Below the pieces are notes generated by a model that worked only from the letters and a program-made list of their open reading frames with translations, ran no database searches and had not been told where the DNA came from. The position numbers were made by a program, and so were the translations under genes. A DNA stretch of 64,000 bases from Candidatus Marinacidobacterium sp. GTDB taxonomy: Bacteria > Acidobacteriota > Vicinamibacteria > Marinacidobacterales > Marinacidobacteraceae. Of this stretch, positions 1 to 64,000 are shown one piece after another. Positions within the stretch are counted from its first letter, which is position 1. Every line of letters starts with the position of its first letter. The DNA lies in contig OZ242011.1 of assembly GCA_965204755.1 (NCBI GenBank), positions 3,289,656 through 3,353,655 on the forward strand, read 5' to 3'.

Positions 1-1940
1 TGGGTGTGCCACCACCGGAACTTCCGGTAGTGGAGCCGGGCGGTGAGCGTCACCGGGCCGCGGACGCCTTCGGGTACCCGCACCCGGTAACGCACGGTGT
101 GGGCGGCGCCGGGGGGGATCTGCGAGACATAGAGGGCGGTGCGGGCGGCCCAGGCGTTCCGCTTGTCGATCGGGTTGCCGCGGGCGTCCAGCATCAGCGA
201 GCGGAAGAAGTGCGCGGAGGGTTCGACCGGCCCGTCTCCCGGGTCATCGGGCGGCGGCCCGGAGGCGCCCGCGGCGGGCTCGGTGAAGCCGCTCCGGAAG
301 AACGGCCGGCCGTCCCGGTCGTCGGCGCGGAACTCCAGCCAGACATCGTGGGCGTCCACCGTGCCGCTCGGGAAGAAGTGGCCCACATTCCGGGTGCGGA
401 CGACCACATCCACCCGCACGGTCTCGCCGGGGCGCAGCGCGGCGCCGGCCTCGTCGAGCGGGGCGGTCAGCGTCCCGGGCGCTCCCGCCGGTCGGTAGCG
501 CGCCGGGGCGGCGGAAGCCTCCTCCCCCACCGCGAAAGTCGAGGCCAGCGCCAGCGGGTCCGCGCTCGGCTCGACGGCCGCTTCGATCGGGCCCTCGTCG
601 TTCCTGGTGAGCGCGAAGATGTCCACCGTCACCTGGCCGGCGCGGAGGAAGTCCCGAACCGCTTCGAGTTGCCGGTCGAGGCCGAAGTGGGTCGGCAGCG
701 CGGTGTTCGCGGCGGCGAACCGGTGGGAGCGGACGAGTCCGTCCGGCGCCGCCGGGTCCTCGCCGGCGACGGCGGGCATGTGGCAGTCGGCGCAGGTGCG
801 GGGCTCTTCCGGGTAGTAGAAGGAGCGCGCGCCCTCGCCGGAGACGCCGCTCGCCTGCCAGTTGTCGTAACTGTTGAAGCCGCGCAGCCACCGGTAGGAG
901 TTCACCGGCTCGTCGAGATGCACCTTGTGGCAGGTGGAGCAGAACGCGGAACTGTCGCCGGTGTGGAGCGGCTTCAGAAAAGCGCGGCGGTGCGGTTCCG
1001 GGTCGAGGTGGAGGACGAGGTCGTGGAGCGTCCGGAGCAACGGGTCGGCGGAGGCCGCGAGGTCGTGCATCTCCGGGTACTCGATGACGAATCCGGCGTT
1101 CCCGGAGGTGTCCTTCACGCGGGTGACCGCGTGGCAGGAGACGCAGGCCAGACCGGCGCTCGCCGCCGGGAGGTCGACGATTTCGGCGAGCGGGCGATCC
1201 ATCAACCCGGAGAAGAGGACGGCGTGGTCGTGGCAGCCGGCGCACCACTTGGACGGCGTCACGCCGACCACGCTCTGCATGTATTCGATGGATCGCCGGT
1301 ACCAAGGGTTGTTGAACGAGGCGAACCGGTGGGCGGACTCGGCCCACTGTTCGGTGATGTCGGCGTGGCAGCGGCCGCAGGTCTCGCTCTCCAGGAAGAA
1401 GTCCTCGGGGATCAGTCCGCCGTGGGCGGTCTCGGCGGCGCTCGGGAAGAACGGGCCGTCCGCTCCGCCCATCGCTTCCCCGGACATCGCCGCCGGCGGG
1501 AGACCGGCGTTCAGCACCGGCCCCGGGGAGGGCAGGTAGTCCCGGAGGAGGCCGCCGACGGGGATCGAGACCGCGACCAGCAGCGGGGCGAGCAGGATGC
1601 GCCGACGGGCGAGGAGCGCGGCGAGTCCGGCGGCGGCGGCGAGGTGCGCCCACAGGAGCGGGCGGGTCGTCGGAGTGGCGCCGAGGACGAGAAGACTCAG
1701 GCCGGTGGCGAGGAGAACGCCGCCGGACAGGAAGAAGAGCGGGCGGAGCGGGTCGGCGCGGAGCGCCGGGCCCACCGTCCGCCGGGCCCAGATCGCGAGT
1801 TTCAGCGCGCCGATCCCCAGCAGCGGGTGCAGCAGGATCTGCGCGGCGTGGAAGAGGCTCGCCTCTTCCGCCGCCAGCAGGTAGCCGGAGTTCAGCGCGG
1901 CGAGCCCCCCGGCGACGAACAGGGCTCGGCTGCGAGTCAT
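1..1940 (-). CDS. membrane-anchored multiheme cytochrome c (5' portion; gene runs off window start)
   Basis: Minus-strand frame read from the reverse complement gives an N-terminal TM region followed by five CXXCH motifs (CGRCH, CAGCH, CVSCH, CSTCH, CADCH). The ATG overlaps the DedA stop (ATGA). Not in the ORF track because it has no in-window stop. Confidence 0.6.
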   Translation of the reverse strand, partial: MTRSRALFVAGGLAALNSGYLLAAEEASLFHAAQILLHPLLGIGALKLAIWARRTVGPALRADPLRPLFFLSGGVLLATGLSLLVLGATPTTRPLLWAHLAAAAGLAALLARRRILLAPLLVAVSIPVGGLLRDYLPSPGPVLNAGLPPAAMSGEAMGGADGPFFPSAAETAHGGLIPEDFFLESETCGRCHADITEQWAESAHRFASFNNPWYRRSIEYMQSVVGVTPSKWCAGCHDHAVLFSGLMDRPLAEIVDLPAASAGLACVSCHAVTRVKDTSGNAGFVIEYPEMHDLAASADPLLRTLHDLVLHLDPEPHRRAFLKPLHTGDSSAFCSTCHKVHLDEPVNSYRWLRGFNSYDNWQASGVSGEGARSFYYPEEPRTCADCHMPAVAGEDPAAPDGLVRSHRFAAANTALPTHFGLDRQLEAVRDFLRAGQVTVDIFALTRNDEGPIEAAVEPSADPLALASTFAVGEEASAAPARYRPAGAPGTLTAPLDEAGAALRPGETVRVDVVVRTRNVGHFFPSGTVDAHDVWLEFRADDRDGRPFFRSGFTEPAAGASGPPPDDPGDGPVEPSAHFFRSLMLDARGNPIDKRNAWAARTALYVSQIPPGAAHTVRYRVRVPEGVRGPVTLTARLHYRKFRWWHT

Positions 1941-2758
1941 CGGTCGGCTGCGGGGCCTCTTCCGCGGTCGTCCGGGCCGCCGCCGCGCCGGGCGGGGCCG
2001 GCCTCGCCGCGCGGATCGCCCTCGCCGAGGCGAGGCGGCTGGCCGTCGGCGTCGGCGTCCGAGGCGAAGTCGAGGTTCGCGCCGGCGGTTTCGACGCCCG
2101 CTTCGCGGAGCGCTCGTCGGGCGGTCCGGGTGATGAGCACCGTGGCCGCCACGAACGCGGCGAGTCCGGCGAGGCGGAGCGCCAGTTCCGCGGTCTCGGT
2201 TTCGCCGGACACCGCGGCGCTCGCGCTCGCGCCGATCGTGATGTAGAGCAGCGTTCCCGGCAGGATCCCGACCGCTGACGCGAGGAGGTAGCCGGGGAAG
2301 GGCGCGCCGGTGATGCCGTAGGCGTAGTTCAGCACCGTGAACGGGAAGACCGGGGTGAGCCGCGTGAGGAACACGATCTTCCAGCCCTCCTTGGCCACGG
2401 CGCGGTCCACCGCGGCGAACGAGGGCTTCGTGGCGAGCCACTTCGAGACCGCGTCCCGCGCGAAGCGGCGGGCGACGAGGAACGAGAGCGCGAGACCGGC
2501 GGTGGCGCCGATCCAGACGGAGAGCAATCCGGCGGCGACCCCGAACGCCCCGCCCGCGAGCAGGGTGAGCGCGGAACCGGGGACGGCGAAGACGGTGGCG
2601 ACGGCGTAGATGCCGGCGAAGACCGCGATGCCGAGCGGGCCGAGGCTCCGCGTCCACTCCGCCGCGGCGGTGACGCCGGCGCCGATCTCGTCGCCGAAGA
2701 ACACCAGCGCGGCGACGACCGGCGCGAGGATCGCGCCGATGCGGAGCGCGCGGCTCAT
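1937..2758 (-). CDS. DedA / TVP38-TMEM64 family membrane protein
   Basis: C-terminal part of track ORF 1937..3670 starting MSRALRIGAIL. Contains the DedA-type motif FLTRLTPVFPFTVLNYAYGITG. Start overlaps the stop of the upstream oxidoreductase. Confidence 0.75.
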   Translation of the reverse strand: MSRALRIGAILAPVVAALVFFGDEIGAGVTAAAEWTRSLGPLGIAVFAGIYAVATVFAVPGSALTLLAGGAFGVAAGLLSVWIGATAGLALSFLVARRFARDAVSKWLATKPSFAAVDRAVAKEGWKIVFLTRLTPVFPFTVLNYAYGITGAPFPGYLLASAVGILPGTLLYITIGASASAAVSGETETAELALRLAGLAAFVAATVLITRTARRALREAGVETAGANLDFASDADADGQPPRLGEGDPRGEAGPARRGGGPDDRGRGPAADR

Positions 2759-4257
2759 CGCCGCCTCCGGTACAGCCAGGAGAAGACCGCCTTCGCCTTC
2801 GGGGTGAGCCGCGTCCGTTGGTAGGCGTCCGCCGCGCGCTGGACGGCCTGCGCCCAGGTGGGGTAGCCGTGGATGGTGGAGGACAGGGAGGAGAGCCCGA
2901 CGCCGTGCCGCGCGGCCACCAGGATTTCGTGGAGGATCTCCCCGGCGCGGGGCGCGGCCACGGTGGCGCCGAGGATTCGGTCCTTGCCGCGCCGGGTCAC
3001 GACCTTCACGAAGCCGCGGGTGGCGTTCTCGGTGATCGCCCGGTCCAGGTCGGCGTTCTCGTGGCGGTGGACTTCCACCGGGATGCCCCGCGCCTCGGCG
3101 TCGGCTTCGGAGAGGCCGAAGTGGGCGATCTCCGGATCCACATAGGTCACCCAGGGGACCTGCCGGTAGTCGGCGCGGGCGCGGGGGACGGGCCGGGGGA
3201 GCAGGACATTCCGGACGACCAGCCGCGCCTGGTAGTCGGCGGTGTGGGTGAAGCGGTAGGGCCCGGTCACATCGCCGGCGGCGTAGATGTGGCGGACATT
3301 CGTGCGGAGCGCCGCGTCCACCGGGATTCCCCGGCGGGCGTCGTACTCGACGCCGGCGGCGTCGAGGCCGAGGTCGCCCACATTCGGCGTCCGCCCGGCG
3401 GCGAGCAGGAGCCGCTCCGCAGTGAAACGGCGTTCTTCGCCGCCGCTGCCGCCGCCGTCTTTCGTTCGGACGGAGGCCTCGACGGCGCCGTCTTCCAACT
3501 TCCGGAAACGCTCGACCCGGCAGTGGCGGACGACCTCGATGCCTTCGGCGGCGAAGGCCTCCTCCACCACGGAGGAGGCCTCCGGGTCGTCTCTGGGCAG
3601 CAGCCGCCCCACATCGGTGAGGATGGTCACGCGGACCCCGAGCCGGCGCATCACCTGTCCGAGTTCGCACCCGATGGGGCCGCCGCCGAGGATGAGCAGT
3701 GACTTCGGCGCCGTGTCCTGGCGGTCGAAGAAGGTCTCGTTCGTGAGGTAGGGGATGTCCGCGAGGCCGGGGATGTCGGGCGCGTACGGCCGCGTGCCGG
3801 TGGCGATCACGAAGTTCGCCGAGGCGAGCCTCCGGCCGTCGTCGAGTTCCACTTCGCCGGGGCTGACGAACCGGGCGCGGGCCTCGAAGACCTCCACGCC
3901 GAGCCCGCGGAACCGCTCCGGGGAGTCGTTGGGGGCGATCGCGGCGCGGCGCTCGCGCATGTGCTCGAAGACCCGTTCGAACCGGAACCGGGGCTCCGTC
4001 TCGTCGAGCCCGTGGTGTTCGGCGCTCCGGATCTGCTGGATGAGTTTCGAGGTGGAGACCAGCGCCTTCGAGGGCACGCAGCCGTAGTTCAGGCAGTCGC
4101 CCCCCATCTTCGCCGCTTCGACCAGCGCCACCCGCCCCCCGAGACCGGCGGTCCCCGCCGCGGAGACCAGCCCGGCGGTGCCGCCGCCGATGGCGACCAG
4201 GTTGTAGCGGGCGGGACGCGCCGATCCGGCGGGCGGCGGCGTGACGGATTCGCTCAT
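2755..4257 (-). CDS. class I pyridine nucleotide-disulfide oxidoreductase (mercuric reductase / dihydrolipoamide dehydrogenase-like)
   Basis: AIGGGTAG FAD-binding motif and redox-active disulfide CLNYGCVPSK; 500 aa. Confidence 0.8.
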   Translation of the reverse strand: MSESVTPPPAGSARPARYNLVAIGGGTAGLVSAAGTAGLGGRVALVEAAKMGGDCLNYGCVPSKALVSTSKLIQQIRSAEHHGLDETEPRFRFERVFEHMRERRAAIAPNDSPERFRGLGVEVFEARARFVSPGEVELDDGRRLASANFVIATGTRPYAPDIPGLADIPYLTNETFFDRQDTAPKSLLILGGGPIGCELGQVMRRLGVRVTILTDVGRLLPRDDPEASSVVEEAFAAEGIEVVRHCRVERFRKLEDGAVEASVRTKDGGGSGGEERRFTAERLLLAAGRTPNVGDLGLDAAGVEYDARRGIPVDAALRTNVRHIYAAGDVTGPYRFTHTADYQARLVVRNVLLPRPVPRARADYRQVPWVTYVDPEIAHFGLSEADAEARGIPVEVHRHENADLDRAITENATRGFVKVVTRRGKDRILGATVAAPRAGEILHEILVAARHGVGLSSLSSTIHGYPTWAQAVQRAADAYQRTRLTPKAKAVFSWLYRRRR

Positions 4258-4351
4258 GGGGGCCGGGGAAACTCTACCGGCGCGGGCCCCCCCGCCGACC
4301 GCTGCGGAGGCGCCGCGGGGGCGGTCGGGGCCGTTGGTAGATTCCGCGGCG

Positions 4352-5086
4352 ATGGAGCCGCGCGGCGCAACGGGTCGGCCCGGAGCGGCGCCGGGCCGCC
4401 GCAGCCGCCGCCTGATCCTCGGGCTGGACGAAGCGGGGCGGGGGCCGGCGCTCGGCCCGCTGGTGGTGGCGGGCGTGGCGCTCGATGTGCCGGCGGCCGC
4501 CGCCCTCCGGCGGCGGGGCGTGAAGGACTCGAAGGACTTCGGCCCCGGCGAGGAGGGGCGCGAGCGGCGGCGCGAACTGGCGGCGGAAGTGCGGAAGCGG
4601 GCGGCCGGCGTCTTCGTGCGGGTTCTCTCCGCCGCCGAAGTGGACCGCTATGTCGAAGTGCGCGGCCTCAACGCGCTGGAGCGCCGCGCCGCCGACGAGA
4701 TCGTCACCGAAGCCGGCCCGGCGCGCCGCATCGTGGCCGACGGCGCGAGGCTCTTCGGCCCCCTGGCCGGGCGGTATCCGCACCTCGAGGCGCTCGACCG
4801 GGGCGAGTCGCAGCACGCGGCGGTGGCCGCCGCCAGCGTGGTCGCCAAGGATCGGCGCGACGAGTTGTTCGCCGAAATCGCCGAGCGGTACCGCGCCGAC
4901 TTCGGCGAAGTGCGCGGCGGCGGCTATGTGAACCGCGACACCGAGGCCTTCCTCCGCCGCTTCCACGCCGCCCGCGGCCGCCTCCCGGAGGAGACCCGCC
5001 TCAGTTGGCGCTGGTCGGTCATCCGCGAGTTGAACGGCCAACCCCGATTGTTCGGCGGCGCCGGCGCCCCGGGCGGTGGCGCCTGA
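4352..5086 (+). CDS. rnhB: ribonuclease HII
   Basis: ILGLDEAGRGPALGPLVVAGV active-site motif, DSK, AASVVAK. Start taken at internal ATG (MEPRG) of ORF 4241..5086. Confidence 0.8.
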   Translation: MEPRGATGRPGAAPGRRSRRLILGLDEAGRGPALGPLVVAGVALDVPAAAALRRRGVKDSKDFGPGEEGRERRRELAAEVRKRAAGVFVRVLSAAEVDRYVEVRGLNALERRAADEIVTEAGPARRIVADGARLFGPLAGRYPHLEALDRGESQHAAVAAASVVAKDRRDELFAEIAERYRADFGEVRGGGYVNRDTEAFLRRFHAARGRLPEETRLSWRWSVIRELNGQPRLFGGAGAPGGGA

Positions 5087-5162
5087 CGGTTGCGGCAGCG
5101 GCCTCCCGAGGTTAGTGTTCCGGGTTGTGCGGGGGGCCCTGAGGGCGGCCTGCCCTCCCGCC

Positions 5163-6119
5163 ATGCGACGCACGGCCGCCGTTTTGAGCGAGGGCGGAGT
5201 CGTGACCGCGCTGGAGCGAGCCTACTACCGACAGGAGTTCCGGATCGCCCTCCTTGAAAAGGAGGGTCAGGAGTTCCAAGACTGGTTCTGTGAACTCGCT
5301 CGTCGGGCCATTGGGCCCGACTTCGAGCCCATCGGCCATGAAGGCGCACAGGGAGACCAGGCAGCTGACGGGCGTAGGCGGAGCGACGGCACCATCTTTC
5401 AGTGCTACGCTCCGCACACCGTCCGCGCAGATCGTGTCCGGCGAAAGATACGGGCCGACTTCGCGAGTGCCTTGCGACACTGGCCGAGGTTCCTGAAACA
5501 CTGGGTCTTCGTGCACAACATCAGGCGTGGCTTGGGCCCCACTGCGAACAAGGAGTTGGATGCACTTGGAAGAGAGTATCCTGCGGTGAAGATCGCGACT
5601 TGGTCGAAGCCGGAGTTGACGGAGCTCTTCGATCAGTTGGAACTCGCCGACTGCGAGTGGTTGTTCGGTCCTGCTCCATCGGCGGAAGACTTGGAGGGCG
5701 TCACGCCGGCGCATGTCGCGGAAGTGATTGGCCACTTGGAGCAGACCAAGCCCGAGCCGGGCAGGGAGCCGCTCGCGCCGCCGTCGGTGGACAAGATCGA
5801 GAAGAACGATCTCTCGCCCGATGTACTCGACCTGCTCCGCGCGGGTAAGCGCAAGGATTACTTGACGGAGCGGTACTTCGAGAAGGAACCGGGTCCGGAG
5901 GCCGGAGAGCGAGTCGCGGAAGCGTTTCGGCAGCGTTACGCATCACTCAAGGAGAGTGCCGAGTCACCTGACGACATCTTCGCCGGACTCCAGAGATTCG
6001 CCGGACACGGGGGCAGCCCCAAGCACCAGGTGGCGGTACTGGCCGTTCTGTCCTACTTGTTCGACCGCTGTGACATCTTCGAGGATCCGCGCGGCGTGGT
6101 TCCGGGTCGTCCGGTGTGA
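5163..6119 (+). CDS. Lamassu/ABC-3C-type effector component (LmuA-like), domain unassigned
   Basis: First gene of a three-gene lower-GC cassette ending in an SMC-like ATPase. Possible degenerate PD-(D/E)xK-like segment (GDQAADG...IFQCY). Confidence 0.5.
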   Translation: MRRTAAVLSEGGVVTALERAYYRQEFRIALLEKEGQEFQDWFCELARRAIGPDFEPIGHEGAQGDQAADGRRRSDGTIFQCYAPHTVRADRVRRKIRADFASALRHWPRFLKHWVFVHNIRRGLGPTANKELDALGREYPAVKIATWSKPELTELFDQLELADCEWLFGPAPSAEDLEGVTPAHVAEVIGHLEQTKPEPGREPLAPPSVDKIEKNDLSPDVLDLLRAGKRKDYLTERYFEKEPGPEAGERVAEAFRQRYASLKESAESPDDIFAGLQRFAGHGGSPKHQVAVLAVLSYLFDRCDIFEDPRGVVPGRPV

Positions 6120-6343
6120 TCCTTCCGACGAAGCACATGCGCCCGTACCGCAGCCTCTTGGGGCTCGGCGCGACGATTCTGGACACGATCACGCGGCCGA
6201 TGACCGTTTCCGCGCTCTGGGATCGGTTGCGAAGGGCGTCACATCCCGGACTGAGTTACGGATGGTTCATCCTCGCGCTGGATCTGCTCTACATGATCGG
6301 CGCCATCGACTTTCGTCGCGGTCTCCTCGTTCGCGCGAAGTAG
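6116..6343 (+). CDS. small middle component of Lamassu/ABC-3C-like cassette (LmuC-like)
   Basis: 75-aa ORF whose GTG start overlaps the upstream stop (GTGA) and which sits 10 nt upstream of the ATPase gene. Gene order matches effector-small-ATPase systems. Confidence 0.45.
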   Translation: MILPTKHMRPYRSLLGLGATILDTITRPMTVSALWDRLRRASHPGLSYGWFILALDLLYMIGAIDFRRGLLVRAK

Positions 6344-6353
6344 TGCTTGAAGA

Positions 6354-8117
6354 ATGATCCGCAAGGTCACCGCCGACCGGTCGTCGTTCAAGACGCTCGA
6401 ATTCCAGTCAGGGCTGAACATCCTTCTCGCGGACCGAAGCGAGAGCGCCACCGACAAGGATTCCCGGAACGGCGCCGGAAAAACCAGCCTTGTGGAGTTG
6501 ATCCACTTCGTGTTCGGGGCCAGCGCTTCGGGGACCATTTTTCGGTCGAGAGATATCGGAGACTGGCGGTTCGGCGTGGAGATGGAGGTCGACAACGAGC
6601 CGGGATCCGTCATGCGCTCGGGTCGGCGTGCGGAAGTAGTCGAAGTCTCCGGTTCCCTCGTTCCTGGCGACCACGATGAGCAGCCGAGACTCATGGGGCC
6701 GGCCCCTCAGGTGGCCGTGCCCATCGGACAGTGGAAGGCTGGTCTCGGGGAAAGGTGGTTCGGCTTGGTACAAGAGGGCGAAGCAGTTGATCCGTTCGCT
6801 CCCCGTTTTCGACCGCTGTTTTCGTACTTCGCTCGCCGGCAGGCAAAGGGCGCCTTCAACAGCCCGATGCAGTACTGGTCGAGACAGCCGGTCTGGGAAG
6901 AACGCGTTTCCATCTCGTGGCTCTTGGGACTCGACTGGACAGTCGCTCAGCGTCTTCAGCGACTTCGTGAGCGCGAGAAAGGTGTAGACGATGCGATGAA
7001 AGCGATCGAGTCCGGTGAACTGCCTGTGCTCTCGCGCACTGCGTCGGAATTGCGGACTGCTCTCACGGTGGCGCGGGGAGAAGCGCACACGAGAAAACAG
7101 CGACTCCATGCCTTTCGCGTGTTGCCGGACTATGAAGACTTGGAGAAGGAGGCGGACTCGATTACCGTCCAAATCAACGACATCGCCGGGGACAACATCG
7201 CGGATCGCGCGTTGCTTCGAGACCTCGAGACTTCATTGGGTGGCGAAACAGACGACATGCATCCGGAGATTCAGCGACTCTACAAGGAGGCGGGAATCGT
7301 GTTGCCGGGTGCGACCCTGCGTCGGCTCGCCGAGGTGGACACCTTTCATCGCGCGGTCGTTCGGAACCGCAAGAGCCAACTGAAGGACGCTATCGAGAGC
7401 GCGAGAGAGCGGATCGTCGGGCGAGAGCGACGGAAGGAGTCGCTCGATCGGCGAAGGAGGAAGATCATGAAGGTCTTGGAGTCGGGGGGCGCATTGGCGG
7501 AGTACAGTGCGCTCCGAGAGGAGGTCGCTCGACGCGAGGGGGAGGTGGAGGTCCTTGAACAGCATCTGCGGAACGCGGAAGAGATCGAGGGCCGTCGGGC
7601 TGCGCTGAAGGTCGAGCGAGCCAGTTTGCTCAAGGCCGTGCAAGACGACATAACCGAACGAGGAGAGCATCTTCAGGAGGTGATTCTTCGCTTCGAGCGA
7701 CTGTCGCAATCGCTCTACGAGAGGGCCGGGCGCCTGCACATAGCGCCCAGCAACTCCGGACCGAAGTTCGAGGTGCAGATTCACTCCGGGCGGAGTCTCG
7801 GCATCACGAACATGCAGATCTTCTGTTTCGACTTGATGCTGATGGACTTGATGGTCGAGCGGGGGCAATCGCCGGGGTTCCTCATCCACGACAGCCACCT
7901 GTTCGACGGCGTCGATGAACGGCAGGTGGCGCGGGCGCTGCAGGTGGGCGCGCGCCGGGCGGAGGCCGGCGGGTTCCAGTACATCGTGACGCTGAACACG
8001 GACAAGATACCCAAGGACGGGTTCGATCCGGGGTTTCGGCTCGACGACTACTTCTTGGATGTGCGCCTTACCGACGCTCTTCCCGACGGGGGGCTGTTCG
8101 GGATTCGTTTCGATTAG
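6354..8117 (+). CDS. SMC-like ABC ATPase (LmuB / DUF3732-like)
   Basis: N-terminal GLNILLADRSE...NGAGKTSLVELIHFVFG Walker A, long central coiled-coil, C-terminal FLIHDSHLFDGVDERQ Walker B/D-loop; 587 aa. Confidence 0.65.
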   Translation: MIRKVTADRSSFKTLEFQSGLNILLADRSESATDKDSRNGAGKTSLVELIHFVFGASASGTIFRSRDIGDWRFGVEMEVDNEPGSVMRSGRRAEVVEVSGSLVPGDHDEQPRLMGPAPQVAVPIGQWKAGLGERWFGLVQEGEAVDPFAPRFRPLFSYFARRQAKGAFNSPMQYWSRQPVWEERVSISWLLGLDWTVAQRLQRLREREKGVDDAMKAIESGELPVLSRTASELRTALTVARGEAHTRKQRLHAFRVLPDYEDLEKEADSITVQINDIAGDNIADRALLRDLETSLGGETDDMHPEIQRLYKEAGIVLPGATLRRLAEVDTFHRAVVRNRKSQLKDAIESARERIVGRERRKESLDRRRRKIMKVLESGGALAEYSALREEVARREGEVEVLEQHLRNAEEIEGRRAALKVERASLLKAVQDDITERGEHLQEVILRFERLSQSLYERAGRLHIAPSNSGPKFEVQIHSGRSLGITNMQIFCFDLMLMDLMVERGQSPGFLIHDSHLFDGVDERQVARALQVGARRAEAGGFQYIVTLNTDKIPKDGFDPGFRLDDYFLDVRLTDALPDGGLFGIRFD

Positions 8118-8743
8118 CCGGGCGCCGCCGGGAGGGCGGCGCGGGCGGCGACGGTGTCGATGTGCCGCTGGGCGGCGGGTTCGAGGGAGCGGTTGTAGAG
8201 GAGGGCGGCGGGGTGGTAAAGGGTGATGAAGTCGTGGCGGGGCCAATCGGGGAGGCGGAAGAACTCGCCTACGGTTTCGGATAGCGGGCGGCGGGCGCGG
8301 TTCGGGGAGAAGCGGCGGAGAGCCGTGGCGCCGAGTAGGGCGACGATGCGCGCGGGGGACAGGGCCAACTGGCGGTCGAGGAGGGGGCGGCAGGCGGCGG
8401 CTTCCTGTTTGGTCGGGGCGCGGTTCTTGGGCGGGCGGCATTTCACGACATTCACGATGAGGACATCGCGTTCGGTGGAAAGGCCGGCGGAGTGGAAGAG
8501 GGCGTCGAGAGTCTTTCCGGCGCGGCCTACGAACGCTCGGCCGGAGGCGTCCTCGAAGGCGCCGGGCGCTTCGCCCACGGCGAGGATCGGCGCTTGGGGG
8601 TTGCCGCGATCCACCACGATGTGCGTGCGCCCGTCCGCCAGGGGGCAGCGGCGGCAGGCGCTCGCGGCCAGCAGGTCGTGGAACGCGGAGTAGTCGGTGG
8701 CCGTAAGCGCCCGCCCGACGGCGTCCGGCGGGCGCCTCGTCAT
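8114..8743 (-). CDS. uracil-DNA glycosylase, family 4
   Basis: GEAPGAFEDASGRAFVGRAGKTL motif and conserved C-terminal HP. Convergent with the LmuB-like gene. Confidence 0.8.
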   Translation of the reverse strand: MTRRPPDAVGRALTATDYSAFHDLLAASACRRCPLADGRTHIVVDRGNPQAPILAVGEAPGAFEDASGRAFVGRAGKTLDALFHSAGLSTERDVLIVNVVKCRPPKNRAPTKQEAAACRPLLDRQLALSPARIVALLGATALRRFSPNRARRPLSETVGEFFRLPDWPRHDFITLYHPAALLYNRSLEPAAQRHIDTVAARAALPAAPG

Positions 8744-10318
8744 TCAGCCGCCCCGGTGTTCGCCGAAGACGGAGCGGAGGGCGTCGCTGATTTCGCCGAC
8801 GGTGGCCATCGCTTCCACCGCCGACAGGATCGCGGGCATCAGGTTGCCGCCGGCGCCGGCCACTCGCCCTACTTCCTCGAGCGCGGCGCGGCAGACCTCG
8901 CCATCGCGGCGGGCGCGCGCGCGGCGAACGCGTTCCGCCTGCGCGGCTTCCACCTCCGGGTGGAGCGTGAACGGTTCGACGGAACTCGTTTCGCCGTCCT
9001 TGCGGAACCGGTTGACGCCGACCACCGTCTCCTTGCCGGCTTCGAGGTCTTGCTGGTAGGCGTAGGCGGCTTCGCGGATGCGGGCCTGGACGAAACCGGC
9101 TTCGAGCGCGGCCGCCGGCCCTCCCAAGCGATCCACTTCCGCGATCCACGAACGCGCTTCTTCCTCGATCCGGTCGGTGAGGGATTCGACCGCCCACGAA
9201 CCGCCCAAGGGATCCACGGTGGCCGCCACGCCGCTCTCGAAGGCGATCACCTGTTGCGTGCGGAGCGCGAGTTCCGCGGTTTCTTCGGTGGGAAGACCGA
9301 GCGCTTCGTCGAGAGCGTTCGTATGGAGGGATTGCGCGCCGCCGAGCACTGCGGAAAGCGCTTCCAAGGTCGTGCGCGCCACATTCACCTGCGGCGAGAG
9401 GGCGGTCAGCGTGGAGCCGGCGGTCTGCGCGTGGAACCGGAGCATCTGCGCGCGCGGGCTCTTCGATCCCAGTCGTTCGCGCAGCAGGTCGGCCCACAGG
9501 CGGCGCGCGGCGCGGAACTTGGCGACTTCTTCCAGGAAGTCGCGGTGCGCGTTGAAGAAGAACGAAACCCGCGGCGCCACTTCGTCCACGCCGAGGCCGC
9601 GCGCCATCGTGGCCTCGACATAGGCGAGGCCGTTCGCCAGCGTGAAGCCGACTTCCTGCGCGGCGGTGCAGCCGGCTTCCCGGATGTGGTAGCCGCTCAC
9701 GCTCACCGGCTGGAACCGGGGCAACTCGCGGCGGCACCATTCGATCAGGTCCGTAGCCAGCCGCATCGAAGGTTCCGGCGGGTAGATCCAGGTTCCGCGC
9801 GCGGCGTACTCCTTGAGGATGTCGTTCTGGACGGTGCCGGAGATCCGGTCGAGCGGAATGCCCTGCCGCCGCGCCGCCGCCGCGTAGAGCGCGGCGAGGA
9901 TCGGCGCCGTGGCGTTGATCGTCATCGAGGTCGAGACCTCGCCCAGCGGGATCTCGGAGAACAGCGTTTCCATGTCTTCGAGCGAGTCCATGGCGACTCC
10001 CACGCGCCCGACTTCGCCGGCGGCGAGCGGGTGGTCGGAGTCGTAACCGATCTGGGTGGGCAGGTCGAAGGCGGTGGAAAGACCGGTCTGGCCGCTTCGC
10101 AGGAGGTAACGGAACCGGCGGTTCGTCTCCTCGGCGGTGGCATAGCCGGCGTATTGGCGCATCGTCCACAGGCGTTCCCGATACCCCGAGGCGCGAATGC
10201 CCCGGGTGAACGGCGGCTCGCCGGGAAGGCCGATCCGCTCTTCGCCGCCCGGGGCGTCTTCCGGGCGGTAGAGCGGCTTCAGTTCGCGGCGCGGCCGGGC
10301 CGGCGGGGGCGCCGGCAA
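8744..10318 (-). CDS. methylmalonyl-CoA mutase family, catalytic (TIM-barrel) subunit without B12-binding domain
   Basis: N-terminus PGEPPFTRG, then [31 protein letters not shown]. The 524 aa end before a B12-binding domain. Confidence 0.8.
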
Positions 10319-10319
10319 C

Positions 10320-10823
10320 TCAGCGCTCCTCGCCCGGAGCGGTTTCCGGGGCGCACGCGTACTCGCACACCACCACCTGGTCGCTCCACAGTTCCGACCG
10401 GGAGGGATCCACCGGACACAGGCGCACCAGGTCCTCTTCCAGGAACAGCGGGCAGCCCTCGATCGGCGCGGCGGAGCGGTCGTCGGGACGGGCGATGGGA
10501 AGTTCCAGCCGGCGGCGGTCGGGAGTCCAGCCGTCGCGCTCGGCCAGGTCGGCGAGCGCCCGCCGCAGGCGCTCCACCCGGCCGCGCGCTTCGCCGAGGT
10601 CGATCCGCCGCTCCCGGAGCGCTTCGAGGATGTCCAGTCCGTCGGCGCGGAGCGAAGCGATGGAGGCTTCCTGCGACGAGGGGGCGCGACCGGCCGCGTC
10701 GAGCGCGAAACGGGCGGCGTCGAGCGTGAAACCGGCTGCGCCGGGCCCGCCCTCGAGGAGCGGGGCGAAGAGGGCGAGGACGAACGCCGGCGCCGCGGGA
10801 CGCGGGCGCGCGGGAAACCGCAC
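10320..10823 (-). CDS. hypothetical secreted protein
   Basis: Signal-peptide-like N-terminus. Stop 2 nt from the mutase start, suggesting an operon. Confidence 0.4.
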
Positions 10824-10832
10824 CCGGAGGAG

Positions 10833-11798
10833 TTACTCCGAGGGCCCGATGCTCGGCTGCGGCTGCGAGGACGGCGGCCGCCAGAGCGGATCCCCGGACT
10901 GCCGCTCGCGGATCCACCGCCTCAACGGGACATCCTCCGGCTGCGGTTGGTACCACCCGACTTCCGTGCGGCCGTCGCCGAGCAGTTGCCGCAGCACCGG
11001 GTCGCACCGGTCGAGCAGTTCCGCCGGCATCGCCCGGTAGTCCAGCGGCCGCAGCCAGCGGTAGGAATACCCGAAGAAGAGCGCCTTCCGCACGACCTCC
11101 GACTCGTTCGTCCCGTGCCGGTGCCAGAGCCGGCGGTCGAAGATCACCGCGTCGCCGGGGCGCGCCCGGAGCGACTTCTTCCCGTCCCACTCCGGGTCGT
11201 CGCACTCGGGCGGCGGGGCGTCCAGGCGGTGGCTGCCGGGGACGAGTTCCATAGCGCCCCGCGCCGGGCCGCGGGTGTCGGTGAGCCAGTAGGCGACCTT
11301 CACCGAGAGGCGCGGCGCCGGGCGCTCCAACTCGAGCACCGGGCGGCCGCTGTCCTGATGCCACACCGGTTCGCGGCACTGCTCGCCGCCCCACGGCTCC
11401 GGGGGATAGACCACCAGGTGCGAGATGTACAACTGGATGTTCCAGCCGAGGACGCTCCAGACCTTGGGAAGCGTCCGCGCGTGAGTCACGAGTTCCAGGA
11501 ACGCGGGGTCGAAGCGGATCGTCGCGAAGCGGGACATCATGTCCCCGCGGGCGAGGTCGAGTCGCCGCCGCTCGGCGGCGTCGAGGCGGTCCGCCGCTTC
11601 GAGCAGGCGCCCGGTGTGTTCGGCGGTGAGCGCGCCCGGGATCTCCAGGTAGCCGTCGCGGTCGAAACGCGCGATCTCGTCGGCCGTCGCCGCGTGTTCG
11701 AGGTGTTCGTCCGTCAGTCCGGGGAACCGCCGCCCGTCGAGCGGGAAGAGCACCCGGTCGTCCACCGGCTCCACCGGCGGGGCCACGAGCCGGCTCAT
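10833..11798 (-). CDS. phytanoyl-CoA dioxygenase (PhyH) family Fe(II)/2OG oxygenase
   Basis: VWHQDSG ... HRHGTNES motifs. Start placed at internal ATG (MSRLV). Confidence 0.7.
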
Positions 11799-11865
11799 GC
11801 GGTTCGACGAGGTTTCGGCTGGCTGGCGGGCGGGAGGGCGGGCGGAGGCGGCTAGTATTGCGGAA

Positions 11866-12540
11866 GTGAGTCGGCGGCGTCTTGCGCTGCTGCTGGCGTG
11901 GGGGCTGCTCCTCGCGCTGGGCGGCAGCATCTACTTGGGCCCGTATTTCGCCGCTTGGAGCATCCGCCGGGCGGTGGCCGCCGGGGACGCGGAAGCGCTC
12001 CACGACTTCGTGGACTTCGAGGCGGTGCGGGAGAACCTGAAGGGCGAACTGCGGCGCACCGTCGGCGCCCGGCAACGGCAGGCGGCGGCCGCGCCCGAGC
12101 CGCCCGCGGACGACGGGAGTCCCGAACCGGCCCCGGAACCGGCGCCGGCCGAGGCCCCGCTGACCGACCTGGGCGCTCGCCTCGCGGTGACGGTCGGGGA
12201 GACGATGATCGACCGCTTCGCCACGCCGGAGGGCGTGGACCGGGCGCTTCGCTCCGGGGCGGCCCAAGGAGGCGGCGACGGCTGGTCGTCGTTCTTGGAC
12301 CTCGGCGGCGACCGCGGGAGCGAGGGCGGCGGCGACAGCGGCAGCGGCAGGGGCGGGATCGAGGTGCGCGCCGGCTACGACGGCTGGAACGACTTCGCGG
12401 TGCGGCTGGGCGTCGAGGCGGACGCCGCCGACGAAGCGCCGATCTGGGCGGACATCCTGTTCGAGCGGCGCGGGATCTGGGCGTGGCGGGTGACCGGCGC
12501 CCGGGTCAGCCCGGACGCGATCTCCCTGCTCGTTCGCTGA
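11866..12540 (+). CDS. DUF2939-family protein
   Basis: YLGPYFAAWSIRRAVAAGDAEAL...VDFEAVRENLK pattern. GTG start chosen to avoid overlapping the divergent PhyH gene. Confidence 0.5.
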   Translation: MSRRRLALLLAWGLLLALGGSIYLGPYFAAWSIRRAVAAGDAEALHDFVDFEAVRENLKGELRRTVGARQRQAAAAPEPPADDGSPEPAPEPAPAEAPLTDLGARLAVTVGETMIDRFATPEGVDRALRSGAAQGGGDGWSSFLDLGGDRGSEGGGDSGSGRGGIEVRAGYDGWNDFAVRLGVEADAADEAPIWADILFERRGIWAWRVTGARVSPDAISLLVR

Positions 12541-12543
12541 CCC

Positions 12544-13473
12544 TCACTCGGCGGCCAGCCGGGCGGCGGCTTCCGCCCGCGTCGGGATCCCGGCCGTTCC
12601 CGGCGACTCCACGGTCAGGGCGGCGGCCGCCGCGGCGAGCCGGGCGGACTCCTCCGGAGGAGAGTCCCGGCGCCACAGGCCGAACGCCAGCGCCGCGGCG
12701 AACACATCCCCGGCGCCCGTCGGGTCCGCGACCGCAGCCTCGACCGCCGGAACCGGCAGGGCCGGCGCCTCCCGGCGGAGGATCACCGCGCCGGCGGCGC
12801 CGCGCGTGACGGCGAGGGCCGGACGCCCGGTCCGAGCCGCCTCGAGCCAGGACCGGGCGCCGGCGGCGCGGGACTCCTCGTCGCTGAGGCAGACCAGGTC
12901 CATTTCGGCGAGTCGCTCCGCGAATCCGCCGGACGCGGCGAGGGTGACCGATCGGCTGCGTCGGGCCGTCCGGCGGAGCAGGCCCTGCGGGATCGCCGCG
13001 GCGAAAGCCCCGCGTCCGGGAGGCCGGGGAAACCGGCGGACGCGGGAGAGTTCCGAGGTCACCGGCGCGAAGACGGCGAGCGAGCCGGGGGGCAGCGCGA
13101 GCGCCGCCTCCCGGAGCGCGCCCGCCGGAATCGGGTCGGCGCGGCCCAGCAGCCGCTGGCGCCGCGTCCCGTCGGGGAGGTAGCGATTCTCGAACCTGGT
13201 GCGTTCGCGGGACTGCATCCAGTCCACCGGGATGCCGGGGAGGTCGTCGAGGTAGGGGAATCCGGGGTCGATCGCGGTGAAGATCCGCACCCGGACGCCC
13301 CACCGGGAGAGCAGCAGGGCGGCGTAGGCGGCGGCGCCGCCGAGCCTCGGGCCGTCCGGGGTCAGGTCCTCGGTGAGGTGTCCGACGACCAGGGCGCGGG
13401 GTTCGCGCGCCGGCGGCTTCCCGTACCCTCCGCCCGCCCGCGGTTCCCCGGTGCTCGTCTGGACTTCGCTCAT
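12544..13473 (-). CDS. PfkB-family carbohydrate kinase (ribokinase-like)
   Basis: C-terminal DPTGAGDVFAAALA motif. Confidence 0.75.
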   Translation of the reverse strand: MSEVQTSTGEPRAGGGYGKPPAREPRALVVGHLTEDLTPDGPRLGGAAAYAALLLSRWGVRVRIFTAIDPGFPYLDDLPGIPVDWMQSRERTRFENRYLPDGTRRQRLLGRADPIPAGALREAALALPPGSLAVFAPVTSELSRVRRFPRPPGRGAFAAAIPQGLLRRTARRSRSVTLAASGGFAERLAEMDLVCLSDEESRAAGARSWLEAARTGRPALAVTRGAAGAVILRREAPALPVPAVEAAVADPTGAGDVFAAALAFGLWRRDSPPEESARLAAAAAALTVESPGTAGIPTRAEAAARLAAE

Positions 13474-14056
13474 CGCCCGCGAGAAGCGGCGCTCCCTGCT
13501 ATCCGCCGGCGGCGCGGTGATCGGCGGCCTGTTGTTCTGGCACCTGGGCGGGTTCTACGGGTGGTCGCTGCCGTGGACGATCGGGGCGGTGGCAGTGGGC
13601 GCGCTCGTCCTCCGGTCGGTCGGGTCGGCGCTGTTCTTCCTCTCGCGGCATCCGTTCGCGGTCTGCGACTTCGGCCTGAGCGAGGCGGCCGTTCCCGGCG
13701 GGGCGGTGCGCTGCGCCGCGCGCATCGTCGCGCGCCGCCCGGTCGCCGCCGCCGCCGTCCGATTCTCGCTCACGGCGGAGAGCCGGGGCGCGTCGCGGGA
13801 GACGCGGCGGCTGTTCTCGGCGGAGCGGGAGGCGGCGCGGGCGGTCGCCCTCGAAGTCGGGAGGGAGTTCGAGGAGGAGGCCGACCTGCCGGTGCCCGAG
13901 GACGCGCCGTTCTCCTACCGGTCGTTCGAGGGGCGCCTGCGCTGGCTGGCGCGGGCGGAAGTCGCGGTGGAGGGTTACGGGACCTTCGCCGAGGAGATCG
14001 AGGTGCTCATGGCGCCGCCGCCTCCGGAGGACCCGGAGGGCGAAGTCGGGGAGTAG
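13449..14056 (+). CDS. hypothetical membrane protein
   Basis: Hydrophobic N-terminal segments in ORF 13373..14056. Start uncertain. Confidence 0.3.
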
Positions 14057-14934
14057 CGGTAGCCGACCGGCGCCAGGAGCCGCAGGGTGTCCGGGGAGCG
14101 GGTGATTTCAACCGGGGCGGGGGCGAAGGCGTCGCCGTCGCACTGGCAGAGCGGCGCCTCCGCCGAGTTTTCGGCCGGGACGATCCGCGCGGCCGCGGCT
14201 CGCGCCACCCGGACGCCGGGGAGGCGGGGCAGGTGGCCGAGGGCGGCTGCGGCGGCGACCGGCGGGATGGCGAAACGGTGGCGCGGGCCTACCAGCGTCG
14301 CCACGAAATCCGGGTGTTCGATCCGCGCGCCCGGAAAGAGCGGAAGCCACCGGGTGTAGCGCGACTGCGTCCCGACGCCGGCCCACGCGGCGGGAACCGG
14401 GTCGCTCCAGTCCCCGGCGCCCGCCGCCGGAGCGATCCGGACGCGAAGTTCGGGGACCGGCGACCCGAGGAAGACGCGCGCTCCCTCGACCGCCCACCGG
14501 GCGAGGCCGCCGCGCCGCTTCGTCCGCGCCCCGACCCGCCGCGCGGTCGCGGCGTCGAGCCCCACGCTGCAGATCGAGAGGAACAGGCGCTCCTCCGGCG
14601 CCGGCGCGGGGGCGCCCGTCTCCATCGGGGCCCCGGACGGAGCGGCGGGGCCGGCTCGGCGGGCGAGCCCCGGGCGGACGGCGAGGACCCGGCCGGCGAC
14701 CAGCGCCGCCACCGCGCGGGATTCCTCGGCGGGGACGCCGAGTTCGCGCGCCAGCACATTCACGGTGCCGCCGGGGAGCGGGGCGAGCGCGGTATCGCGG
14801 TTCAGGAGGCCGCGGGCGGCCTCGGCGAGGGTGCCGTCCCCGCCCCAGCAGAAAACCGCCGCCGCCCCGGCGTCCGCGTGCCGCCGGGCCAGCGCCTCCG
14901 CATGGCCGGGCGCGGTCGTGGGCGTTTCCTCCAA
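13975..14934 (-). CDS. diacylglycerol/lipid kinase catalytic-domain protein (YegS-like)
   Basis: GGDGT motif. DAGK-like homology (ARAALVWNPAAGRRKSERRLRRIREAFRRAG) continues upstream of the TTG start with no canonical start codon (see findings). Confidence 0.65.
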   Translation of the reverse strand: MEETPTTAPGHAEALARRHADAGAAAVFCWGGDGTLAEAARGLLNRDTALAPLPGGTVNVLARELGVPAEESRAVAALVAGRVLAVRPGLARRAGPAAPSGAPMETGAPAPAPEERLFLSICSVGLDAATARRVGARTKRRGGLARWAVEGARVFLGSPVPELRVRIAPAAGAGDWSDPVPAAWAGVGTQSRYTRWLPLFPGARIEHPDFVATLVGPRHRFAIPPVAAAAALGHLPRLPGVRVARAAAARIVPAENSAEAPLCQCDGDAFAPAPVEITRSPDTLRLLAPVGYRYSPTSPSGSSGGGGAMSTSISSAKVP

Positions 14935-15113
14935 GGGGATTCCGGCCCGGCGGAACGCCTCCCGGATGCGGCGGAGGCGGCGCTCGCTCTTCCGGCGCCC
15001 GGCGGCCGGGTTCCAGACGAGGGCGGCGCGGGCGCCCGCCGGGAACGCCGGCGACTCCGCCGGCGGGGGGAGGGGCGGCCCGGCGCCGGCGGGCTCGGGG
15101 GGTCGGGACGCGG

Positions 15114-15815
15114 TCAGCGCAGTTGGACGACCAGCGCGTCGTAGCCGAGCGCCCGGAGTTGGCGCCGGATCCGGTTCGCCTCCGCGCGCTCGGCGTAGCG
15201 GCCGACCCGCACCCGGTGGACGCCGCCGTCGGTCTCGCTGACCGAAGCCGGGTAGCCGGCGGCCCGGATCGCCTCCGCCAGCCGCGCCGCTCCGCTCGCC
15301 GCCCGGAATGCGCCGGTCTGGACGGTGAAGACCGAGGCCGGCGCGCGCTCGACGATGGTCACCGACACCGGCGCGACGCCCCGCGCCACGATGCCCAGCC
15401 GGCGGGCCGCTTCGTGGGAGAGGTCGATGATCCGGCCGGGGCTGAAGGGGCCGCGGTCGTTGATCCGCACGCGGACGCTGTTCCCGGTGTCGCGGTCGGT
15501 GACTTCCACCACGGTGCCGAAGGGCAGCGTCTTGTGGGCGGCGGTCATGGCGCCGGGATCCATGGGTTCCCCGTTCGCGGTCGGTCGTCCGCGCTCCTCG
15601 ATGCCGTACCAGGAGGCTTCGCCGAACTCCGTCGCTCCCGGCGTGCCGACGGTCGCCGGGGCTCGCCGGGTCCCGGCGCAGCCGGCGGTCAGGGCGAGCG
15701 CCGTCGCGGCCGCCGCGAGACGGGCGGCGAGCGCGCGGCGGCGGCCCCGGCGATGCCGGACGCGCGGCGAACCGGCGGGCGCTCCCCCGCTCCGTTTCGT
15801 CATTCCGGTCGTCAT
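15114..15815 (-). CDS. rlpA: septal ring lytic transglycosylase RlpA-like (DPBB + SPOR domains), lipoprotein
   Basis: GEASWYG...GRPTANGE...[10 protein letters not shown]...[12 protein letters not shown] motifs, then a C-terminal SPOR-like region. Lipobox LTAGC. Start at internal ATG. Confidence 0.75.
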
Positions 15816-15826
15816 TCCGGGCGGCG

Positions 15827-16450
15827 TCACTTCCGATACGGCGGCGCGGCGCCCGGCGGCGAACCCCGGGGAATGGAGAGCGAGGTCCACTGCGCCGCTT
15901 CGGCGCGCGCGAGAAGCACGACTTGGCCGGCGTGGTACGCGAGGTGGGTGAGTTGCCGGAGGATCGCCTGCCTCACGGTGAACGGCTCTCCCCGGATGGT
16001 CACGCTCCGTTCCAGGTCCTCCGGCCGGAGGGCGGCGAGTTCGCGTTCCATGACTTCGAACGCCGCGTCCCACTCGGCGAGGAGGGCGGCGCGGTCGAGA
16101 TCGGGGCGGGGGTCGAACTCGCCCTCCCGGTTGCGGTCCGGCTTCTCGCCGTCGGTGGTCAGGAAGTCGGTCCAACGCGACCGCAGGTTTCCCGCCAGGT
16201 GCCGCAGCAGGATGGCGAGGGAGTTGCCGTCTTCGGGCCGGCGGCGGTGGAGCGCTTCGTCGCTTCCGACCTGCCGGACCGCCGCCTCCGCCAGCCGCCG
16301 CAGCCGGCGGAACTCGAAGCCGGAGTCGGCGAGGAACGCCGCCCCTCCGGAGGGCGCCCCGGAAGCGGGCGCCGAGGGGGCCGCGGAGGAGGAGTCGTCG
16401 GGCAGAACGCGGGGAATTCTAGGGCGTTCCGGCGGCCTCTCCGGTAGCAT
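15827..16450 (-). CDS. DinB_2 / DUF1572-family protein
   Basis: C-terminal 150 aa of ORF 15827..17707: [12 protein letters not shown]...[25 protein letters not shown]. The low-complexity N-terminus makes the start uncertain. Confidence 0.5.
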
Positions 16451-16459
16451 TTCTCCCCC

Positions 16460-17731
16460 GTGAAGCCCGCTCCCCCGCCGCCTGCCCGAGCCTCCCGCGA
16501 AGGCGCGGGCCGGGTCTCCAGACGATCCTTCCTCGGCGCGGTTCCCCCCGCGGTCTCCGCGGCCGCGGCGCTCGCCGCGCGGCCGGGCGCCGGGTCGCCG
16601 CTTCGGCCCGAGGCCCGGGGAACGGCGCAGACCGGGGGCGCGGTCGAGGGGAAGATCGGGCTGCGGGTGCTGAGCGAGCGTCCGGTGAACGCGGAGACGC
16701 CGATCGGGGATCTCGATCCCCCGGACACCCCGAACGACAAGCACTTCGTCCGCAACAACGGGACGCTGCCGGAGCGGGCGCTCTCCGGCAGCCTCGAGGG
16801 GTGGAGCCTCCTGGTGGACGGCGAAGTCGAGAACCCGCTCGAGTTGGGTTTCGACGACCTGACCTCCGGTTTTCCCGAAGTCACGCAGGCGCTCGTCCTC
16901 GAGTGCGCGGGGAACGGCCGCGCCGGTTTTCGCCCGGGCGCCTCCGGGAACCAGTGGCAGTTGGGCGCCGTCGGCTGCGCCCGGTACCGCGGCGTCCGGC
17001 TTCGGGATGTGCTCGAGGCGGCGGGTCTCCGGGACAGCGCGGTGTATGTCGCGTACTACGGCGAGGACCCGGCGCTCAGCGGAAACCCGGACGAGGTCCC
17101 CATCTCGCGGGGCATACCGGTATCGAAGGCGCTCGACGAGTCCACCCTGCTCGCGTGGGAGATGAACGGGGAACCGCTTCCGCCGCACCACGGGTTTCCC
17201 CTGCGCCTCGTCGCTCCGGGGTTTCCCGCTTCGGCGAGCGGCAAGTGGCTGCGCCGCCTCTGGGTGCGCGACCGGGTGCACGACGGACCGAAGATGACCG
17301 GCTATTCCTACCGGGTGCCGCGTTACCCGGTGGCCCCGGGCGCGGAAGTGCCGGTCGAGGACATGGAGATCATCCGGGAAATGCCGGTGAAGTCCCTCTT
17401 CACCCGGCCGGCGACCGGCGTCCGCCATTCGGTGGCCGGGCCGCTCGAAGCGCGCGGCTGGGCCTGGGCCGGCGACGGCGCGGTGGCGGCGATGCATGTG
17501 AGTTCCGACTTCGGCGCGACCTGGCGCGAATGCCGCTTGGAAGAGCCGGAGAACCCCTTCGCCTGGCAGCGTTTCGAGGCGTCGGTGTCGTTCGACATCA
17601 CCGGGCACTACGAACTCTGGGCGCGGGCGACTTCCGAGAGCGGTCAGCAGCAGCCCATGGTGGTTCCGGGCTGGAACCCGCGCGGCTACCTCAACAACGC
17701 GATGCACCGCATCGCCGTAACCGTGATCTGA
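16460..17731 (+). CDS. sulfite oxidase-family molybdopterin oxidoreductase (SorA-like sulfite dehydrogenase), TAT-secreted
   Basis: RRSFLG twin-arginine motif, HFVRNNG, LECAGNGR, WEMNGEPLPPHHGFPLRLVAPG. Confidence 0.8.
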   Translation: MKPAPPPPARASREGAGRVSRRSFLGAVPPAVSAAAALAARPGAGSPLRPEARGTAQTGGAVEGKIGLRVLSERPVNAETPIGDLDPPDTPNDKHFVRNNGTLPERALSGSLEGWSLLVDGEVENPLELGFDDLTSGFPEVTQALVLECAGNGRAGFRPGASGNQWQLGAVGCARYRGVRLRDVLEAAGLRDSAVYVAYYGEDPALSGNPDEVPISRGIPVSKALDESTLLAWEMNGEPLPPHHGFPLRLVAPGFPASASGKWLRRLWVRDRVHDGPKMTGYSYRVPRYPVAPGAEVPVEDMEIIREMPVKSLFTRPATGVRHSVAGPLEARGWAWAGDGAVAAMHVSSDFGATWRECRLEEPENPFAWQRFEASVSFDITGHYELWARATSESGQQQPMVVPGWNPRGYLNNAMHRIAVTVI

Positions 17732-17736
17732 CGACG

Positions 17737-18165
17737 ATGACGCGTTTCTTCTCGGTTTCCTTCGCGCCGCTGTTTTCCCTCGCCGTTTCGGCGGCGGCGT
17801 CCGCCGGCGAGCGCCAGTTCGGCCCGACGGACAACCTGGTCGATGCCGAGGGCGTGGAACTCGTGCGCGAGTACTGCCTCGCCTGCCACGACGACAGTTA
17901 CATCGTCTCGATGAATGTCTCCCGCGAGGCTTGGGACGACACGCTGGTCCTCATGCTGGGAATGGGAATGCCCCCGCTCGACCCCGAGGTGCACGAGAAG
18001 GTGCTCGACTACCTGGAAGAAACCCAGGGCGCCGCGACTTCGGAAGAAGGGACGGACTCCGGGGCGCCCGGCGGCGCGCCCGACGCCGCCGACTTCGCCT
18101 CCCCGTGGGCGACCCCGGCGTACCACCCGAACCCCCTCGACTGGAACCGCCCCCGCGGGCGGTAG
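17737..18165 (+). CDS. monoheme cytochrome c (SorB-like partner)
   Basis: Signal peptide and single CLACH heme motif. Starts 6 nt after the Mo-enzyme stop. Confidence 0.7.
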   Translation: MTRFFSVSFAPLFSLAVSAAASAGERQFGPTDNLVDAEGVELVREYCLACHDDSYIVSMNVSREAWDDTLVLMLGMGMPPLDPEVHEKVLDYLEETQGAATSEEGTDSGAPGGAPDAADFASPWATPAYHPNPLDWNRPRGR

Positions 18166-18443
18166 CCGCCGGCGAAACTGTCCAAATGGCGCCCGGGGCG
18201 CCAGCCGGGAAACTCGCCCCCGCCGGCGCGCCGCCGGACGGGCGCGCCGCGCCCCGGCCAACAGGCGCCGCCCGGAGATGTCGGCGCGCCGGAAACCGCT
18301 GTCGTCCCCGGGTTCCGCAGGAACGCGGTCTCGTCTTCAGCGGCCCGGGCCTGTCTGCTGAACGGCCTTGAACCGGATCTCCGCGACATTCCGATTTCCC
18401 GACCGCTATCGACCGACGACTCGATACCCGAGTGAGACGACTG

Positions 18444-19577
18444 ATGAAGATCACCAGCCTCCGCGCTCGAAACTACCGGAGCATTCGCGAGCAGACCTTC
18501 GATTTCGACGCGCTCAACATGTTCATCGGCGCGAACGCGTCCGGCAAGGGTACGATCCTCGACGCCCTGCGATTCTTGCGCGACGGACTGAAACGCGGCT
18601 TCGAGTCCGCCGTCGCGGTGCGCGGGGGGATGGCGCACCTGGCGTGGAAGGGCCGGCCGCTCCAGACCATCGAACTCGCCGTGTCGCTGACGGACGGGTC
18701 GAAGGAATACGAATGGAAGGTTCGTCTCGAACGCCGAGGCTACGACTTTCTCGTGGAGGAGCGAGTGGATGCCATACTGACTGACGGGGCGCCGCCGACC
18801 AATTACCTGGAGTCGAAATCCGGTCTCGGTTGGTGGTGGTCAGGAGAGGAGAATCGCCGGGTCGAGATCGAACAGTCGGCGATGGCCTGCGCTCTGACGG
18901 CCGCTTCGGCGGATGCTTCCTTCCAAGGGCGGGAGATCGCCGATTTCGTTCGCCGCTGGGGCTTCTTCGACCCCAGCCCCTACCTCCTGCGTCATGACTC
19001 CGCGGGTTCGGGCCCCAACGGATTCGACCCCAACCGAGGCAATTTGGCGAAGACGCTCTACACCTTGCGAGAGTCGGCGCCGGAGGTGTTCGACCGGATC
19101 CTCCGCGCCACTCGTTCCGTTCCGGGTGTTCCGGGAGAGATCGAACCACGCGAGAACGACGGCCGGTTCTACTTCGTCCAGAACGAACCCGGCCTCCGGT
19201 TCCCGGTCCATCAGATGGGAGCATCCAGTGGAACCCTGCGCCTCTTGGCGCTGATGGTGGCCCTCCATGCGTCGTCGGAGGCTCGCCTGATCGGCATGGA
19301 AGAACCGGAGAACTATCTCCATCCCGCGGCTCTCGAAGCGCTCGCGCAGCAGATTCTCGAGGCCGAGGATCGAGTTCAGTTCGTCGTAACGACACATTCG
19401 CCGCTCGTTCTGGACTGTCTCGACCGACCGGAAGATGTCAGCGTGGTCCATCGTAGCGAGACCGACGGTACCGTGGCCGTGCGCGAGACCGATGCGGATG
19501 GTGTCAGGAGAGCCCTCCGGGAGTCCGGCTTCGGACTGGGCGAGTACTACGAGACCAAGGGGTTTGGTGGCGCCTGA
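18444..19577 (+). CDS. AAA_15/AAA_21-type ABC ATPase (OLD/Septu PtuA-like N-terminal ATPase), orphan
   Basis: MKITSLRARNYRSIREQTFDFDALNMFIGANASGKGT Walker A; LIGMEEPENYLHP...VVTTHSP Walker B/H-loop. Sits in a lower-GC islet. Confidence 0.75.
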   Translation: MKITSLRARNYRSIREQTFDFDALNMFIGANASGKGTILDALRFLRDGLKRGFESAVAVRGGMAHLAWKGRPLQTIELAVSLTDGSKEYEWKVRLERRGYDFLVEERVDAILTDGAPPTNYLESKSGLGWWWSGEENRRVEIEQSAMACALTAASADASFQGREIADFVRRWGFFDPSPYLLRHDSAGSGPNGFDPNRGNLAKTLYTLRESAPEVFDRILRATRSVPGVPGEIEPRENDGRFYFVQNEPGLRFPVHQMGASSGTLRLLALMVALHASSEARLIGMEEPENYLHPAALEALAQQILEAEDRVQFVVTTHSPLVLDCLDRPEDVSVVHRSETDGTVAVRETDADGVRRALRESGFGLGEYYETKGFGGA

Positions 19578-19597
19578 CGGCGAGGAAACCCTCAAGG

Positions 19598-19738
19598 GTG
19601 TCGGCGGAGATCGCGAAGGGGCTCGATCCGGAGGTCATCGAACGGAAGAGTCCGAGTTTTCGCGGGTTTCTCGCCGCGGTGCGGAATGGAGGGTCTGTCT
19701 CCGGCGGCGGCGATCCGCGAGACTCGGACTCCGGGTAG
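19598..19738 (+). pseudogene. 47-codon remnant ORF (VSAEIAKGLDPEVIERKSPSFRGFLAAV...) 20 nt downstream of the orphan ATPase; possible C-terminal fragment of a lost partner gene
   Basis: Frame +3 ORF read directly from the sequence. The peptide resembles the C-terminal end of DUF4276-type partners of AAA_21 ATPases; this resemblance is from memory, not a search. Confidence 0.2.
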
Positions 19739-19755
19739 GCCGCGAACGGCGCGGG

Positions 19756-21411
19756 TCAGGCGGGGCCCTTGGGGCGGGAGAGGCGGCCGCCGGGGCCGAA
19801 GGCGGCTATGGATTCCTTGAGGGCGGCGGGGTCGGAGGGTTCGGGGTCGGGGCGGGGGCGGTCCGGCGTGCTTTCGAGTTGGAGGGTTCGGGCGGGGACG
19901 GCGAACTCGACGCCGAGTTCCTTGGCGAGGCGGAGGACTTCGAGCAGGAAGTTGTGGCGTTCGGTGAGTTCGCTGTTCCAGTCGGGCACCCGGAAGAAGC
20001 AGTACACCATCACATCCACCGAGGACTCGGAGAAGCGGTTCAGGTGGATTTCGTACACATCCTGGCGCATCGCCTCGTTCGCTTTGATGATCGCGCGGAT
20101 GCCGTCCACGAAGGCGTGTACGCGGTCCGGGTCGGTGTCGTAGCGGAGCGGGAGCATCTGCCGCATCCGGCGGTAGGTGCGCTGTCCCATGTTGTCCACG
20201 ATGGAGTTCACGATGCGGCTGTTCGGGACGCTGACCAGCGAGTCGTAGAAGGTGCGCACCCGGGTGGAGCGGAGCCCCACGCGCTCGACCGTGCCTTCGT
20301 GTTCGCCGACGAGGATCCAGTCGCCGACCTGGAACGGGCGGTCGGCGACGATCGCCAGCGACCCGATCACATTGGCGACCGTGTCCTGCGCGGCGAGTGC
20401 CACCGCGAGACCGCCGAGCCCGAGTCCGGCGATGAGCGTGGTGATCGAATACCCGTGGTTCTGCGCCACCATCAGCAGCGCGGTGAGCAACGCGGTGACC
20501 CGCAGCACGGTGCGGGCCAGCGGGATCAGGTGGTCGTCTATCTGGGTCTGGGTATTCGCGGTGATCGACGACAACTTCTCGCAGAGCGCATCGATCAGCC
20601 GGTACGCCAGCCAGACCAGGATTCCCGCGAGCGCCAGGTCCACGACCACGGCGACCCACTGGGCGACGCGCACCGGCAGCCGGAGGTCGGCGAAGAAGTA
20701 GTGGAAGACCCAGACGGTGGCGAACCACGACGCCGGCGGCGCCATTCCGGCCAGCGTCTTCGCGGTGAAGTCCGCCCGTCGGTTTCCCACCTGCCGCAGG
20801 AACCGGGCGAACAGCGCGCGGAGCAACAGTTGCGCCGCCCAGGCCACCAGCCCGAGCACCAGCAGGCCGACGACCTGCCACAGCGTGAAACCCAGGAAGG
20901 ACCGATCGAAGACCGGCGGGAGGATTTCGAAGAGGCTGCGGGCGTACCAGGAGAAGGTTTCTTCGTAGAGGGTGTCGATGCTCTGGATCGTGTGTTCGGA
21001 GATCCGCCAGCCGAGGTCGTCGCCCCGCGTCAGGACGAAATCGGGCATCCGTATCGGCAGCGGAGCGACGCGGTGTTGGCGGGTGATTTCGTCGCGGTGG
21101 TCGGGGTCGCTCGGGACGAGGTTCATCTCCACCCAGAGGCCTTGGGCGTTGATGACCGATCTCAGGCGCAATGCCAGGGCGCGCCGCTCGGCGTCGGGGA
21201 CCTCGTCGTCGAAGTCGAGGGTGGCGGTGAGCCGCTCCCAGTCCGGCTCGGACTGGTTCAGTTCGTAGAAGTAGGCGTCGAGCGCCGTCCGGGCGCTGAG
21301 CAGGTGGGACGGCGGCGCCGGCGCGGCTTCTTCGGGTTGGGCCGGCGGTTGGCCGGCCGCGGCGAAGGCGGCGCCGGCGAGACCGAAGACCGCGGCGCCC
21401 CGGGCGAACAT
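19756..21411 (-). CDS. MscS-family mechanosensitive channel with N-terminal periplasmic extension
   Basis: GLGGLAVALAAQDTVANVIGSLAIVADRPFQVGDWI...GTVERVGLRSTRVRTFY MscS core. Start at the signal-peptide-like MFARGAAVFG. Confidence 0.75.
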   Translation of the reverse strand: MFARGAAVFGLAGAAFAAAGQPPAQPEEAAPAPPSHLLSARTALDAYFYELNQSEPDWERLTATLDFDDEVPDAERRALALRLRSVINAQGLWVEMNLVPSDPDHRDEITRQHRVAPLPIRMPDFVLTRGDDLGWRISEHTIQSIDTLYEETFSWYARSLFEILPPVFDRSFLGFTLWQVVGLLVLGLVAWAAQLLLRALFARFLRQVGNRRADFTAKTLAGMAPPASWFATVWVFHYFFADLRLPVRVAQWVAVVVDLALAGILVWLAYRLIDALCEKLSSITANTQTQIDDHLIPLARTVLRVTALLTALLMVAQNHGYSITTLIAGLGLGGLAVALAAQDTVANVIGSLAIVADRPFQVGDWILVGEHEGTVERVGLRSTRVRTFYDSLVSVPNSRIVNSIVDNMGQRTYRRMRQMLPLRYDTDPDRVHAFVDGIRAIIKANEAMRQDVYEIHLNRFSESSVDVMVYCFFRVPDWNSELTERHNFLLEVLRLAKELGVEFAVPARTLQLESTPDRPRPDPEPSDPAALKESIAAFGPGGRLSRPKGPA

Positions 21412-21578
21412 CCCGGCGAGTCGGGCGCCGGCAGCCGACCGCACGCCGGGGAGAAAGGACCTCGGGCGGCGGGTCTCGGCGGGTCGGAAAGTGGTCGGCA
21501 TCACGAAACCTCCGGCGGAAGGCGCGGGCGGGCGGCGCAGCGGCGTGGGAGGGGCCGCGAGGAAGCGGCGCGTCGGCG

Positions 21579-21652
21579 TACGCCTGGCAGGACTCGAACC
21601 TGCGACCTACGGATTAGGAATCCGTCGCTCTATCCGCCTGAGCTACAGGCGC
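21579..21652 (-). tRNA. tRNA-Arg (anticodon CCT)
   Basis: Reverse complement folds as a cloverleaf: acceptor GCGCCUG/CAGGCGU, D-arm GCUC/GAGC, anticodon stem ACGGA/UCCGU with loop UUCCUAA, T-arm GCAGG-UUCGAGU-CCUGC; 74 nt, no encoded CCA. Confidence 0.85.
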
Positions 21653-21733
21653 CCCCGGAATGCCCCGCCGTCCGGCGGGCGTCCCCGTCGGCCGCCGGGC
21701 CGGGCCGAACCGGGGATGGTACCGCGTACCGAC

Positions 21734-22288
21734 CTACGGAAACCGCAGGACGGAGTGGATCGCCGGCGCCGCGCCGGCCTCCAGCCGTCCGCGCCCGCCG
21801 AGGCCCTCGAGTTCGATCAGGAACGAATACCCGGCGACCACGCCTCCCCGGCGGGAGACCAGCGCGGTCGCGGCGGCGGCGCTGCCGCCGGTGGCCAGCA
21901 CATCGTCCACCACGAGGACGCGGGCGCCCGGCTCCACCGCGTCCACATGCATCTCCAAGCGGCCGGCGCCGTATTCCAGCCGGTAGTCCTCCGCCACGGT
22001 GGCCGCCGGCAACTTGTCCGGCTTCCTCAGCAGGGCGAGGCCGGCGCCGAGCCGGAGCGCGAGCGGAGCGGCGAACAGGAAACCCCGGCTCTCGATGCTG
22101 GCCACCAGCGCGAGGTCGTCGTCGTCGAACGGCGCGGCCATCGCCTCGACCGCCGCGGCGAAAGCGCCGGCGTCCCGCAGGAGCGGCGTGATGTCCCGGA
22201 ACAGCACGCCCGGTTGCGGGTAGTCCGGAACCGACCGGATCCGCTCGCGGAGGCTCGCCGTCCCGGTCTCCCCGGCCGGAAGAACCAC
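21734..22288 (-). CDS. apt: adenine phosphoribosyltransferase
   Basis: VPDYPQPGVLFRDITPLL and LVVDDVLATGGS PRPP motif. GTG start chosen to avoid overlapping acyP. Confidence 0.8.
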   Translation of the reverse strand: MVLPAGETGTASLRERIRSVPDYPQPGVLFRDITPLLRDAGAFAAAVEAMAAPFDDDDLALVASIESRGFLFAAPLALRLGAGLALLRKPDKLPAATVAEDYRLEYGAGRLEMHVDAVEPGARVLVVDDVLATGGSAAAATALVSRRGGVVAGYSFLIELEGLGGRGRLEAGAAPAIHSVLRFP

Positions 22289-22313
22289 CGCCGCCTCCCC
22301 CGAGGCCGCGGAC

Positions 22314-22580
22314 TCAGACGACGATGCGGAACCCATCGCCGGCCGGCGCGGTCGAAAGCGCGTGGCGAGTCAGGCCGTCCACCCGGCCCGGCGTCCGCTC
22401 GGAGAGCGCCGCGCGGAATCGTTCGAGCGCTTCCCGGTCGGCCCGGGCCTCGATCTCCACCGCCCCGTCCTCCCGGTTCCGCACCGTCCCCGCGACGCCC
22501 AGGTCCCGGGCGAGGCTCATCGCCGACCAGCGGAAACCCACGCCCTGCACCCGCCCGGTCACGACGATCCGCTCCGCCAT
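22314..22580 (-). CDS. acyP: acylphosphatase
   Basis: VTGRVQGVGFRWSAMSLARDLGVAGTVRNREDGAVEIEA. Start at MAERI. Confidence 0.75.
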   Translation of the reverse strand: MAERIVVTGRVQGVGFRWSAMSLARDLGVAGTVRNREDGAVEIEARADREALERFRAALSERTPGRVDGLTRHALSTAPAGDGFRIVV

Positions 22581-22686
22581 CCGGGTTTCCCCGGTTTTCC
22601 CCGTTTCCCCGGTCAAGCGCCGCCGGCCTCCGTCGGCTTCCGGGACGGACACGAACGCGCGCGCCGAACCGACTGACCGACCCGGG

Positions 22687-23892
22687 TCAGTCGAGGGCGG
22701 CGAACCCCCGCTCCAGGTCCCGGAGCAGGTCCGCTTCGTCTTCCACGCCCACGGAGAGCCGGACGAGCCCTCCGGTGATGCCCAGTTCCCGGCGCATCCC
22801 CTCCGGCATCGCGGCGTGGGTCATGGTCGCCGGATGGTTCGCCAAACTCTCGACGCCGCCCAGACTCTCCGCGATGTGGAAGACCTCGAGGGCCTCCATG
22901 AACCGGCGCGCGCGCTCCGCTCCGCCGCTGCCGCCGCCGTGGAACTCGAACGACACCATGCCCCCGAATCCGGACATCTGCCGGCGCGCGGTTTCGTGGC
23001 CGGGACGGTCGGGCAGCCCCGGATAGCGGACCGTCGCGACTTCCGGGCGCTCCTCGAGGAAACGCGCTGTCGCGAAGGCGTTCGACTGGTGGCTCTCCAT
23101 CCGGAGCGCCAGCGTCTTGACGCTCCGCAGCAGCAACCACGACTCGAACGGCGAGAGCACCGCGCCGGCGGCGTTTTGCAGGAAGCGGAACCGGGCCAGC
23201 CGTTCCGGGTCGCGGTCCACCAGGATGCCGCCCACCCCGTCGCTGTGGCCGTTCAGGTACTTCGTCGAAGAGTGCACCACGATGTCCGCGCCGTGTTCGA
23301 GCGGCCGCTGGAAGTACGGCGACGCGAAGGTGTTGTCCACCACCACGGCCGCGCCCACGCCGTGCGCCGCTTCCGAGAGCGCGGCGAGGTCGGCGATCCG
23401 CAGCATCGGGTTCGTCGGGGTCTCGACGAAGAGCAGCGCCGCGCCCCGGTCGAGTTCGCGCACGGTCGCGGCGGTGTCGGAAGTGTCCACCCAGGCGAAG
23501 TCCAGCCCCCGGCGGCGCAGCACCCGTTCGCCGAGCCGGTAGGTGCCCCCGTAACTGTCGCGGGTGGCCACCACCCGCTCTCCGCTGTCCACGATGTCGA
23601 GCGCCATCGCCGTCGCCGCCATCCCCGAGGCGCAGGCCACCGCCCCGGCGCCCCCTTCGAGGTCCGCCAGGTTCTTCTCGGCGGCGTTCCGGGTGGGGTT
23701 CCCGGTGCGGGAGTACTCGTACTCGCCGGGACGGCCCGGGGAGGGCTGGACGAAGGTGGCGGCGTTCACCAGCGGCGGCACGATGGCGCCGGTGCCCGGG
23801 TCCGGGTGCTGCCCCACATGGATCGCCCGGGTGGCGAACCCGCGTGGCGGAGGCGGCGCCGCCGGTTCCGTCTCGGCGGGCTTTTCGGGCAT
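22687..23892 (-). CDS. Cys/Met-metabolism PLP-dependent enzyme (cystathionine gamma-synthase / beta-lyase / methionine gamma-lyase family)
   Basis: HSSTKYLNGHSD PLP-lysine motif; 401 aa. Confidence 0.8.
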   Translation of the reverse strand: MPEKPAETEPAAPPPPRGFATRAIHVGQHPDPGTGAIVPPLVNAATFVQPSPGRPGEYEYSRTGNPTRNAAEKNLADLEGGAGAVACASGMAATAMALDIVDSGERVVATRDSYGGTYRLGERVLRRRGLDFAWVDTSDTAATVRELDRGAALLFVETPTNPMLRIADLAALSEAAHGVGAAVVVDNTFASPYFQRPLEHGADIVVHSSTKYLNGHSDGVGGILVDRDPERLARFRFLQNAAGAVLSPFESWLLLRSVKTLALRMESHQSNAFATARFLEERPEVATVRYPGLPDRPGHETARRQMSGFGGMVSFEFHGGGSGGAERARRFMEALEVFHIAESLGGVESLANHPATMTHAAMPEGMRRELGITGGLVRLSVGVEDEADLLRDLERGFAALD

Positions 23893-24085
23893 CGGGAGTC
23901 GGGGATTCGGGGGCGGGAGAGCGACCGCAGCGGCGGCGGCGCAACCGATTCTACCGACGGTTCCCGTCCGCGAAACGCCCTCGCGTTCGGCCGAGGGCGG
24001 CCGGAACGGGAGGGGAAGCGCCGGCGGGGAAACCGCGATCGCCGGGCGCGGGCGGCGGTAAGATGACGGCCGAAAGCGAACGAGT

Positions 24086-24451
24086 GTGAGCCGATCGGGC
24101 GCCGGGCGGATCTACCGGGTCACCTTCCTGAACCAGGGGGAGGTGTACGAACTCTACGCGCGCTCGGTGGGGCAGGGCGCGATCTTCGGCTTCGTGGAGA
24201 TCGCCGACCTGATCTTCACCCACACCGAGCAGAAGGTCATCGACCCCTCGCGCGAGCGGCTGGCCAAGGAGTTCGACGGGGTGCCGCGCACCTACATCCC
24301 GATGCACTCGGTGCTGCGGATCGACGAAGTGGAACGGGAGTCCGAAGCGCGGATCCTCCGGCGCAGCGACTCCGGCGGACGCAGCGAAGGCCGCACTCCC
24401 GATGTGCGCATCTTCCCGGCGCCGATCCCGATCCCGCCGATCCGCGACTGA
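24086..24451 (+). CDS. DUF1820-family protein
   Basis: IYRVTFLNQGEVYELYARSVGQ...DPSRERLAKEFDGVPRTYIPMHSVLRIDEV. Confidence 0.6.
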   Translation: MSRSGAGRIYRVTFLNQGEVYELYARSVGQGAIFGFVEIADLIFTHTEQKVIDPSRERLAKEFDGVPRTYIPMHSVLRIDEVERESEARILRRSDSGGRSEGRTPDVRIFPAPIPIPPIRD

Positions 24452-24793
24452 CCCCCCCGACGCGCGGGCCGCGCGGGCCGCGCGCGTCGCCCACGCCCCG
24501 CCGGGGGTCGGCCATGAGCCGCCCGCGAGCCGGACCGTCCGGCGCCGGCTTCGTTCCCGTCTTCGGGTTCCTCGCGTCCGGGGCCTCGTCAGCGGCGGGC
24601 GTCCTGCCCGGCGCCGGGCCGCAGGCAGGCGCGGAGGACGCCGAGGCGATGGGCGACGCGTTCGCGGGGTTCAACCGGCCGGACCGCCCGGGTTGCGCCG
24701 CGGGAGCGCTCCGGGGCGGCGAGTTCGTCTTCCGGGGCGCCTACGCGAAGGCGACCTCGACCGCGGGATCCCGCTCGACGCCGATTCGGGCCG

Positions 24794-25528
24794 TTACCCG
24801 GGCTTGACCGCGGAGAACGCGGCGAGCGGCGGGTCGTTTCGGAGCAGGTCGTCCCAGAACGGGTCGTCCTTCGATTCCTCGGGCGCCGTGAGGCCGCTCC
24901 AGCGGAAGTCCCGGAAACCGGCTTCGCGGAAGGCGTCCGCGTAGGTCTCCGGCTTCAGGTAGAAGTTGCGGAACTCGAACGGTTCCCCGCCCGGCCCGAG
25001 GAACCGATAGACGATGGGCTCCCCTTCTTCGGGGTCGGGACGGCAGGTCTTCCAGAACCCGTACTTCTCGTAGGAGACTTCCCCCCGCGGCGGGTTCGCG
25101 ATGTTGTCGTTCACGCCCAGGAAACGCCCGCCGGGACGGCAGGCGGCGTAGCAGACGCGAACGAACCGCCGGAGTTGCTCCGCGTCCTGCGCGTAGTTCA
25201 GCAGGAACATCGCGACGACGGTGTCCGCGACCTCGCTCCCTTCGTAGTCGGCGGCGTCGCGGCAGAGATAGCGGCAGCCGAGCGGCTCGCTCCGCTCCGA
25301 TTCCTCGGCGAGCCGGATCATCTCGGAGGAGAGGTCCACCCCGGTCACCGAAGCGGCGCCGGCGCGCTTCATGAGCCGGCTGTAGTGGCCCTCGCCGCAG
25401 GCGAGGTCGAGGATGTCCCGCCCGCGGATGTCCCCCAGGATCGCGAAGAGCGTGTGCCCTTCCACCCGCCGGAACGGGAGGTCCTTCGACTCCCGGTAGG
25501 CGTCGGCGATGGCGTCGTATTCGGCCAT
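24794..25528 (-). CDS. class I SAM-dependent methyltransferase
   Basis: ILDLACGEGHYSRL motif I. Start MAEYDAIADAY placed by frame inside ORF 24794..26722. Confidence 0.7.
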   Translation of the reverse strand: MAEYDAIADAYRESKDLPFRRVEGHTLFAILGDIRGRDILDLACGEGHYSRLMKRAGAASVTGVDLSSEMIRLAEESERSEPLGCRYLCRDAADYEGSEVADTVVAMFLLNYAQDAEQLRRFVRVCYAACRPGGRFLGVNDNIANPPRGEVSYEKYGFWKTCRPDPEEGEPIVYRFLGPGGEPFEFRNFYLKPETYADAFREAGFRDFRWSGLTAPEESKDDPFWDDLLRNDPPLAAFSAVKPG

Positions 25529-25581
25529 GAGTCGGTTCCTTTCGTCGGTGTTCGGGTCGGTGTTTCGCCGCGCGGCGGAGG

Positions 25582-26658
25582 TTACGGGTTCGCCGGCGAG
25601 CGGAAGATCCCCTTCGGCAGGTGCATGCTCACCAGCATGTGGGGAACATCCACCGTCTCCGAGATCTTGAGGTCGCCGGCCAGCGAAGCGAGGACATACG
25701 CCTCTTCGCGGGTCAGCCCGCGCTCCTCGACCAGGTAAGCGATCATGAAACGCGTCGCCTTCTTCGCCGCTTCGTCGATCGTGGTCGCGAACCCGGTGAC
25801 CCCGTAGTACTCGTCGGTTTCGTACTGCGGTTCGGTGATGCCGCGCGGGTTCGGCATCGTCTCGAACTCGAGCACCAGCCGCATCGGCGCCTCGATCGCC
25901 GTGCCCGAAACCTCGCCGTCCCCCTGAACCGCGTGGGCGTCCCCGACGGAGAAGAGCGCGCCCTCCACCTGCACCGGGAAGTACACCGTTGTCCCCGGGC
26001 GGAGGTAACGGTTGTCCATGTTGCCGCCGTTCTCGCGGGGAGGAATGGTCACCAGCATCTCGTCGGTGTCCGGCGCGACGCCCATGACCCCGGCGAACGG
26101 CGCGAGGGGCAGGGTGACCCGGTCGTTGAAGGCGACTTCGGTCGCGCCGGGCGCCATCTCGAAACCCCGGATCCACGGCTCGGTGAACTCGTCCGCGAGG
26201 AAACCGAACCCGGGAAGGATGGTGGCCCAGCCCCAGCCCTCGACTTCCGCTTCGTGGATCGTCACCGCCAGCAGGTCGCCGGGCATCGAGCCTTCGACGA
26301 AGATCGGCCCGGTGAGCGCGTGGATCAACCCGAAGTCCAGGTCGGCCAGGTCTTCCGCGGTGGTCTCCGGCGTGATCTGGTTGTCGGAGGCCTCCTTGGT
26401 GCGGACTTCGACGACCGCTCCGGAGGGGACGGTCAGCACCGGCGGAATCGCCGCGCTCCACCGGTTGTGGGTGTTCTCGCGGCCCAGGCGGAAGTCCGGC
26501 GTCGGAACGGCCGGCGCAGCGCTCTCCGCCGGGGTGGGGGCCTCCGGTTCCGCGCCCGCGCCGCAGCCGAGCGCGACGGCCGCCGCCGAACCGAGGGCGG
26601 CGGCGAAGGCGGCCGCCGGCCGGCGGCGGGAAGGGGCGGATTCGGCGTGGTCGGTCAC
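25582..26658 (-). CDS. acetamidase/formamidase (FmdA_AmdA) family lipoprotein
   Basis: DNRYLRPGTTVYFPVQVEGALFSVGDAHAVQGDGEVSGTAIE; lipobox ALGCGAG. Confidence 0.8.
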   Translation of the reverse strand: MTDHAESAPSRRRPAAAFAAALGSAAAVALGCGAGAEPEAPTPAESAAPAVPTPDFRLGRENTHNRWSAAIPPVLTVPSGAVVEVRTKEASDNQITPETTAEDLADLDFGLIHALTGPIFVEGSMPGDLLAVTIHEAEVEGWGWATILPGFGFLADEFTEPWIRGFEMAPGATEVAFNDRVTLPLAPFAGVMGVAPDTDEMLVTIPPRENGGNMDNRYLRPGTTVYFPVQVEGALFSVGDAHAVQGDGEVSGTAIEAPMRLVLEFETMPNPRGITEPQYETDEYYGVTGFATTIDEAAKKATRFMIAYLVEERGLTREEAYVLASLAGDLKISETVDVPHMLVSMHLPKGIFRSPANP

Positions 26659-26813
26659 GGGGGCAGGGGCTCCTTTCGGGTCTCGGCTGCCGCTCCCCCT
26701 CCCGGGTCCGGCGTCCCTCCACGCCAGCGGATGGAACGCCTTCCCCGGGGCGCGAACGGGCGGGCCCGGCGCGCCTAGACTAACGGCGAGTCGCCCCCGG
26801 CGCCCGTGAGTCG

Positions 26814-27839
26814 ATGCGCGTTTCCCTCCTGCGTGTTCCCGCCTTCCCGCTGTTCGGCGTCCTTGTCGGCGTTCTGGTCGGCGCCCTCGCCGTCCTCGCA
26901 GCGGCCGCCGCCGCCCCGAGCCAGCCGCCCGCCTCCGCCGCCCCGCCGCCGCCCGCCGCGGGCGACCTCGAGCAGGAGCAACGGAAGACCACCGTCGGCG
27001 ACCGGTTCAGTTTCGTGATCCGGGTGCCGAGCGTCACCCTCGATGTCGTCGTCTCCGACGAGCGCGGCCGGTTCGTGACCGGCCTCGGCCCCGCGGACTT
27101 CGTGGTGCTCGAAGACGGCCGACCCCAGGAGATCGAGTTCTTCACCGCCGAACTCACCCCCGTGAGCAGCCTGCTGCTGCTCGACACCTCCGCCTCGGTC
27201 CGCTCCAGCCTCTCCGCCATCCAGACCGCCGCCTACCTGTTCCTCCGCACGATGGCCGACCGGGACCGGGCGCGGGTGGCCACCTTCAGCGAAGGCGTCC
27301 GCTTCGGCCCGCCCTTCCAGACCCGGATCTGGGACCAGGTGGCGATGATCCGCGCCATGCGCCCGTTCGGGAAGACCGCCCTCTACGACGCCATCCTCAC
27401 CGGCCTGCAGGAACTCTCGATCGTCGAGGAGCGGAAGGCGATGGTGCTGCTCTCCGACGGCGAGGACTCCGGCCGGGCGGCGAAGGGCAGCGTCAGCACC
27501 CGGGAACAGGCGCTCGAAGGCGCGCGCCTCTCCGAGGGCGCCATCTACACCGTCGGCTACACCGGCTGGAGCCCGGACGGCGGCGGCCGGCTGAACCGGG
27601 ATTTCCTGGACGCGGTGGCGGAGCAGAGCGGCGGGCGCTCCTTCTACCCGGAGGAGGTGGAGGAACTGCCCCGATACTTCCGGGAGATCCAGCACGAACT
27701 CCACCGGCAGTACCAAATCGCCTACCTCCCCTCCCGCGACCGCAAGGAAGGCGGCTGGCGCACCATCGAAGTCCGGGTCCGCGACCGCCCGGAACTCACC
27801 GCCCGCACCCGCAAGGGCTACTACGCCGCGCCGGGGTAG
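26814..27839 (+). CDS. von Willebrand factor A (VWA) domain protein, secreted
   Basis: LLLDTSASV ... VLLSDGEDSG MIDAS-type motifs with a signal peptide. Confidence 0.75.
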   Translation: MRVSLLRVPAFPLFGVLVGVLVGALAVLAAAAAAPSQPPASAAPPPPAAGDLEQEQRKTTVGDRFSFVIRVPSVTLDVVVSDERGRFVTGLGPADFVVLEDGRPQEIEFFTAELTPVSSLLLLDTSASVRSSLSAIQTAAYLFLRTMADRDRARVATFSEGVRFGPPFQTRIWDQVAMIRAMRPFGKTALYDAILTGLQELSIVEERKAMVLLSDGEDSGRAAKGSVSTREQALEGARLSEGAIYTVGYTGWSPDGGGRLNRDFLDAVAEQSGGRSFYPEEVEELPRYFREIQHELHRQYQIAYLPSRDRKEGGWRTIEVRVRDRPELTARTRKGYYAAPG

Positions 27840-27939
27840 GGACGCCCGCGCGGCGCGGCGGATGGATGTCCGCGCCGCCGCCGCGCCCGGTCTCGACCGC
27901 CCTCTTGCGGCCGGGCGAGGCGCGGGCTAATCTTCCTAC

Positions 27940-28013
27940 CGCACTTCCCCCCCTCGGGATCGTGTCCGGATCGGCAACCGGTTGCCTTTCTGGATACCCC
28001 GGGGGCGATTGCC
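27940..28013 (+). repeat. copy 1 of a diverged ~150-nt tandem element (candidate sRNA); conserved core
   Basis: CGCACTT-C7-TCGGGATCGTGTCCGGATC-GGCAACCGGTTGCC-TTTCTGGATACCCCGGGGGCGATT, preceded by TTGCGG-N17-CTAATC. Confidence 0.5.
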
Positions 28014-28439
28014 TTGAGATGGCGGTTGCGCAATGCGGGTTCCGCGTCATCGGGGGGTGCTTCGCGGTCTCAGCCGGTCGAGGTTGAGCCTCGCTTCGGG
28101 TTTGGCGGCGGGACGAGGGGTTGCGCGTTCGACCCCGGCTCACCCCTTCGGGTCGAGCCTCCCAACCCGAGATGGCCGCTGCGGCGGCCGACCGGCCTCC
28201 GCCCGGTTCTCCGCGCTGGCCCGGCGGAGCCGCCCGAACACGCGGTGCGCGCCGGCGGCCGCCGGCGAGCCCCCGCGGGCTTGATGTCCGGGGAGGCTCT
28301 GGATAGCATCCTCGCTCGCACTAACCCCCCCGGGGATTTCGTCTTGGGCGGCATTCGTCGTTCGTGGCGCCCCCGGGGCATTCGCGTTAAACGGGGCGCC
28401 TGCGCGTCCCGCTTCCCTGAACCCCCGCTAGTATTCCGA

Positions 28440-28510
28440 CCGCACTTAAGCCTCCCGGGATCGTGTCCAGATCCGGCAACCGGTGGCCGCTCCGGGCGCC
28501 CCGGGAGTGA
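28440..28510 (+). repeat. copy 2 of the tandem element (more diverged)
   Basis: CGCACTTAAGCCTCCCGGGATCGTGTCCAGATCCGGCAACCGGTGGCC... preceded by TAGTAT. Confidence 0.45.
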
Positions 28511-28728
28511 TCCTTCTCGTCGGGAGGTGGCCGCCGAGCGATGAGGCTCGGCGAGTCGAGCGGGTTCTGAGCGGAGTCAGGCGTTCCGGCGTTCGGCGTC
28601 GCCTCGCTCCGGCCGTCTCCGACCGTCGCTGCTCCGAGCGGTCGTACCGGTGCCCCCGCCTGCGGGGCGCGTCCGGCCCTCGGGTTCTTCCCGGTGTCGG
28701 GGCGCCAACTGGACTGGGCCCACCACCG

Positions 28729-28760
28729 TCTTGACATCGCGGAGGGTGCCGTCTACTATT
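28729..28760 (+). promoter_or_regulatory. sigma70-like promoter TTGACA-N17-TACTAT driving repeat copy 3
   Basis: Consensus -35 and near-consensus -10 with a 17-nt spacer, read directly from the sequence. Predicted TSS lands at the start of the conserved core. Confidence 0.45.
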
Positions 28761-28764
28761 CCGG

Positions 28765-28838
28765 TTGCACTTACCCCCCCCGGGATCGTGTCCTGATCGG
28801 CAACCGGTTGCCTTTCTGGATACCCCGGGGGCGATTCT
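28765..28838 (+). repeat. copy 3 of the tandem element, with a near-consensus promoter immediately upstream
   Basis: CACTTAC8GGGATCGTGTCCTGATCGGCAACCGGTTGCCTTTCTGGATACCCCGGGGGCGATT. The downstream ~80 nt are also conserved with copy 1. Confidence 0.5.
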
Positions 28839-29076
28839 CTTAACGGGGAGAGGGCGGCTGTCGGGCAAGCGGGTTCGGCGTCGTCGGGGGTGTTCTGAGC
28901 AGGCTCAGCCGGTCGGCGGCTGGGCGGCGCTGCGGATGTGGCGGTTGGGCGAGCACTTGCGAGTTCGTCCTTGGCTCGACCGGTCGGCCGGGCCGCGGAT
29001 GTGACCTCGCGGGCCGCGTCGCGCGTTCGTCTCCTCCGCTGTCTCTCATCCTGTCGCGGATTCGCGCGGAGGGCTC

Positions 29077-29829
29077 GTGTACGAGACGGACCGGCATGGG
29101 GCGCGAGATGCCGCCCCGGATGACGAAGTGGATGATCGGTCCACTCGCCGCAACCGGGTCGGCGGTGTCGCCAGCGAAGTGTCGAACGCGTCCCTTCCGC
29201 CGCTGCCGCTTCAGCGAGCGGCCGTGTTCATCGATGGAAGCAACTGGTACTACGGACTCAGAGGAATCGGGGTTCGCAGCGGCCATCTCCATTATTCGGA
29301 AGTGGCTCGCAAACTCGCCTGCGGCCGGAATGTGTGCGCTGTCCGATACTATGTCGGGAAAGTCACTACGCCTATCGCGACGGCCAAGGCGCAAGACGAC
29401 TTCTTGGCGGCGCTGCGCGAGCAGGGAGTGCGTGTCTCTTTGGGCCGGATGCAGCGCAATCCCATGAGCCGGCGGGCCGCGGATGACCGGAGTCGGCTGG
29501 CTCGCGCCTTCGCGGATCGCGACCATGAGGTTCCGCCCGACCTGATGCGAACGATCGACGCGTTCTGTCGCTCGCGGCCGCCCGAATACCGGGAGAAGCA
29601 GGTGGATACACGGATCGCGGTGGATCTCGTGGACCTGGCGCACCGAGACCGGTACGATGTGGCTTATCTACTCTCCGCAGACGCCGACTTCCTTCCGGCA
29701 GTCCAGGTAGCGCGTCGTCTCGGTAAGGGAGTGTTCGCTGTCGCTCCATCCGGAGGGGACGAACTCAAGGAGGCAGCGACCGGTTTCATAAAGGTCTCGG
29801 CAGACTGGTTCGAGGGCCTGTACGCCTGA
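29077..29829 (+). CDS. NYN-domain (LabA-like/DUF88) PIN-fold ribonuclease
   Basis: AAVFIDGSNWYY ... VDTRIAVDLVDLA ... LLSADADFLPAV motifs. Lower GC. Three possible GTG starts (29077, 29128, 29179). Confidence 0.7.
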   Translation: MYETDRHGARDAAPDDEVDDRSTRRNRVGGVASEVSNASLPPLPLQRAAVFIDGSNWYYGLRGIGVRSGHLHYSEVARKLACGRNVCAVRYYVGKVTTPIATAKAQDDFLAALREQGVRVSLGRMQRNPMSRRAADDRSRLARAFADRDHEVPPDLMRTIDAFCRSRPPEYREKQVDTRIAVDLVDLAHRDRYDVAYLLSADADFLPAVQVARRLGKGVFAVAPSGGDELKEAATGFIKVSADWFEGLYA

Positions 29830-30081
29830 GTAGATCGCGGTTCTCGATGACTCATCGAGACGGCGCCGAGGTCGCGGTCGTCGGCAGGCGACGGATCGCA
29901 GACATAGGCCCGCGCTTAGCTCCGGGTGGCTCCCGTTCTCGCTGCGGCCGCGGAGGCGGGTGGATGCGTACGGGTCTCGGTATCGGAGGCGGATGAGCGC
30001 GTCCGGGCGGGGTGGTCGGATCTGTAGGCGGCAGGGCATACGATCTACCGGCGGCGGCGCATGCGGGGGGAGTTCGGGGTG

Positions 30082-31032
30082 ATGGATGCCCGGCGGGTGG
30101 TTCGGCGGTTGGTTCTCACCGGGGCGGCCGAGGAGGTCGTGGACCCGGGAGGCGGGTTCGCGGTGGCGGGGCGGGCCGGGGACACCGAGATCGCGGTGGC
30201 CGGGGGGCTGCCGCGGACGGCGGCGGCGCGGGCGCGGGGGCTCCGGGCCGCGTGGAGGCGGCGGGTGGGGAACACGCCGCGGACGCTCGTCCTGCTCGCG
30301 GATGATCTCGGTGGGGCTGCGTCCGTCCCGCGGGTGCTCGTCGCCGGGCCGGCGGAGGCCGACGCGGGGCCGTACTCGGTTCCGGCGGAAGCGCTGCTCG
30401 CCGCGGTGGAGGAGTACGCCGAGCGGCCCGACGGGGTGGGGCGGATCCATGCGCTCTCGCGGCAGTTGGAGCGGCTCGCCGGCATCTGCGGCGCGCGGGC
30501 GCGGGCGCCCGAATCCGAAGACTCGTTGGAGCGGCTGCGCGGGACGGAGTGGTGGGAGGGCGCGAGGGAGCGGACGGCCGCGATCCGGCCGGGCGACGGC
30601 TGGCGGGAGATCCTCGGCGCGCTCGGTTACCGGATCGAGCGGCGTCCGGTCGGGTACGCGCTGCGGAGCGGCGGCGGCGCGGTGGCCGCGGTCGTGATTC
30701 CCCGCCGCGACTCGGCCGAGTTCGACGCTTGGGACGACGGCCGTCCTCCCGAAGCGCGGCTCGCGGAACTGGCTCGCGCCGAGGGGGCGGGTCGCGGGAT
30801 GTTCGCCGCCGACGACCGGCTGCGCCGGTTCCGGTTCGACGCGCCGGGCAGCGACGGCGATTGCGGGTGGATCGAACTCGACGCGACCGCGCTCGGCGAG
30901 GAGAATCGACCGTTCCTCGCCCTGCTCGCCGCGGACCCGCTCGAGGTCGCGACCGCTGACGGGCGTTCGGTCGAGCCCGGCGCGCTCGGCCTCGCGACGC
31001 GGGAAGTCGCGGCGTCGCCGGTTTCGGCGTGA
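30082..31032 (+). CDS. standalone paralog of the N-terminal domain of the downstream methyltransferase (function unknown)
   Basis: 316 aa, roughly 45% identical over its full length to residues 1-300 of the 31066..34989 product. Shared blocks: MDA.RVV, RVGN.P..L.LLAD, GPYSVPA, DWWEGA, RPPE.RLA.L, RLR.FRFDA, DWIELDA..L.EE.RPFLAL. Confidence 0.7.
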   Translation: MDARRVVRRLVLTGAAEEVVDPGGGFAVAGRAGDTEIAVAGGLPRTAAARARGLRAAWRRRVGNTPRTLVLLADDLGGAASVPRVLVAGPAEADAGPYSVPAEALLAAVEEYAERPDGVGRIHALSRQLERLAGICGARARAPESEDSLERLRGTEWWEGARERTAAIRPGDGWREILGALGYRIERRPVGYALRSGGGAVAAVVIPRRDSAEFDAWDDGRPPEARLAELARAEGAGRGMFAADDRLRRFRFDAPGSDGDCGWIELDATALGEENRPFLALLAADPLEVATADGRSVEPGALGLATREVAASPVSA

Positions 31033-31065
31033 CGCGCCAGGCCGGAGGACACGGAGTTTCCGACG

Positions 31066-34000
31066 ATGGATGCTGAGCGGGTCGTCAGTACGCTGATCGG
31101 GGACGGGATCGCCGAGGAGGCGAAGCCGCAGGGGGAGTTCGTGCTGTCCGCGCGGATCGGCCGGACGGAGGTCAGCGTTGCCGGATCGCTCTCCGCGGCG
31201 TCGGCGGGCGCGAAGTTGCGGAGCCGGTGGAAGCAGCGGGTCGGGAACAGGCCGCTGAAACTGCTCCTGCTCGCGGATGTGTCGGGCGGCGACGACCGCG
31301 TCGTGGTCGTCGGCCCGTCGAAGGCCGACCAGGGGCCGTATTCCGTCCCGGCCACGGGGCTCTTGGAGAAACTCCGGGCGTTCGCCGATCGACCGGACAA
31401 GGGGGCGCGGCTGCGCTGGCTCACCCGCGAGTTGCAGCGGCTGGGTCTTTCCGGCATTCCCGGAGTTCTGGTGCGGGGTCTGCTGACCGAGCACACGCTG
31501 GAACGCTGGCGGGAGCGCGACTGGTGGGAGGGCGCGAAGCGGACGACCGCCGCCGTCGGGTCGGGAGACACTTGGCGGGACCTCTTCGGCAAACTCGGCT
31601 ACGAGTTGGAACAACAGCCGGAGGGCTACTTTCTGCGGGCCGGGGCGGCGCCGGTCGCGGCGGCGATCGCGTTCAGCGAGTCGGACCAGTTCGACCGCTT
31701 CGACGAAAACAACCGCCCGCCCGAGGGACGGCTCGCCGACCTGTGCGCGTCCGCGAACCTGCGCTACGGGATACTCGCGGCCCGCGGGAGGTTGCGCCTC
31801 TTCCGGTTCGATGCGCTGGACGGGAGCGGCGCCTCCGACTGGATCGAACTCGACGCCGCCGAACTCCGGGAAGAGGATCGGCCGTTCCTCGCCCTCTTCG
31901 CCTCCGAGTCGCTGGTTCCTGACGGTCGCTTCGATGCGGTGCTGAGCGACTCGCGCCGATACGGGGTGGAACTCTGGAAGCGGCTGGACAACCGCATCCG
32001 GGACCGCGCGCTCCCGGTGCTTGCCGAGGAGATGGAGGTCTGGGCGAAGGCAACCGGACTCGATCTGTCGGACCCGGCAGTCCGCAAGGACCTGGAACAG
32101 GCCTCCCTGACGCTGGCGTTCCGGCTGTTGTTCGTTCTCTACGCCGAGAGCGCCGGGTATCTGCCGATGAGCAACGCCGAGTACGAGGGTGCCAGTCTCA
32201 CGAGACTCGTACGGGAAGCGAGGCGGACGAGGGATCGGCTCGACGACAAGTCCACGGCGCTGTGGCTCCGGTTCGTGGTGCTGGTGCAGGCCATGCGCGG
32301 CGGCAACTCTGCCTGGAAGGTGCCGGCCTACAACGGAGCCCTGTTCTCCTCGGACGCTTTCCTCGGGGCGGAGACCCTGGAGCGCCTGTCGCTTCGGGAT
32401 CCCGGGTTCGGCAGCGTCCTGACACTGCTCGGTTGGGACGAGAAGCACGATTGCGGCGTGGACTACTCCACCATCGAGATCGGCCATTTGGGACACATCT
32501 ACGAGTCCCTGCTCACTCGGCAACTGACGCTGGCGCAGCGGGACCTGGTGTACGACGCGAAGAAGGACCGGTACCGCCCGCCGAAATTCAGCGAAGCCAG
32601 GGAGCCCGTCGTTTCCGCCGGGTCGCTGCTCTGGCAAACCCATCTCGGCGGAAGGAAGGCCGGGGGCGTGTACTACACCCCGTCCCCGCTGGTGCGGCAC
32701 CTCGTTGAGCGGGCGGTCGCGCCGGCGTTCGAGCGGCACCTCGACCAAGTGCGGAAGACGGCGGAGACCGACCCGGAGAGCGCCGCCGACCAGTTGCTCG
32801 ATTTCGCCGTGCTCGACCCGGCGTGCGGGAGCGCCCACTTCCTCGTGGAAGTCTTGGATCGTCTCGCCGACTTGACGGCTCGCTTCCTCGGAAACCAGCC
32901 GCTCCCGGCGATCGCGGCGCGCATGGAGACTCTGCGCGCCGCCGCCGGAAGCGACAGCGGAATCCGGGACATGACGCTACTGCGCCGTCTTCTGCTGAAG
33001 CACTGCATCTACGGCGTGGATGTGAGTCCGATGGGCGTCGAGATCGCCACCCTGTCGCTTTGGTTGGCCGCGTTCGTGCCCGGTCTCTCGCTGTCCTACC
33101 TCGGGCGGAATGTCATTCGCGGAAACTCGCTGCTCGGAGTCGCCGATCGGGAAACCGTGGTGAAGCCGCACGCGTTCGAGAGCGATGAACTCCGGGAAAG
33201 TCTGAAGAATGCAGCGGAGGCGGCCGCCGAGTTGGCTGACAATCCGGACCGGACTCCCGAGGAGTATGACCAGAGTTCGGCGGCGGACCATGCCGCCCAA
33301 ACGTTCGCGGCGGGTGCGAAGCGACTCTTCGATCTGTGGACTGCCGAGGCGGAGGTTTCGGACTGCCGGAGGTATCTTGGGGGTCGGGGCAAAGCGATTC
33401 TCGACGACGATCTCGACGATCGTGGTCGGGAGCTTGTACCAGCGGCCGCCGACTACGCCCGGCGATGGGATGTCCTTCACTGGCCGGTCGCCTTCCCCCA
33501 TGTCTTCGCGCGGGAGCGGCCGGGATTCGACGCTGTTGTCGGCAATCCTCCGTGGGAAGAGGTCACTGTCGAGGAACTCGACATCTATGTGATGGTGAGT
33601 CCCGGACTGAACACGCTTCCGGAGGATCAGCGGCTCCTGGCGGTCGCCGAACTCGACGAACAGGATCCGGCGCTGCGGTCGCGCGTTCTTCGGGAGAAGG
33701 GCCGGGCGAGGACTCAGAGGCGGGGACTCGGTGTCGGAGAATACGAAGGCTCCCCCGGCGATCCAGACCTCTACAAGTACTTCTGCCAGCGCTACCGGAA
33801 ACTGCTGCGGGCCGACGGGGCGTTCGGTGTCGTCCTGCCGAGGACGGCTTTCAGCGCCAAGGGGTCGGCGAAGTTCCGCGAGTGGCTCTACGGTCAGATC
33901 ACGGTAGATCGGGTCGATTTCTTGGTGAACACGAAGCAGTGGGCCTTCGACAGCACGCCGAAGTACACGATCGCCCTGTTGGCGGCACGGAACCGGAGGT

Positions 34001-34989
34001 CGCCACCGAGTCACCGGGCGGAGTTCGCGGGCACGGCTGATTCGCCCGAGGCCTGGAGGAGGCAAGTGTCGCAAGATGGCGTCGGTCTTGCGGCAGGGTG
34101 CTTCGGCCCCGAATGGGAGACGCCCCTCGTTCGTTCGCAGGACGAAGCGGATCTGCTTGAACGAGTTCGTCGCGGTTCGCGATTCCCGCTGGGGTCGGGA
34201 AGTCGGTGGTGGTGCTTTCCCGTGGCCGAACTTCATGAAACGAACGACAGACCCCTTTGGCTGGCGCAGACCTCCGGTCTTCCGCTCTGGAAGGGTGCGA
34301 GTTTCGGACCGTACGAGCCAAGAGGGACGGACGGCCGTCATTTCCCGCAGGAGGAGGAGTTGCTCCGCCGCAAACTCCACAAGCGCTCGCCGGGCAGCGG
34401 CTCACTGCTTGGACGAAAGTCCAAAACAGCACGCCAAGCCGCGGTGCGGAAGGAGGTGAGACGCGCCCGCGTCGCCTTTCACGATGTAGCCCGTGCGACG
34501 GACCCGCGCACCGTAGTCGCCTGCCTGATCCCCCCTACAGTTCTCCTGACCAACACGGCGCCCTATCTCGCGTTCCTTCACGGTGCGGAGAGGGAGCAGG
34601 CAGCCTGCCTGGGTGTCCTGAACAGTCTTCCGTTCGATTGGCAGGCCCGGCGGTTCGTCGAACTCCATGTGAACTTTTTCATCCTTGAGGGATTGATCGT
34701 TCCGGACATGGAGGAGAGCGACTTCGAGGTCGTTGCCGGGGCGTCGGCGCGGCTTTCCGCCGTGGACGACCGTTTCGCGGACTTTGCGAAGGCTACCGGG
34801 GTCAAGTGCGGTCCCGTCGAGGAGGATGAACGGAGCGAATTGCGAGCGGAGATCGATGCCCGCGTCGCCCGCGCCTGGAAACTCGACGAGAACGACCTCG
34901 ACCTGATGTTCGCCGATTTCAGCGAGTCGGCGGTGTCGGCGGACTACCGGGAAGCCGTGCGAATCCGTCTGCGGGCGTTGAACGCCTGA
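31066..34989 (+). CDS. PglX/Eco57I-like N6-adenine DNA methyltransferase (1307 aa) with extra N-terminal domain
   Basis: Helical region typical of PglX and type IIG enzymes (LLFVLYAESAGYLP...YNGALF...IGHLGHIYESLL). Motif I LDPACGSAHFL and motif IV VVGNPPW, followed by a long C-terminal target-recognition-like region. Confidence 0.8.
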   Translation: MDAERVVSTLIGDGIAEEAKPQGEFVLSARIGRTEVSVAGSLSAASAGAKLRSRWKQRVGNRPLKLLLLADVSGGDDRVVVVGPSKADQGPYSVPATGLLEKLRAFADRPDKGARLRWLTRELQRLGLSGIPGVLVRGLLTEHTLERWRERDWWEGAKRTTAAVGSGDTWRDLFGKLGYELEQQPEGYFLRAGAAPVAAAIAFSESDQFDRFDENNRPPEGRLADLCASANLRYGILAARGRLRLFRFDALDGSGASDWIELDAAELREEDRPFLALFASESLVPDGRFDAVLSDSRRYGVELWKRLDNRIRDRALPVLAEEMEVWAKATGLDLSDPAVRKDLEQASLTLAFRLLFVLYAESAGYLPMSNAEYEGASLTRLVREARRTRDRLDDKSTALWLRFVVLVQAMRGGNSAWKVPAYNGALFSSDAFLGAETLERLSLRDPGFGSVLTLLGWDEKHDCGVDYSTIEIGHLGHIYESLLTRQLTLAQRDLVYDAKKDRYRPPKFSEAREPVVSAGSLLWQTHLGGRKAGGVYYTPSPLVRHLVERAVAPAFERHLDQVRKTAETDPESAADQLLDFAVLDPACGSAHFLVEVLDRLADLTARFLGNQPLPAIAARMETLRAAAGSDSGIRDMTLLRRLLLKHCIYGVDVSPMGVEIATLSLWLAAFVPGLSLSYLGRNVIRGNSLLGVADRETVVKPHAFESDELRESLKNAAEAAAELADNPDRTPEEYDQSSAADHAAQTFAAGAKRLFDLWTAEAEVSDCRRYLGGRGKAILDDDLDDRGRELVPAAADYARRWDVLHWPVAFPHVFARERPGFDAVVGNPPWEEVTVEELDIYVMVSPGLNTLPEDQRLLAVAELDEQDPALRSRVLREKGRARTQRRGLGVGEYEGSPGDPDLYKYFCQRYRKLLRADGAFGVVLPRTAFSAKGSAKFREWLYGQITVDRVDFLVNTKQWAFDSTPKYTIALLAARNRRSPPSHRAEFAGTADSPEAWRRQVSQDGVGLAAGCFGPEWETPLVRSQDEADLLERVRRGSRFPLGSGSRWWCFPVAELHETNDRPLWLAQTSGLPLWKGASFGPYEPRGTDGRHFPQEEELLRRKLHKRSPGSGSLLGRKSKTARQAAVRKEVRRARVAFHDVARATDPRTVVACLIPPTVLLTNTAPYLAFLHGAEREQAACLGVLNSLPFDWQARRFVELHVNFFILEGLIVPDMEESDFEVVAGASARLSAVDDRFADFAKATGVKCGPVEEDERSELRAEIDARVARAWKLDENDLDLMFADFSESAVSADYREAVRIRLRALNA

Positions 34990-35002
34990 TCGTCGTCGCG
35001 CG

Positions 35003-38000
35003 GTGAGTCGGCGTCCGCTTCCGCCGCCCCCCGCGGCCGTGTCGGTGCGTCCGACCCTGCTCGACAACCTCGAATTCGGGACCCACCGAGTCGGACTCGG
35101 CGCTCTCGCCTCCGACGATCCGAAGGACGCTCCGGTGTCCGTCGCCACCGGGTATGTGAATCTCGGGGGGCTCGCGGCGCTCGCGCAGGTCACGGAGACG
35201 CCGGCACGGCCGGTGCGGCTCCTGATCGGGGTCGCGCCTCCGCCCGGCGGCGGAGGAGCGCGGGCTTTGGTCAGGAAGTTCTTCGACGAGGCGCTTCAGG
35301 AGGTCCGCCGCGACCGGAACTTCGGGCGCTTTCCGCCGAGCCGGGCGAGGAGGAGTATCGGCCCGGTGGCCGAGTGGCTGAAGCGGCCCGAGGTCGAAGT
35401 CCGGCGGTACCAGGGAGCGTTCCTCCACGGGAAGGCGTACTTGTTCGGCGACGCCGGCAACCCGCGGGCGGCGCTCGTGTCCTCGGCGAACCTGACCGCC
35501 GCCGGGATGGAGAAGAACCTGGAACTCGGCTTGGTCGAGTACGGCCCGGACACCGTGGCCAAGGCCATCCGCTGGTTCGACCGCCTGTGGAAGTCCGACC
35601 AGGCCCGGGACTTCAAGGAGACGCTGGAGAAGTTGCTGGGCGCGGACCCGCTCCTCGACGCGCTGGAAGATCCGCGGGCGATCTACCTCCGGATCCTGCT
35701 CGAGTACTTCGGGGACGAGTTGGAGAAGGATCCGCCGCGGCCGCAGGCGGTCACCCTGGCCGACTTCCAGTGGGACGGGTTCCGGCGGGCGCTCCGGATC
35801 CTGGACAAGTGCGGCGGCGTGATCTACGCGGACGGCGTCGGCACCGGCAAGACGGAGATCGGGCTGGCGCTGCTGGAGCGGTACGCGGTCGGGGAAGGCA
35901 AACACGCGCTGGTGGTGGCGCCGGCGCAACTGGTGAAGACCTGGCAGGACCGGATCGACGAGGGAAACCTGCCGGGCCGGGTCGTTTCCTTCCACCAGTT
36001 GGCCGACGACCGGCGACTGAACCCGGAGGGGCGCGGCCGACACCTCCCCGCCGACAAGGACACCTACCGGCTGATCGTCGTGGACGAAGCGCACGCCTTC
36101 CGCAATCCGGACACCGGTTGGCACCGGGCGCTCTCCCGGCTGCTCGGCGGGAAACCCAAGCACGCGGTCTTCCTCACGGCCACGCCGATCAACAACGGCC
36201 TGCCGGACCTCTTCCACCTGGTGATGGCCTTCGCCCGCCACGACGCGGCGTTCGCCGAGCACGGGATCCGCTCGCTGCGGGCGCTGTTCCGGTCGGCGGG
36301 GGCGTTCAGCCGGGACGGGGAGAACCTGGACGCGGACCGCCTGTTCCCGCTCGCCGACCTGGTGAGCGTCCGGCGCGACCGGGCGTTCATCGAGAAGCAC
36401 TACCCGGACGCCAAGTTCCCGGACGGGAGGCCGCTGCGCTTCCCGAAGCCTCGACTCGAGACGGCGCGCTACGCGATAGACGAGGTATGGCCCGGGCTGG
36501 TCGCCGAGATCACTGACGCCGTGAACGAACTGACCCTCGCCCGCTACCGCCCCGAGCACTACGCGGTCGGTGAGGCGAGGGAAGAGGACCGCAACGATAC
36601 GGGGATCACCGGCCTGCTGCGCTCGGCGATCCTCAAGCGGTTCGAGTCCTGCCACGAGTCCTGCCGCCTGACCGTGGAGCGCATGGAGAAGGCGCACGAG
36701 GCGTTCCTCGCGGCCTGGGATGCCGGGTTCGTTCCCGGCTCCGAGGCGCTGCGGGAAATCGTGGAGGCGGACCTCGACGAGACGGCGGCGGCCGCGTGGC
36801 TCGGCGACGAGATCGAAGACGGACGGAGCCGACCGGTCGCGGACTTCGACGCCCTGCTTCGGCAACAGGTGGCGGACGACCTGGAGCGCCTGCGGAGGTT
36901 CCACCGGCGCCTGGAAGAGACCCGGCAGGGCGACGATCCGAAACTCCGGCTGCTGGTCCGGCTGATCGAGGAGTCGCCGTCGGAAAAGGTCGTCGTCTTC
37001 TCCGCGTTCGCCGATACGGTGCGCTATCTCGACGAAAAACTCCCGGAGGTCGTGGACGGACGGCGCCGCGCAGTCGTGATCGGCGAGGAGACCGCGCCCG
37101 ACGAGCGGATGCGCCGCCTCGAGAGTTTCGCCCCGAAGAGCGTCGTCGGCGAGGATCACGAACTCCCGGACGAAGTGCAGGAAGTGGATCTCCTGCTCAG
37201 CAACGATGTCCTCTCGGAAGGGCAGAACCTGCAGCAGGCGGGAGCGGTCGTCAGTTACGACTTCCCGTGGAACCCGCAGCGGGTCGTCCAGCGCTACGGG
37301 CGGGTCATCCGGCTCAAGAGTCCGCACGACGAGGTGTATCTCACGACCATGCTGCCGGCGCCGGGAGACCTCGAACTCCTGCTGAAACTCGAGGCGGCCA
37401 TCCGGCGCAAACTGACCGCGGCGCGGCTCTACGGCATGGATGTGGAGGTGGTCGAAGGCGGGGCGCCGGAAGCGGAGTTGATGTCCTTCGCGGAGCGGCT
37501 CGCCGCCCACGACCCGACCCTGCTCCGCGAATCCGTCGGATCCGGCATCGGGGCGGCGTTCAGCGGGGAATCGCTGCGCGCGGACTTCCATCGCGCCCTC
37601 ATGGAAGGCGAACTGCGGAAACTGCGCAACCTGCCTTGGGGCGTGGGCGCCGCGTTCCGCCTGCCGGCGCCGGGCCGGTCCGGAGCGGCGACGGCAGCCC
37701 CCGGCGAATCGTGGGCCCGGACGCCGGGAGTCTTCTTCGCCTGCCGGACGAAGCGGGACGACCGCTATTGGCGTTTCGTACCGCTCGAGGGTTCGGGGAC
37801 CGGGCCGGAACCGGAGGCGCTCCACCTGCGGCGGATCGCGCCGCCGCGAGGAGTGTCCGGTCTGACCTCCCTGCCGGAGGAGGCGGACCTGGAACGGGCT
37901 TGGGAAACCGCCGCGGAGTCCATCGTGAAGGAGCACAACGAACTCGCCGAGGCGAGTTTGGAGGAGGCGTCGGTGGGGCCGCGGCAGGCGTGGGCGCTCG

Positions 38001-38284
38001 GCGTGCTCGACGACCCCGACCACGGCCTCTCCGACGAGGAAGCCGACCATGCTTCGGAGGCGCTCCGCGTGGGCCGCAGCCAGTCCATCCGCCGCGAGTT
38101 GGGCCGGATCGAGAAGGAACTCGAGGACAAGGCCATCTCCCTCTCCGAGGCCGCCGGCCGCATCGTGGCCCTCGTGAAGTCGGAGGGCCTCCGCCCGGTG
38201 GAGCCCCCCAAACCCCTCGAACCCATCGAAGGCGAACAAGACTTGGGCGTCGTCTGCTGGATGGCCCTCCTTCCTTCGGCGTAG
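35003..38284 (+). CDS. PLD-family nuclease fused to SNF2-family helicase (1093 aa)
   Basis: N-terminal HKD motif FLHGKAYLF...SSANLTAAGMEKNLELG. Helicase motifs DGVGTGKT, VVDEAHAFRN, LLSNDVLSEGQNLQ, VVQRYGRVIR. GTG start 14 nt after the methyltransferase stop. Confidence 0.8.
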   Translation: MSRRPLPPPPAAVSVRPTLLDNLEFGTHRVGLGALASDDPKDAPVSVATGYVNLGGLAALAQVTETPARPVRLLIGVAPPPGGGGARALVRKFFDEALQEVRRDRNFGRFPPSRARRSIGPVAEWLKRPEVEVRRYQGAFLHGKAYLFGDAGNPRAALVSSANLTAAGMEKNLELGLVEYGPDTVAKAIRWFDRLWKSDQARDFKETLEKLLGADPLLDALEDPRAIYLRILLEYFGDELEKDPPRPQAVTLADFQWDGFRRALRILDKCGGVIYADGVGTGKTEIGLALLERYAVGEGKHALVVAPAQLVKTWQDRIDEGNLPGRVVSFHQLADDRRLNPEGRGRHLPADKDTYRLIVVDEAHAFRNPDTGWHRALSRLLGGKPKHAVFLTATPINNGLPDLFHLVMAFARHDAAFAEHGIRSLRALFRSAGAFSRDGENLDADRLFPLADLVSVRRDRAFIEKHYPDAKFPDGRPLRFPKPRLETARYAIDEVWPGLVAEITDAVNELTLARYRPEHYAVGEAREEDRNDTGITGLLRSAILKRFESCHESCRLTVERMEKAHEAFLAAWDAGFVPGSEALREIVEADLDETAAAAWLGDEIEDGRSRPVADFDALLRQQVADDLERLRRFHRRLEETRQGDDPKLRLLVRLIEESPSEKVVVFSAFADTVRYLDEKLPEVVDGRRRAVVIGEETAPDERMRRLESFAPKSVVGEDHELPDEVQEVDLLLSNDVLSEGQNLQQAGAVVSYDFPWNPQRVVQRYGRVIRLKSPHDEVYLTTMLPAPGDLELLLKLEAAIRRKLTAARLYGMDVEVVEGGAPEAELMSFAERLAAHDPTLLRESVGSGIGAAFSGESLRADFHRALMEGELRKLRNLPWGVGAAFRLPAPGRSGAATAAPGESWARTPGVFFACRTKRDDRYWRFVPLEGSGTGPEPEALHLRRIAPPRGVSGLTSLPEEADLERAWETAAESIVKEHNELAEASLEEASVGPRQAWALGVLDDPDHGLSDEEADHASEALRVGRSQSIRRELGRIEKELEDKAISLSEAAGRIVALVKSEGLRPVEPPKPLEPIEGEQDLGVVCWMALLPSA

Positions 38285-38407
38285 CAGGGGCGGTTCGCTC
38301 CCTTCCGGGCAGAACGGAGGAACGCGCGGCGGGCCCGGCTGACGGTCGCGACTGCCGGGAAGCCGCGGGGCCTGCTCGGTATGGAGAGGCCGGCTAGACT
38401 GGTTCCC

Positions 38408-38830
38408 ATGCGCCCGGAAATCGGTTCGGGGCCGTTCCGACCCGGAACCGGCCGCCCCCCGCCGTATCTCGCCGGGCGGGAGGAAGAGCAGGACCTCTTC
38501 CTGATGCTGCTCGCCGACTTGAAGCCGTTTTCGACCGGCAGCGGGACGACTACTACGCCGACCGCCACGACGAACTGGAAACTGCGGCTGCTGCGCCCGG
38601 CGCGAGAGGTCGCGGAGGCATTCGAGTCGCAACCACTCCTCTCCGGCGAGGCACTGGAGGCCGCCATCCGGCGAGGTTTCGGCGAGGACGCCGGCGACGA
38701 CCAAGTGGACGCGACGGCGCAGCAGTTCCGCCATCTCGGCTACATCTGGCGGGCCGGAACCCGTCGGCCGTGGGAACCGGGCATTCCCAGCCTGATGGAC
38801 TACATCCTCCGGGAAGTCCCCGCGCCGTAA
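38408..38830 (+). pseudogene. internally deleted, frameshifted duplicate of the downstream AAA ATPase gene
   Basis: The first ~40 codons match the ATPase N-terminus (MRPEIGSGPFRPGTGRPPPYLAGREEEQDLF vs VRSEIGGGPFQPGSGVLPPHLAGREREQDLF). The last ~80 codons match its C-terminus almost exactly (LRLLRPAREVAEAFESQ...PGIPSLMDYILREVP). The intervening ~850 nt are missing. A linker runs in a shifted frame and a 2-nt deletion restores it. Confidence 0.55.
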
Positions 38831-38943
38831 GCCGGCGAGCCGCCTCCGGAATCTCTGCGGTGCGGGAAGCGCTCCACGACCCCCGAGAACCACGAGGGAT
38901 TCGCCGCCGCTCGGCGCCGGGACTTCCGGCTAAACTGGTTCTC

Positions 38944-40065
38944 GTGCGCTCTGAAATCGGTGGGGGGCCGTTCCAGCCCGGTTCCGGCGTACTCCCGCCG
39001 CACCTCGCCGGGCGGGAGCGGGAGCAGGACCTCTTCCGGACGCTGCTCGCCCGACTCGACCGCGGCGAGGCGCCGCCCGGAGAAGTCATCCTCTACGGGC
39101 CGCGCGGCAACGGCAAGACGGCGCTCCTCGCGTGGGTCAGCGAGTTTGCGAGCGAGTCCACCGGCGTGGATGTCGAGGAACGCACGCCGTCGGAGTTCGA
39201 TTCCCCGGCCGGACTGGCCGAGTTGTTGTTGCCGAAGTCCTGGTGGAAGACCGTCGGCCCCGAGGAGGTCGGCGTTCGGGGGATCACTTGGCGCCCGGGC
39301 CGGCGATCGGCAGCCCCGACCCCCGCCGAAGTCCTCGCTCTTCGGGCCGGGAGGAAACCGTTGGTCGTGCTTCTCGACGAAGCGCACACTCTCGACCCCG
39401 AAGTCGGCCGCGCTCTCTTGAACGCGGCGCAGAAGGTCCGGCGCTCGGCGCCGTTTCTCCTGGTGTTGGCGGGAACTCCGAACCTTCGCGACCACTTGGC
39501 GTCCATGGGCGCCTCTTTCTGGAACCGCGGCCGGAAGTTGCGGATCGGACGCCTGGACGAGAGCGCCGCGGCGGAGGCGATACGGGAGCCGCTGGCGGCC
39601 GAAGACATCACCATCGCGGACGATGCGTTGGAGCACTTGGTTCGCGACAGCCACGGGTATCCGTTCTTCGTCCAACTCTGGGGCGAAGCGGTGTGGGCTC
39701 GCGCCGTCGAGACCTCACGGCAACAGGTCGTCTCCGAGGATGTGCGCGCCTGCCAAACCGTTTTCGACGAGCAGCGGGACGACTACTACGCCGACCGTCA
39801 CGACGAATTGGAAGAACTGCGGCTGCTGCGCCCGGCGCGGGCGGTCGCGGAGACCTTCGAGTCGCGTCCCGCCCTCTCCGGCGGCGAACTGGAGGCCGCC
39901 ATCCGGCGAGGTTTCGGCGAGGACGCCGGCGATGACGAAGTGAACGCGGCGGCGCAGCAGTTCCGCCATCTCGGCTACATCTGGCGGGCCGGAACCCGTC
40001 GGCTGTGGGAACCGGGCATTCCCAGCCTGATGGACTACATCCTCCGGGAGGTCCCCCCGCCATAG
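38944..40065 (+). CDS. AAA+ ATPase (AAA_16/ORC-Cdc6-like P-loop NTPase)
   Basis: ILYGPRGNGKTALL Walker A, VVLLDEAHTL Walker B. GTG start preceded by a duplicated upstream region. Confidence 0.7.
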   Translation: MRSEIGGGPFQPGSGVLPPHLAGREREQDLFRTLLARLDRGEAPPGEVILYGPRGNGKTALLAWVSEFASESTGVDVEERTPSEFDSPAGLAELLLPKSWWKTVGPEEVGVRGITWRPGRRSAAPTPAEVLALRAGRKPLVVLLDEAHTLDPEVGRALLNAAQKVRRSAPFLLVLAGTPNLRDHLASMGASFWNRGRKLRIGRLDESAAAEAIREPLAAEDITIADDALEHLVRDSHGYPFFVQLWGEAVWARAVETSRQQVVSEDVRACQTVFDEQRDDYYADRHDELEELRLLRPARAVAETFESRPALSGGELEAAIRRGFGEDAGDDEVNAAAQQFRHLGYIWRAGTRRLWEPGIPSLMDYILREVPPP

Positions 40066-40085
40066 AATTCCGGCGGGAGGCGGCG

Positions 40086-41501
40086 ATGTTGACGGGGATG
40101 CGCCTGCGGGGCTTCAAGTCGTGGAGGGATACGGGCGACATCGAGTTACGGCCGATCACCGCGTTCTTCGGCCTGAACGGTTCCGGGAAGACGAGTCTCC
40201 TGCAGGCGCTGCTGCTGCTGAAACAGACGGCGGAATCGCCGGGCCGCGGGCAGGTCTTCCACTTCGGGGACGGTCGGTCGGCGGTGGACCTCGGCGACTT
40301 CACCGATGCGGTGCATCGGCGCGATGCCGATGCCGCGCTGGGCGTTTCCCTCGATTGGACCGCGGACTCCGAGGTACGCGTTCGCGACGGCGACTTGCGC
40401 GAAGTCGCCGTCTCGGATTCCCTCGGGTTCTCGGTGGTCGCGGCGCGGGAAGGCGAGAGATCGCCGGAGACGACCGTGCGCGAGATTACTCATCGCGTCG
40501 GGAACTCCTGCTTCGGGATGCGGCGCGGGAAACGGGGTTACCGGTTGTTCGCCGATGCCGGGGAGTTTCGCTTCCGCAGGCGGCGGCGCCATGCGGAGAC
40601 TCTTCCCCCGCCGGTGTCCTGCTACAGGTTTCCGGCCGCTTCTCGCCAGGTGTTCGAGAACGCCGACTGCCTCTCCGCTCTCGAGCGTCCCCTGGAGCGG
40701 CAGTTGGACCGCCTCTACTACCTGGGGCTCTCGAGGGCGCGTCCGGAGCGACGGTATGTTTGGGTCGGCGCCCGCCCGCCGGATGCGGGGCGGTCGGGGG
40801 AGTTGGCCGTGGCGGTCCTCCTGGCGGCGCGCGCGGACGCAGACGGGATCGCGACGGAGCAGGGCGGGGACGGGCGCAGCCCGGAGGAGCAGGTGGAGCA
40901 CTGGCTGCGGGAAATGGGCCTCGTCCATACCTTCCGCGTCGCGCCGCTGGTCCCGGGACTGTTCGAAGTGCTCGTTCGCCAGACGCCGCACTCGGCGGAA
41001 GTCCCGATCACCGGTGCGGGTTTCGGGGTCGCGCAGGCGCTTCCGGTGTTGGCGCTCTGCTTCCACGCCCCCGAGGGTTCCACCATCCTCCTCGAACAGC
41101 CGGAAACCCGACTGCATCCGTCGGCCCAGTCCGCGCTCGCCGACGCGCTCCTCGACGCGCGGCGGCGCCGGGGGATCCAGTTCCTGATCGAGAGCCACAG
41201 CGAGCACTTGCTGCGGCGGCTCCAGCGGCGCGTCTCCGATGAGACTCTCTCCCACGAGGAAGTCGGGCTGTGGTATTGCGAGAACGAAGAAGGGGAGTCG
41301 TGCCTCACCGACTTGTCGCTGGATCGTTTCGGCGCCACCGGGTATTGGCCGGAGGGGCTCTTCGGAGACCAGTTCCGCGAAGTGGTCGAGATCGCCGAGA
41401 ATCGCCTGCGCCGGAGCATGGCCGAGGAAGAGAAGGAACCGGGCGCGCCCGCCTCGCCCTCGCGCCCGGAAGCGGGCGGGAGCGTGCCGGAAGCCGATTG
41501 A
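40086..41501 (+). CDS. ABC-type ATPase (AAA_21) with C-terminal DUF3696-like domain
   Basis: FFGLNGSGKTSLLQALLLL Walker A; LLEQPETRLHP D-loop; ESHSEHLL H-loop; C-terminal LWYCENEEGESCLTDLSLDRFGATGYWPEGLFGDQF. Confidence 0.7.
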   Translation: MLTGMRLRGFKSWRDTGDIELRPITAFFGLNGSGKTSLLQALLLLKQTAESPGRGQVFHFGDGRSAVDLGDFTDAVHRRDADAALGVSLDWTADSEVRVRDGDLREVAVSDSLGFSVVAAREGERSPETTVREITHRVGNSCFGMRRGKRGYRLFADAGEFRFRRRRRHAETLPPPVSCYRFPAASRQVFENADCLSALERPLERQLDRLYYLGLSRARPERRYVWVGARPPDAGRSGELAVAVLLAARADADGIATEQGGDGRSPEEQVEHWLREMGLVHTFRVAPLVPGLFEVLVRQTPHSAEVPITGAGFGVAQALPVLALCFHAPEGSTILLEQPETRLHPSAQSALADALLDARRRRGIQFLIESHSEHLLRRLQRRVSDETLSHEEVGLWYCENEEGESCLTDLSLDRFGATGYWPEGLFGDQFREVVEIAENRLRRSMAEEEKEPGAPASPSRPEAGGSVPEAD

Positions 41502-41513
41502 GCGGCCGCGGCT

Positions 41514-41870
41514 CTACGCGCCGCTGCCGGTCAGGTCGCCGGACAGGCGGGCGCTCACCAGGCGGTTCAGGCTGACGCCTTCCTCCGCCGCCCGCAGTGC
41601 GAGAGCGCGGTGGACTTCCGGCGGGAGGCGGACGAGGAACCGGCCGCTGTAGCGCCGGTCGGCGAGCGGGGTCGGGATGTGTTCACCGTGCGCCTCCAGG
41701 TCGCGCAGAACCTCGGCCACCAGCGAGCGGATACCGGAGAAGGCGCGGTTCGGGGTGGCGGCGAGCCGACTGAGCGACGGGAACTCCAAGCAGAGCCCCA
41801 CATGCTCCCCGTCCTCGGGAGACCAGGTGACGCGGTAGGTGTAGCGGTCGCGGATCGGCGGTCGGTTCAC
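41514..41870 (-). CDS. hicB: HicB-family antitoxin (RNase-H-like fold + RHH), orphan (no hicA)
   Basis: YRVTWSPEDGEHVGLCLEFPSL ... SGRFLVRLPPEVHRALALRAAEEGVSLNRLV, typical HicB architecture. Confidence 0.7.
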   Translation of the reverse strand: MNRPPIRDRYTYRVTWSPEDGEHVGLCLEFPSLSRLAATPNRAFSGIRSLVAEVLRDLEAHGEHIPTPLADRRYSGRFLVRLPPEVHRALALRAAEEGVSLNRLVSARLSGDLTGSGA

Positions 41871-41874
41871 GGGA

Positions 41875-41896
41875 CGATACCGGTAATGGTATCGAG
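41875..41896 (-). promoter_or_regulatory. perfect inverted repeat CGATACC-GGTAAT-GGTATCG directly upstream of the hicB start codon (candidate operator)
   Basis: 7-bp arms and a 6-bp spacer, read directly from the sequence. Begins about 5 nt upstream of the start codon. Confidence 0.4.
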
Positions 41897-42037
41897 ATTC
41901 CGACGGGGGCGGCGTCCGCGCCCGCCGGACACTCCCCGCCCCGGCGGTTGCGCCGGGCGGGGCGCGCCCGGTACGCTCGGGGCCCCCCGAGGGGGCGCCG
42001 GGGCCGCGGGGCGTCGGCGGGAACCGAGGAGTCGGGA

Positions 42038-42529
42038 ATGAACCACAGCGTCCGGATCACCGTGAACGGCGAGGCCTCCGAGCACGAGGTCGAGCCGCGC
42101 CTGCTGCTCTGCCACCTGCTGCGCGACCGGTTGCGGCTGACCGGCACGAACATCGGCTGCGACACCTCGCAGTGCGGGTCGTGCACCGTCCTGCTGGACG
42201 GGAAGGCCGTCAAGTCCTGCACCGTCCTCGCGCTCCAGGCCGACGGGGCGGAGGTCACCACCATCGAAGGGCTCGCCGGGGAGGACGGGCTCCACCCGAT
42301 CCAGCAGGCCTTCTGGGACCACCACGGCCTGCAGTGCGGGTTCTGCACGCCGGGGATGATCCTGACGGCGGTCGAGATCCTGGATCGGAACCCGGAGGCC
42401 GGCGACTCCGAGGTGCGCCACGGGCTCGAAGGCAACATCTGCCGGTGCACCGGCTACCAGAACATCGTGAAGGCCATCGTCGCCGCCGGGGCGCGCGAAG
42501 AAGCCGGCGCCGGCGAAAGCGCCGACTGA
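42038..42529 (+). CDS. coxS: [2Fe-2S]-binding small subunit of xanthine dehydrogenase/CO dehydrogenase family
   Basis: GCDTSQCGSCTV, CGFCTPG, NICRCTGY cysteine motifs. Start at internal ATG (MNHSVRITVNG). Confidence 0.8.
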   Translation: MNHSVRITVNGEASEHEVEPRLLLCHLLRDRLRLTGTNIGCDTSQCGSCTVLLDGKAVKSCTVLALQADGAEVTTIEGLAGEDGLHPIQQAFWDHHGLQCGFCTPGMILTAVEILDRNPEAGDSEVRHGLEGNICRCTGYQNIVKAIVAAGAREEAGAGESAD

Positions 42530-42623
42530 CGCGGCGGGCCGCTCACCGAGAACACCGCACCGCGACAGCGACAGCGAACGAGACACGCCGACCGGAACCG
42601 GAACACCGGAAGGGAGGAACGCC

Positions 42624-44984
42624 ATGGGCCGTTACATCGGCGCCGCGATGAAGCGGCGGGAGGATCCCCGTTTCCTGCAGGGGAAGGGGAGTTATGTGGC
42701 CAACCTCGACCTGCCCGGCATGGCGCATGTGGCGGTCGTCCGCAGCCCGCACGCCCACGCCCGCATCCTCTCGGTGGACGCTTCCGCCGCGCTGGCGATG
42801 CCCGGCGTCCTCCGGGTGTTCCTCGGGAAGGACTTCGCGGACGGCGGCTGCGGGGCGCTCCCCTGCGGCTGGCTGGTCCCGGACACCAAGGTGCCCGAGC
42901 GGCTGATCGTCTGCACCGACCGCGTCCGGCATGTGGGGGACTCGGTGGCGGTCGTCGTCGCGGAAGACCCCTACGCCGCCGCCGACGCCGCGGAAGCGGT
43001 GGTCGTCGAGTACGAGCCGCTGCCGGCGGTCACCGACGCCCGGAAGACCACCGAGCCGGACGCGCCGAAGGTCCACGACGGGATCGAGGACAACACCTCC
43101 TACCACTGGGAACTCGGCAACCGCGAGGTCGTGGAGAAAGCGCTCGCCGAGGCGGCGCACACCGTCGAAGTCGAAGTCGTGAACCAGCGGCTCATCCCCA
43201 CCGCGATGGAGCCCCGCGCGGCGGCCGCCCGCTGGGACGCCGCGACCGAGGAGATGACGGTCTGGACGACCAGCCAGAACCCGCACCCGATCCGGCTGCT
43301 CCTCTCCGCGTTCACCCTCGGCATCCCGGAGAGCCGGCTGCGGGTGATCTCGCCGGATGTGGGCGGCGGCTTCGGGAGCAAGATCTTCCACTACCCGGAA
43401 GAGGTGATCGTGCCGTGGGTGGCGCGCGAAATCGGCCGCCCGGCGAAGTGGGTGGCCACCCGCTCCGAGAGCCAGGTGACCGACTCCCACGGGCGCGACC
43501 ATGTGACCGCGGCCCGGCTGGCGCTCGACGCCGAGGGCAACTTCACCGGGCTCGAAGTCGAGACCTGGGCGAACCAGGGGGCCTACCTCTCCACCTTCGC
43601 CCCGCTGATCCCCACCGCGCTCTACATCACCCTCCTCTCCGGCAACTACCGGATTCCCGGGGTCGTCGGGAAGATGCACGGGACGCTCACCAACACCGTG
43701 CCGGTGGACGCCTACCGGGGCGCCGGGCGGCCGGAAGCGGCCTACCTGGTCGAGCGGCTGGTGGACCTGGCCGCCGCCGAGACCGGGATGGACCCGCTGC
43801 AGATCCGGATGCAGAACGCGATCCCGAAGGAGGACTTCCCCTACCAGACGCCGGTGGCCTTCTGCTACGACAGCGGCGACTACCACCGGCTGCTCGACGC
43901 CGCGAGCGACCTCGCCGACTACCCCGCTCTCAGGGCCGAGCAGGAGCACGCGCGGTCGGAGGGGCGGCTCCGCGGCGTGGGGATCGTCTGCTGCATCGAG
44001 GCCAGCGGGCCGGCGCCGTCGGCCGTCGCCGGATCGCTCGGCTCGGCGGTGGGGTTCTGGGAGAGCGGCGAAGTCCGCGTCCACCCCACCGGGCAGGTGA
44101 GCGTCTACACCGGCTCGCACTCGCACGGGCAGGGGCACGAGACCACCTTCGCCCAGGTGGTGGCCGACGAACTGGGCATCCCCATCGAGAATGTGGAGGT
44201 CGTCCACGGCGACACCGGGCGCGTCCACTTCGGCATGGGCACCTACGGCAGCCGCAGCGCCTGCGTGGGCGGCTCGGCGCTGGTCGAAAGCGCCCGCAAG
44301 GTGCGGGAGAAGGCGGTGAAGATCGCCGCGCACCTGCTCGAGGCCGCCGAAGAGGATGTGGTCTTCGACCGGGAGACCGGGCGGATCCAGGTCCAGGGGT
44401 CGCCCGACCGGGGGAAGGACTTCGGCGAAGTCGCCTTCGCCGCCTACACCGCGCATAACCTGCCGGAGGGGATGGAGCCGGGGCTGGGCTTCACCAGTTT
44501 CTACGACCCCTCGAACTTCACCTTCCCGGCCAGCGCCCACATCTGCGAGGTGGACATCTCGCCGGACACCTGGGAAGTGCGGGTCCTCCGCTACTGCGCG
44601 GTGGACGATGTGGGGAAGGTCATCAACCCGATGATCGTGGAGGGGCAGATCACCGGGGGCATCGTGCAGGGCGTCGGGCAGGCGCTCACCGAGTACGGGG
44701 CCTACGACGACGAGGGGCAGCCGCTCGCCGGGACGCTCCTCGACTACGCGGTGCCGCGGGCGGACCTCGTCCCGGAGATCGCGGTGGCCCGGATCGAGAC
44801 GCCCTCGCCGCACAACCCGCTCGGGGTGAAGGGGGCGGGGGAGATGGGGACCATCGCCGCGACCGCGGCGGTGGCGAACGCGGTGCACGACGCGCTCGCG
44901 CCGCTGGGCGTCCGGCAGGTGGACATGCCGCTCACCCCGGAGCGGATCCACGCCGCGGTCGCCGCCGCTTCCGCCGCTTCCTGA
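42624..44984 (+). CDS. coxL: molybdopterin-binding large subunit, form II CoxL-like (xanthine dehydrogenase family)
   Basis: 786 aa with [12 protein letters not shown] (the AYRGAGR form-II signature, not the form-I VAYRCSFR). GGGFGSK motif. SD-like GGGAGG upstream. Confidence 0.8.
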
Positions 44985-45009
44985 GCGGCCCACCGAGAGG
45001 GGAACCCGG

Positions 45010-45882
45010 ATGTATCCGACTTCTTTCGACTACCACCGGCCCGCCTCGCTCGCCGAGGCGGTCGGCCTGCTCCGCGACCTGAAGGGCGGCGGGAAGGAGG
45101 CGAAGTTGCTCGCCGGCGGGCACAGCCTGATCCCGGCGATGAAACTCCGCGTCGCCCGGCCGGCCGCGGTGGTGGACATCGGGCGGCTGCCCGGCCTGTC
45201 CGGCATCGCCGACGACGGCGACGGCCTCACCCTGGGCGCGCTCACCACGCACGCCGAGGTGGCGGACTCGGAGGCGGTTCGGCGGGACTGTCCGCTGCTC
45301 GCCGAGGCCGCCGCCGCCATCGGGGACATCCAGGTGCGGAACCGGGGCACCTTGGGCGGGAGCCTCGCCCACGCGGATCCCGGCGCCGACTACCCGGCGG
45401 CGATGCTGGCGCTGGACGCGGAGATCACCGCGGTCGGGCCGGACGGCGAGCGGCGGTTCGGGGCGGCGGAGTTCTTCCTGGACATCTTCTCGACCGCGCT
45501 CGGGGACACCGAGGTGATCACTTCCGTCCGCGTGCCGAAGGCGCCGGGCGGGGCCTACCTGAAGCACCGGCACCCGGCGTCGAGTTACGCGGTGGTGGGC
45601 GCGGCGGCGCGGGTGGAGTTGGACGGCGGCGGGGCGGTGTCCGCGTGCGCGCTGGGGATCGGCGGCGTCGTCGGGAAGGCGGTGCTGGCCCGGGGCGCGG
45701 CGGAGGCGCTGGCCGGCGGGCCGCCCACGAAGGAGCGGATCGCCGCGGCCGCGGCGAGGATCGCGGAGAGCCTCGAGAACCCGATGGGCGACCTCTACGC
45801 CTCCGGCGAGTTCCGGACGCACCTGGCCGGGGTGTACGGCGGCCGGGCCCTGGCTCTCGCCGCCGAGCGGGCCGGCCGGTAA
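45010..45882 (+). CDS. coxM: FAD-binding medium subunit (CoxM-like)
   Basis: LLAGGHSLIPAMKLR ... RNRGTLGGSLAHADP FAD-binding motifs. Confidence 0.8.
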   Translation: MYPTSFDYHRPASLAEAVGLLRDLKGGGKEAKLLAGGHSLIPAMKLRVARPAAVVDIGRLPGLSGIADDGDGLTLGALTTHAEVADSEAVRRDCPLLAEAAAAIGDIQVRNRGTLGGSLAHADPGADYPAAMLALDAEITAVGPDGERRFGAAEFFLDIFSTALGDTEVITSVRVPKAPGGAYLKHRHPASSYAVVGAAARVELDGGGAVSACALGIGGVVGKAVLARGAAEALAGGPPTKERIAAAAARIAESLENPMGDLYASGEFRTHLAGVYGGRALALAAERAGR

Positions 45883-45986
45883 ACGGTCGGTCCGCCGCCG
45901 TCTTCTTCGCGGGCGATGACGGCGAGCCATTGATGGCGAGCCCTCGACGGTGAGCCCTCGACGGTGAGCGCCTCGACGGTGAACGC

Positions 45987-46958
45987 TTGACGGCGGAAAC
46001 GACCGGCGGCGGGGCGGCGGCCGCGTCCGAGCGCCCGGCCGCCGCGAGCAGCGGGGCCGGGTCGGTCCCCGAACTGCGGGAGGCGCTGGCGGCGCGGGGA
46101 TACCTCGCCGACCCGGCGCTCGCGACCGCGCTCTACCTGGCGCTGCGGCTCGAACGGCCGCTGTTCCTCGAAGGGGAAGCCGGGGTCGGGAAGACGGAAC
46201 TGGCGAAGGTGACCGCCTCGCTCACCGGCGCGCCGCTGATCCGGCTGCAGTGCTACGAGGGGCTGGACATCGCCCAGGCGGCCTACGAGTGGAACTACAC
46301 CCGGCAGATGCTCGCCATCCGGCTGGCCGAGCGGTCGGGGGAGGCGATCGGGCAGGGGGACCTCTTCGGGCCGGAATACCTGCTGCGCCGGCCGCTGCTG
46401 ACCGCGCTCGAGTCCTCCACCGGGGAGTCCCGCCCGGTGCTGCTCATCGACGAAGTGGACCGGAGCGACGAGGAGTTCGAGGCCTACCTGCTCGAAGTCC
46501 TCTCCGACTTCCAGATCACCATCCCGGAGATCGGGGCGATCCGCGCCGCCGCGCCGCCGGTGGTCGTCCTGACCTCGAACCGGACGCGCGAAGTCCACGA
46601 CGCGCTGAAGCGGCGCTGCCTCTACCACTGGATCCCCTATCCGGACTACCGGCGGGAGTTGGAGATCGTCCGCGAGCGGGTGCCCCAGGCGGCGGCCCGG
46701 CTGGCGGCGGAGGCGACGCGGTTCGCGCAGGAACTCCGCGAGTTGGACCTGTTCAAGCGGCCCGGCGTCTCGGAGACCCTGGACTGGACGACCGCGCTGG
46801 CGGCCCTCGGCCAGACCGCGCTGGACGAAGCCGCGGTGGACCGGACGCTGGGGGCGCTCCTGAAGTACCGGGACGACCTGGACCTGGTGCGGGGGGAGCG
46901 CGCGGCGGCGATCCTGGCCCGCGTGGACGCCCCCGCCGGCGACTCGGCCGGGCCGTGA
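45987..46958 (+). CDS. coxD: MoxR-like AAA+ ATPase CoxD
   Basis: LFLEGEAGVGKTELAK Walker A, VLLIDEVDRS Walker B, VVVLTSNRT sensor. Confidence 0.75.
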   Translation: MTAETTGGGAAAASERPAAASSGAGSVPELREALAARGYLADPALATALYLALRLERPLFLEGEAGVGKTELAKVTASLTGAPLIRLQCYEGLDIAQAAYEWNYTRQMLAIRLAERSGEAIGQGDLFGPEYLLRRPLLTALESSTGESRPVLLIDEVDRSDEEFEAYLLEVLSDFQITIPEIGAIRAAAPPVVVLTSNRTREVHDALKRRCLYHWIPYPDYRRELEIVRERVPQAAARLAAEATRFAQELRELDLFKRPGVSETLDWTTALAALGQTALDEAAVDRTLGALLKYRDDLDLVRGERAAAILARVDAPAGDSAGP

Positions 46959-48226
46959 GCGGAGCGGGCCGCGACCCCGCCCGGCGCCCGCCCGAAGTCA
47001 CCGGCGCGGCCCGGGCTGCGCGGGATTCGTCGGCGCCGGACTCGCCGGCGCCCGGCGGTTCGGTCGGGCTTCCGCCGCTGCTCCAGAACCTCACCCTCTT
47101 CGGGCGGCTCCTTCGCGGACTGGGACTCCCGGTCTCCACCGCGCGGATGCTCGACCTGGCGGAGGCGCTGCCGCTGCTGGATGTCTTCCGGCGGGAGGAG
47201 TTCCACGCGGCGGCGGCGGCCCTGCTCATCCACCGGCGCGAGGACCGGGAACTCTTCGACGCGGCGTTCCGCCTGTTCTGGGAGACGCCGCCCGACCGCT
47301 GGAGCCGGGCGAAGTTGCCGGGGACGCCGCTCGCCCGGCCCCGGCGTCCGCCCCCGGCCACCTTCCGCATCGCGCAGGGGGCGGCCGCCGGAGCGGACGA
47401 CGACCGGCCGCCGCGCCCGGTGGCGCAGCGCACCTGGAGCGACCGGGAGGTCCTGGAGCGGCGCGACTTCTCCGACCTCGACGCCGACGAACTCCGCGAG
47501 GTGCAGCGGCTCATCCGCGAGGCCGGCTGGGAGGCGGCGCGCCGGCGGGTGGTGCGGTGCCGGCCCGGCGGCCGCCGGGCGCTCGACCTCCGGCGGACGC
47601 TGCGCCGGGGCCTGCGCTCCGGGGGCGAGTGGATGCGCCTCGAACGGCGGCGCCGCCGGGAGAAGCCGCGTCCGGTGATCGCGCTGGCCGATGTGAGCGG
47701 CTCGATGGAGCGGACCGCGCGGGTGCTCCTCCACTTCCTCTACGGGCTGGCGCAGGGCTCGCCGGGGCGGGTGGAGGCGTTCGTCTTCGCCACCCGGCTG
47801 ACCCGGCTCACCCGCAAGTTGTCCGACCGCCGGGTGGACCGGGCGCTGGCCCAGGCGTCGGAGGCGGTCCGCGACTGGTCGGGCGGCACCCGGATCGGCG
47901 AGGCGCTGCGCCGGTTCAACCACGACTGGGCGCGGCGGCTCCCCACTTCCTCGGCGGTGGTGGTGCTGGTGAGCGACGGCTGGGATCGGGGGGACCCGGC
48001 GCTCACCGCGGCGGAGATGGAGCGGCTGCGGGGGCTGGCCTGGCGGATCGTCTGGCTGAACCCGCTGCTCGCCGACCCCGGCTACGAACCGCTGACCCGC
48101 GGGATGCGGGCGGCGCTCCCCTTCGTCCACGACTTCCTCGCGGTGAACGACCTGCGGAGCGTCCGCGAACTCGCCGAACACCTGCGCCGGCTGGGGCGGC
48201 GGCCCGCGCCGGGTCGCGCCGCATAA
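46955..48226 (+). CDS. coxE: VWA-domain protein CoxE
   Basis: C-terminal VWA domain (ALADVSGSM ... VVLVSDGWD) inside ORF 46250..48226. GTG start overlaps the coxD stop (GTGA). Confidence 0.7.
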   Translation: MSGAGRDPARRPPEVTGAARAARDSSAPDSPAPGGSVGLPPLLQNLTLFGRLLRGLGLPVSTARMLDLAEALPLLDVFRREEFHAAAAALLIHRREDRELFDAAFRLFWETPPDRWSRAKLPGTPLARPRRPPPATFRIAQGAAAGADDDRPPRPVAQRTWSDREVLERRDFSDLDADELREVQRLIREAGWEAARRRVVRCRPGGRRALDLRRTLRRGLRSGGEWMRLERRRRREKPRPVIALADVSGSMERTARVLLHFLYGLAQGSPGRVEAFVFATRLTRLTRKLSDRRVDRALAQASEAVRDWSGGTRIGEALRRFNHDWARRLPTSSAVVVLVSDGWDRGDPALTAAEMERLRGLAWRIVWLNPLLADPGYEPLTRGMRAALPFVHDFLAVNDLRSVRELAEHLRRLGRRPAPGRAA

Positions 48227-48244
48227 TTCCGGCGGAGGGAACGA

Positions 48245-49315
48245 GTGCGCGACATCGCCCCGGTGCTGGACCCTTGGCTCCGGGAAGGGGGCCGGGGGGA
48301 CGGGCCGCCGCCGGCGCTCGCCACCGTGGTGGCCACCTGGGGTTCCGGGCCGCGCCGGCCGGGGGCGCGGATGACGGTGGACGCGGACTCGCGGATCACC
48401 GGCTCCGTCAGCGGCGGCTGCGTCGAGGCCAATGTGGTCGAGGCGGCGCGGCAGGTGGTGGAGACCGGCCGGCCCCGGTTGCTGAAGTTCGCCGTGTCCG
48501 ACGAGTTGGCCTGGGGGGCGGGGCTCGCCTGCGGCGGCTCGCTGAGCGTCTTCGTGGAGCCGGCGCACCGGGGCGCGCTCGCCGCCGCGCGCGAGGGGAT
48601 GGAGGCCCGGGTTCCGGTGGCCTACGCCGTGGTCACCGAGGGGGAACGCGCCGGGGAGTCCGTGGTGGCGCGGGGCGGCGGCGCTCCGTCCGTCCGCGGG
48701 TTCGCGCCCGGCTCCGACGAGCCGGGGCCGCCGGCGCCGGAGTTGGCCTCCTTCGTCGAAGCGGCGCTCGCCGCCGGGGCGCCCCGCTCCGGGGAATCCG
48801 CCGCCGGGCCGGTGTTCTGCGACCTGGTGCTGCCGCCGCCGGTGGTCGTGGTCGTCGGGGGCGTCCACATCGCCCAGGCGCTCGTCCGGCTGGCGGAGAC
48901 CGTCGGCTACCGCCCGGTGCTCTGCGACCCGCGTCCGGTGTTCGCGTCGCCGGAGCGGTTCCCCGGCGTGGAACTCGTCGCCGAGTGGCCGGAGGCGGCG
49001 TTCGCCCGCGTGGGGCTGGACGCCGGCTGCGCGGTCGCGGCGCTGACCCACGACCCGAAACTGGACGACCCGGCGCTCCGGGCGGCGCTCGAGAGCCCCG
49101 CGTTCTATGTGGGGGCGCTCGGCAGCCGGAAGACCCACGCCCGGCGGCTGGCCCGCCTCCGGGAGGCCGGGGTCGCCGAGGAGCGACTGGCGCGGCTCCG
49201 GGCGCCGATCGGGCTCCCCATCGGGGCGAGGTCGCCGCAGCAGATCGCCCTCTCGGTCATGGCGGAGATCGTGGCCGCCCGGAACGGCGCCCTCGACCGG
49301 CCCCCGTCGGCGTGA
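48245..49315 (+). CDS. XdhC/CoxF-family molybdenum cofactor insertion accessory protein
   Basis: N-terminal XdhC_CoxI motif (GSVSGGCVEANVVEAA) and C-terminal Rossmann-like VVVVGGVHIAQAL. Confidence 0.75.
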   Translation: MRDIAPVLDPWLREGGRGDGPPPALATVVATWGSGPRRPGARMTVDADSRITGSVSGGCVEANVVEAARQVVETGRPRLLKFAVSDELAWGAGLACGGSLSVFVEPAHRGALAAAREGMEARVPVAYAVVTEGERAGESVVARGGGAPSVRGFAPGSDEPGPPAPELASFVEAALAAGAPRSGESAAGPVFCDLVLPPPVVVVVGGVHIAQALVRLAETVGYRPVLCDPRPVFASPERFPGVELVAEWPEAAFARVGLDAGCAVAALTHDPKLDDPALRAALESPAFYVGALGSRKTHARRLARLREAGVAEERLARLRAPIGLPIGARSPQQIALSVMAEIVAARNGALDRPPSA

Positions 49316-49507
49316 CCGACCGGCGGCCCGCGGAGAGAGTTCGCGGAGCGCCGGCCGGCGCGAAGCGCTGCCCGGGGAGGGGCGCCGGGAGGGCGTGGCC
49401 CCCTCCCCGCGATGGACGGCGGGGGGAATCGCGCAGCGATTCGCGCCGCTGAGGTGGGCGTCGGCGAGCGCGGCGCCCGCGGCCCGGCGGGGGCGCCGGC
49501 GCTCGAA

Positions 49508-50218
49508 ATGCGGGGGGTCTCGAAGGTCCACCGGCAGGCCGACGGCTCGCCGCTGACCGTGGTGAGCGGAGTGGCCCTGGCGCTCGAGGCCGGCGAGACC
49601 GCGGCCGTCCTCGGGCGGTCCGGGAGCGGGAAGAGCACGCTGCTCCACCTCGCCGCCGGGATCGAGACCCCGACCGCCGGCGTCGTCCGGCTGGCCGGGC
49701 GCGACCTGGCCGCGCTGGGCGACCGGGAGCGCAGCCGGTTCCGGGGGCGGTCGGCGGGGCTGGTCTTCCAGTCCTTCCACCTCATCCCCTACCTGACGGC
49801 GCGGGAGAACCTGCTGCTCCCGGCGCGGATCGCCGGGACTTCGCGCCTCGCGGACGGGGAGACCGTGGAGGACGCCGCCGACCGGCTCCTCGACGCCGTC
49901 CAACTGCGTAATCGCGCCGGGGAGCCCGCCCGCCACCTCTCCGGCGGGGAGATGCAGCGCGCCGCGATCGCCCGGGCGCTGCTCCTCCGCCCGCCGCTGG
50001 TGCTGGCCGACGAGCCCACCGGCAACCTGGACGGGGCGGTCGCCGCGCCGGTGGTGGACCTCCTGTTCTCGATGGCCGAGGGGCAGGGGGCGGCGCTGCT
50101 GGTCGCCACCCACGACCCGGGCCTCGCCGGGAGTTGCCGCGTCCGCTACCGCCTCGACGACGCCTCCCTCGCCCGGCTGCCGGACGGGGAGGATCCGGCG
50201 CCGGGCGCGGCGCGGTGA
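49508..50218 (+). CDS. ABC transporter ATP-binding protein (MacB/LolD/FtsE-type)
   Basis: GRSGSGKSTLL Walker A, LSGGEMQRAAIARAL signature, LVLADEPTGNLD Walker B. Confidence 0.8.
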   Translation: MRGVSKVHRQADGSPLTVVSGVALALEAGETAAVLGRSGSGKSTLLHLAAGIETPTAGVVRLAGRDLAALGDRERSRFRGRSAGLVFQSFHLIPYLTARENLLLPARIAGTSRLADGETVEDAADRLLDAVQLRNRAGEPARHLSGGEMQRAAIARALLLRPPLVLADEPTGNLDGAVAAPVVDLLFSMAEGQGAALLVATHDPGLAGSCRVRYRLDDASLARLPDGEDPAPGAAR

Positions 50219-51522
50219 TCCGGCTCCTCCTCCGCGCCGCCCCGGCGCGGTTCCGGGCGGCGCCGGCGCTGTCGCTGCTGCCGGTGTTCGCCATCGCGCT
50301 GGGCGTGGCCGCGGTGCTGTCCATCCAACTGGTGAACCGGGCGGCGCTGGACACGCTCGACGCCGGCCTGGAAGCGGTCTCCGGGGCGAGCGACCTGCGG
50401 CTCGAAGGGGTGGTGCTGGAGCCGGGCGCGGTTCCCGACCGGGCGTGGCCGGAAACGCTCGCCGTTCCCGGCATCGGGAGCGCCTCGCCGGTCGCGCGCC
50501 TCCGGCGGGTCTCGCTCGCCGCCGGGGAGCGCCGGGCCACCGCGGAGGCCTACGGGGTGGACCTGCTCTCCACCGGGTTCGCCTTCGCCGAAGGCGGGTC
50601 GGGGGGCGGGGCGCCGACGGGCGCGGCGGCGCCGCTGTTCGACTCGGCGGCGTTCTTCGCCGGCGGGATCACCCTGCCGGCGTCCCTCGCGGCGCGCCTC
50701 GGCGTCTCGCTGGGACGGGAGGTCACCGTCTCCTCCGGGGACCGGGCCCGCGAAATGGTGGTCGCCGGGATCTACGGCGACCGGGGTTCGGGCGGCGGCG
50801 ACCGGGGTTCGAGCGGCGGCGCCGCGGGGGGAGGCCGGGGCGGGCCGGTCTTCCTCGACCTGGCCTACGCGCAGGCGCTCCGGGGCCGGGCCGGGTTGGA
50901 CCGGATCGAGATCCGCCTCGCCCCCGGCGCGGAGGCGGCGGCGGTGGCGGAGGCGCTCCGCGGGCGGTTCCCCGGCGTCCGGGTGGCCGAGCCCTCGACC
51001 CTGCGCCGGGAAGGCGCCGACCTCTTCGCCGCCTTCCGGCTGAACCTGACCGCGCTCTCCGCGGTCAGCCTGCTGGTCGGCGCGTTCCTGGTGTACGCCA
51101 GCGTCCGCGCCGGACTGGCCGCCCGGCGCCGCGAGATCGGGCTCTACCGGGCGCTCGGCGCCCCCGCCGGGAGCGTGGGCGCGGCGCTCGCCGGGGAAGT
51201 CGCGCTCGCCGCGCTGCTCGGCGGGGCGGTCGGGCTCCCGCTGGGGCTGGCCGCCGCCCGCGCCGGGCTCGACCGGGTGAGCGCCACGATGACCAACTTC
51301 TACCTCCTCGAGCGGATCGAGGAACTGGCGGTCACTCCCGGCGTCCTCACCGCTTCGCTCGCGGTCGGCCTCGCCGCCGCGCTGGCCGGCGCCTGGCCGG
51401 AGATCCGCTCGGAGATCCGCCGGCCCCCGGTCTCGCTGCTCGCCCCGGGGCGCGAGCCGCCCGGCGGCGGCCGCCGGCCCTACGCCGCCGCGGCGTTCGG
51501 CGTCTCGACTTCGACGGTTTAG
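50215..51522 (+). CDS. FtsX-family ABC permease, N-terminal fragment (gene split by IS insertion)
   Basis: TM1, a periplasmic domain and the first FtsX 3-TM bundle. The reading frame runs 18 nt into the IS left end and stops. GTG start overlaps the ATPase stop. Confidence 0.65.
   Translation: MIRLLLRAAPARFRAAPALSLLPVFAIALGVAAVLSIQLVNRAALDTLDAGLEAVSGASDLRLEGVVLEPGAVPDRAWPETLAVPGIGSASPVARLRRVSLAAGERRATAEAYGVDLLSTGFAFAEGGSGGGAPTGAAAPLFDSAAFFAGGITLPASLAARLGVSLGREVTVSSGDRAREMVVAGIYGDRGSGGGDRGSSGGAAGGGRGGPVFLDLAYAQALRGRAGLDRIEIRLAPGAEAAAVAEALRGRFPGVRVAEPSTLRREGADLFAAFRLNLTALSAVSLLVGAFLVYASVRAGLAARRREIGLYRALGAPAGSVGAALAGEVALAALLGGAVGLPLGLAAARAGLDRVSATMTNFYLLERIEELAVTPGVLTASLAVGLAAALAGAWPEIRSEIRRPPVSLLAPGREPPGGGRRPYAAAAFGVSTSTV
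50904..51504 (+). repeat. 601-bp direct repeat, copy A (target-site duplication of the IS)
   Basis: Identical to 53415..54015. Boundaries fixed by codon-by-codon comparison of the two permease fragments. Confidence 0.8.
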
Positions 51523-53414
51523 CCCGGTCTGAGACCGGGAAGTCCTTGGTGCCCTTGGGGCGGCAGCTTGGATCCGGTTTGTAGTGTGCCGTGGTATTTG
51601 GTGATGAGTAACTTACTGCTATCATTCCCGCGTGTTCGTCCGCAAGTTCCGCCGGAAGAACCGGCCCGGCGTCGGCGTCCAGATCGTCCGGTCCTTCCGC
51701 GACGCCCGCGGCCGGCCCCGGCAGGAACTGATGGTCTCCATCGGCTCCGCCCCGGAAGGCCCGGCCCTCGACGCCCTGGTCGAAGTGGCCGAGAGGAAGG
51801 TGGCCGAACTCCGGCTGGCCCGTCGGCCCACCCTGTTCCCCACCGACCTGCTGCTGCGCCAGGCGCTGGAGGCCCGCCAGGACCGGCGGACGCGCCGGGC
51901 GCGGTTGTCGGAGGTGAGCCAACTGCAGGAGGAGGCCCGCCTGACCCTGGGGGTGCACGAGGTGTTCGGCGCGCTCTGGAGCGAGGCCGGACTGGACGGG
52001 GTGTGGGGTGCGGGGCACCCGGTGTCCGGTCGGGTGTTCCGGCATGCGGTGATGCTGCGGCTGGCGGAGCCGGGCCGGAGCAAGCGGGGCCACGCGCAGG
52101 ACCCGCAGCGGAACTACGGGCTGGAGATCCCGGTGGAGAAGTTCTACCGGATGATGGACCGGCTGGACGGGGAGCGGATCGCGCGGCTCACCGCCCGGGT
52201 GGGGACGCAGGTTCGGCGGCTGCTGGGGGGCGAGGTGGAGGTGGTGTTCATGGATGTGACCACCCTTTCGTTCGCCTCGGAGCAGGAGGACGGGTTGCGG
52301 GCGAAGGGGTACAGCAAGGACCAGAAGCCGCACCGGGTGCAGGTGGTGCTGGCGCTGTTGCAGACGCGGGAGGGTTTGCCGCTGGGGTATCGGGTGTTCC
52401 CGGGGAACACGGCGGAGGTGAAGACGCTGCTTCCGTTGGTGGGGGAGTTGCGGGAGCGGTACCGGATCGGCCGGGTGGTGGTGGTGGCGGACGCGGCGAT
52501 GCTGGGGACGAAGAACCTGGAGGCGTTGACGGCGGCCGGTTTCGAGTGGGTGGTGGCGGCGAAGCTCCGCCAGTTGCGGGGGAAGGACCTGGCGGCGCTG
52601 GCGGAGCCGGAGTCTTGGGCGGCTTCGGGGGAGGCGGGGCAGCGGCTGCGGGAGCACCGGGCGGAGGAGGGGGCGCTGCGGGGGCTTCGGCTGGTGGTGC
52701 GTTACTGCCCGAAGAAGGCGGAGCGGGACGCGGGGCTCCGGGCGAAGGCGGTGAAGCAGGCGAAGAAGCGGGAGGCGTCGGGGGTGAAGGGGAAGGGGCG
52801 GGCCGCGCGCTACCTGCGGGTGCGGCGGGACGCGGTGCGGTTCGACCCGGATCTGGTGGAACGGGACGCGCGGTTCGACGGGCTCCACGGGGTGTTCACC
52901 AGCCTGGCGGACCCGCCGGCGGAGATCCGGGCGCACTACGGGGGGTTGTGGCGGATCGAGCAGGGGTTCCGGGTGCTGAAGGGCACGCTGGAAGTGCGCC
53001 CGGTGTTCCACTGGACGGAGCGGCGGGTGCGGGCGCACCTGGCGATCTGCTACGCCGCCTTCGCGCTGCTCCGGTTGCTGCGCTGGCGTTACGCCCGGGC
53101 CTACCCGGAGGCGCCGCTGAGCGAGGAGCGGCTACTGCGGGAACTGCTCCGGGTGGAGGTCTCCCACGGCTGCGACCGGGGCACGAACGAGTGGTTCTTC
53201 CTGCCCTCGAAGGCCACCCCGGAGGCGGAGCGGATCTACCGGCTGGTGGGCCTGCGACTGCCCCGGCGGGCCACGCCGGTTCCACCCCCGAGGCGACTCC
53301 GCGAAGTCGCCTGACCTCCGACACCCCACCGCCGGACTCCCCCCGGTTGTAGTGTGCCTACGAAACCAAATCCCCAACTGTCAACCACTTACAAAGCCAA
53401 ACCGTCGAAGTCAA
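51505..53414 (+). mobile_element. IS1634-family (IS4-like) insertion sequence, ~1.9 kb
   Basis: Imperfect terminal inverted repeats TCGACTTCGACGGTTTAGC (left) and GCTTTGGCTTTGTAAG...AAACCGTCGAAGTCAA (right). Single transposase ORF. Flanked by the 601-bp direct repeat. Confidence 0.8.
51632..53314 (+). CDS. IS1634-family DDE transposase
   Basis: N-terminus MFVRKFRRKNRPGVGVQIVRSFRDARG, as in IS1634 transposases. Also VFMDVTTLSF, GYSKDQKP, VVVADAAM; 560 aa. Confidence 0.8.
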   Translation: MFVRKFRRKNRPGVGVQIVRSFRDARGRPRQELMVSIGSAPEGPALDALVEVAERKVAELRLARRPTLFPTDLLLRQALEARQDRRTRRARLSEVSQLQEEARLTLGVHEVFGALWSEAGLDGVWGAGHPVSGRVFRHAVMLRLAEPGRSKRGHAQDPQRNYGLEIPVEKFYRMMDRLDGERIARLTARVGTQVRRLLGGEVEVVFMDVTTLSFASEQEDGLRAKGYSKDQKPHRVQVVLALLQTREGLPLGYRVFPGNTAEVKTLLPLVGELRERYRIGRVVVVADAAMLGTKNLEALTAAGFEWVVAAKLRQLRGKDLAALAEPESWAASGEAGQRLREHRAEEGALRGLRLVVRYCPKKAERDAGLRAKAVKQAKKREASGVKGKGRAARYLRVRRDAVRFDPDLVERDARFDGLHGVFTSLADPPAEIRAHYGGLWRIEQGFRVLKGTLEVRPVFHWTERRVRAHLAICYAAFALLRLLRWRYARAYPEAPLSEERLLRELLRVEVSHGCDRGTNEWFFLPSKATPEAERIYRLVGLRLPRRATPVPPPRRLREVA

Positions 53415-54015
53415 GATCGAGATCCGCCTCGCCCCCGGCGCGGAGGCGGCGGCGGTGGCGGAGGCGCTCCGCGGGCGGTTCCCCGGCGTCCGGGTGGCCG
53501 AGCCCTCGACCCTGCGCCGGGAAGGCGCCGACCTCTTCGCCGCCTTCCGGCTGAACCTGACCGCGCTCTCCGCGGTCAGCCTGCTGGTCGGCGCGTTCCT
53601 GGTGTACGCCAGCGTCCGCGCCGGACTGGCCGCCCGGCGCCGCGAGATCGGGCTCTACCGGGCGCTCGGCGCCCCCGCCGGGAGCGTGGGCGCGGCGCTC
53701 GCCGGGGAAGTCGCGCTCGCCGCGCTGCTCGGCGGGGCGGTCGGGCTCCCGCTGGGGCTGGCCGCCGCCCGCGCCGGGCTCGACCGGGTGAGCGCCACGA
53801 TGACCAACTTCTACCTCCTCGAGCGGATCGAGGAACTGGCGGTCACTCCCGGCGTCCTCACCGCTTCGCTCGCGGTCGGCCTCGCCGCCGCGCTGGCCGG
53901 CGCCTGGCCGGAGATCCGCTCGGAGATCCGCCGGCCCCCGGTCTCGCTGCTCGCCCCGGGGCGCGAGCCGCCCGGCGGCGGCCGCCGGCCCTACGCCGCC
54001 GCGGCGTTCGGCGTC
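53415..54015 (+). repeat. 601-bp direct repeat, copy B (target-site duplication)
   Basis: Identical to 50904..51504. Confidence 0.8.
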
Positions 54016-55362
54016 CTGCTCGTCGGCCTCTCGGCGCTGCCGCTGCTCTTTCCCGGCGAAGCGCGGTTCTCGCTCGGCGGGGGCTTCCCGGCGGCGGGGG
54101 CGCTGGTGGTCGGGGCGGCGCTCCTGCCCGCCGGGGCGCTCTCGCTGTTCGGGCCGCGCCTCCGCCGGTTCGGGCATCGCTCGGCCTTCGGCCGGGGCGC
54201 GGCGGCGGCGCTGCGGGAGCCCTCGGCGACCGCCCCGGCGGCGGCGGCGCTGGTGGTGGCGGTGACCATGCTGGTCGGGGTTACCGCGCTGGTCGCCAGT
54301 TTCCGGACGACCCTGGAGACCTGGCTCGAAGAGACGCTGGCGGCGGACATCTATGTGTCCCGGTTCGGGAACCTGGGCGGCGGCGTGGCCGAGCGGCTGC
54401 CGCTTCCGCCGGAGGCGCTCGCCGCCGTCGAGGGCGACCCGGCGGTGGAGCACCGGGACTTCCTGCGCGGCGTCCGGGTCCACCTCGCCGGCCGCCCGGT
54501 GGCGGTGAACGGGATCGAGATCCGGGTGCCGCGCTCCACCGAGCGGTTCTCGCTGGTGGGCGGCGGCGAAGCGCCGATGGAGGAGTTGGTCGAGGGGGCG
54601 GTCCTCGTCTCCGAAGTGCTGGCGCGGCGGCTGGGGCTCGCCGCCGGCGGGCGGCTGGAACTCCCGACCGCGGCGGGGCCGGTGTCCGCGCCGGTGGCCG
54701 GGGTGTACCGGGACTACGGGAACCAGACCGGGGCGCTGTTCCTCGACGGGAGGCGGCTCGACCGGCTCTACCCGCCGCCGCGCTCCCCGGACGATCCGGC
54801 GGCGCCCCCGCCGGTGCACGGGGCGGCGCTCTACCTGCGTCCCGGCGAGGAGGCGGCGGCGGTGGCGGCGCGGCTCCGCGCTGTCGTGCCGGACGGGGTC
54901 GGCGTGGTGGACCGGGGGGCGCTCCGGGGGGCCGCGGCGCGCGTCTTCGACCAGACGATGGCGGTGACGCGGCTTCTCCGCGCCTTCGCGCTCGGGATCG
55001 CGGCGCTCGGGGTGTCCGTGCTGTTGTTGACGATGGCGCGGGAGCGGGCGGCGGAGATCGCGCTGCTCCGGGCGCTCGGGGCCGACTCGGCGCAGGCGGG
55101 GGCCGGGTTCCTCGGGCGGGGGGCGCTCATCGGGCTGGCCGCGCTGGCGCTCGGCGGGAGCGCGGGCGCCCTGCTCGCGGTGCTGCTGGTCGAAGTCGTG
55201 AACCCGGCCTGGTTCGGGTGGTCGCTCCAACTGTCCTGGCCGCTGGGGCCGCTCTTCTGGCAAGGGGTGTTGGTCCTCGCGGCGGGGCTCGCCGCCGCCG
55301 CGCTGCCGGCGCGGCTGGCCGCCCGGAGCGGCGGCGCGGCGGCGCTCCGGGAGGAAGTGTGA
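53455..55362 (+). CDS. FtsX-family ABC permease, C-terminal fragment (re-starts inside duplicated segment)
   Basis: Contains the duplicated first FtsX bundle, a second periplasmic domain and a second FtsX bundle. The intact ancestral gene was about 50215..51504 joined to 54016..55362 (~870 aa, two FtsX modules). Confidence 0.65.
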   Translation: MAEALRGRFPGVRVAEPSTLRREGADLFAAFRLNLTALSAVSLLVGAFLVYASVRAGLAARRREIGLYRALGAPAGSVGAALAGEVALAALLGGAVGLPLGLAAARAGLDRVSATMTNFYLLERIEELAVTPGVLTASLAVGLAAALAGAWPEIRSEIRRPPVSLLAPGREPPGGGRRPYAAAAFGVLLVGLSALPLLFPGEARFSLGGGFPAAGALVVGAALLPAGALSLFGPRLRRFGHRSAFGRGAAAALREPSATAPAAAALVVAVTMLVGVTALVASFRTTLETWLEETLAADIYVSRFGNLGGGVAERLPLPPEALAAVEGDPAVEHRDFLRGVRVHLAGRPVAVNGIEIRVPRSTERFSLVGGGEAPMEELVEGAVLVSEVLARRLGLAAGGRLELPTAAGPVSAPVAGVYRDYGNQTGALFLDGRRLDRLYPPPRSPDDPAAPPPVHGAALYLRPGEEAAAVAARLRAVVPDGVGVVDRGALRGAAARVFDQTMAVTRLLRAFALGIAALGVSVLLLTMARERAAEIALLRALGADSAQAGAGFLGRGALIGLAALALGGSAGALLAVLLVEVVNPAWFGWSLQLSWPLGPLFWQGVLVLAAGLAAAALPARLAARSGGAAALREEV

Positions 55363-56610
55363 GGTCGGGCGGGCTCCGGCGGGCGCTGCTCGCGGGGGCG
55401 GCCGCCTGGGCGGCGGGCGCGGCGTGGGGGGCGGTTTCGCAACCCGCGGGCGGTTCGGAGTGGGCGCCGGCGGTTCGCGGCTACGACTGGGAGTTCCCCC
55501 GGGACCACTGGCGGCACGACGGGTACTCGACCGAGTGGTGGTACTTCGTGGGGTTCGCGGACGGGGCGGACGGGCGGCGGTTCTTCTACCAATTCACCCT
55601 GTTCCGGGGCGGCCTCACGCCCTCCGCGCCTGACCCCGCGCCGTCCCCGTGGGGCGCCCGCTACGCGGCGATGGGGCATGCCGCGGTCGCCGACGCCGGG
55701 ACCGGGGAGCGGGTGTTCGTCCAAGTCGCCCACCGGGAGGCGCCCGGTCTCGCGGAGTTCGGTGAGTTCGGCGGAGTCGGGGACGGGGACGGGGACGGGG
55801 AGATCGGCTCGCTGCCGGGGCCGACCGGGACCTCCGCCCGGTGGCGCCTGGAGTTCGCGGACGGGGCGTTCCGGTTCACCGCCGGGAGCGCCGCGCCGGG
55901 GTTCCTCCTCGATCTGGTGGCGGAGCCGACCAGGCCGCCGCTCTTCCACGGGGAGGGCGGCTACTCGGAGAAGTCCCCCGGCGGCGCGGCGAGCCTCTAC
56001 TACAGCCATCCCCGGCTCCGGGTGCGCGGCCGGATCGGCCTCGGGGGCTCGGCCACCGAAGTCGAGGGGGACGGCTGGCTCGACCGGGAGTTCGGGACCG
56101 CCTGGCTCACGCCGGAGCAGGCGGGGTGGGACTGGTTCGGGCTGACCCTCGACGACGGGCGCGACCTGATGCTCTACCTGCTGCGGACGGCGGACGGGCG
56201 GCTCTCCCACGCCGACGGGACCCTGCGGGACGCGGGCGGGGAGGTCCGTCGGATCGCCGCCGGCGGGATGTCCGTCGAAGCCCTCTCGTCCTTCACGCCG
56301 CCGGAACTCGGGCGGGAGGGCCGCCCCTACCCGGCGCGGTGGCGCGTCCGCATCCCGGCGGAGGGGCTCGACCTCCTGGTGGAACCCCTCCTCGCCGATC
56401 AGGAGAACCGCCGGGAGAACCGCCGGGGGCCGGCGATGCCCGGCCCGGACATCCCCTACTGGGAGGGCGCAGTGCGCGTCGGCAGGGCCGGGGAGGAGGC
56501 GGGTCGGGGCTTCGTGGAACTCACCGGCTACCGCCGCCCCTTCCGCGCACCCGGGCTCGCCCCGCCGTCGGCGGGCCGCCGAGACGACTCGCGGCCCGCC
56601 GGCCGGGTCT
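55359..56610 (+). CDS. AttH-like secreted lipocalin/hydrolase-like protein (CrtC/hydroxyneurosporene-synthase-like fold); 3' end undefined
   Basis: DWEFPRDHWRHDGYSTEWWYFVGF...FFYQFTLFR motif. GTG start overlaps the permease stop (GTGA). The frame has no stop until 57503, so the end is set where the convergent membrane-protein gene ends. Confidence 0.55.
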
Positions 56611-57389
56611 CACATCCCGGTCAGGCGCCCCGCGATCTTGTAGCACCGGAAGATGATGTGCCAGGACACCGCGACCACCACCAGCCAGAACACCCAGTAG
56701 TAGTCGCCGGGGATCAGGTAGTTGCCCCCGAAGAACGGGGTGGCGTGCTCGTTCGCCATCGCCCACAGGAGCGGCAGCGACATGTAGGTGTTGTGCTTCG
56801 ACCGCAGGCCGGCGAGGGCCGGGTCCGCCGGATCCGGGGCCTTGCCCGCCTTGACCGCCGCGATGATCCGCTGCTGCGCCGGCCAGATGCGGAACCAGAC
56901 ATTGAAGGCCATCATCGTCCCGAACATGGCGCCGGTGTGGATCAGCACCGCCCGGGGCTGGAACCCGCCCCAGTACACATAGAGCGCGACGGTGAGCGAG
57001 AGCATCGCGAAGGACACGACGGTCGCCGCCCGCACATTCGAGGCGAGCGCGCTCTTCCACAGGCCGTCGTAGGAGAACACCGCGGTGAAGGTCAGGACGA
57101 CCATGAAGATCGCCCCGAGGCCCCACTCTTCGCCCAGGTCGAGCGTCAGGCCGCCGTGGTAGAAGACGAGGAGGACCAGCAGGAACCCGGTGATCCAGGT
57201 CCAGGCCGCGCCCCAGCGGAACCAGTAGAGCGCCCGGGGCATGAGTTCGGGCACCACCTTCTGCTTGGTGGGCCCGTCCAACTTCGCGGCCATCTGGCCG
57301 TTGACGAAGTTGAAGAAGTAGAGGTGGCCGATCCACAGGATCCCCACGAAGATGTGGAGCCAGCGGATCACGAAGGTCAGGCCGTCCAT
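56610..57389 (-). CDS. integral membrane protein (DUF989 / urate hydroxylase PuuD N-terminal-like; family assignment tentative)
   Basis: 259 aa, strongly hydrophobic and W/F/Y-rich (RWLHIFVGILWIGHLYFFNFV), unlike the GC-artefact ORFs. Confidence 0.65.
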   Translation of the reverse strand: MDGLTFVIRWLHIFVGILWIGHLYFFNFVNGQMAAKLDGPTKQKVVPELMPRALYWFRWGAAWTWITGFLLVLLVFYHGGLTLDLGEEWGLGAIFMVVLTFTAVFSYDGLWKSALASNVRAATVVSFAMLSLTVALYVYWGGFQPRAVLIHTGAMFGTMMAFNVWFRIWPAQQRIIAAVKAGKAPDPADPALAGLRSKHNTYMSLPLLWAMANEHATPFFGGNYLIPGDYYWVFWLVVVAVSWHIIFRCYKIAGRLTGM

Positions 57390-57435
57390 GCTCTCGGTTC
57401 CTTCCCGGGCGCGCCGGGGCGCCCGATCTCCGATT

Positions 57436-58908
57436 CTACCGACGGGGGGCGGCGGGAGACGCCGCGCCGCCGCTCGACCGGAGGGAGCCGACGACGGCGA
57501 TGAGGGTGTTCAGCGCGGCGCCGAAGAGCCCGGCGTGGATCCCGAAGAGGCGCCCGTGGCCGGCGAGGATCAGCCCCGCCGCCAGCGCGGTTCCGGCGAG
57601 CAGGCCCCAAAACGCCGCGTCCGCCCGCAGCCTCGGCCAGGCCAGCCCCAGGAAGAAGACCGGCGCGGCCTGCACCAGCAGGTCCATCTTGAGTTCGAGG
57701 AGCCCCCAGAGGCTGATCCGGGGGGTGAGCGCGACCCCGGCGAGGACCGTCATCACCGCGATCGCGGTCCACTTCCCGATCCGGGTGATGCGCTCTTCGG
57801 CGGCTTCCCGCCCGCCGCGCCGCAGGAAGGGGGCGAGGAAGTCCTTCGCCAGCATCGAGGAGAGCGTGAGCAGCACCGAGTCGGCGGTGGACATGATCGC
57901 GGCGACCACGCCGACCACGGTGAGCACGCCGAGCCCGAACATCCAGCCGGACTCGTCCGCCCACCCGGCGAGGAGCGCCGGGAGCACCCGGTCCGCCGCC
58001 ACCCCTTCGAGCCCGCCCAGCCGGGGCAGGGCCAGGATCCCGACGAAGAACACCGGCAGGGTGGTGAAGAAGGGCAGGAACGCCATCGCCGCCACCGCCT
58101 TCCGCAGCGCCGGGGTTCCCGAGGCGGCGAAGATGCGCTGGATCGCCTGCGGATAGACCGCCCCGGAGAAGCCGATGAGCAGGACGGTGCTGGCCCAGCC
58201 GGAGAGGACCGGCCCCGAGGGGCGGAGCGCCTTCGCCGGCTCGTTGGCCAGGATCCACTCCGCGGCCTCCCCCAGGTCGTGGCCGGTGAAGAGCGCCGCG
58301 CCGAGCAGCCCGAAGAGGCCGACCGCGAGCAGGATCCCCTGCAGGCAGTCCGTCCAGGCGACGGCGCGGAGGCCGCCCAGCAGTTCGTAGCCGAGGATGG
58401 CGGCGGCGAGCACCGCCACGCCGGCGGCGTAGGGGACTTCGCCGCCGGAGAGCCCTTCCACCACATGCCCCATCGCCATGAGTTGGGCGAGCAGGTAGTT
58501 GACGATCGCCGCGGTCATGATCGCCGTCGCCGCCAGGGTGAGCCGGCGGGAGCGGAACCGCCAGTCGAGGTAGTCCGCCGGCGTGACGAAGCCGCGCCGC
58601 TCCGAGGCGGCCCGGAGGCGGGGGGCCATCACCAGATAGGCGGCGACGATGGCGAGCATGAACCCGACGCTCATCACCCAGGGGTAGCCGACGCGGTAGG
58701 CCTCGCCGGGGTAGCCGACCAGCGTGTTCCCGCTGTACTGGGTGGCGTAGAGCGTGAACAGCAGGACCACGCCGCCGAGGCTGCGGCCGGCGAGGTAGAA
58801 GTCGGCGAGCGACTCCGACTTCCGGGCGGCGCGCGCCCGGAGGCCGAGGAACGCCAGGACCGCGAGGTAGCCGGCGATCCCGGCCACCGCGGCCGCGGTG
58901 AAACTCAC
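57436..58908 (-). CDS. sodium:solute symporter family (SSF) transporter
   Basis: About 13 TM segments with SSF-like motifs (GRSLGGVVLLFTLYATQYSGNTLVGYPG). GTG start overlaps the DUF3311 stop. Confidence 0.75.
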   Translation of the reverse strand: MSFTAAAVAGIAGYLAVLAFLGLRARAARKSESLADFYLAGRSLGGVVLLFTLYATQYSGNTLVGYPGEAYRVGYPWVMSVGFMLAIVAAYLVMAPRLRAASERRGFVTPADYLDWRFRSRRLTLAATAIMTAAIVNYLLAQLMAMGHVVEGLSGGEVPYAAGVAVLAAAILGYELLGGLRAVAWTDCLQGILLAVGLFGLLGAALFTGHDLGEAAEWILANEPAKALRPSGPVLSGWASTVLLIGFSGAVYPQAIQRIFAASGTPALRKAVAAMAFLPFFTTLPVFFVGILALPRLGGLEGVAADRVLPALLAGWADESGWMFGLGVLTVVGVVAAIMSTADSVLLTLSSMLAKDFLAPFLRRGGREAAEERITRIGKWTAIAVMTVLAGVALTPRISLWGLLELKMDLLVQAAPVFFLGLAWPRLRADAAFWGLLAGTALAAGLILAGHGRLFGIHAGLFGAALNTLIAVVGSLRSSGGAASPAAPRR

Positions 58909-59216
58909 GCTCGGCCGGGCCGGTCGTCCGGCGCGGTCCCGGCGGCTCGTTCGGGCGGGTCCCCGCCGGGGGCGTCCGGGGCGTCCGCCGGGTCGTCGCT
59001 CCACCGGCGGAGCGCGAGGAACGCGGTCAGGACGCTGATCGCGAAGGTGAATCCCAGCGAGGCCAGCGCCCAGGCGGGCATCCCCAGCCGGATCGCGGGG
59101 GCGCCGCCGCCCGCCCACCACGGGATGGAGAGGGCGTAGAGGACGACGACCAGCGCGAGCAGCCGCGGCGAGTCCAAGGGCTCCCGCCGGGGGCGGTCGG
59201 GGACCGGTTCGGGCAC
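58905..59216 (-). CDS. DUF3311 small membrane protein (SSF partner)
   Basis: LLALVVVLYALSIPWW two-TM protein immediately upstream of the symporter with GTGA overlap, the known DUF3311-SSF pairing. Confidence 0.6.
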   Translation of the reverse strand: MPEPVPDRPRREPLDSPRLLALVVVLYALSIPWWAGGGAPAIRLGMPAWALASLGFTFAISVLTAFLALRRWSDDPADAPDAPGGDPPERAAGTAPDDRPGRA

Positions 59217-59480
59217 GGCGGCGACTCTACCCGCCGGCGGCGACTCCTACCCGCCGGCGGCGACTCCTGCCCGCCGGCGGCGAAGGTCGTGGGCCGTCGT
59301 TTCGGGGCTGCGAGAATCCGACGCCGACCGGGACCGACCGACGCCGACGGACGCCGACCGACGCCGGGCCGTCTCCGGTGACCGGCGCGCTGTCCGGCGC
59401 GCTGTCCGGCGCCCTGTCCGACTCGCTGTCCGGCGCGCGCTCCCATTCCTTCCCGACGCCCCCCTCGGAGAACCGAAACG

Positions 59481-60755
59481 ATGAACACTCACCCGCCGAC
59501 CCGCTCCTTCCCGCTGCTTCCCGCCGCGCTCGCCGCCGCCTTCGCCCTGTGCGCCGCTCCGGCCATCTCCGGCGGGAGCGCGCAGTCGGCCGGGCCCGAC
59601 CTCGCGGTCGTCGGCGGGCAGGTGCTCGATGTCCGGGCCGGGACCTTCTCCCGCGCCGAGGTCCTCATCGCCGACGGACGGATCACCGCGGTCGCGGAGG
59701 GCGCGGAAGTCCCGGAGGGGATCCCGGTCGTCGAGGCCGACGGGCGGTTCGTCCTGCCGGGGCTCATCGACGCCCACACGCACGCGGACCGGCTCTCGCA
59801 GGTGCGGCGCGCCCTGGAGTCGGGGGCGACCACGCTGCGGAGCGCGAGCGTCGGCTCCTACCGGGATGTGGCCATCGGCCGGCTGGTCAGCGAAGGGTTC
59901 CTCGCGGGGCCGGACTACCTCGGTGCCGGGGTGTTCGTCACGCCGAACCTCGGCGAAGCGCGGCTGGCGTCGGAGAGCCTCTTCGGGATGTCCGGCGCCG
60001 TCGAGAGCGAGGAGGACCTCCGGCTGCTCGTCCGGGTGAACGCCGAAAACGGCGTCCGCGCCGTCAAGACCCGCGCCACCGAACGCGCCGGGCTCCCCGA
60101 CACCGACCCGCGGAAGCAGGTGTTCACCGAGTCGCAGTTGCGGGCGATCGTCGAGGAGGCGGCGGCGCTGGGCATCCCGGTGCTCTGCCACGCCCACGGC
60201 GACGAGGGCGCCCGCGCCGCGGTGCTCGCCGGGGTCGCCAGCATCGAGCACGGCACCTTCCTGACCGAGGAGACGCTGCGGCTCATGGCGGAGCGCGGCA
60301 CGGCGCTCGTGCCGACCTACACCACGCTGGTGGACCTCGACGAACCGGGCGGCGACTACGACCACCCGGTGCTGACGCTCCGCGCCGACTTCATGGTGCC
60401 GCGGATGGTGGAGACCCTGCGGATGGCGCGCGAGATCGGCGTCCGGGTGGTCGCCGGCAGCGACACCTCCTACGACCCGGAGAGCGTGAGCCGCGTCGGC
60501 GTGGAAGTCGCCAACTTCGCGAAGTTGGGCTTCTCCCCCATCGAGGCGATCCGCAGCGCCACCCTCTACGCCGCCGAGTTGCTGCGGATCGAGGAAGACA
60601 CGGGAACCATCGAACCGGGCAAGGAAGCCGACCTCATCGTGCTCGCGGAAAACCCGCTCGACCACCCCGCGGCCATCCAGGATGTGATCGCCGTCATCTC
60701 GAACGGCCGCATCGCCCTGAACCGCCTCCCCTTCACCGCCGAACCCGAGGAGTGA
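59481..60755 (+). CDS. amidohydrolase-family metal-dependent hydrolase, secreted
   Basis: Signal peptide. LPGLIDAHTHAD metal-binding motif, HAHGDEG, SDTSYD. Confidence 0.75.
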   Translation: MNTHPPTRSFPLLPAALAAAFALCAAPAISGGSAQSAGPDLAVVGGQVLDVRAGTFSRAEVLIADGRITAVAEGAEVPEGIPVVEADGRFVLPGLIDAHTHADRLSQVRRALESGATTLRSASVGSYRDVAIGRLVSEGFLAGPDYLGAGVFVTPNLGEARLASESLFGMSGAVESEEDLRLLVRVNAENGVRAVKTRATERAGLPDTDPRKQVFTESQLRAIVEEAAALGIPVLCHAHGDEGARAAVLAGVASIEHGTFLTEETLRLMAERGTALVPTYTTLVDLDEPGGDYDHPVLTLRADFMVPRMVETLRMAREIGVRVVAGSDTSYDPESVSRVGVEVANFAKLGFSPIEAIRSATLYAAELLRIEEDTGTIEPGKEADLIVLAENPLDHPAAIQDVIAVISNGRIALNRLPFTAEPEE

Positions 60756-60859
60756 ATGCGGCCGGGCAGCCTGTCCCCGGCGCGCTACGCTCGGGTTTCG
60801 GAGGTGGTTCCGCGGACGGACCGGTTCGACGAAGCACCGCTCCGAAGGCGAGAAAACAC

Positions 60860-61417
60860 ATGGCTACGGATCCGCTTCCTCGGGAAGCCGTGCCGGACCG
60901 GTGGCACGAATTGCTGTTCGCGGTGCGGCGCTCCCGCCGCTACCACATGCGCCGGGAGCAGTTCTTCGCCCGGTTCCACCGCCTCTTCGCCTTCCTGATG
61001 GCGGTCGGCGCATCGGCCGCCTTCGCCGCGGTCTTGGCGGATCTGCCGGTTGCCGCGTGGCTCGCCGGACCGGTGGCGTTCCTCGGCGTCACCGCGCTCG
61101 CGTCCGCGCCTTCCTCCAAGGCGCTGGAGCACAACGAACTCACGCGAGCGTTCACGAGGCTCGAGCGGAAGATGCGCGTTCCCGAGCCGCAGATCACCGA
61201 GGCGGCTCTCGCGGCGCTGGAGAGGCGCCGGCTGGAACTCGAAGTCCGTGAACCGCCGACGCTGCAGGTGCTCAACCTGATCTGCCACAACGAGGAAGTG
61301 CTTGCCGGCGGCTACGGACGCGAGCACTTCTTCGAGTTGCGGTGGTACCAGCGGCTCCTCGCGTCCCTGTTCGACCTTCGGTCGAGCACCTTCCAGCGGC
61401 CATCCAACGGCGGCTGA
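60860..61417 (+). CDS. hypothetical membrane protein
   Basis: Internal ATG of ORF 59378..61417 ([11 protein letters not shown]). Two predicted TM helices. Confidence 0.45.
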
Positions 61418-61460
61418 ACCGGCGTCCGGCGGGGCGCGGCGGCCGTTTACACTCCGCCGC

Positions 61461-62636
61461 TTGCCCGAACACGACCTCCCGCTCAGGGACACCGAGACCC
61501 AGGCCGAGATCCGCCGGGCGGTCCGCGAATTCGCGGCCGCCGAGATCCTGCCGCACGCGGCGGAGTGGGACGAGCGGGAGCGGTTCCCCGGCGAAGTCGT
61601 CCGCAAGTTGGGCGCTCTCGGCTTCCTCGGCCCGATCTTCCCGGAGGAATACGGCGGCGCCGGGTTCGGCTACGGCGAATACGCGGTCCTCGTCGAGGAA
61701 CTCGCCCGCGCCGACGCCTCCGTCGCCATCACCGTGGCGGCGCATGTCTCGCTCGCCGCGAACCACATCTACGAGCAGGGCACGGAGGACCAGAAACGGC
61801 GTTTCCTCGTCCCGCTGGCCTCCGGCGAGGCGCTCGGCGCCTGGAGCCTCACCGAGCCCGGCGCCGGGAGCGACGCCGCCGGGACCCGCACCACCGCCGT
61901 CCGGAACGGGGACGGCTGGGTGCTCAACGGCAGCAAGACCTTCACCACGAACGGCTCCGTCGCCGACTACGCGGTCTGCATGGCCCTCACCGATCCCGCC
62001 CGGGGCGCCCGCGGCATCTCGGCGTTCCTCGTCGAGCGGGGGGCGCCGGGTTTCCGCGCCGGGCGGAAGGAGAAGAAGTTGGGGCACCGCGCCTCCGACA
62101 CCTCCGAGATGGTCTTCGAGGACTGCCGGGTGCCCGCCGACCGGATGCTCGGCGAACCCGGGTCGGGGTTCGCGGCGGCGATGAAGGTGCTGGACGGGGG
62201 CCGGATCAGCATCGCCGCGCTCTCGCTCGGCATCGCCCGGGCCGCCTACGAGCAGGCCGCCGCCTACGCCGGGGAGCGCCGGCAGTTCGACCGCCCCATC
62301 GGCGACTTCCAGGGGGTCCGCTTCCCGCTCGCCGACTGCGCGGTGGAGATCGAGGCGTCGCGGCTGCTCATCCAGCGCGCCGCCGCGCTCAAGGACAGCG
62401 GGGCGGCGACCACCACCGAGTCGGCGATGGCCAAACTCCACGCCAGCGAGACCGCCGTCCGGGTGACCAACCGGGCGGTGCAGATCCTGGGCGGCTACGG
62501 CTACACCCGCGAGTACCCGGTCGAGCGCTACCTCCGCGACGCCAAGTTGATGACCATCGGCGAAGGGACTTCGGAGATCCAGCGGCTGCTGATCGCCCGC
62601 AGCATCCTCGGCCGCGCCGGCGACGGCGCCGCGTAG
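61461..62636 (+). CDS. acyl-CoA dehydrogenase
   Basis: [22 protein letters not shown], and the C-terminal [35 protein letters not shown] motif. TTG start inferred. Confidence 0.8.
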
Positions 62637-62656
62637 CCTCCGGGGCGTCGGCGGCG

Positions 62657-63946
62657 GTGGCGGGGGACTCGCCGCGGACCGGGGATTTCGCCGCGCTGGT
62701 CGCGCGGCTTCGGGAAGGGGACCGGGCGGCGCTCGCCCGCGCCATCACCCGGCTGGAGTCCGGGGAGGAAGAGGCGGCGGTCGCGGCGGGGGGGCTCGCG
62801 TGGCCGTCCGACGCGCGGGTGGTCGCGCTCACCGGGCCGCCGGGGGTGGGGAAGAGCGCGCTCGCCGGCGCGCTGGCCGGAGTGTTCTCCGGGGCGTTCT
62901 CCGGGGCGTTCTCCGGGCAGGGCGCGGCGGGAGGGACGGGGGTGCTGGCGGTGGATCCGACCAGCCCCCGGAGCGGCGGGGCGCTGCTCGGCGACCGGGT
63001 GCGTCTCACGCCGCGCCCCGGGGTCTTCTTCCGCAGCATGGCGGCGCGGACCGGGGCCGGGGGGCTCGCGCCGGAGGTTCCGGGCGCGCTGCGGCTGATG
63101 GCGGCGGCGGGGATGACGCGGCTGCTGCTGGAGACCGCGGGCGTGGGGCAGGGGGACACGGCGGTGACGGGGTTGGCCGATCTCACGCTCGCGCTGACCG
63201 CGCCGGGGCTCGGCGACGAGGTGCAGGCGGCGAAGGCCGGACTCTTCGAGGTCGCGGACTTCGTGGTCGTGAACCAGTGCGACCGGGCGGGCGCGGAGGC
63301 GCTGGCCTCGCACTTCCGGGCGCTGCGGACGGCGTCGCCGGGGGGAACGGGGACGGGGGCGGGCGGGGCTGCGGCGGAGAGCGTGCGGCTGACTTCCGCG
63401 ACGGAAGGGGACGGGGTGGCGGAGTTGGCGGAGGCGGTCGAGGCCGCGCTCGCCGCGCGTCCGGCGCGGACACGGGCGCCGGCGGGTTCGGAGGCGGGGG
63501 CGGCGCCGTTTCCGGCGTTGCGGCTCCACCATGTGGGGCTCGCGGCGCGAGACGCCGACCGGGCGGCGGCGCTTTGGAGCGGGTTGCTGGGGCTGCGGGA
63601 GACCGGGCGCTACCGCGTGGACGAGTTCGGCGTCCTCGCGGCGTTCCTCGCCCCGGCGGGCGACGCCGGCGCGGAGGATCCCGGAGGGCTCGTGGAACTC
63701 GTCCAACCCGCCGGGGAGCGCGGCGCGGTGGCGAAGTTCCTCGAACGGCGCGGGCCGGGGCTCCACCATGTGTGTTTCGAGGTGGCGGACCTGGCGGCGG
63801 CGGTCCGGGCGCTGGCGGACCGCGGCGTCCGGCTGGTGGACGAGAAACCGCGGCGCGGGGCCGGGGGGCATCTCGTGGCCTTCGTCCACCCGGAGAGCGC
63901 CGGGGGCGTCCTGCTGGAGTTGAAGCAGGCGGAGCGTCGGGTCTGA
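62657..63946 (+). CDS. MeaB/ArgK-like GTPase fused to methylmalonyl-CoA epimerase (VOC/glyoxalase domain)
   Basis: GPPGVGKSAL P-loop, ETAGVGQ, VVNQCDR; then C-terminal LHHVGLAARD...LHHVCFEVADL VOC motifs. Confidence 0.7.
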   Translation: MAGDSPRTGDFAALVARLREGDRAALARAITRLESGEEEAAVAAGGLAWPSDARVVALTGPPGVGKSALAGALAGVFSGAFSGAFSGQGAAGGTGVLAVDPTSPRSGGALLGDRVRLTPRPGVFFRSMAARTGAGGLAPEVPGALRLMAAAGMTRLLLETAGVGQGDTAVTGLADLTLALTAPGLGDEVQAAKAGLFEVADFVVVNQCDRAGAEALASHFRALRTASPGGTGTGAGGAAAESVRLTSATEGDGVAELAEAVEAALAARPARTRAPAGSEAGAAPFPALRLHHVGLAARDADRAAALWSGLLGLRETGRYRVDEFGVLAAFLAPAGDAGAEDPGGLVELVQPAGERGAVAKFLERRGPGLHHVCFEVADLAAAVRALADRGVRLVDEKPRRGAGGHLVAFVHPESAGGVLLELKQAERRV

Positions 63947-64000
63947 CCCCGGGGCTGACCTGGGGGTGGCGCCCGGCCTTCGCGGCGGCCGTTTCGTAGG

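Follow-up and report, generated by a model that had tools for sequence, protein, structure and literature searches.

A free-standing paralog of a methyltransferase N-terminal module ahead of a methyltransferase and PLD-SNF2 gene pair

Described systems and how the locus compares

Type IIG/IIL enzymes (BpuSI, MmeI, DrdV and the Eco57I family) combine gamma-class N6-adenine motifs in a chain of more than 900 amino acids with a C-terminal recognition region and an N-terminal PD-(D/E)XK fold. The same arrangement was found in a 1307-aa methyltransferase encoded in the 64,000-nucleotide stretch of DNA analyzed here (the window), where it is preceded by a 316-aa paralog of its own N-terminal module (N-module). 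However, the catalytic D/E/K residues have been lost across the methyltransferase family of the window, and an extra extension of ~137 residues is present. In addition, this family is not autonomous: of the 33 loci in which the N-module is fused and at least 4 kb of sequence follows, 32 have a PLD-SNF2 gene behind the methyltransferase gene. A free-standing copy of the enzyme's own N-terminal domain is not known for any type IIG enzyme.

In gene architecture, the locus resembles Type III systems (Mod and Res), in which a methyltransferase and recognition subunit and an SF2 motor and nuclease subunit are encoded by adjacent, co-oriented genes. The two differ in that a PLD/HKD nuclease is located N-terminally on a Swi2/Snf2 motor here, whereas Res has a C-terminal PD-(D/E)XK domain, and in that the methyltransferase of the window is derived from type IIG. 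Class 1 DISARM (DrmD SNF2, DrmMI, DrmA, DrmB and DrmC PLD) has similar parts, as the methyltransferase matched DrmMI (1e-65), the helicase DrmD (3e-32) and the PLD part DrmC (8e-8). On the other hand, every score fell far short of its NCBIfam cut-off (for DrmD, NF038317, 111.9 bits against 610), the DrmMI match was weaker than that to the IIG profile (1e-127), PLD and SNF2 are fused in one protein here, and neither DrmA nor DrmB (DUF1998) was found among the scanned neighbors (Pfam, PADLOC and NCBIfam).

In MANTIS/Gao_RL, an SF2 ATPase with a fused PLD nuclease serves as the effector, and its restriction depends on the methyltransferase complex (bioRxiv 10.64898/2026.09.23.753747). This system (MtsA AAA+, MtsB, MtsC methyltransferase and MtsD PLD-SF2) shares a PLD-SF2 effector with our locus, and the clade of the window also has an ORC/Cdc6-like AAA+ protein and a small extra protein. 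However, the AAA_16 gene is specific to this clade rather than a core gene, and MANTIS has another gene order and another family of methyltransferase. No MANTIS markers, namely DUF499 (MtsA) and DUF3780/3870 (MtsB), were found; the ATPase gave only AAA_16, AAA_22 and AAA. Membership in DISARM, MANTIS or BREX-related systems was rejected on the basis of core genes missing among the scanned neighbors and, for DISARM, of scores under the cut-off.

Two further comparisons concern the free copy. The heterodimeric type IIS enzymes R.BspD6I, BtsI and BsrDI have small subunits that are catalytically active and needed for second-strand cleavage, whereas the paralog and the fused module both lack the catalytic residues, and the family can do without the free copy. 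As with the silent copies of phase-variable hsdS/mod systems, a partial paralog adjoins a restriction-modification gene; unlike in those systems, it is the N-module and not a recognition domain that has been copied, in direct orientation and with 65% identity, with no recombinase gene among the neighbors scanned (Pfam, PADLOC and NCBIfam) and no conversion tracts.

The methyltransferase, its N-terminal module and the PLD-SNF2 partner

The features of the locus are listed in Table 1. As judged from profile matches and motifs, the 1307-aa protein is an N6-adenine methyltransferase. It matched Pfam Eco57I (3e-18), MmeI_Mtase and N6_Mtase as well as PADLOC REase_MTase_IIG (1.2e-127 over residues 216-1288), and it contains DPACGSAHF at residues ~584-592 and NPPW at residues 827-830; DPACGSAHF and VVGNPPW were invariant in the family alignment. 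The nearly constant presence of PLD-SNF2 behind module-bearing methyltransferases suggests a Type III-like restriction system made up of two genes, in which the PLD-SNF2 protein is presumed to be the restriction subunit and the obligate partner of N-module methyltransferases. Most of the stand-alone relatives with an active nuclease motif had no PLD-SNF2 gene, and no further conserved neighbor could be found across 44 loci. A methyltransferase with an inactivated cleavage domain together with PLD-SNF2 is a widespread, uncharacterized two-gene system. We propose that a type IIG-derived methyltransferase has given up its own cleavage domain and would work in a Type III-like manner with the separately encoded PLD-SNF2 nuclease-translocase, the N-module being the part that goes with this partnership.

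Table 1. Features of the locus, in positions of the window
Feature	Positions	Strand	Remarks
NYN-domain gene	29077..29829	+	Upstream neighbor of the paralog, only in the clade of the window and L004; Pfam NYN on orthologs L001, L003, L086-L088
Paralog RBS (GGAG) and spacer	30069..30081	+	Duplicated along with the coding sequence; upstream context kept in related loci
Paralog core, residues 1-288, complete free-standing N-module	30082..30945	+	HMM match 5.6e-80; 48% identity to methyltransferase residues 1-288
Paralog non-conserved C-terminal tail and stop	30946..31032	+	Tails differ from locus to locus, in step with cassette type
Methyltransferase residues 1-137, N-terminal extension found only in the helicase-associated family	31066..31476	+	
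Methyltransferase residues ~138-290, PD-(D/E)XK nuclease-like fold, catalytic residues lost	31477..31935	+	
Methyltransferase body: helical linker, gamma-class N6-adenine methyltransferase, C-terminal target-recognition region	31936..34989	+	
PLD (HKD) nuclease fused to Swi2/Snf2 helicase	35003..38284	+	Pfam PLDc_2, SNF2-rel_dom, Helicase_C; PADLOC 'HKD+Snf2' 4e-38, DrmD-like; PDB Snf2/Rad54, RapA
ORF149 (149 codons), joining ~47 codons from the 5' end and ~83 from the 3' end of an AAA_16 ATPase gene	38381..38830	+	86% identical (aa) to the 3' end of the AAA_16 gene that follows
AAA_16 (ORC/Cdc6-like) ATPase	38770..40065	+	Pfam AAA_16, AAA_22; weak orc1/cdc6 match; orthologs L001, L086

The N-module consists of two parts, a family-specific extension (residues 1-137) and a PD-(D/E)XK nuclease fold (residues ~138-290) that has lost its catalytic D/E/K. 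The first-pass annotation had regarded the domain as unfamiliar, but its C-terminal half could be identified as a catalytically dead fold that shares homology with the cleavage domain of type IIG. Stand-alone type IIG relatives have a canonical PD...ExK nuclease at the N-terminus, and in profile-profile comparison residues ~138-310 matched this cleavage domain (98.2%, E = 4e-14). Other residues occupy the catalytic positions: those aligned to PD and ExK are GY and AVV.P/AFS in the methyltransferase family and the paralog alike. Residues 1-137 lay outside this match; they are conserved throughout the helicase-associated methyltransferase family and were modeled by AlphaFold2 (AF2) with pLDDT 81-97 (90.5 for the N-module model). 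For the paralog itself, AF2 gave a poor model (pLDDT 56) with a shallow alignment of 12 sequences. Foldseek comparison with the PDB gave weak matches only, to Hjc and splicing endonuclease. The paralog had no Pfam, NCBIfam or PADLOC match, and an Rfam scan of 27000-31200 gave none either. Homologs were gathered by exhaustive HMMER search and related loci were found with full-length alignment; word-index searches with the methyltransferase N-terminus or with a 20-sequence domain alignment returned almost no homologs, as low-complexity Ala/Arg/Gly words saturated the candidate list.

The NYN gene, found in 6 of 44 related loci, is probably accessory or independent and outside the core system. 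The AAA_16 gene, whose start is probably near 38917-38944, was a neighbor only in the clade of the window and not in other family loci. ORF149 lies where the cassette exchange described below has its right breakpoint (~38522) and is a scar left by deletion; in its place, L086 has two full AAA_16 genes.

Origin and setting of the free-standing copy

The paralog (30082-31029) and the methyltransferase (31066-34986) were compared by BLASTP with composition-adjusted scoring, which gave 144 identities in 298 positions (48%; 63% positives; E = 5e-70) between methyltransferase residues 1-288 and paralog residues 1-295. All the other segment matches were noise (E > 1). A single strong composition-adjusted match with nothing but noise beside it indicates homology, as previously noted from the sequence, and similarity driven by GC content was rejected on this basis. 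An alignment over the whole length had also been claimed, which was a slight overstatement: residues 1-295 align, but the terminal ~25-30 residues do not, nor are these conserved in orthologs of the paralog. At the DNA level, the identity was 64.8% over 843 aligned bases. A direct repeat (30069-30101 and 31053-31085, spacing 984 nt) starts 13 nt 5' of both ATG codons and includes GGAG; the presence of this repeat ahead of both ATGs favors 30082 over 30061 as the start codon of the paralog. The open reading frame was intact in the window and in six related loci, as the first-pass annotation had stated for the window. The gene is an old, still-conserved copy of the initial ~290 residues of the methyltransferase.

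The free copy was found only in the window, L001/2, L003 and L086-88, and only 12 close homologs of the free form were present among 5.8e9 proteins. All 33 species-representative genome loci, which lie outside the clade of the window, had the fused copy only, and we therefore rejected the free copy as a general component of the system. In the tree, the paralog clade was sister to the N-modules of type-A cassettes and L004. We suggest a single origin of the free copy in the ancestor of this narrow clade, either through tandem duplication of ~1 kb from the start of the methyltransferase gene, RBS included, or as the 5' remnant of a displaced methyltransferase allele. Its identity and origin as a truncated methyltransferase paralog can be stated with considerable, if not complete, confidence.

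Two cassette types (A and B) lie behind the paralog, with N-modules 45% and helicases 63% identical. Between them, only the first 50 residues of the helicase were as divergent as the N-module, and no other helicase segment was. The occurrence of the paralog ahead of two such divergent types argues against a tightly co-evolved specific interface. Comparison of the window with L086 revealed flanks that were 94-97% identical up to 30943, a methyltransferase-helicase cassette that was only 70% identical, and 96.7% identity again from 38522; the left breakpoint (~30943) thus coincides with the end of the paralog core and the start of its tail. Between L003 and L087, identity was 67% for NYN, 92% for the paralog and 69% for the cassette, and the paralog tree was discordant with cassette type. 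The conserved paralog core is a fixed left boundary for the exchange of the methyltransferase-helicase cassette between strains.

Recombination within a genome is a different matter. The first-pass annotation had offered the duplicate as a possible substrate for domain swapping, which would make it a silent cassette for intragenomic exchange or phase variation, as in hsdS/mod shufflons. A partial paralog directly beside the full gene, in a locus that recombines between strains, is what such a reservoir would look like. However, at the low DNA identity of the two copies the longest identical run was 17 nt and no high-identity tracts were present, both copies point the same way, and a search for inverted repeats gave no significant pairing of the paralog with the methyltransferase. 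Identity within genomes was not above that between genomes, and thus there was no concerted evolution. Moreover, the duplicated part is not the specificity-determining region. Gene conversion and a shufflon were rejected on these grounds, and we consider a reservoir for recombination extremely improbable.

Constraint on the free copy and its possible functions

A retained function had been proposed for the paralog from its open frame. Since alternative frames are nearly stop-free at 72% GC (the other two frames of the paralog core contain one stop each), the open frame alone is weak evidence, but retention under selection was supported by other means. The dN/dS ratio of the paralog core was 0.37-0.65, with a bootstrap 95% upper bound of at most 1.00 in 15 of 15 pairs and with the constraint spread evenly over 285 codons, whereas the tail, which serves as an internal control, gave ~1.2 (window vs L001). 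Three indels, each a multiple of 3, were observed against 236 variable columns in six loci, and 11 of 11 clusters of full-length paralog proteins were intact over the core. There was no evidence of diversifying selection on the paralog. It should be noted that the ratio was about twice that of the fused domain (0.19-0.30). The paralog keeps 33 of the 55 family-conserved positions, and GLLTxH, G221 and C227, which were invariant in 34 of 34 fused domains, have been lost and are variable in it; with this loss, the paralog cannot perform all that the fused module does. Taken as a whole, these patterns make it somewhat probable that the paralog has been retained as a functional protein.

The same data bear on the possibility that the gene is a non-functional relic, a 5' end left behind when a methyltransferase gene was duplicated or displaced, which remains open since stops are rare at 72% GC and which decays slowly. 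N-module-only ORFs arise readily and repeatedly elsewhere as deletion scars, and comparable remnants are common in the family: an N-module fused to the last 60 helicase residues, alone in a 761-kb contig (P0023/L092); an N-module ORF with the helicase directly behind (P0018/L089); N-modules joined to the methyltransferase C-terminus (P0087 and P0091); and, in L084/L085, where the cassette is gone, a paralog reduced to a decayed 204-aa fragment (P0012/L084). ORF149 is a scar of like kind in the window itself. The doubled dN/dS, the loss of invariant motifs, the unconstrained tail, the narrow clade and the almost stop-free alternative frames would all suit a relic. However, a relic would not be expected to show dN/dS below 1 in every pair while its own tail is at ~1, nor so few indels, all of them in frame, nor an intact core in every cluster. 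Furthermore, the RBS has been retained and translational coupling is seen in type-B loci, the 92% identity of the core between L003 and L087 against 67-69% for its neighbors is unexpected for junk in a fluid island, and the gene is still open after ~50% divergence from its parent. Thus, we regard a relic as unlikely, although it deserves serious consideration.

The junction with the methyltransferase gene could instead suggest an upstream leader ORF, whose translation would supply the methyltransferase with ribosomes or a promoter through coupling and whose encoded protein would be irrelevant. Type-A loci have a 33-nt gap with its own GGAG between the two genes, and in type-B loci (L086 and L087) the paralog stop and the start codon of the methyltransferase overlap (TGATG); nothing resembling a terminator separates the two genes, and the paralog is kept whichever cassette is behind it. 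Nevertheless, a leader needs an open frame only, and neither the even amino-acid constraint nor the family-conserved residues that have been kept would be explained. The methyltransferase also has its own RBS, and 33 other genomes manage without such a leader. We consider the leader explanation improbable.

With regard to activity of the protein itself, a sensor or specificity module acting in trans had been among the earlier suggestions. The latter is not supported: the target-recognition region is C-terminal in the methyltransferase and not in the N-module. As an independent sensor or specificity subunit, the free module would sense DNA or a phage cue and direct the methyltransferase or helicase. 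Inactive restriction-endonuclease folds have been proposed as nucleic-acid sensors in BREX-type helicases (PMC12839542), a precedent that the retained fold of the free module would fit. On the other hand, the absence of the free copy from all the species-representative loci outside the clade shows that the system can work without it, the paralog has lost the very residues that are best conserved in the fused module, and there is no sign of diversifying selection; such a subunit is very improbable.

Our preferred explanation for the whole, which we hold tentatively (probability roughly 0.45), is that the gene is a relic of duplication or replacement whose product now serves as a small accessory protein acting in trans. 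Moderate purifying selection would since have maintained the free copy, translated as a protein in its own right. It might act in trans, as a non-catalytic subunit or as a competitor, at the surface by which the fused N-module may engage its PLD-SNF2 partner or pair with another N-module, and restriction would be damped or gated in this way. Any specific trans-acting mechanism of this sort is doubtful, and a role as decoy or regulator, raised in the first-pass annotation, is possible. A more speculative version, to which we assign a low probability, is that the free N-module evolved as a 'safety catch', a resident, allele-independent competitor that titrates PLD-SNF2 from the methyltransferase or caps N-module pairing; in a variant of it, the free module could be a decoy for phage proteins targeting the N-module. 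If the safety catch were true, restriction would be held down until methylation of the genome had caught up with a newly acquired specificity, and the lineage could swap whole cassettes (types A and B, 70% nucleotide identity) without self-killing.

The restriction of the free copy to one clade and the recurrence of N-module-only ORFs elsewhere as deletion scars lower its significance. Current tools file the two-gene system as 'type IIG'. A functional free module would offer a separable genetic handle on how a dead-nuclease methyltransferase recruits or restrains a PLD-SNF2 motor, a step that is poorly understood in methylation-based defense (DISARM, BREX relatives and MANTIS), and it would be an example of how defense loci tolerate allele replacement. 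If the free copy is a relic, it would provide a clean case of cassette turnover in defense islands leaving long-lived ORF scars in high-GC genomes.

The duplicated N-terminal module and its neighbourhood

The first-pass annotation had claimed that the N-terminal module of the 1307-aa methyltransferase (N-module, residues 1 to ~290) is also encoded as a free copy immediately upstream, and this could be confirmed: residues 1-295 of the 316-aa product (the paralog) aligned with methyltransferase residues 1-288 at 48% identity over 298 columns (BLASTP, composition-adjusted, E 5e-70). The alignment had been described as covering the whole paralog, which was correct for these 295 residues and incorrect for the final ~25-30, which did not align to the methyltransferase; BLASTP found no further alignable segment between the two products. 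A direct DNA repeat with a spacing of 984 nt begins 13 nt 5' of both ATGs and contains GGAG. Thus, the paralog start was placed at 30082, and the duplicated unit brought its own ribosome-binding site. In two related loci, L086 and L087, the paralog stop overlaps the methyltransferase ATG (TGATG). Five co-oriented genes were supported by frame-specific GC3 (see table). The remaining two frames of the paralog core (aligned residues ~1-288) contain one stop each in this GC-rich DNA (~72% G+C in the window), and therefore openness alone is weak evidence.

Features of the locus and the surrounding island
Feature	Position	Orientation	Remark
~85-nt unit, copy 1	27926-28010		intergenic (27896-28850), 5' of NYN gene
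~85-nt unit, copy 2	28427-28511		same intergenic stretch
TTGACA-17 nt-TACTAT	28731-28759		before copy 3
~85-nt unit, copy 3	28752-28836		same intergenic stretch
NYN gene	29077-29829	co-oriented	frame-specific GC3
Direct repeat, first copy	30069-30101
Paralog, 316 aa	30082-31032	co-oriented	frame-specific GC3
Direct repeat, second copy	31053-31085
Methyltransferase, 1307 aa	31066-34989	co-oriented	frame-specific GC3
PLD-SNF2 gene, 1093 aa	35003-38284	co-oriented	frame-specific GC3
ORF149	38381-38830		5' ~47 and 3' ~83 codons of AAA_16 ATPase gene, joined
AAA_16 ATPase gene	38770-40065	co-oriented	frame-specific GC3
AAA_21/AAA_15 ABC-type ATPase gene	40005-41501
HicB antitoxin-like gene	41514-41870	opposite strand (-)

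Each ~85-nt copy forms a long hairpin of -36 to -41 kcal/mol (z ~ -2.7 for copies 1 and 3) with a smaller one after it, and the stem of copy 2 is preserved despite changed bases. Copies are also present in L086, and Rfam gave no match at E < 0.1; these units may be a small RNA family or repeated regulatory elements. The ABC-type ATPase, which matches the PADLOC candidate HEC-03B (1e-112), and the HicB-like gene after it add to the defence or toxin-antitoxin genes of this island.

Identity of the module and of its system

The methyltransferase matched Eco57I, MmeI_Mtase and N6_Mtase in Pfam and, over residues 216-1288, the PADLOC type IIG profile (1.2e-127); its DPACGSAHF and VVGNPPW motifs are both invariant. 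The following gene encodes a PLD/HKD nuclease fused to a Swi2/Snf2 helicase (PLDc_2, SNF2-rel_dom and Helicase_C in Pfam; 'HKD+Snf2' at 4e-38 and DrmD-like matches in PADLOC; Snf2/Rad54 and RapA in PDB). The last ~13 residues of this PLD-SNF2 protein (DLGVVCWMALLP) are 92% conserved between the two allelic types of the methyltransferase-helicase cassette (63% identity overall) and are kept in the relic fusion proteins P0023 and P0132. This segment may serve as a motif for interaction or localisation.

The shared domain had no match in any family library, and only 137 proteins containing it emerged when 1.84 billion representatives were searched exhaustively with a profile; the full-length ones are methyltransferases of ~1300 aa that carry it N-terminally. 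A family-alignment scan of the genome collection yielded 80 loci, which were sorted into two groups by six-frame HMM and BLAST. In group (a) (~38 loci from Acidobacteriota, Acidimicrobiia, Chloroflexota, Gemmatimonadota and other phyla), the methyltransferase carries a complete N-module, and the PLD-SNF2 gene follows it in 32 of the 33 loci whose downstream sequence spans at least 4 kb. Members of group (b) are more distant (~1350 aa, 26-30% identity), mostly occur without the helicase and have an N-terminal PD...ExK nuclease of textbook form ('IPDhLLF ... vvEsK ... Q..rYL ... WGILTNG..WRLY'). Profile-profile comparison matched module residues ~138-310 with this nuclease domain (98.2% probability, E 4e-14) and placed GY at the PD and AVV.P/AFS at the ExK positions, replacements common to the entire helicase-associated family and the paralog. 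Residues 1-137 form a further alpha/beta extension, which is confined to the helicase-associated family. Homology, fold, loss of catalytic residues and association of the module with PLD-SNF2 are all established.

Among 44 loci, no neighbour other than the PLD-SNF2 gene was conserved, which argues for a two-gene unit. The predicted system is Type III-like, with a type IIG-derived methyltransferase carrying a dead cleavage domain and a PLD-SNF2 nuclease motor. DISARM was rejected because DrmA and DrmB are absent from the neighbours scanned and scores were far under cut-offs; a DUF499-centred BREX-related or MANTIS system was also rejected for this locus.

Origin, constraint and decay of the free copy

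Twelve homologues of the free form were found by word-index search, 11 of them with 300-347 aa and 71-100% identity and one a 204-aa fragment. The six loci recovered (L001/2, L003, L086, L087, L088) share the order NYN, paralog, methyltransferase, PLD-SNF2. No second N-module copy lay within 10 kb in any of the species-representative genome loci. This also holds for L004 (Candidatus Marinacidobacterium, Acidobacteriota), the nearest of them, with 65-67% identity in the methyltransferase. The paralogs grouped as one clade in NJ trees, sister to the N-modules of cassette type A and L004. Identity between paralog and N-module was not higher within than between genomes, and divergence of the paralog from its own methyltransferase (dS ~0.65-0.70 and dN ~0.4 in three genomes) exceeded that of orthologs. 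Thus, the free copy arose in a single old event, within a narrow clade and without concerted evolution, and it is a real, lineage-specific feature. GC3 of the paralog (0.90) resembles that of host genes (0.90-0.96) and lies above that of the methyltransferase (0.81), ORF149 (0.81) and the ATPases (0.80-0.83), a pattern that fits a paralog resident for longer than the present cassette.

The main rival explanation is that the paralog is a long-lived relic, and N-module ORFs are indeed a common by-product of cassette decay. Several metagenomic ORFs of other lineages, recurring as deletion derivatives of this system, join N-modules to other fragments: P0023 (L092 1542-2468, alone in a 761-kb contig) and P0132 to the last 60 helicase residues, P0087 and P0091 to the methyltransferase C-terminus. 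The N-module ORF P0018 (L089 842-1837) is directly followed by the helicase, the methyltransferase body being deleted, and P0025 (L091 8001-9008) by a 973-aa methyltransferase body split off at the N-module boundary, possibly through a frameshift in a 9x assembly. At L084/L085, a syntenic site with a 94% identical right flank (HicB/Fer2/xanthine-dehydrogenase), RadC/ResIII/PIN genes (ResIII being a helicase) replace the cassette, and only an internally deleted 204-aa paralog fragment is present (L084 409-1023, L085 1179-1793; 74% DNA identity). This site is a variable defence island, in which the paralog decays without the cassette.

The intact paralogs were compared over 285 core codons in six loci. 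Pairwise Nei-Gojobori dN/dS was 0.37-0.65, with a bootstrap 95% upper bound of at most 1.00 in all 15 pairs; values were 0.19-0.30 for the fused module within one cassette type and ~1.2 for the paralog tail (window vs L001). Constraint is even along the core, where three indels (15, 3 and 6 nt) occur among 236 variable columns. The paralog keeps 33 of the 55 positions conserved in at least 80% of 34 fused modules, and has lost the GLLTxH motif, G221 and C227, which are invariant in fused modules and variable in the paralog. Codon comparison clearly points to moderate purifying selection on the paralog, and we regard a relic as rather unlikely.

Cassette exchange and possible role of the free copy

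The free copy may act as a decoy or regulator, as had been suggested. It had also been proposed as a specificity module or a domain-swapping substrate, and neither of these two proposals found support. The two copies are 64.8% identical in DNA, their longest stretch of unbroken identity is 17 nt, and high-identity tracts are absent. They are direct repeats without associated inverted repeats; therefore, intragenomic swapping is unlikely, and the alignments speak clearly against gene conversion between them.

Up to the end of the paralog core (20001 to 30943), the window and the near-identical strain L086 are 94-97% identical. Identity drops to ~70% over the methyltransferase and helicase (31310-38523) and is back at 96.7% from 38522. 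Between L003 and L087, identity is 67% for NYN, 92% for the paralog core and 69% for the cassette. The window, L001, L003 and L088 carry cassette type A and L086 and L087 type B (N-modules 45% and helicases 63% identical), and cassette type is discordant with the paralog tree. These patterns argue strongly that the left edge of the swapped cassette is fixed at the paralog core, which is hence a boundary of cassette exchange. The right edge lies inside ORF149, whose 5' and 3' parts are 68% and 86% identical in amino acids to the following full AAA_16 gene; L086 has two complete tandem AAA_16 genes at this position (L086 18387-20743). Since the ORF149 junction (~38522) coincides with the right breakpoint of the exchange, ORF149 is a recombination or deletion scar. 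Two whole-cassette alleles, deeply diverged (~70% nt identity), segregate among genomes with 94-97% identical flanks; within the methyltransferase, divergence between them is greatest in the N-module (40-53% aa identity vs 61-74% for most other parts).

We infer that the N-module may be the platform by which the methyltransferase engages the PLD-SNF2 nuclease motor, by analogy with MANTIS, in which the PLD-SF2 effector depends on a methyltransferase complex (bioRxiv 10.64898/2026.09.23.753747). The free copy would then act in trans at this platform, as a competitor or an extra subunit. If the free module does gate restriction during cassette replacement, the finding would be far more interesting.

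What the first reader, a model, noticed from the sequence alone, without database searches (positions are those of the whole stretch)
35003..38284. PLD (HKD) nuclease fused N-terminally to a SNF2 helicase with a ~300-aa uncharacterised C-terminal extension
The HKD motif FLHGKAYLF and SNF2 motifs lie in one 1093-aa polypeptide, directly downstream of the methyltransferase and probably translationally coupled to it. In DISARM the PLD nuclease (DrmC) and the SNF2 helicase (DrmD) are separate proteins; here they are fused, and the DISARM core (DrmA and DrmB) is absent. This points to a distinct restriction-like module: methyltransferase marks self, helicase-nuclease restricts.
Basis: partly seen in the sequence, partly recalled or inferred. 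Interest (0 to 1): 0.55.

Follow-up and report, generated by a model that had tools for sequence, protein, structure and literature searches.

The report
Two-gene methylase plus PLD-SNF2 restriction module
The fused PLD-nuclease/SNF2-motor protein is real and always sits behind one large DNA methyltransferase, forming an unnamed two-gene, restriction-modification-like defence module related to known systems (MANTIS/Gao_RL, Hma, DISARM) but simpler than any of them.

Summary
Observation confirmed. ORF 35003-38284 (+) encodes a 1093-aa protein with one HKD/PLD nuclease domain, a SNF2 ATPase core and a 313-aa C-terminal domain that has no sequence or fold match outside its own family.

It is one half of a strictly conserved pair. 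In 79 of 80 genome loci from Acidimicrobiia, Gemmatimonadota, Acidobacteriota and Thermoleophilia, and on plasmids of Halorubrum lacusprofundi and Mycobacterium gallinarum, an orthologous ~1300-aa Eco57I/MmeI/DrmMI-like N6-adenine methyltransferase lies upstream. The stop and start usually overlap or lie within 9 nt. No third gene is conserved: no DrmA/DrmB, no DUF499, no DUF3780.

In sister strains the nuclease-motor gene is 94-99% identical, while the methyltransferase is mosaic and its C-terminal half falls to 51-65%. This is the pattern expected for swapping of restriction-modification specificity domains.

Best reading, by inference only: the methyltransferase recognises and marks self DNA, and a dimerising PLD-SNF2 motor nuclease restricts unmarked DNA.

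The concept is not new. HKD-helicase effectors paired with methylases are known from Gao_RL/MANTIS, Hma/BREX-related type 2 and the CRISPR-associated "C3a139" family. This two-gene family is unnamed and is annotated only as "helicase-related protein" plus "hypothetical protein". Verdict: new variant of a known kind, moderate interest.

The parts
31066..34989 (+). Methyltransferase/specificity subunit, 1307 aa. Layout: N-terminal domain, helical spacer, gamma-class N6-adenine MTase, C-terminal target-recognition region.
   Evidence: Pfam Eco57I at 66.8 bits, plus N6_Mtase and MmeI_Mtase. PADLOC REase_MTase_IIG E 1e-127 over aa 216-1288, and DrmMI E 1e-65. An orthologue lies upstream of the helicase in 79 of 80 loci.
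31066..32085 (+). MTase N-terminal domain (aa 1-340): two alpha/beta subdomains followed by a long helix. It has a weak, non-significant restriction-endonuclease-like fold and no conserved catalytic (D/E)xK.
   Evidence: AlphaFold2 pLDDT 89. Foldseek against PDB gave only E 0.03-0.2, to Hjc, tRNA-splicing endonuclease and cap-snatching endonuclease. Conserved residues include D71, but no invariant Lys or ExK.
32815..32841 (+). MTase motif I, the AdoMet-binding site (DPACGSAHF, aa 584-592).
   Evidence: Located. Conserved across orthologues.
33541..33558 (+). MTase motif IV, the catalytic motif (GNPPWE, aa 826-831), typical of N6-adenine methyltransferases.
   Evidence: Located. Invariant in 38-42 orthologues.
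33166..34986 (+). Variable C-terminal half of the MTase (aa ~700-1307, including the presumed target-recognition domain). It is exchanged by recombination between sister strains.
   Evidence: Amino-acid identity to L088 is 98-100% over aa 200-600 but 51-61% over aa 700-1200. DNA identity to L081 is 51-79% here, against 98-100% in the adjacent helicase gene. G+C is also lower, 0.63-0.67.
34990..35002 (+). 13-nt spacer between the MTase stop codon and the GTG start of the nuclease-motor gene.
   Evidence: Sequence read. In 34 of 62 measurable related loci the equivalent spacing is -14 to +9 nt, often a 1- or 4-nt overlap.
35003..38284 (+). Restriction subunit, 1093 aa: PLD(HKD) nuclease, SNF2 ATPase and a family-specific C-terminal domain. 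Alternative starts lie at 35039 and 35045.
35045..35602 (+). PLD/HKD nuclease domain (aa ~15-200) carrying a single HKD motif at nt 35420-35446.
   Evidence: PLDc_2 at 36.1 bits, above its cut-off. H142, K144 and N163 are invariant. Relatives match the full-length model.
35738..36232 (+). SNF2 ATPase lobe 1 (aa ~246-410), with Walker A at nt 35834-35854 and the DEAH box at nt 36083-36094.
   Evidence: SNF2-rel_dom and ResIII hits. Motif coordinates. PDB relatives are Rad54, Ino80 and ISWI.
36233..36922 (+). Insertion between the two ATPase lobes (aa ~411-640). It is conserved within the family.
   Evidence: Conserved blocks in alignment A1. No Pfam domain.
36923..37342 (+). SNF2 ATPase lobe 2 (aa ~641-780), with motif VI at nt 37289-37312.
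   Evidence: Helicase_C at 53 bits. RapA lobe 2 is the best PDB match.
37343..38281 (+). Family-specific C-terminal domain (aa 781-1093): a small four-stranded sheet plus a helical bundle, ending in the invariant strand GVVCW.
   Evidence: A search of 1.84 billion representative proteins found 212 matches. The full-length ones are ~1050-1170-aa proteins carrying the domain at their C-terminus, and the rest are shorter sequences, apparently fragments. AlphaFold2 pLDDT 79. No Foldseek PDB hit below E = 1. Conserved in all homologues.

Best explanation
The finding is the restriction half of a self-contained two-gene, ATP-dependent, restriction-modification-like defence module.

Gene 1 (31066-34989) is a large single-chain N6-adenine methyltransferase of the Eco57I/MmeI/DrmMI/PglX type. 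It carries its own target-recognition region. By homology, it is inferred to recognise a short asymmetric DNA sequence, methylate one adenine and so mark host DNA as self.

Gene 2 (35003-38284) supplies what gene 1 lacks: a SNF2-type double-strand DNA translocase and a metal-independent PLD nuclease. Each polypeptide has only one HKD motif, so two copies must come together to build one catalytic site. This is known for Nuc and BfiI and has been shown by cryo-EM for MANTIS MtsD.

The inferred sequence of events is as follows. The methyltransferase bound at an unmethylated site recruits or licenses the motor nuclease, perhaps through the family-specific C-terminal domain. ATP hydrolysis then moves DNA through the motor. 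Cleavage follows when two PLD domains pair, most likely between two sites.

Shown here: the domain content, intact catalytic motifs, the strict and deep gene pairing, the absence of any conserved third gene, and the exchange of the methyltransferase C-terminal half beside a constant nuclease-motor gene.

Inferred only: methylation specificity, physical contact between the two proteins, translocation, the cleavage mode and anti-phage activity.
For: Domains and motifs.

Pairing. A MTase orthologue (46-59% identity) lies upstream of the helicase in 79 of 80 loci from at least five phyla. Only two gene clusters are conserved among 960 flank ORFs, and the next most frequent occurs in 10 loci. Spacing is -14 to +9 nt in 34 of 62 loci.

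Depth. Remote members, only 29-30% identical in the C-terminal domain, keep PLDc_2, SNF2, Helicase_C and an upstream Eco57I-type MTase. The pair also occurs on Halorubrum lacusprofundi pHLAC01 and on Mycobacterium gallinarum pJCM6399, where the two genes overlap by 4 nt.

No third partner. No DUF499, DUF1998 or AAA_16 recurs among 55 clusters of large flank proteins or among 59 first-downstream genes.

Specificity swapping. In four sister-strain loci inserted at the same chromosomal site, the helicase-nuclease is 94-99% identical, while the MTase is 74-94% identical and mosaic. DNA identity jumps sharply from 51-79% to 98-100% at about nt 35100.

No nuclease signature in the MTase. Its N-terminal domain has no conserved (D/E)xK.

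Defence context. The neighbours are PADLOC defence candidates: HEC-03 and HEC-09 in the window, and PDC-M41B, HEC-01A-like and PDC-M68B inserted between the two genes in other loci. [quoted passage not shown]

Precedent. MANTIS shows that a MTase-defined site can trigger a dimeric PLD-helicase effector (bioRxiv 10.64898/2026.09.23.753747).
Against: - There is no experimental evidence for any member of this family.
- In MANTIS the methyltransferase cannot work without two further proteins (MtsA, MtsB), and cleavage has not been reconstituted in vitro. A two-gene system may therefore need host factors that I cannot see.
- In DISARM the PLD nuclease DrmC is dispensable (bioRxiv 10.1101/2021.12.28.474362).
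- HmaA alone protects without its methylase (PMC11232893).
- About a third of loci have a split or truncated MTase ORF, or several kilobases between the two genes.
- The MTase N-terminal domain has a weakly nuclease-like fold, so an unconventional active site is not excluded.
- In the window's own lineage an ORC/Cdc6-like AAA_16 ATPase gene always follows the pair and could be a lineage-specific third component.
- No Shine-Dalgarno sequence or overlap supports translational coupling in this particular window.
Confidence: 0.68

Rival explanations
1. The large methyltransferase is by itself a complete Type IIG (MmeI/Eco57I-like) restriction-modification enzyme. The PLD-SNF2 protein would then be an independent or auxiliary effector that happens to be linked to it.
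For: PADLOC's best hit for the MTase is REase_MTase_IIG (E 1e-127, aa 216-1288). The N-terminal domain gives weak Foldseek hits to PD-(D/E)xK-type nucleases.
Against: The IIG model does not cover the N-terminal 215 aa. No MmeI_N or other nuclease family is hit. No invariant Lys or (D/E)xK is present in 38-42 orthologues. The Foldseek hits are not significant (E >= 0.013). Chance linkage cannot explain a partner in 79 of 80 loci with overlapping stop and start codons across phyla and in archaea.
Confidence: 0.1
2. It is a reduced or degenerate member of a larger known system (class 1 DISARM, or BREX-related type 2 / MANTIS / Hma). It would still depend on an additional ATPase encoded elsewhere, or, in this lineage, on the downstream AAA_16 gene.
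For: There are partial matches to DrmD, DrmMI, DrmC, HmaA and 'phospholipD_antiphage'. An ORC/Cdc6-like AAA_16 gene follows the pair in the window and in L081, L088 and L089. MtsA of MANTIS is an ORC/Cdc6-clade AAA+ protein (bioRxiv 10.64898/2026.09.23.753747).
Against: All NCBIfam equivalog scores are far below their cut-offs: DrmD 112 against 610, and phospholipD_antiphage 110 against 1100. DrmA, DrmB, DUF499 and DUF3780 are absent from the window island. No third conserved gene or recurrent Pfam family appears in 80 loci. AAA_16 has no tblastn match in any of the 80 loci and no PADLOC match. The MTase is Eco57I-type, not the COG1743 type reported for those operons (PMC7641849).
Confidence: 0.12
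3. The PLD-SNF2 protein is a modification-dependent (Type IV, SauUSI-like) restriction enzyme whose C-terminal domain reads foreign base modifications. The neighbouring methyltransferase would serve another purpose.
For: The domain order is the same as in SauUSI: N-terminal PLD, SF2 ATPase, then a C-terminal domain of unknown function (the SauUSI description is quoted in bioRxiv 10.64898/2026.09.23.753747).
Against: SauUSI (7CLG) is not among the PDB sequence matches, which are all SNF2 ATPases. Type IV enzymes have no need of a cognate methylase, yet the pairing here is near-obligate. The C-terminal domain is highly conserved, whereas the variable part of the system lies in the MTase.
Confidence: 0.05
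4. It is not a defence system. The pair would serve host chromosome biology, such as epigenetic regulation or repair with a SNF2 remodeller.
For: In many loci the pair is flanked by housekeeping genes. SNF2 ATPases such as RapA have housekeeping roles.
Against: The distribution is patchy: 319 matches among 185,579 species genomes. The pair occurs on plasmids and on an integrase-bearing element. It is an insertion between conserved housekeeping flanks that are 98% identical between strains. Specificity-domain alleles turn over. Defence genes are embedded in or adjacent to the pair. The nuclease motif is intact.
Confidence: 0.05

Closest known systems
MANTIS (Gao_RL / Gao_29; BREX-related type 2): MtsA-MtsB-MtsC-MtsD (bioRxiv 10.64898/2026.09.23.753747; PMC12839542)
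   Same: An N6-adenine methyltransferase defines the site and marks self. The effector is a single polypeptide with an N-terminal HKD/PLD nuclease and an SF2 helicase-like ATPase, and it dimerises to form one PLD site. It is an RM-like defence acting against unmethylated DNA.
   Different: MANTIS needs a DUF499 AAA+ ATPase (MtsA) and a small co-regulator (MtsB) to load and activate the methylase; neither is present here. The MTase here is a 1300-aa Eco57I/MmeI-like enzyme with its own N-terminal domain. The effector here has a family-specific 313-aa C-terminal domain and scores only 110 bits against the 1100-bit cut-off of NCBIfam 'phospholipD_antiphage'. I take that model to represent the Gao_RL effector, but I did not verify this.
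Hma / BREX-related type 1 (HmaA-HmaB-HmaC) (PMC11232893, PMC8565338, PMC12839542)
   Same: A Swi2/Snf2 helicase fused to a nuclease, encoded with an N6-adenine methylase. The locus tolerates embedded defence genes.
   Different: HmaA carries a C-terminal PD-(D/E)xK nuclease and an N-terminal TUDOR domain, and a DUF499 ATPase is a core gene. Here the nuclease is an N-terminal PLD and there is no DUF499. The PADLOC HmaA match is confined to ATPase lobe 2.
Class 1 DISARM (DrmD, DrmMI, DrmA, DrmB, DrmC)
   Same: It contains a SNF2-like helicase, a large N6-adenine methylase of related type (DrmMI, E 1e-65) and a PLD nuclease.
   Different: The PLD and SNF2 parts are fused here. The defining DrmA/DrmB core is absent. 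DrmD and DrmC equivalog scores are far below their cut-offs.
Type III and Type ISP restriction-modification enzymes (Mod/Res; LlaGI/LlaBIII)
   Same: Inferred working logic: a methylase with its own TRD recognises an asymmetric site and hemimethylates it, and an ATP-driven SF2 motor-nuclease cuts when two complexes meet. The gene order is also the same two-gene arrangement, M then R.
   Different: Res and ISP motors are not SNF2 and carry PD-(D/E)xK/Mrr nucleases. Mod is a beta-class MTase. Here the nuclease is PLD and the MTase is a gamma-class Eco57I-like enzyme.
[not shown]
   Same: Restriction by a PLD nuclease that needs ATP hydrolysis by an SF2 motor and long-range communication along DNA. 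A cognate methylase is present.
'C3a139 HKD+Snf2' (Tthe_0931 family), a candidate accessory of type III CRISPR-Cas (PMC6546367)
   Same: It is the best PADLOC match (E 3.8e-38), co-linear over the HKD domain and SNF2 lobe 1, so the fusion architecture is the same.
   Different: It was defined by proximity to CRISPR-Cas cassettes. Its profile is 948 positions long. No pairing with an Eco57I-type MTase has been reported, and no cas genes occur here.

Membership tests
PLD/HKD nuclease superfamily | Match to the PLD-like domain model above its curated threshold | tested here: met
   PLDc_2 at 36.1 bits against a cut-off of 27. Relatives cover model positions 9-132.
PLD/HKD nuclease superfamily | Conserved catalytic His, Lys and Asn of the HxK...(S/G)xN motif | tested here: met
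   H142, K144, S161 and N163 are invariant in 18 sequences. There is one motif per chain, so a dimer is required; this step is an inference from Nuc, BfiI and MtsD.
SNF2 family ATPases | SNF2-related N-lobe and Helicase_C above threshold, with intact Walker A, DEAH and motif VI | tested here: met
   SNF2-rel_dom at 41.2 bits (cut-off 24.9) and Helicase_C at 53 bits. The top PDB relatives are all SNF2 enzymes.
Class 1 DISARM | Core genes drmA (helicase) and drmB (DUF1998) in the locus | tested here: not met
   Neither is present in the window island or its flanks. Neither recurs in 80 related loci.
Class 1 DISARM | DrmD and DrmC equivalog scores | tested here: not met
   NF038317 DrmD at 112 bits against 610, NF038318 at 85 against 950, and DrmC NF038319 at 32 against 133.
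BREX-related type 2 / MANTIS (Gao_RL) | DUF499 AAA+ ATPase (MtsA) as a core gene | tested here: not met
   No DUF499 hit among the island proteins. DUF499 is not listed among the families hitting 55 clusters of large flank proteins or 59 first-downstream genes. No third conserved cluster exists.
BREX-related type 2 / MANTIS (Gao_RL) | Small DUF3780 protein (MtsB) within the locus | tested here: not met
   No conserved small ORF cluster accompanies the pair; the largest is found in 9-10 of 80 loci. DUF3780 does not appear in the Pfam scans of window neighbours or of downstream genes. Not every small ORF was scanned individually.
BREX-related type 2 / MANTIS (Gao_RL) | HKD/PLD nuclease fused N-terminally to an SF2/Snf2 ATPase as the effector | tested here: met
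   The architecture is shown. However, the score against NCBIfam NF042964 is 110 bits against a cut-off of 1100, so this is a distant relative and not an equivalog.
Type IIG restriction-modification enzymes (MmeI/Eco57I type) | Gamma-class N6-adenine MTase plus TRD in one long chain | tested here: met
   PADLOC REase_MTase_IIG at 425 bits, plus Pfam Eco57I and MmeI_Mtase. Motifs I and IV are intact.
Type IIG restriction-modification enzymes (MmeI/Eco57I type) | N-terminal PD-(D/E)xK endonuclease domain with catalytic residues in the same chain | tested here: not met
   The N-terminal 215 aa lie outside the IIG model. No nuclease Pfam family is hit. There is no invariant (D/E)xK. Only non-significant fold hits were found. 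An unconventional active site cannot be excluded.
Type III restriction-modification | Res subunit with a C-terminal PD-(D/E)xK nuclease, and a beta-class Mod methylase | tested here: not met
   The nuclease is an N-terminal PLD and the motor is SNF2. The ResIII Pfam hit of 26.7 bits reflects only the generic SF2 lobe 1. The MTase is Eco57I-type.
Type IV SauUSI-like enzymes | Sequence relationship to SauUSI and independence from a cognate methylase | tested here: not met
   SauUSI is absent from the PDB sequence and profile matches. A MTase partner is present in 79 of 80 loci.
Restriction-modification-like defence (functional class) | Methylation by the MTase protects DNA from cleavage by the partner nuclease | not testable with these tools
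   This needs methylome sequencing and restriction assays. Indirect support comes from C-terminal-half swapping in the MTase next to a constant nuclease-motor gene.

The most novel reading that the evidence does not exclude
The pair is a so-far unrecognised, autonomous two-component class of ATP-dependent restriction-modification enzyme. An MmeI/Eco57I-like methyltransferase-TRD chain has lost, or never had, its own nuclease. It works with a dedicated HKD-SNF2 'Res-like' subunit whose C-terminal domain shows no match to any solved structure and would dock it to the methylase. The class is spread by horizontal transfer among Actinomycetota, Gemmatimonadota, Acidobacteriota (many of them sponge symbionts) and haloarchaea. 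Current pipelines mislabel it as a Type IIG enzyme plus an unrelated 'helicase-related protein'.
Probability: 0.5. Interest if true: 0.55.

Novelty: new variant of a known kind. Interest (0 to 1): 0.42.

Why it matters
If the two genes are sufficient, this would be the simplest known arrangement in which a methyltransferase-defined site controls a PLD-helicase nuclease. It would need no BrxC/DUF499-type loader.

That would make it a useful minimal model for three open questions: how hemimethylating systems (BREX, DISARM, MANTIS) tell self from non-self, how SNF2 motors are coupled to nucleases, and what the new C-terminal domain does.

It would also correct annotation. The methylase is currently scored as a stand-alone Type IIG enzyme or as 'hypothetical protein', and the effector as 'helicase-related protein'.

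The natural alleles with swapped C-terminal halves offer ready-made specificity variants. Cultured carriers exist for experiments: Mycobacterium gallinarum pJCM6399 and Halorubrum lacusprofundi pHLAC01.

Tried and rejected
- PDB sequence search with the MTase found nothing.
- I looked for a conserved third gene in three ways: BLAST clustering of 960 flank ORFs, Pfam scans of 55 clusters of large flank proteins, and Pfam scans of 59 first-downstream genes. All were negative.
- I considered the downstream AAA_16 and AAA_21 ATPases, the NYN protein and HicB as system components and rejected them. They are absent from the 80 loci. AAA_21 and NYN match separate PADLOC candidates, HEC-03 and HEC-09.
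- I considered ORF 30061-31032 to be a remnant of a replaced MTase. It is not close to the L081 allele (52% identity). It is conserved as a separate ORF in sister strains, so its status is left open.
- The promoter and terminator scan was uninformative for this high-GC DNA. Rfam found nothing in 27800-31100.
- Literature searches for a Halorubrum lacusprofundi methylome assignment and for an Eco57I + SNF2 + PLD pairing found no description of this pair.

Full report
**1. The observation**

The window is high-GC DNA (0.62-0.78). ORF 35003-38284 on the plus strand (GTG start, 1093 aa) has third-position GC of 0.84-0.96 throughout. I therefore take it as the real gene, and the overlapping 1324-aa antisense ORF as a compositional artefact.

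Pfam places four matches on the protein:
- PLD-like domain at aa 127-196: PLDc_2, 36.1 bits against a cut-off of 27.
- SNF2-related domain: 41.2 bits against a cut-off of 24.9.
- ResIII.
- Helicase_C at aa 647-771: 53 bits.

Walker A (GVGTGKT) is at aa 278-284 and DEAH at aa 361-364. In an alignment of 18 homologues, H142, K144, S161, N163, the Walker A lysine, D361/E362/H364 and motif VI are all invariant. By sequence and by profile, the nearest solved structures are all SNF2 ATPases: RapA, Sulfolobus Rad54, Ino80 and ISWI. Residues ~781-1093 match nothing in Pfam, NCBIfam or PADLOC.

Two small caveats apply. In-frame GTGs at 35039 and 35045 are alternative starts, and gene callers on sister contigs used both forms. 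The 13-nt spacer after the methyltransferase stop codon shows no obvious ribosome-binding site. Co-transcription is therefore clear, but translational coupling in this window is only plausible.

**2. The partner gene and the surroundings**

ORF 31066-34989 (1307 aa) is an Eco57I/MmeI-type N6-adenine methyltransferase. Pfam hits are Eco57I at 66.8 bits, N6_Mtase and MmeI_Mtase. Motif I (DPACGSAHF) and motif IV (GNPPWE) are intact and conserved in orthologues. PADLOC scores it best as a Type IIG enzyme (E 1e-127, aa 216-1288) and next as DISARM DrmMI (E 1e-65).

The island runs from about 27.9 to 41.9 kb and lies between housekeeping genes: formamidase and a VWA protein on one side, CO/xanthine-dehydrogenase subunits on the other. 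It also holds:
- a NYN-domain gene (PADLOC HEC-09);
- an ORC/Cdc6-like AAA_16 ATPase, plus an internally deleted copy of it;
- an ABC ATPase matching HEC-03 (E 1e-112);
- a HicB antitoxin.

No DrmA, DrmB, DUF499 or DUF3780 is present.

**3. Relatives elsewhere**

The protein belongs to a large, well-conserved family. More than 2000 database proteins match. Full-length relatives of 1050-1120 aa share 50-57% identity and are annotated at most as 'helicase-related protein'.

A scan of one genome per species found 319 encoding stretches. The best 80 come from Acidimicrobiia, Gemmatimonadota/Longimicrobiales, Acidobacteriota, Solirubrobacterales/Gaiellales and others, and many are sponge-symbiont MAGs.

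- In 79 of the 80 loci an orthologue of the window's methyltransferase (46-59% identity) is present. It lies upstream on the same strand in 77 and upstream but inverted in two, L030 and L065.
- Clustering all 960 flank ORFs gave only two conserved clusters, the helicase-nuclease and the methyltransferase. The next most frequent cluster occurs in 10 loci.
- In 34 of 62 measurable loci the two genes are separated by -14 to +9 nt, frequently with 1- or 4-nt overlaps.
- Pfam scans of 55 clusters of large flank proteins and of 59 first-downstream genes found no family shared by more than two. Neither DUF499, DUF1998 nor AAA_16 appears in the listed results.
- Where the two genes are separated, the inserts are defence candidates or transposases: DUF5131/PDC-M41B, Schlafen-AlbA_2, a HEC-01A-like ABC ATPase, PDC-M68B, a Type II methylase and a YhgA-like transposase. 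[quoted passage not shown]
- Remote members, only 29-30% identical in the C-terminal domain, keep the same architecture and the same upstream methylase. One sits on an element with an integrase and a RepB-type primase.
- The pair also occurs in cultured organisms, on Halorubrum lacusprofundi plasmid pHLAC01 and on Mycobacterium gallinarum plasmid pJCM6399. There RefSeq calls the methylase 'hypothetical protein'.

**4. The unexplained parts**

The C-terminal 314 residues were searched against 1.84 billion representative proteins. Only 212 matched. The full-length ones are ~1050-1170-aa proteins with the domain at their C-terminus, and the rest are shorter sequences, apparently fragments. The domain is therefore specific to this family.

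The methyltransferase's N-terminal 340 residues model confidently (pLDDT 89) as two alpha/beta subdomains. Foldseek gave only weak, non-significant hits (E 0.03-0.2) to Holliday-junction resolvase Hjc, tRNA-splicing endonuclease and cap-snatching endonuclease. No invariant lysine or (D/E)xK motif exists in 38-42 orthologues. I therefore read it as a nuclease-like fold without the canonical active site. This fits a nuclease supplied in trans.

**5. Micro-evolution in sister strains**

Four metagenomic contigs carry the island at the same chromosomal site, with flanks 98% identical to the window.

| Gene | Identity to the window |
|---|---|
| Helicase-nuclease | 94-99% (amino acids) |
| Methyltransferase, whole protein | 76-94% (amino acids), mosaic |
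| Methyltransferase vs L088, aa 200-600 | 98-100% |
| Methyltransferase vs L088, aa 700-1200 | 51-61% |
| Methyltransferase 3' half vs L081 (DNA) | 51-79% |
| Helicase gene vs L081 (DNA, ~nt 35100-38250) | 98-100% |

The DNA identity to L081 jumps at about nt 35100 and falls again at about nt 38250. At least three different C-terminal halves, which include the presumed target-recognition region, are thus combined with one nearly constant nuclease-motor gene.

This is the pattern known for specificity determinants of Type I, Type III and Type IIG systems (established knowledge). It argues that sequence recognition resides in the methyltransferase and that the PLD-SNF2 protein is the generic effector.

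**6. Mechanism**

Shown: domain content, intact motifs, obligate pairing, no conserved third partner, and variability confined to the methyltransferase.

Inferred:
- The methyltransferase binds a short asymmetric site and methylates one adenine, as MmeI, Eco57I, PglX and DrmMI do.
- At unmethylated sites it recruits or licenses the PLD-SNF2 protein, possibly through the family-specific C-terminal domain, by analogy with the HsdR C-terminal domain in Type I enzymes.
- The SNF2 core translocates double-stranded DNA at the expense of ATP.
- Each chain has a single HKD motif, so two chains must pair to form one PLD active site. This holds for Nuc and BfiI and has been seen by cryo-EM for MANTIS MtsD (bioRxiv 10.64898/2026.09.23.753747). 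Cleavage should therefore favour DNA with two or more sites.

I put 0.68 on the general model and less on the details.

**7. Comparison with what is known**

The fusion is not new. An 'HKD+Snf2' family (C3a139) was listed in 2018 next to type III CRISPR-Cas loci (PMC6546367), and it is the best PADLOC match here (E 3.8e-38). SWI2/SNF2 helicases fused to PD-(D/E)xK or PLD nucleases were described in COG1743-methylase/DUF499 operons (PMC7641849). These were later named Hma (PMC8565338, PMC11232893) and reclassified as BREX-related systems. Their type 2 has an N-terminal HKD nuclease on the helicase (PMC12839542). Type 2, also called Gao_RL and now MANTIS, has been dissected experimentally (bioRxiv 10.64898/2026.09.23.753747).

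The present family fails the membership tests of all these systems. It has no DUF499, no DUF3780, no DrmA/DrmB and a different methylase family. Its NCBIfam scores are five- to ten-fold below the equivalog cut-offs. It resembles Type III and Type ISP enzymes in logic and gene order but not in protein families.

I found no paper describing this two-gene pair. That search covers only open-access texts and not REBASE.

**8. Verdict**

The finding is real.

It is best filed as a new variant of a known kind: a minimal, two-gene, RM-like module with a PLD-SNF2 effector and a new C-terminal domain.

Interest is moderate (0.42). A specialist would not be surprised by the concept. However, the simplicity of the system, its natural specificity alleles, its uncharacterised domain and its systematic mis-annotation make it a worthwhile experimental target.

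Noticed in passing
window 30061-31032 (+): A 323-aa ORF directly upstream of the methyltransferase is a stand-alone paralogue of the MTase N-terminal ~290 residues (48% identity). Its G+C is higher (0.76-0.79) than that of the MTase. It is kept as a separate ORF at 90-96% identity in sister strains L088, L089 and L090, but it is not found as a separate gene in the 80 distant loci. It matches nothing in Pfam, NCBIfam or PADLOC. Whether it is a remnant or a lineage-specific accessory is open.
   Followed up: partly
window 38381-38830 and 38770-40065 (+): The 149-aa ORF is an internally deleted copy of the following ORC/Cdc6-like AAA_16 ATPase gene, with the same N- and C-terminal peptides. Sister strain L089 has two full tandem copies, while L081 and L088 have one. 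This points to ongoing duplication and deletion by recombination. AAA_16 always follows the helicase gene in this lineage but in none of the 80 other loci, and it has no PADLOC match.
   Followed up: partly
window 40005-41501 (+); L081 15860-16909: The ABC ATPase matches PADLOC HEC-03 over its full length (E 1e-112). Its partner gene, present in sister strain L081 (349 aa, the other HEC-03 component), is missing from the window. Both genes are reported to be needed for HEC-03 defence, so the window copy is probably defective.
   Followed up: partly
window 29077-29829 (+): A low-GC (0.63-0.66) NYN-domain gene matches PADLOC candidate HEC-09 (E 5e-23). It is also present in sister strain L088.
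   Followed up: partly
window 27896-28015, 28427-28511, 28722-28841: Three copies (76-100% identity) of an ~85-120-nt element containing the palindrome CGGCAACCGGTTGCCG lie in the 1.2-kb non-coding stretch at the left edge of the island. The only sigma-70-like promoter match in the region (28731-28759) falls within copy 3. There is no Rfam match. Shorter matches occur in L081.
   Followed up: partly
window ~35100 and ~38250 (compared with L081): DNA identity to the sister strain changes abruptly at both ends of the helicase-nuclease gene. It is 51-79% in the MTase 3' half upstream, 98-100% inside the gene and ~75% downstream. The conserved gene is thus an island between two variable segments. 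The left breakpoint lies about 100 nt inside the ORF, in the poorly conserved N-terminal tail.
   Followed up: yes
L086 3823-7950 (H. lacusprofundi HLAC_RS18405); L087 3916-7881 (M. gallinarum G6N42_RS30150): RefSeq annotates these 1321-1375-aa orthologues of the methyltransferase as 'hypothetical protein', although they carry the Eco57I methylase domain (the NPPW motif was checked in the H. lacusprofundi orthologue). Their partners are annotated only as 'helicase-related protein'.
   Followed up: yes
L004, L029, L041, L045, L073, L075, L079 (between MTase and helicase genes): In several loci (Longimicrobiales, Gemmatimonadota, Actinomycetota, Solirubrobacterales), 3.8-9.3 kb of other genes are inserted between the two genes of the pair. 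The inserts scanned (in L041, L045 and L075) include DUF5131/PDC-M41B, a Schlafen AlbA_2-HATPase protein, a HEC-01A-like ABC ATPase, PDC-M68B (DUF2326) and a Type II methylase; L009 carries a shorter insert with a YhgA-like transposase. In L030 and L065 the methylase is inverted relative to the helicase.
   Followed up: partly
L002, L012, L021, L036, L038, L062, L077, L078 and others: In a number of loci the methyltransferase reading frame is split into two ORFs or ends early. I did not establish whether this reflects pseudogenes, assembly or frameshift errors, or highly divergent C-terminal regions.
   Followed up: no
window 41514-41870 (-): A HicB-family antitoxin gene lies at the right edge of the island and is conserved in L081. 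I did not look for a HicA toxin partner.
   Followed up: no

Follow-up and report, generated by a model that had tools for sequence, protein, structure and literature searches.

Organization of the locus

The window (the whole 64-kb stretch of DNA analysed here, from Candidatus Marinacidobacterium sp.) encodes on its forward strand the ATP-binding subunit of an ABC transporter of the LolD/MacB type (49412..50218, +; Pfam ABC_tran, PF00005, 5e-31), two permease fragments and an AttH-like lipocalin protein (55359..57503, +). The genes are tightly packed: the stop of the ATPase gene overlaps the permease start (GTGA overlap), and the start of the AttH-like gene overlaps the permease stop. The N-terminal permease fragment (50215..51522, +; 435 aa; Pfam MacB_PCD and FtsX) is identical to P0247 and carries the MacB periplasmic core domain between TM1 and TM2-TM4; its last five residues (STSTV) are encoded by an insertion sequence (IS), whose left inverted repeat also supplies the TAG stop. 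The C-terminal fragment (53455..55362, +; 635 aa if translated from the GTG at 53455, which is preceded by GGAGG 8 nt upstream) is identical to P0254 and contains two Pfam FtsX stretches. TM1 and most of periplasmic domain 1 are missing from it: only the final ~27 residues of that domain remain, ahead of TM2-TM7, periplasmic domain 2 and TM8-TM10. An earlier, sequence-only reading of this DNA had described two permease fragments, each with the first FtsX bundle; indeed, TM2-TM4 and the first-module FtsX domain (Pfam) are present in both.

Deletion of the IS together with one copy of the repeat that flanks it restores a single ORF of 878 aa, encoding a two-module FtsX permease with 10 TM segments. 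The restored gene and its orthologue P0001 share the domain series PF12704, PF02687, PF12704 (weak) and PF02687, along with ten hydrophobic segments. As the two fragments score far below the cutoffs of the models for ADOP (TIGR03434; 24.5 and 33.2 bits vs 622) and YbbP (NF041854; ~20 bits vs 999), the permease, judged by these profiles, appears to be a generic member of the fold outside both named subfamilies.

The statement of the same reading that the adjacent genes are otherwise intact needs a correction with regard to the AttH-like gene. Its CrtC and Lipocalin_9 Pfam domains (residues 58-391) are recognizable; however, the stop codon usual in relatives has been lost because of a 1-nt deletion in the 3' tail, leaving the frame open to 57503 (the gene in L050, a relative, encodes 428 aa). 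Consensus scans of positions 49200-55500 yielded neither a sigma-70 promoter nor an intrinsic terminator.

The insertion sequence and its flanking repeat

The element, an IS1634-family insertion sequence of 1910 bp (51505..53414, +), is flanked directly by two copies of an exact 601-bp direct repeat, assigned as target-site duplication copy 1 (50904..51504, no strand) and copy 2 (53415..54015, no strand). Both had been proposed from the sequence at identical coordinates, flush with the element ends. The repeat is not extendable by one base at either end, and two comparisons agree on a start-to-start spacing of 2511 bp. The duplicated segment encodes residues 231-430 of the intact permease, i.e., TM2-TM4 and the start of TM5. 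Neither the IS nor the 601-bp repeat has a second copy within the 64-kb window; a weak 40-nt similarity lies at 54841-54880. An exact repeat of 601 bp cannot be a product of chance. Since there are no differences between its copies over the whole 601 bp, sequence identity indicates a recent insertion event.

The element is bounded by 19-bp terminal inverted repeats that match at 17 of 19 positions: TCGACTTCGACGGTTTAGC on the left (51505..51523, +) and, read as the reverse complement, TTGACTTCGACGGTTTGGC on the right (53396..53414, -). The core of the left inverted repeat, GACTTCGACGG, is also kept at the ends of related elements. In all examined copies of the IS (14 junctions), a C lies directly outside the left end and a G directly outside the right end, because of which the true element could be 1912 bp long, with a duplication of 599 bp. 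Inclusion of the flanking C/G in the IS is favoured by the copies with short repeats and by the IS1634-family terminal consensus C-----YT (PMC2266710), which is matched by CTCGACTT and CTTGACTT only if these bases are counted as IS, and is not matched if the element begins at TCGAC. Their exclusion is favoured by one-base coincidences in 8 of 8 cases in the long-repeat copies. The duplication is thus 599-601 bp and the element 1910-1912 bp long, with one ambiguous base per junction. In all four long-repeat copies of the IS, one base per junction can be assigned either to the element or to the target, an ambiguity that simple staggered cutting does not predict.

The only coding-like ORF of the element (51632..53314, +) encodes an intact transposase of 560 aa; its GC3 of 0.94 is typical of real genes in this window of 72% GC. 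The earlier assignment to the IS1634 family with a single transposase agrees with the match to NF033559 (transpos_IS1634, NCBIfam), which reaches 319.5 bits against a cutoff of 100 and covers profile positions 33-481 of 483, while the scores for all other IS family models stay under their cutoffs. The protein contains the DDE_Tnp_1 catalytic domain (PF01609, Pfam). The candidate catalytic residues D208, D287 and E443, as well as K450, are invariant in 11 aligned sequences down to 38% identity; D287 and E443 are separated by a spacer of 156 aa, and the motif Y436-x2-L439-x3-E443-x6-K450 is devoid of arginine. Members of the family are 1500-2000 bp long and carry terminal inverted repeats and one transposase ORF for a DDE enzyme with a long D-to-E spacer and, in most members, a YREK-like motif without arginine (PMC2266710). 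The 1910-bp element falls within this size range and likewise has a single ORF and inverted repeats.

A cluster of 36 members, equal in length to the transposase, is 98% identical to it, and other copies of the IS were reached through cluster members. Among GTDB representative genomes, matches to the transposase do not exceed 56% identity. Exact-protein look-ups with the transposase of the window and with the C-terminal permease fragment returned no match, and the left end of the IS had no exact match in the JGI metagenomes scanned.

The empty site in relatives

In two close relatives, L050 and L051, the permease gene is intact and lies in the same gene order (~96% nucleotide identity), without an IS; the ATPase region is collinear with both at 96.5% nucleotide identity. 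The 601-bp segment occurs in each as a single, collinear and 97.5% identical copy (L050, 10690-11290; L051, 4472-5072). The repeat had been interpreted as a target duplication, a view that the IS-free, single-copy state of the orthologous locus upholds; a 601-bp duplication without an IS, looked for in L050 and L051, was not found, both being single-copy. P0001, which is encoded within the gene order of L050 and L051, matches the restored 878-aa ORF over its full length at 98% identity. The corresponding permease cluster has 17 members, and 13 of the 15 listed are full length (871-878 aa); among these listed members, the only split pair is that on one 3.98-Mb contig. P0007, of 635 aa, was considered as a second genome with the same split and rejected: a gap of 100 N interrupts its scaffold, L049, at precisely that place, so the match in length is a coincidence.

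The element thus separates two identical copies of a segment that occurs once in relatives, and the same IS generates repeats of very different lengths elsewhere. Very probably, an active IS1634-family element transposed into the first half of the gene for an 878-aa, 10-TM, two-module FtsX ABC permease and duplicated its target upon doing so.

Repeat lengths and alternative origins

Near-identical copies of the IS (97-99.8%) at other loci, in related metagenome scaffolds, are flanked by exact flush repeats in three cases (89, 134 and 181 bp) and by repeats of only 4-7 bp in two; in total, long flush repeats are present in 4 of the 6 assessable copies. Relatives at 45-57% amino acid identity with conserved CYTGACTTCGACGG ends are accompanied by flush repeats of 5 to 803 bp. 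Those at ~57% identity have repeats of 99 bp and at least 31 bp. A ~45%-identical element in the complete chromosome OZ220707.1 is present in 14 uninterrupted copies with repeats of 33, 47, 78, 110, 117, 285, 314, 317, 383, 390, 390, 406, 651 and 803 bp, each flush and each specific to its own locus. Several interrupted copies in OZ220707.1 also possess long flush repeats. Across the clade with CYTGACTTCGACGG termini, which was found in Acidobacteriota-like, Rhodothermales, Dadabacteria and Flavobacteriaceae genomes, dozens of insertions in complete chromosomes display duplications of 5 to 803 bp. In L052, insertion of a further copy of the IS described here has duplicated an entire tRNA-Ser gene, of which both copies are intact. 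At L059, an IS with the same transposase sequence as another copy lies next to a 1.27-kb flanking repeat of only 94% identity.

The sequence-only reading had anticipated that duplication length varies between copies, as is the case both for this IS and for its relatives; it had also called long, variable duplications a hallmark of IS1634-type elements. They are indeed long and variable here, but the term is overstated, because the norm for the IS1634 family is 5-6 bp (8-13 bp for IS4), and of its members only IS1634 and IS1549 are reported to generate long variable repeats (8-514 bp, a range taken here from the review PMC2266710), for which there is no mechanistic model (PMC2266710).

A two-step origin would yield an indistinguishable product, with the repeat flush with both IS ends: two independent, co-oriented insertions ~600 bp apart, one on either sister chromosome and both with a short duplication, could have been followed by IS-IS recombination to give the order segment-IS-segment. 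Short duplications do occur, as in the two copies with 4-7 bp, and the divergent repeat at L059 hints that some long repeats have a complex history. This scenario is nevertheless very unlikely, as long flush repeats are the rule for the IS, and each of the 14 uninterrupted copies in OZ220707.1 (33-803 bp), as well as the several interrupted ones, would demand two nearby co-oriented insertions and an exchange. Besides, according to its title as given in PMC2266710, the original paper on IS1549 describes the repeats as formed "upon insertion".

The structure rests on the assembly, and a mis-join, for instance between population variants or at a repeat that was collapsed or expanded, could in principle hide a simple insertion, or none, in the real genome; the sequence is probably a metagenome-derived chromosome, and copies of the IS often appear as isolated ~1.9 kb contigs in short-read data. 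Such an artefact is highly improbable: both fragments (P0247 and P0254) were called on one 3,975,858-bp contig, which implies long reads that would span the 3.1-kb structure, many independent assemblies from different technologies show this architecture with differing repeat lengths, and both junctions are base-exact against the conserved IS termini. An older internal tandem duplication, with later insertion of the IS at its junction, is conceivable for a permease with two related FtsX modules and the weak similarity at 54841-54880, but can be practically dismissed, since none of the relatives at 91-98% identity, each 865-878 aa long, has the duplication, L050 and L051 contain the segment once, the two copies are 100% identical while the orthologous segment differs at 15 of 601 positions, and the boundaries of the repeat fall exactly at the ends of the IS.

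Proposed mechanism and consequences for the permease

For the favoured single transposition with target duplication, we infer a staggered-cut step in which the two IS ends would be joined to opposite target strands with a 5' stagger of ~600 bp. Repair synthesis by the host, which would have to displace a strand, would then copy the 599-601 bp in between on either side of the element. The outcome is a split gene, with a 435-aa N-terminal fragment and a possible 635-aa C-terminal fragment, both including TM2-4.

The permease is probably inactivated. Expression of the C-terminal fragment would be allowed by the GTG with its suitably spaced GGAGG, co-directional transcription and lack of a predicted terminator; for correct membrane orientation, this fragment would have to export its arginine-rich N-terminal tail. 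The 601-bp repeats exist on both sides of the element, and therefore its precise loss by homologous recombination is possible.

In annotation, this locus is best treated as an ABC permease gene recently disrupted by an IS, rather than as two real paralogous permease genes. Long variable duplications are common in the clade with conserved termini, in which exact repeats extend to 803 bp, compared with 8-514 bp in the literature. Insertions of this kind can duplicate protein modules or entire small genes and should be unusually reversible, which has a bearing on genome annotation, pseudogene calling and repeat-aware assembly; the insertion described here duplicated a three-helix membrane module of 200 residues. 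A broader and rather doubtful reading is that long target duplications in this clade may be more than debris, driving the duplication of genes and domains and also working as a switch that can be reversed. RecA-dependent precise excision via the 601-bp repeats should be able to restore the permease. The insertions of the clade could also constitute the first usable dataset on how a DDE transposase joins its two ends hundreds of bp apart.

Comparison with known systems

The restored gene resembles Agrobacterium attEFGH-like clusters and the YbbP/ADOP-like architecture in its arrangement (MacB_PCD-FtsX ... FtsX, 4+2+4 TM) and in its neighbours, a LolD-like ATPase gene on one side and an AttH/CrtC-lipocalin gene on the other. 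As in IS-mediated tandem duplication, which involves two IS copies, a duplicated host segment carries an IS at its junction; here, however, there is one IS copy, the repeat is flush at both ends, and almost all copies show the pattern, a frequency at odds with rare events of two insertions plus exchange. Typical IS1634/IS4-family elements share DDE_Tnp_1 and the Y-x2-x-x3-E-x6-K motif without arginine, but generate fixed duplications, whereas those of this IS range from 4-7 bp to ~600 bp.

The closest likeness, in family profile and in behaviour, is to IS1634 from Mycoplasma mycoides subsp. mycoides SC and IS1549 from Mycobacterium smegmatis. These belong to the same family, have one long DDE transposase ORF, a length of 1.5-2 kb and inverted repeats, and are flanked by direct repeats that vary by copy, up to hundreds of bp. 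The host is a different one, here an uncultured bacterium of 72% GC for which named hits at 56% identity point to the Acidobacteriota. Long variable target duplications are thus an already known behaviour of IS1634/IS1549, encountered here at a length above the published range: 601 bp at this locus, and 651 and 803 bp in relatives of the IS, exceed 8-514 bp. In addition, while the property was described for single elements in IS1634 and IS1549, here it extends across a whole clade with conserved CYTGACTTCGACGG termini.

Insertion within the permease gene

The segments 50904-51504 and 53415-54015 of the window (GC content 72%), spaced 2511 bp apart, show no differences over 601 positions, with a mismatch immediately beyond either end. 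They are separated by 1910 bp (51505-53414), with the left end TCGACTTCGACGGTTTAGC, the right end corresponding to the reverse complement of TTGACTTCGACGGTTTGGC, and terminal inverted repeats matching at 17 of 19 positions. The exact 601-bp direct repeat around a 1910-bp IS, claimed in the sequence-only reading, is thus borne out: the copies are flush with the element, identical, and non-extendable. No further copy of the IS or of the repeat was found within the window. A perfect hairpin (CCCGGTC-TGA-GACCGGG, 51524-51540) lies directly inside the left inverted repeat, and towards each end there is a subterminal direct repeat, GGTT(T)GTAGTGTGCC (51567-51581 and 53346-53359); these could be candidate transposase-binding or read-through-blocking elements.

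In silico removal of the IS and one repeat copy yields a single uninterrupted ORF of 878 aa, whose GTG start (50215) overlaps the ATPase stop codon as GTGA. P0001, an orthologue of equal length (878 aa), matches the restored protein at 98% identity with 100% coverage, and more full-length relatives share 91-97% identity. P0001 is encoded on two contigs of close relatives, L050 and L051, in the same gene order as in the window (CoxE-like VWA, XdhC, ABC ATPase, permease, AttH-like, then Urate_ox_N on the opposite strand). Window 49444-51504 aligns with L050 9228-11290, and window 53415-57724 with L050 10690-14988; as these alignments overlap, both repeat copies map to a single segment (L050 10690-11290), which is 601 bp long, collinear, and different from the window repeat at 15 positions. 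A duplication without an IS was sought in other genomes with a negative result: L050 and L051 hold the segment once, and the IS is absent from both. The permease cluster at 90% identity has 17 members; 13 of the 15 listed are 871-878 aa long, and the sole pair of 435 and 635 aa among those listed (P0247 and P0254, both on one 3,975,858-bp contig that evidently belongs to the window's own genome) is identical to the N and C fragments of the window. Judging from these comparisons, the insertion occurs, within the available data, in this genome alone and is recent compared with the divergence of the strains.

A shared insertion, suggested by a 635-aa permease fragment on the scaffold L049, was rejected, as a 100-N scaffold gap (L049 1110-1209) creates the fragment. 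Its length equals that of the window C fragment by coincidence, which constitutes a trap for inference from protein length.

Transposase and family assignment

Many spurious ORFs cross the IS, as expected at this GC content. The sole one whose GC distribution over codon positions resembles that of real genes in the window is 51632-53314 on the forward strand (560 aa, GC3 0.94), in agreement with the claim of a single transposase. The protein contains a DDE_Tnp_1 domain and scores 319.5 bits on the NCBIfam IS1634-family equivalog model (cutoff 100); on every other IS family model its score is far under the cutoff. Asp208, Asp287, and Glu443 are invariant when the protein is aligned with ten homologues, the most distant at 38% identity, and the Asp287-Glu443 spacer is long (156 aa). 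Compared with the 'YREK' signature of IS4, the motif Y436-x2-L-x3-E443-x6-K450 lacks the arginine, as do most IS1634-family members (De Palmenaer et al., PMC2266710). Profile score, invariant residues, and arginine-less motif, together with a size and inverted repeats that also fit the family, identify the element by sequence as an IS1634-family member, as first proposed. The IS appears intact, since 36 sequences clustered at 98% identity share its transposase length of 560 aa.

Duplication length across the clade

Other copies of the window's IS (97.2-99.8% nucleotide identity, 1909-1913 bp) come from related metagenome scaffolds, and the lengths of their duplications vary. Exact, flush repeats of 134, 181, and 89 bp flank the copies in L052, L053, and L055, respectively, as the 601-bp repeat does in the window; the copies in L054 and L056 have repeats of 4-7 bp, and the repeat in L057 is cut by the contig end. 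The L052 duplication (4740-4873 and 6783-6916) includes a complete tRNA-Ser(TGA) gene, intact on either side of the IS. These tRNA gene copies adjoin a seryl-tRNA synthetase gene.

Among more distant relatives, the repeats flush with two copies of ~57% identity measure 99 bp and at least 31 bp. Some 20 copies ~45% identical to the window's IS are present in OZ220707.1, a complete Rhodothermales chromosome; its 14 uninterrupted copies are flanked by flush, locus-specific repeats of 33, 47, 78, 110, 117, 285, 314, 317, 383, 390, 390, 406, 651, and 803 bp, and the outer ends of interrupted copies still have repeats of 22-101 bp. Related IS in Dadabacteria, other Rhodothermales, and a Flavobacteriaceae MAG have repeats of 23-162 bp, with one copy showing a 5-bp ATAAA repeat. 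The terminal core C(C/T)TGACTTCGACGG is common to all these more distant relatives. Given the long repeats at copies of the window's IS and at its relatives, insertions of this clade normally produce long, variable duplications, and 601 bp falls within their range.

In L059, a related IS (57% amino acid identity to the window transposase) has a ~1.27-kb repeat flush with both ends (2610-3875 and 5825-7096), which covers two Cache-domain genes and is only 94% identical between its copies, while the transposase does not differ from that of another copy (L058). The structure may represent an old duplication whose IS was homogenised, or may have arisen by recombination.

Junctions and possible mechanism

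The duplicated sequence derives from the target, abuts the IS at both ends, and varies in length among insertions of one IS. The main rival explanation, two insertions close together in one orientation and a subsequent exchange between the IS copies, would give a product identical to the observed structure, but cannot account for long repeats at most copies. In the mechanism that we infer instead, the two 3' ends of the IS would be joined to opposite target strands hundreds of base pairs apart with a 5' stagger, and the gaps would then be filled by host synthesis; filling 600 bp would require strand displacement or help from replication.

All 14 junctions (window 51504/53415 and L052-L057) have C outside the left end and G outside the right end, and in 12 of them the next base out extends this to TC (GA on the right). 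The invariant outer bases either reflect a strict preference for the target site or belong to the IS as one additional base per end. If they are counted as IS (1912 bp), the ends match the family consensus C-----YT, the repeats of the short-repeat copies become perfect, at 4 bp in L056 and 5 bp in L054, and the four long-repeat copies share one base between IS end and target at each of their junctions (8/8); no excess of such identity is present in the OZ220707.1 family. Due to the ambiguous base at each end, the window duplication amounts to 599-601 bp.

Consequences for the transporter and neighbouring genes

Hydropathy of the permease indicates ten TM segments in a 4+2+4 layout, and the repeat encodes residues 231-430, i.e., TM2-TM4 and the first residues of TM5. 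The N fragment (50215-51522, 435 aa) comprises TM1, the periplasmic core domain, TM2-4, and a terminal STSTV, with its TAG stop inside the left inverted repeat. The C fragment (53455-55362) has a candidate GTG start at 53455 with GGAGG 8 nt upstream. Its read-through expression is possible, because the transposase gene is co-directional with the operon and the locus showed no site resembling a terminator or a sigma-70 promoter. The fragment lacks TM1 and starts with an arginine-rich stretch of 33 residues that would need to cross the membrane. Inactivation of the permease is probable, and function in split form less likely.

The adjacent genes had been described as otherwise intact, which holds for the ABC ATPase gene and only in part for the AttH-like gene. 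The latter retains both lipocalin domains; in its 3' tail, past the conserved ...FVELTGY end, a 1-nt deletion relative to L050/L051 around 56617 (GGCCGGG-TCTCAC vs GGCCGGGCACTCAC) removes the relatives' stop and leaves the frame open for ~900 nt more, to 57503 (56590-57503, forward strand), antisense to the Urate_ox_N gene. The deletion may be genuine or may stem from a homopolymer error in sequencing. The intergenic region that separates XdhC from the ABC ATPase gene includes ~110 bp (49344-49443) without counterpart in L050/L051, where it is much shorter.

Other repeats in the window

The region 38381-40065 contains a partial tandem duplicate (38522-38829 vs 39755-40064, 92% identity); a 149-aa ORF there corresponds to the adjacent 431-aa P-loop ATPase gene with an internal deletion. 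The next ORF, 40005-41501, opens with the same 15 residues and, judged by synteny with L050, encodes an ATPase of the AAA_15/SMC_N type. Because the neighbours are a 1093-aa SNF2/PLD-like gene and HicB, the region may be a defence island. Another segment, 27896-28841, has three copies of a 46-120-nt motif (...TATTCCGACCGCACTT...GGGATCGTGTCC.GATC) at 80-83% identity, spaced 325-501 bp apart.

Comparison with known long duplications

The original interpretation, an IS1634-family element making a long variable target duplication, is correct, and the finding is real. Its main value lies in the correct annotation and in a comparative dataset bearing on the unsolved transposition mechanism. The typical duplication of the IS1634 family is 5-6 bp, in AT-rich tracts, and two elements, IS1549 and IS1634, are described with long repeats that vary from copy to copy between 8 and 514 bp (PMC2266710). 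Long duplications are therefore a hallmark of this kind of element and not of the family. The later literature found added neither a mechanism nor larger repeat values. A clade sharing long variable duplications is previously undescribed, and the window case is an extension of known behaviour above the published range: compared with 8-514 bp in IS1634 and IS1549, the repeats reach 601 bp in the window and 651 and 803 bp in its relatives.
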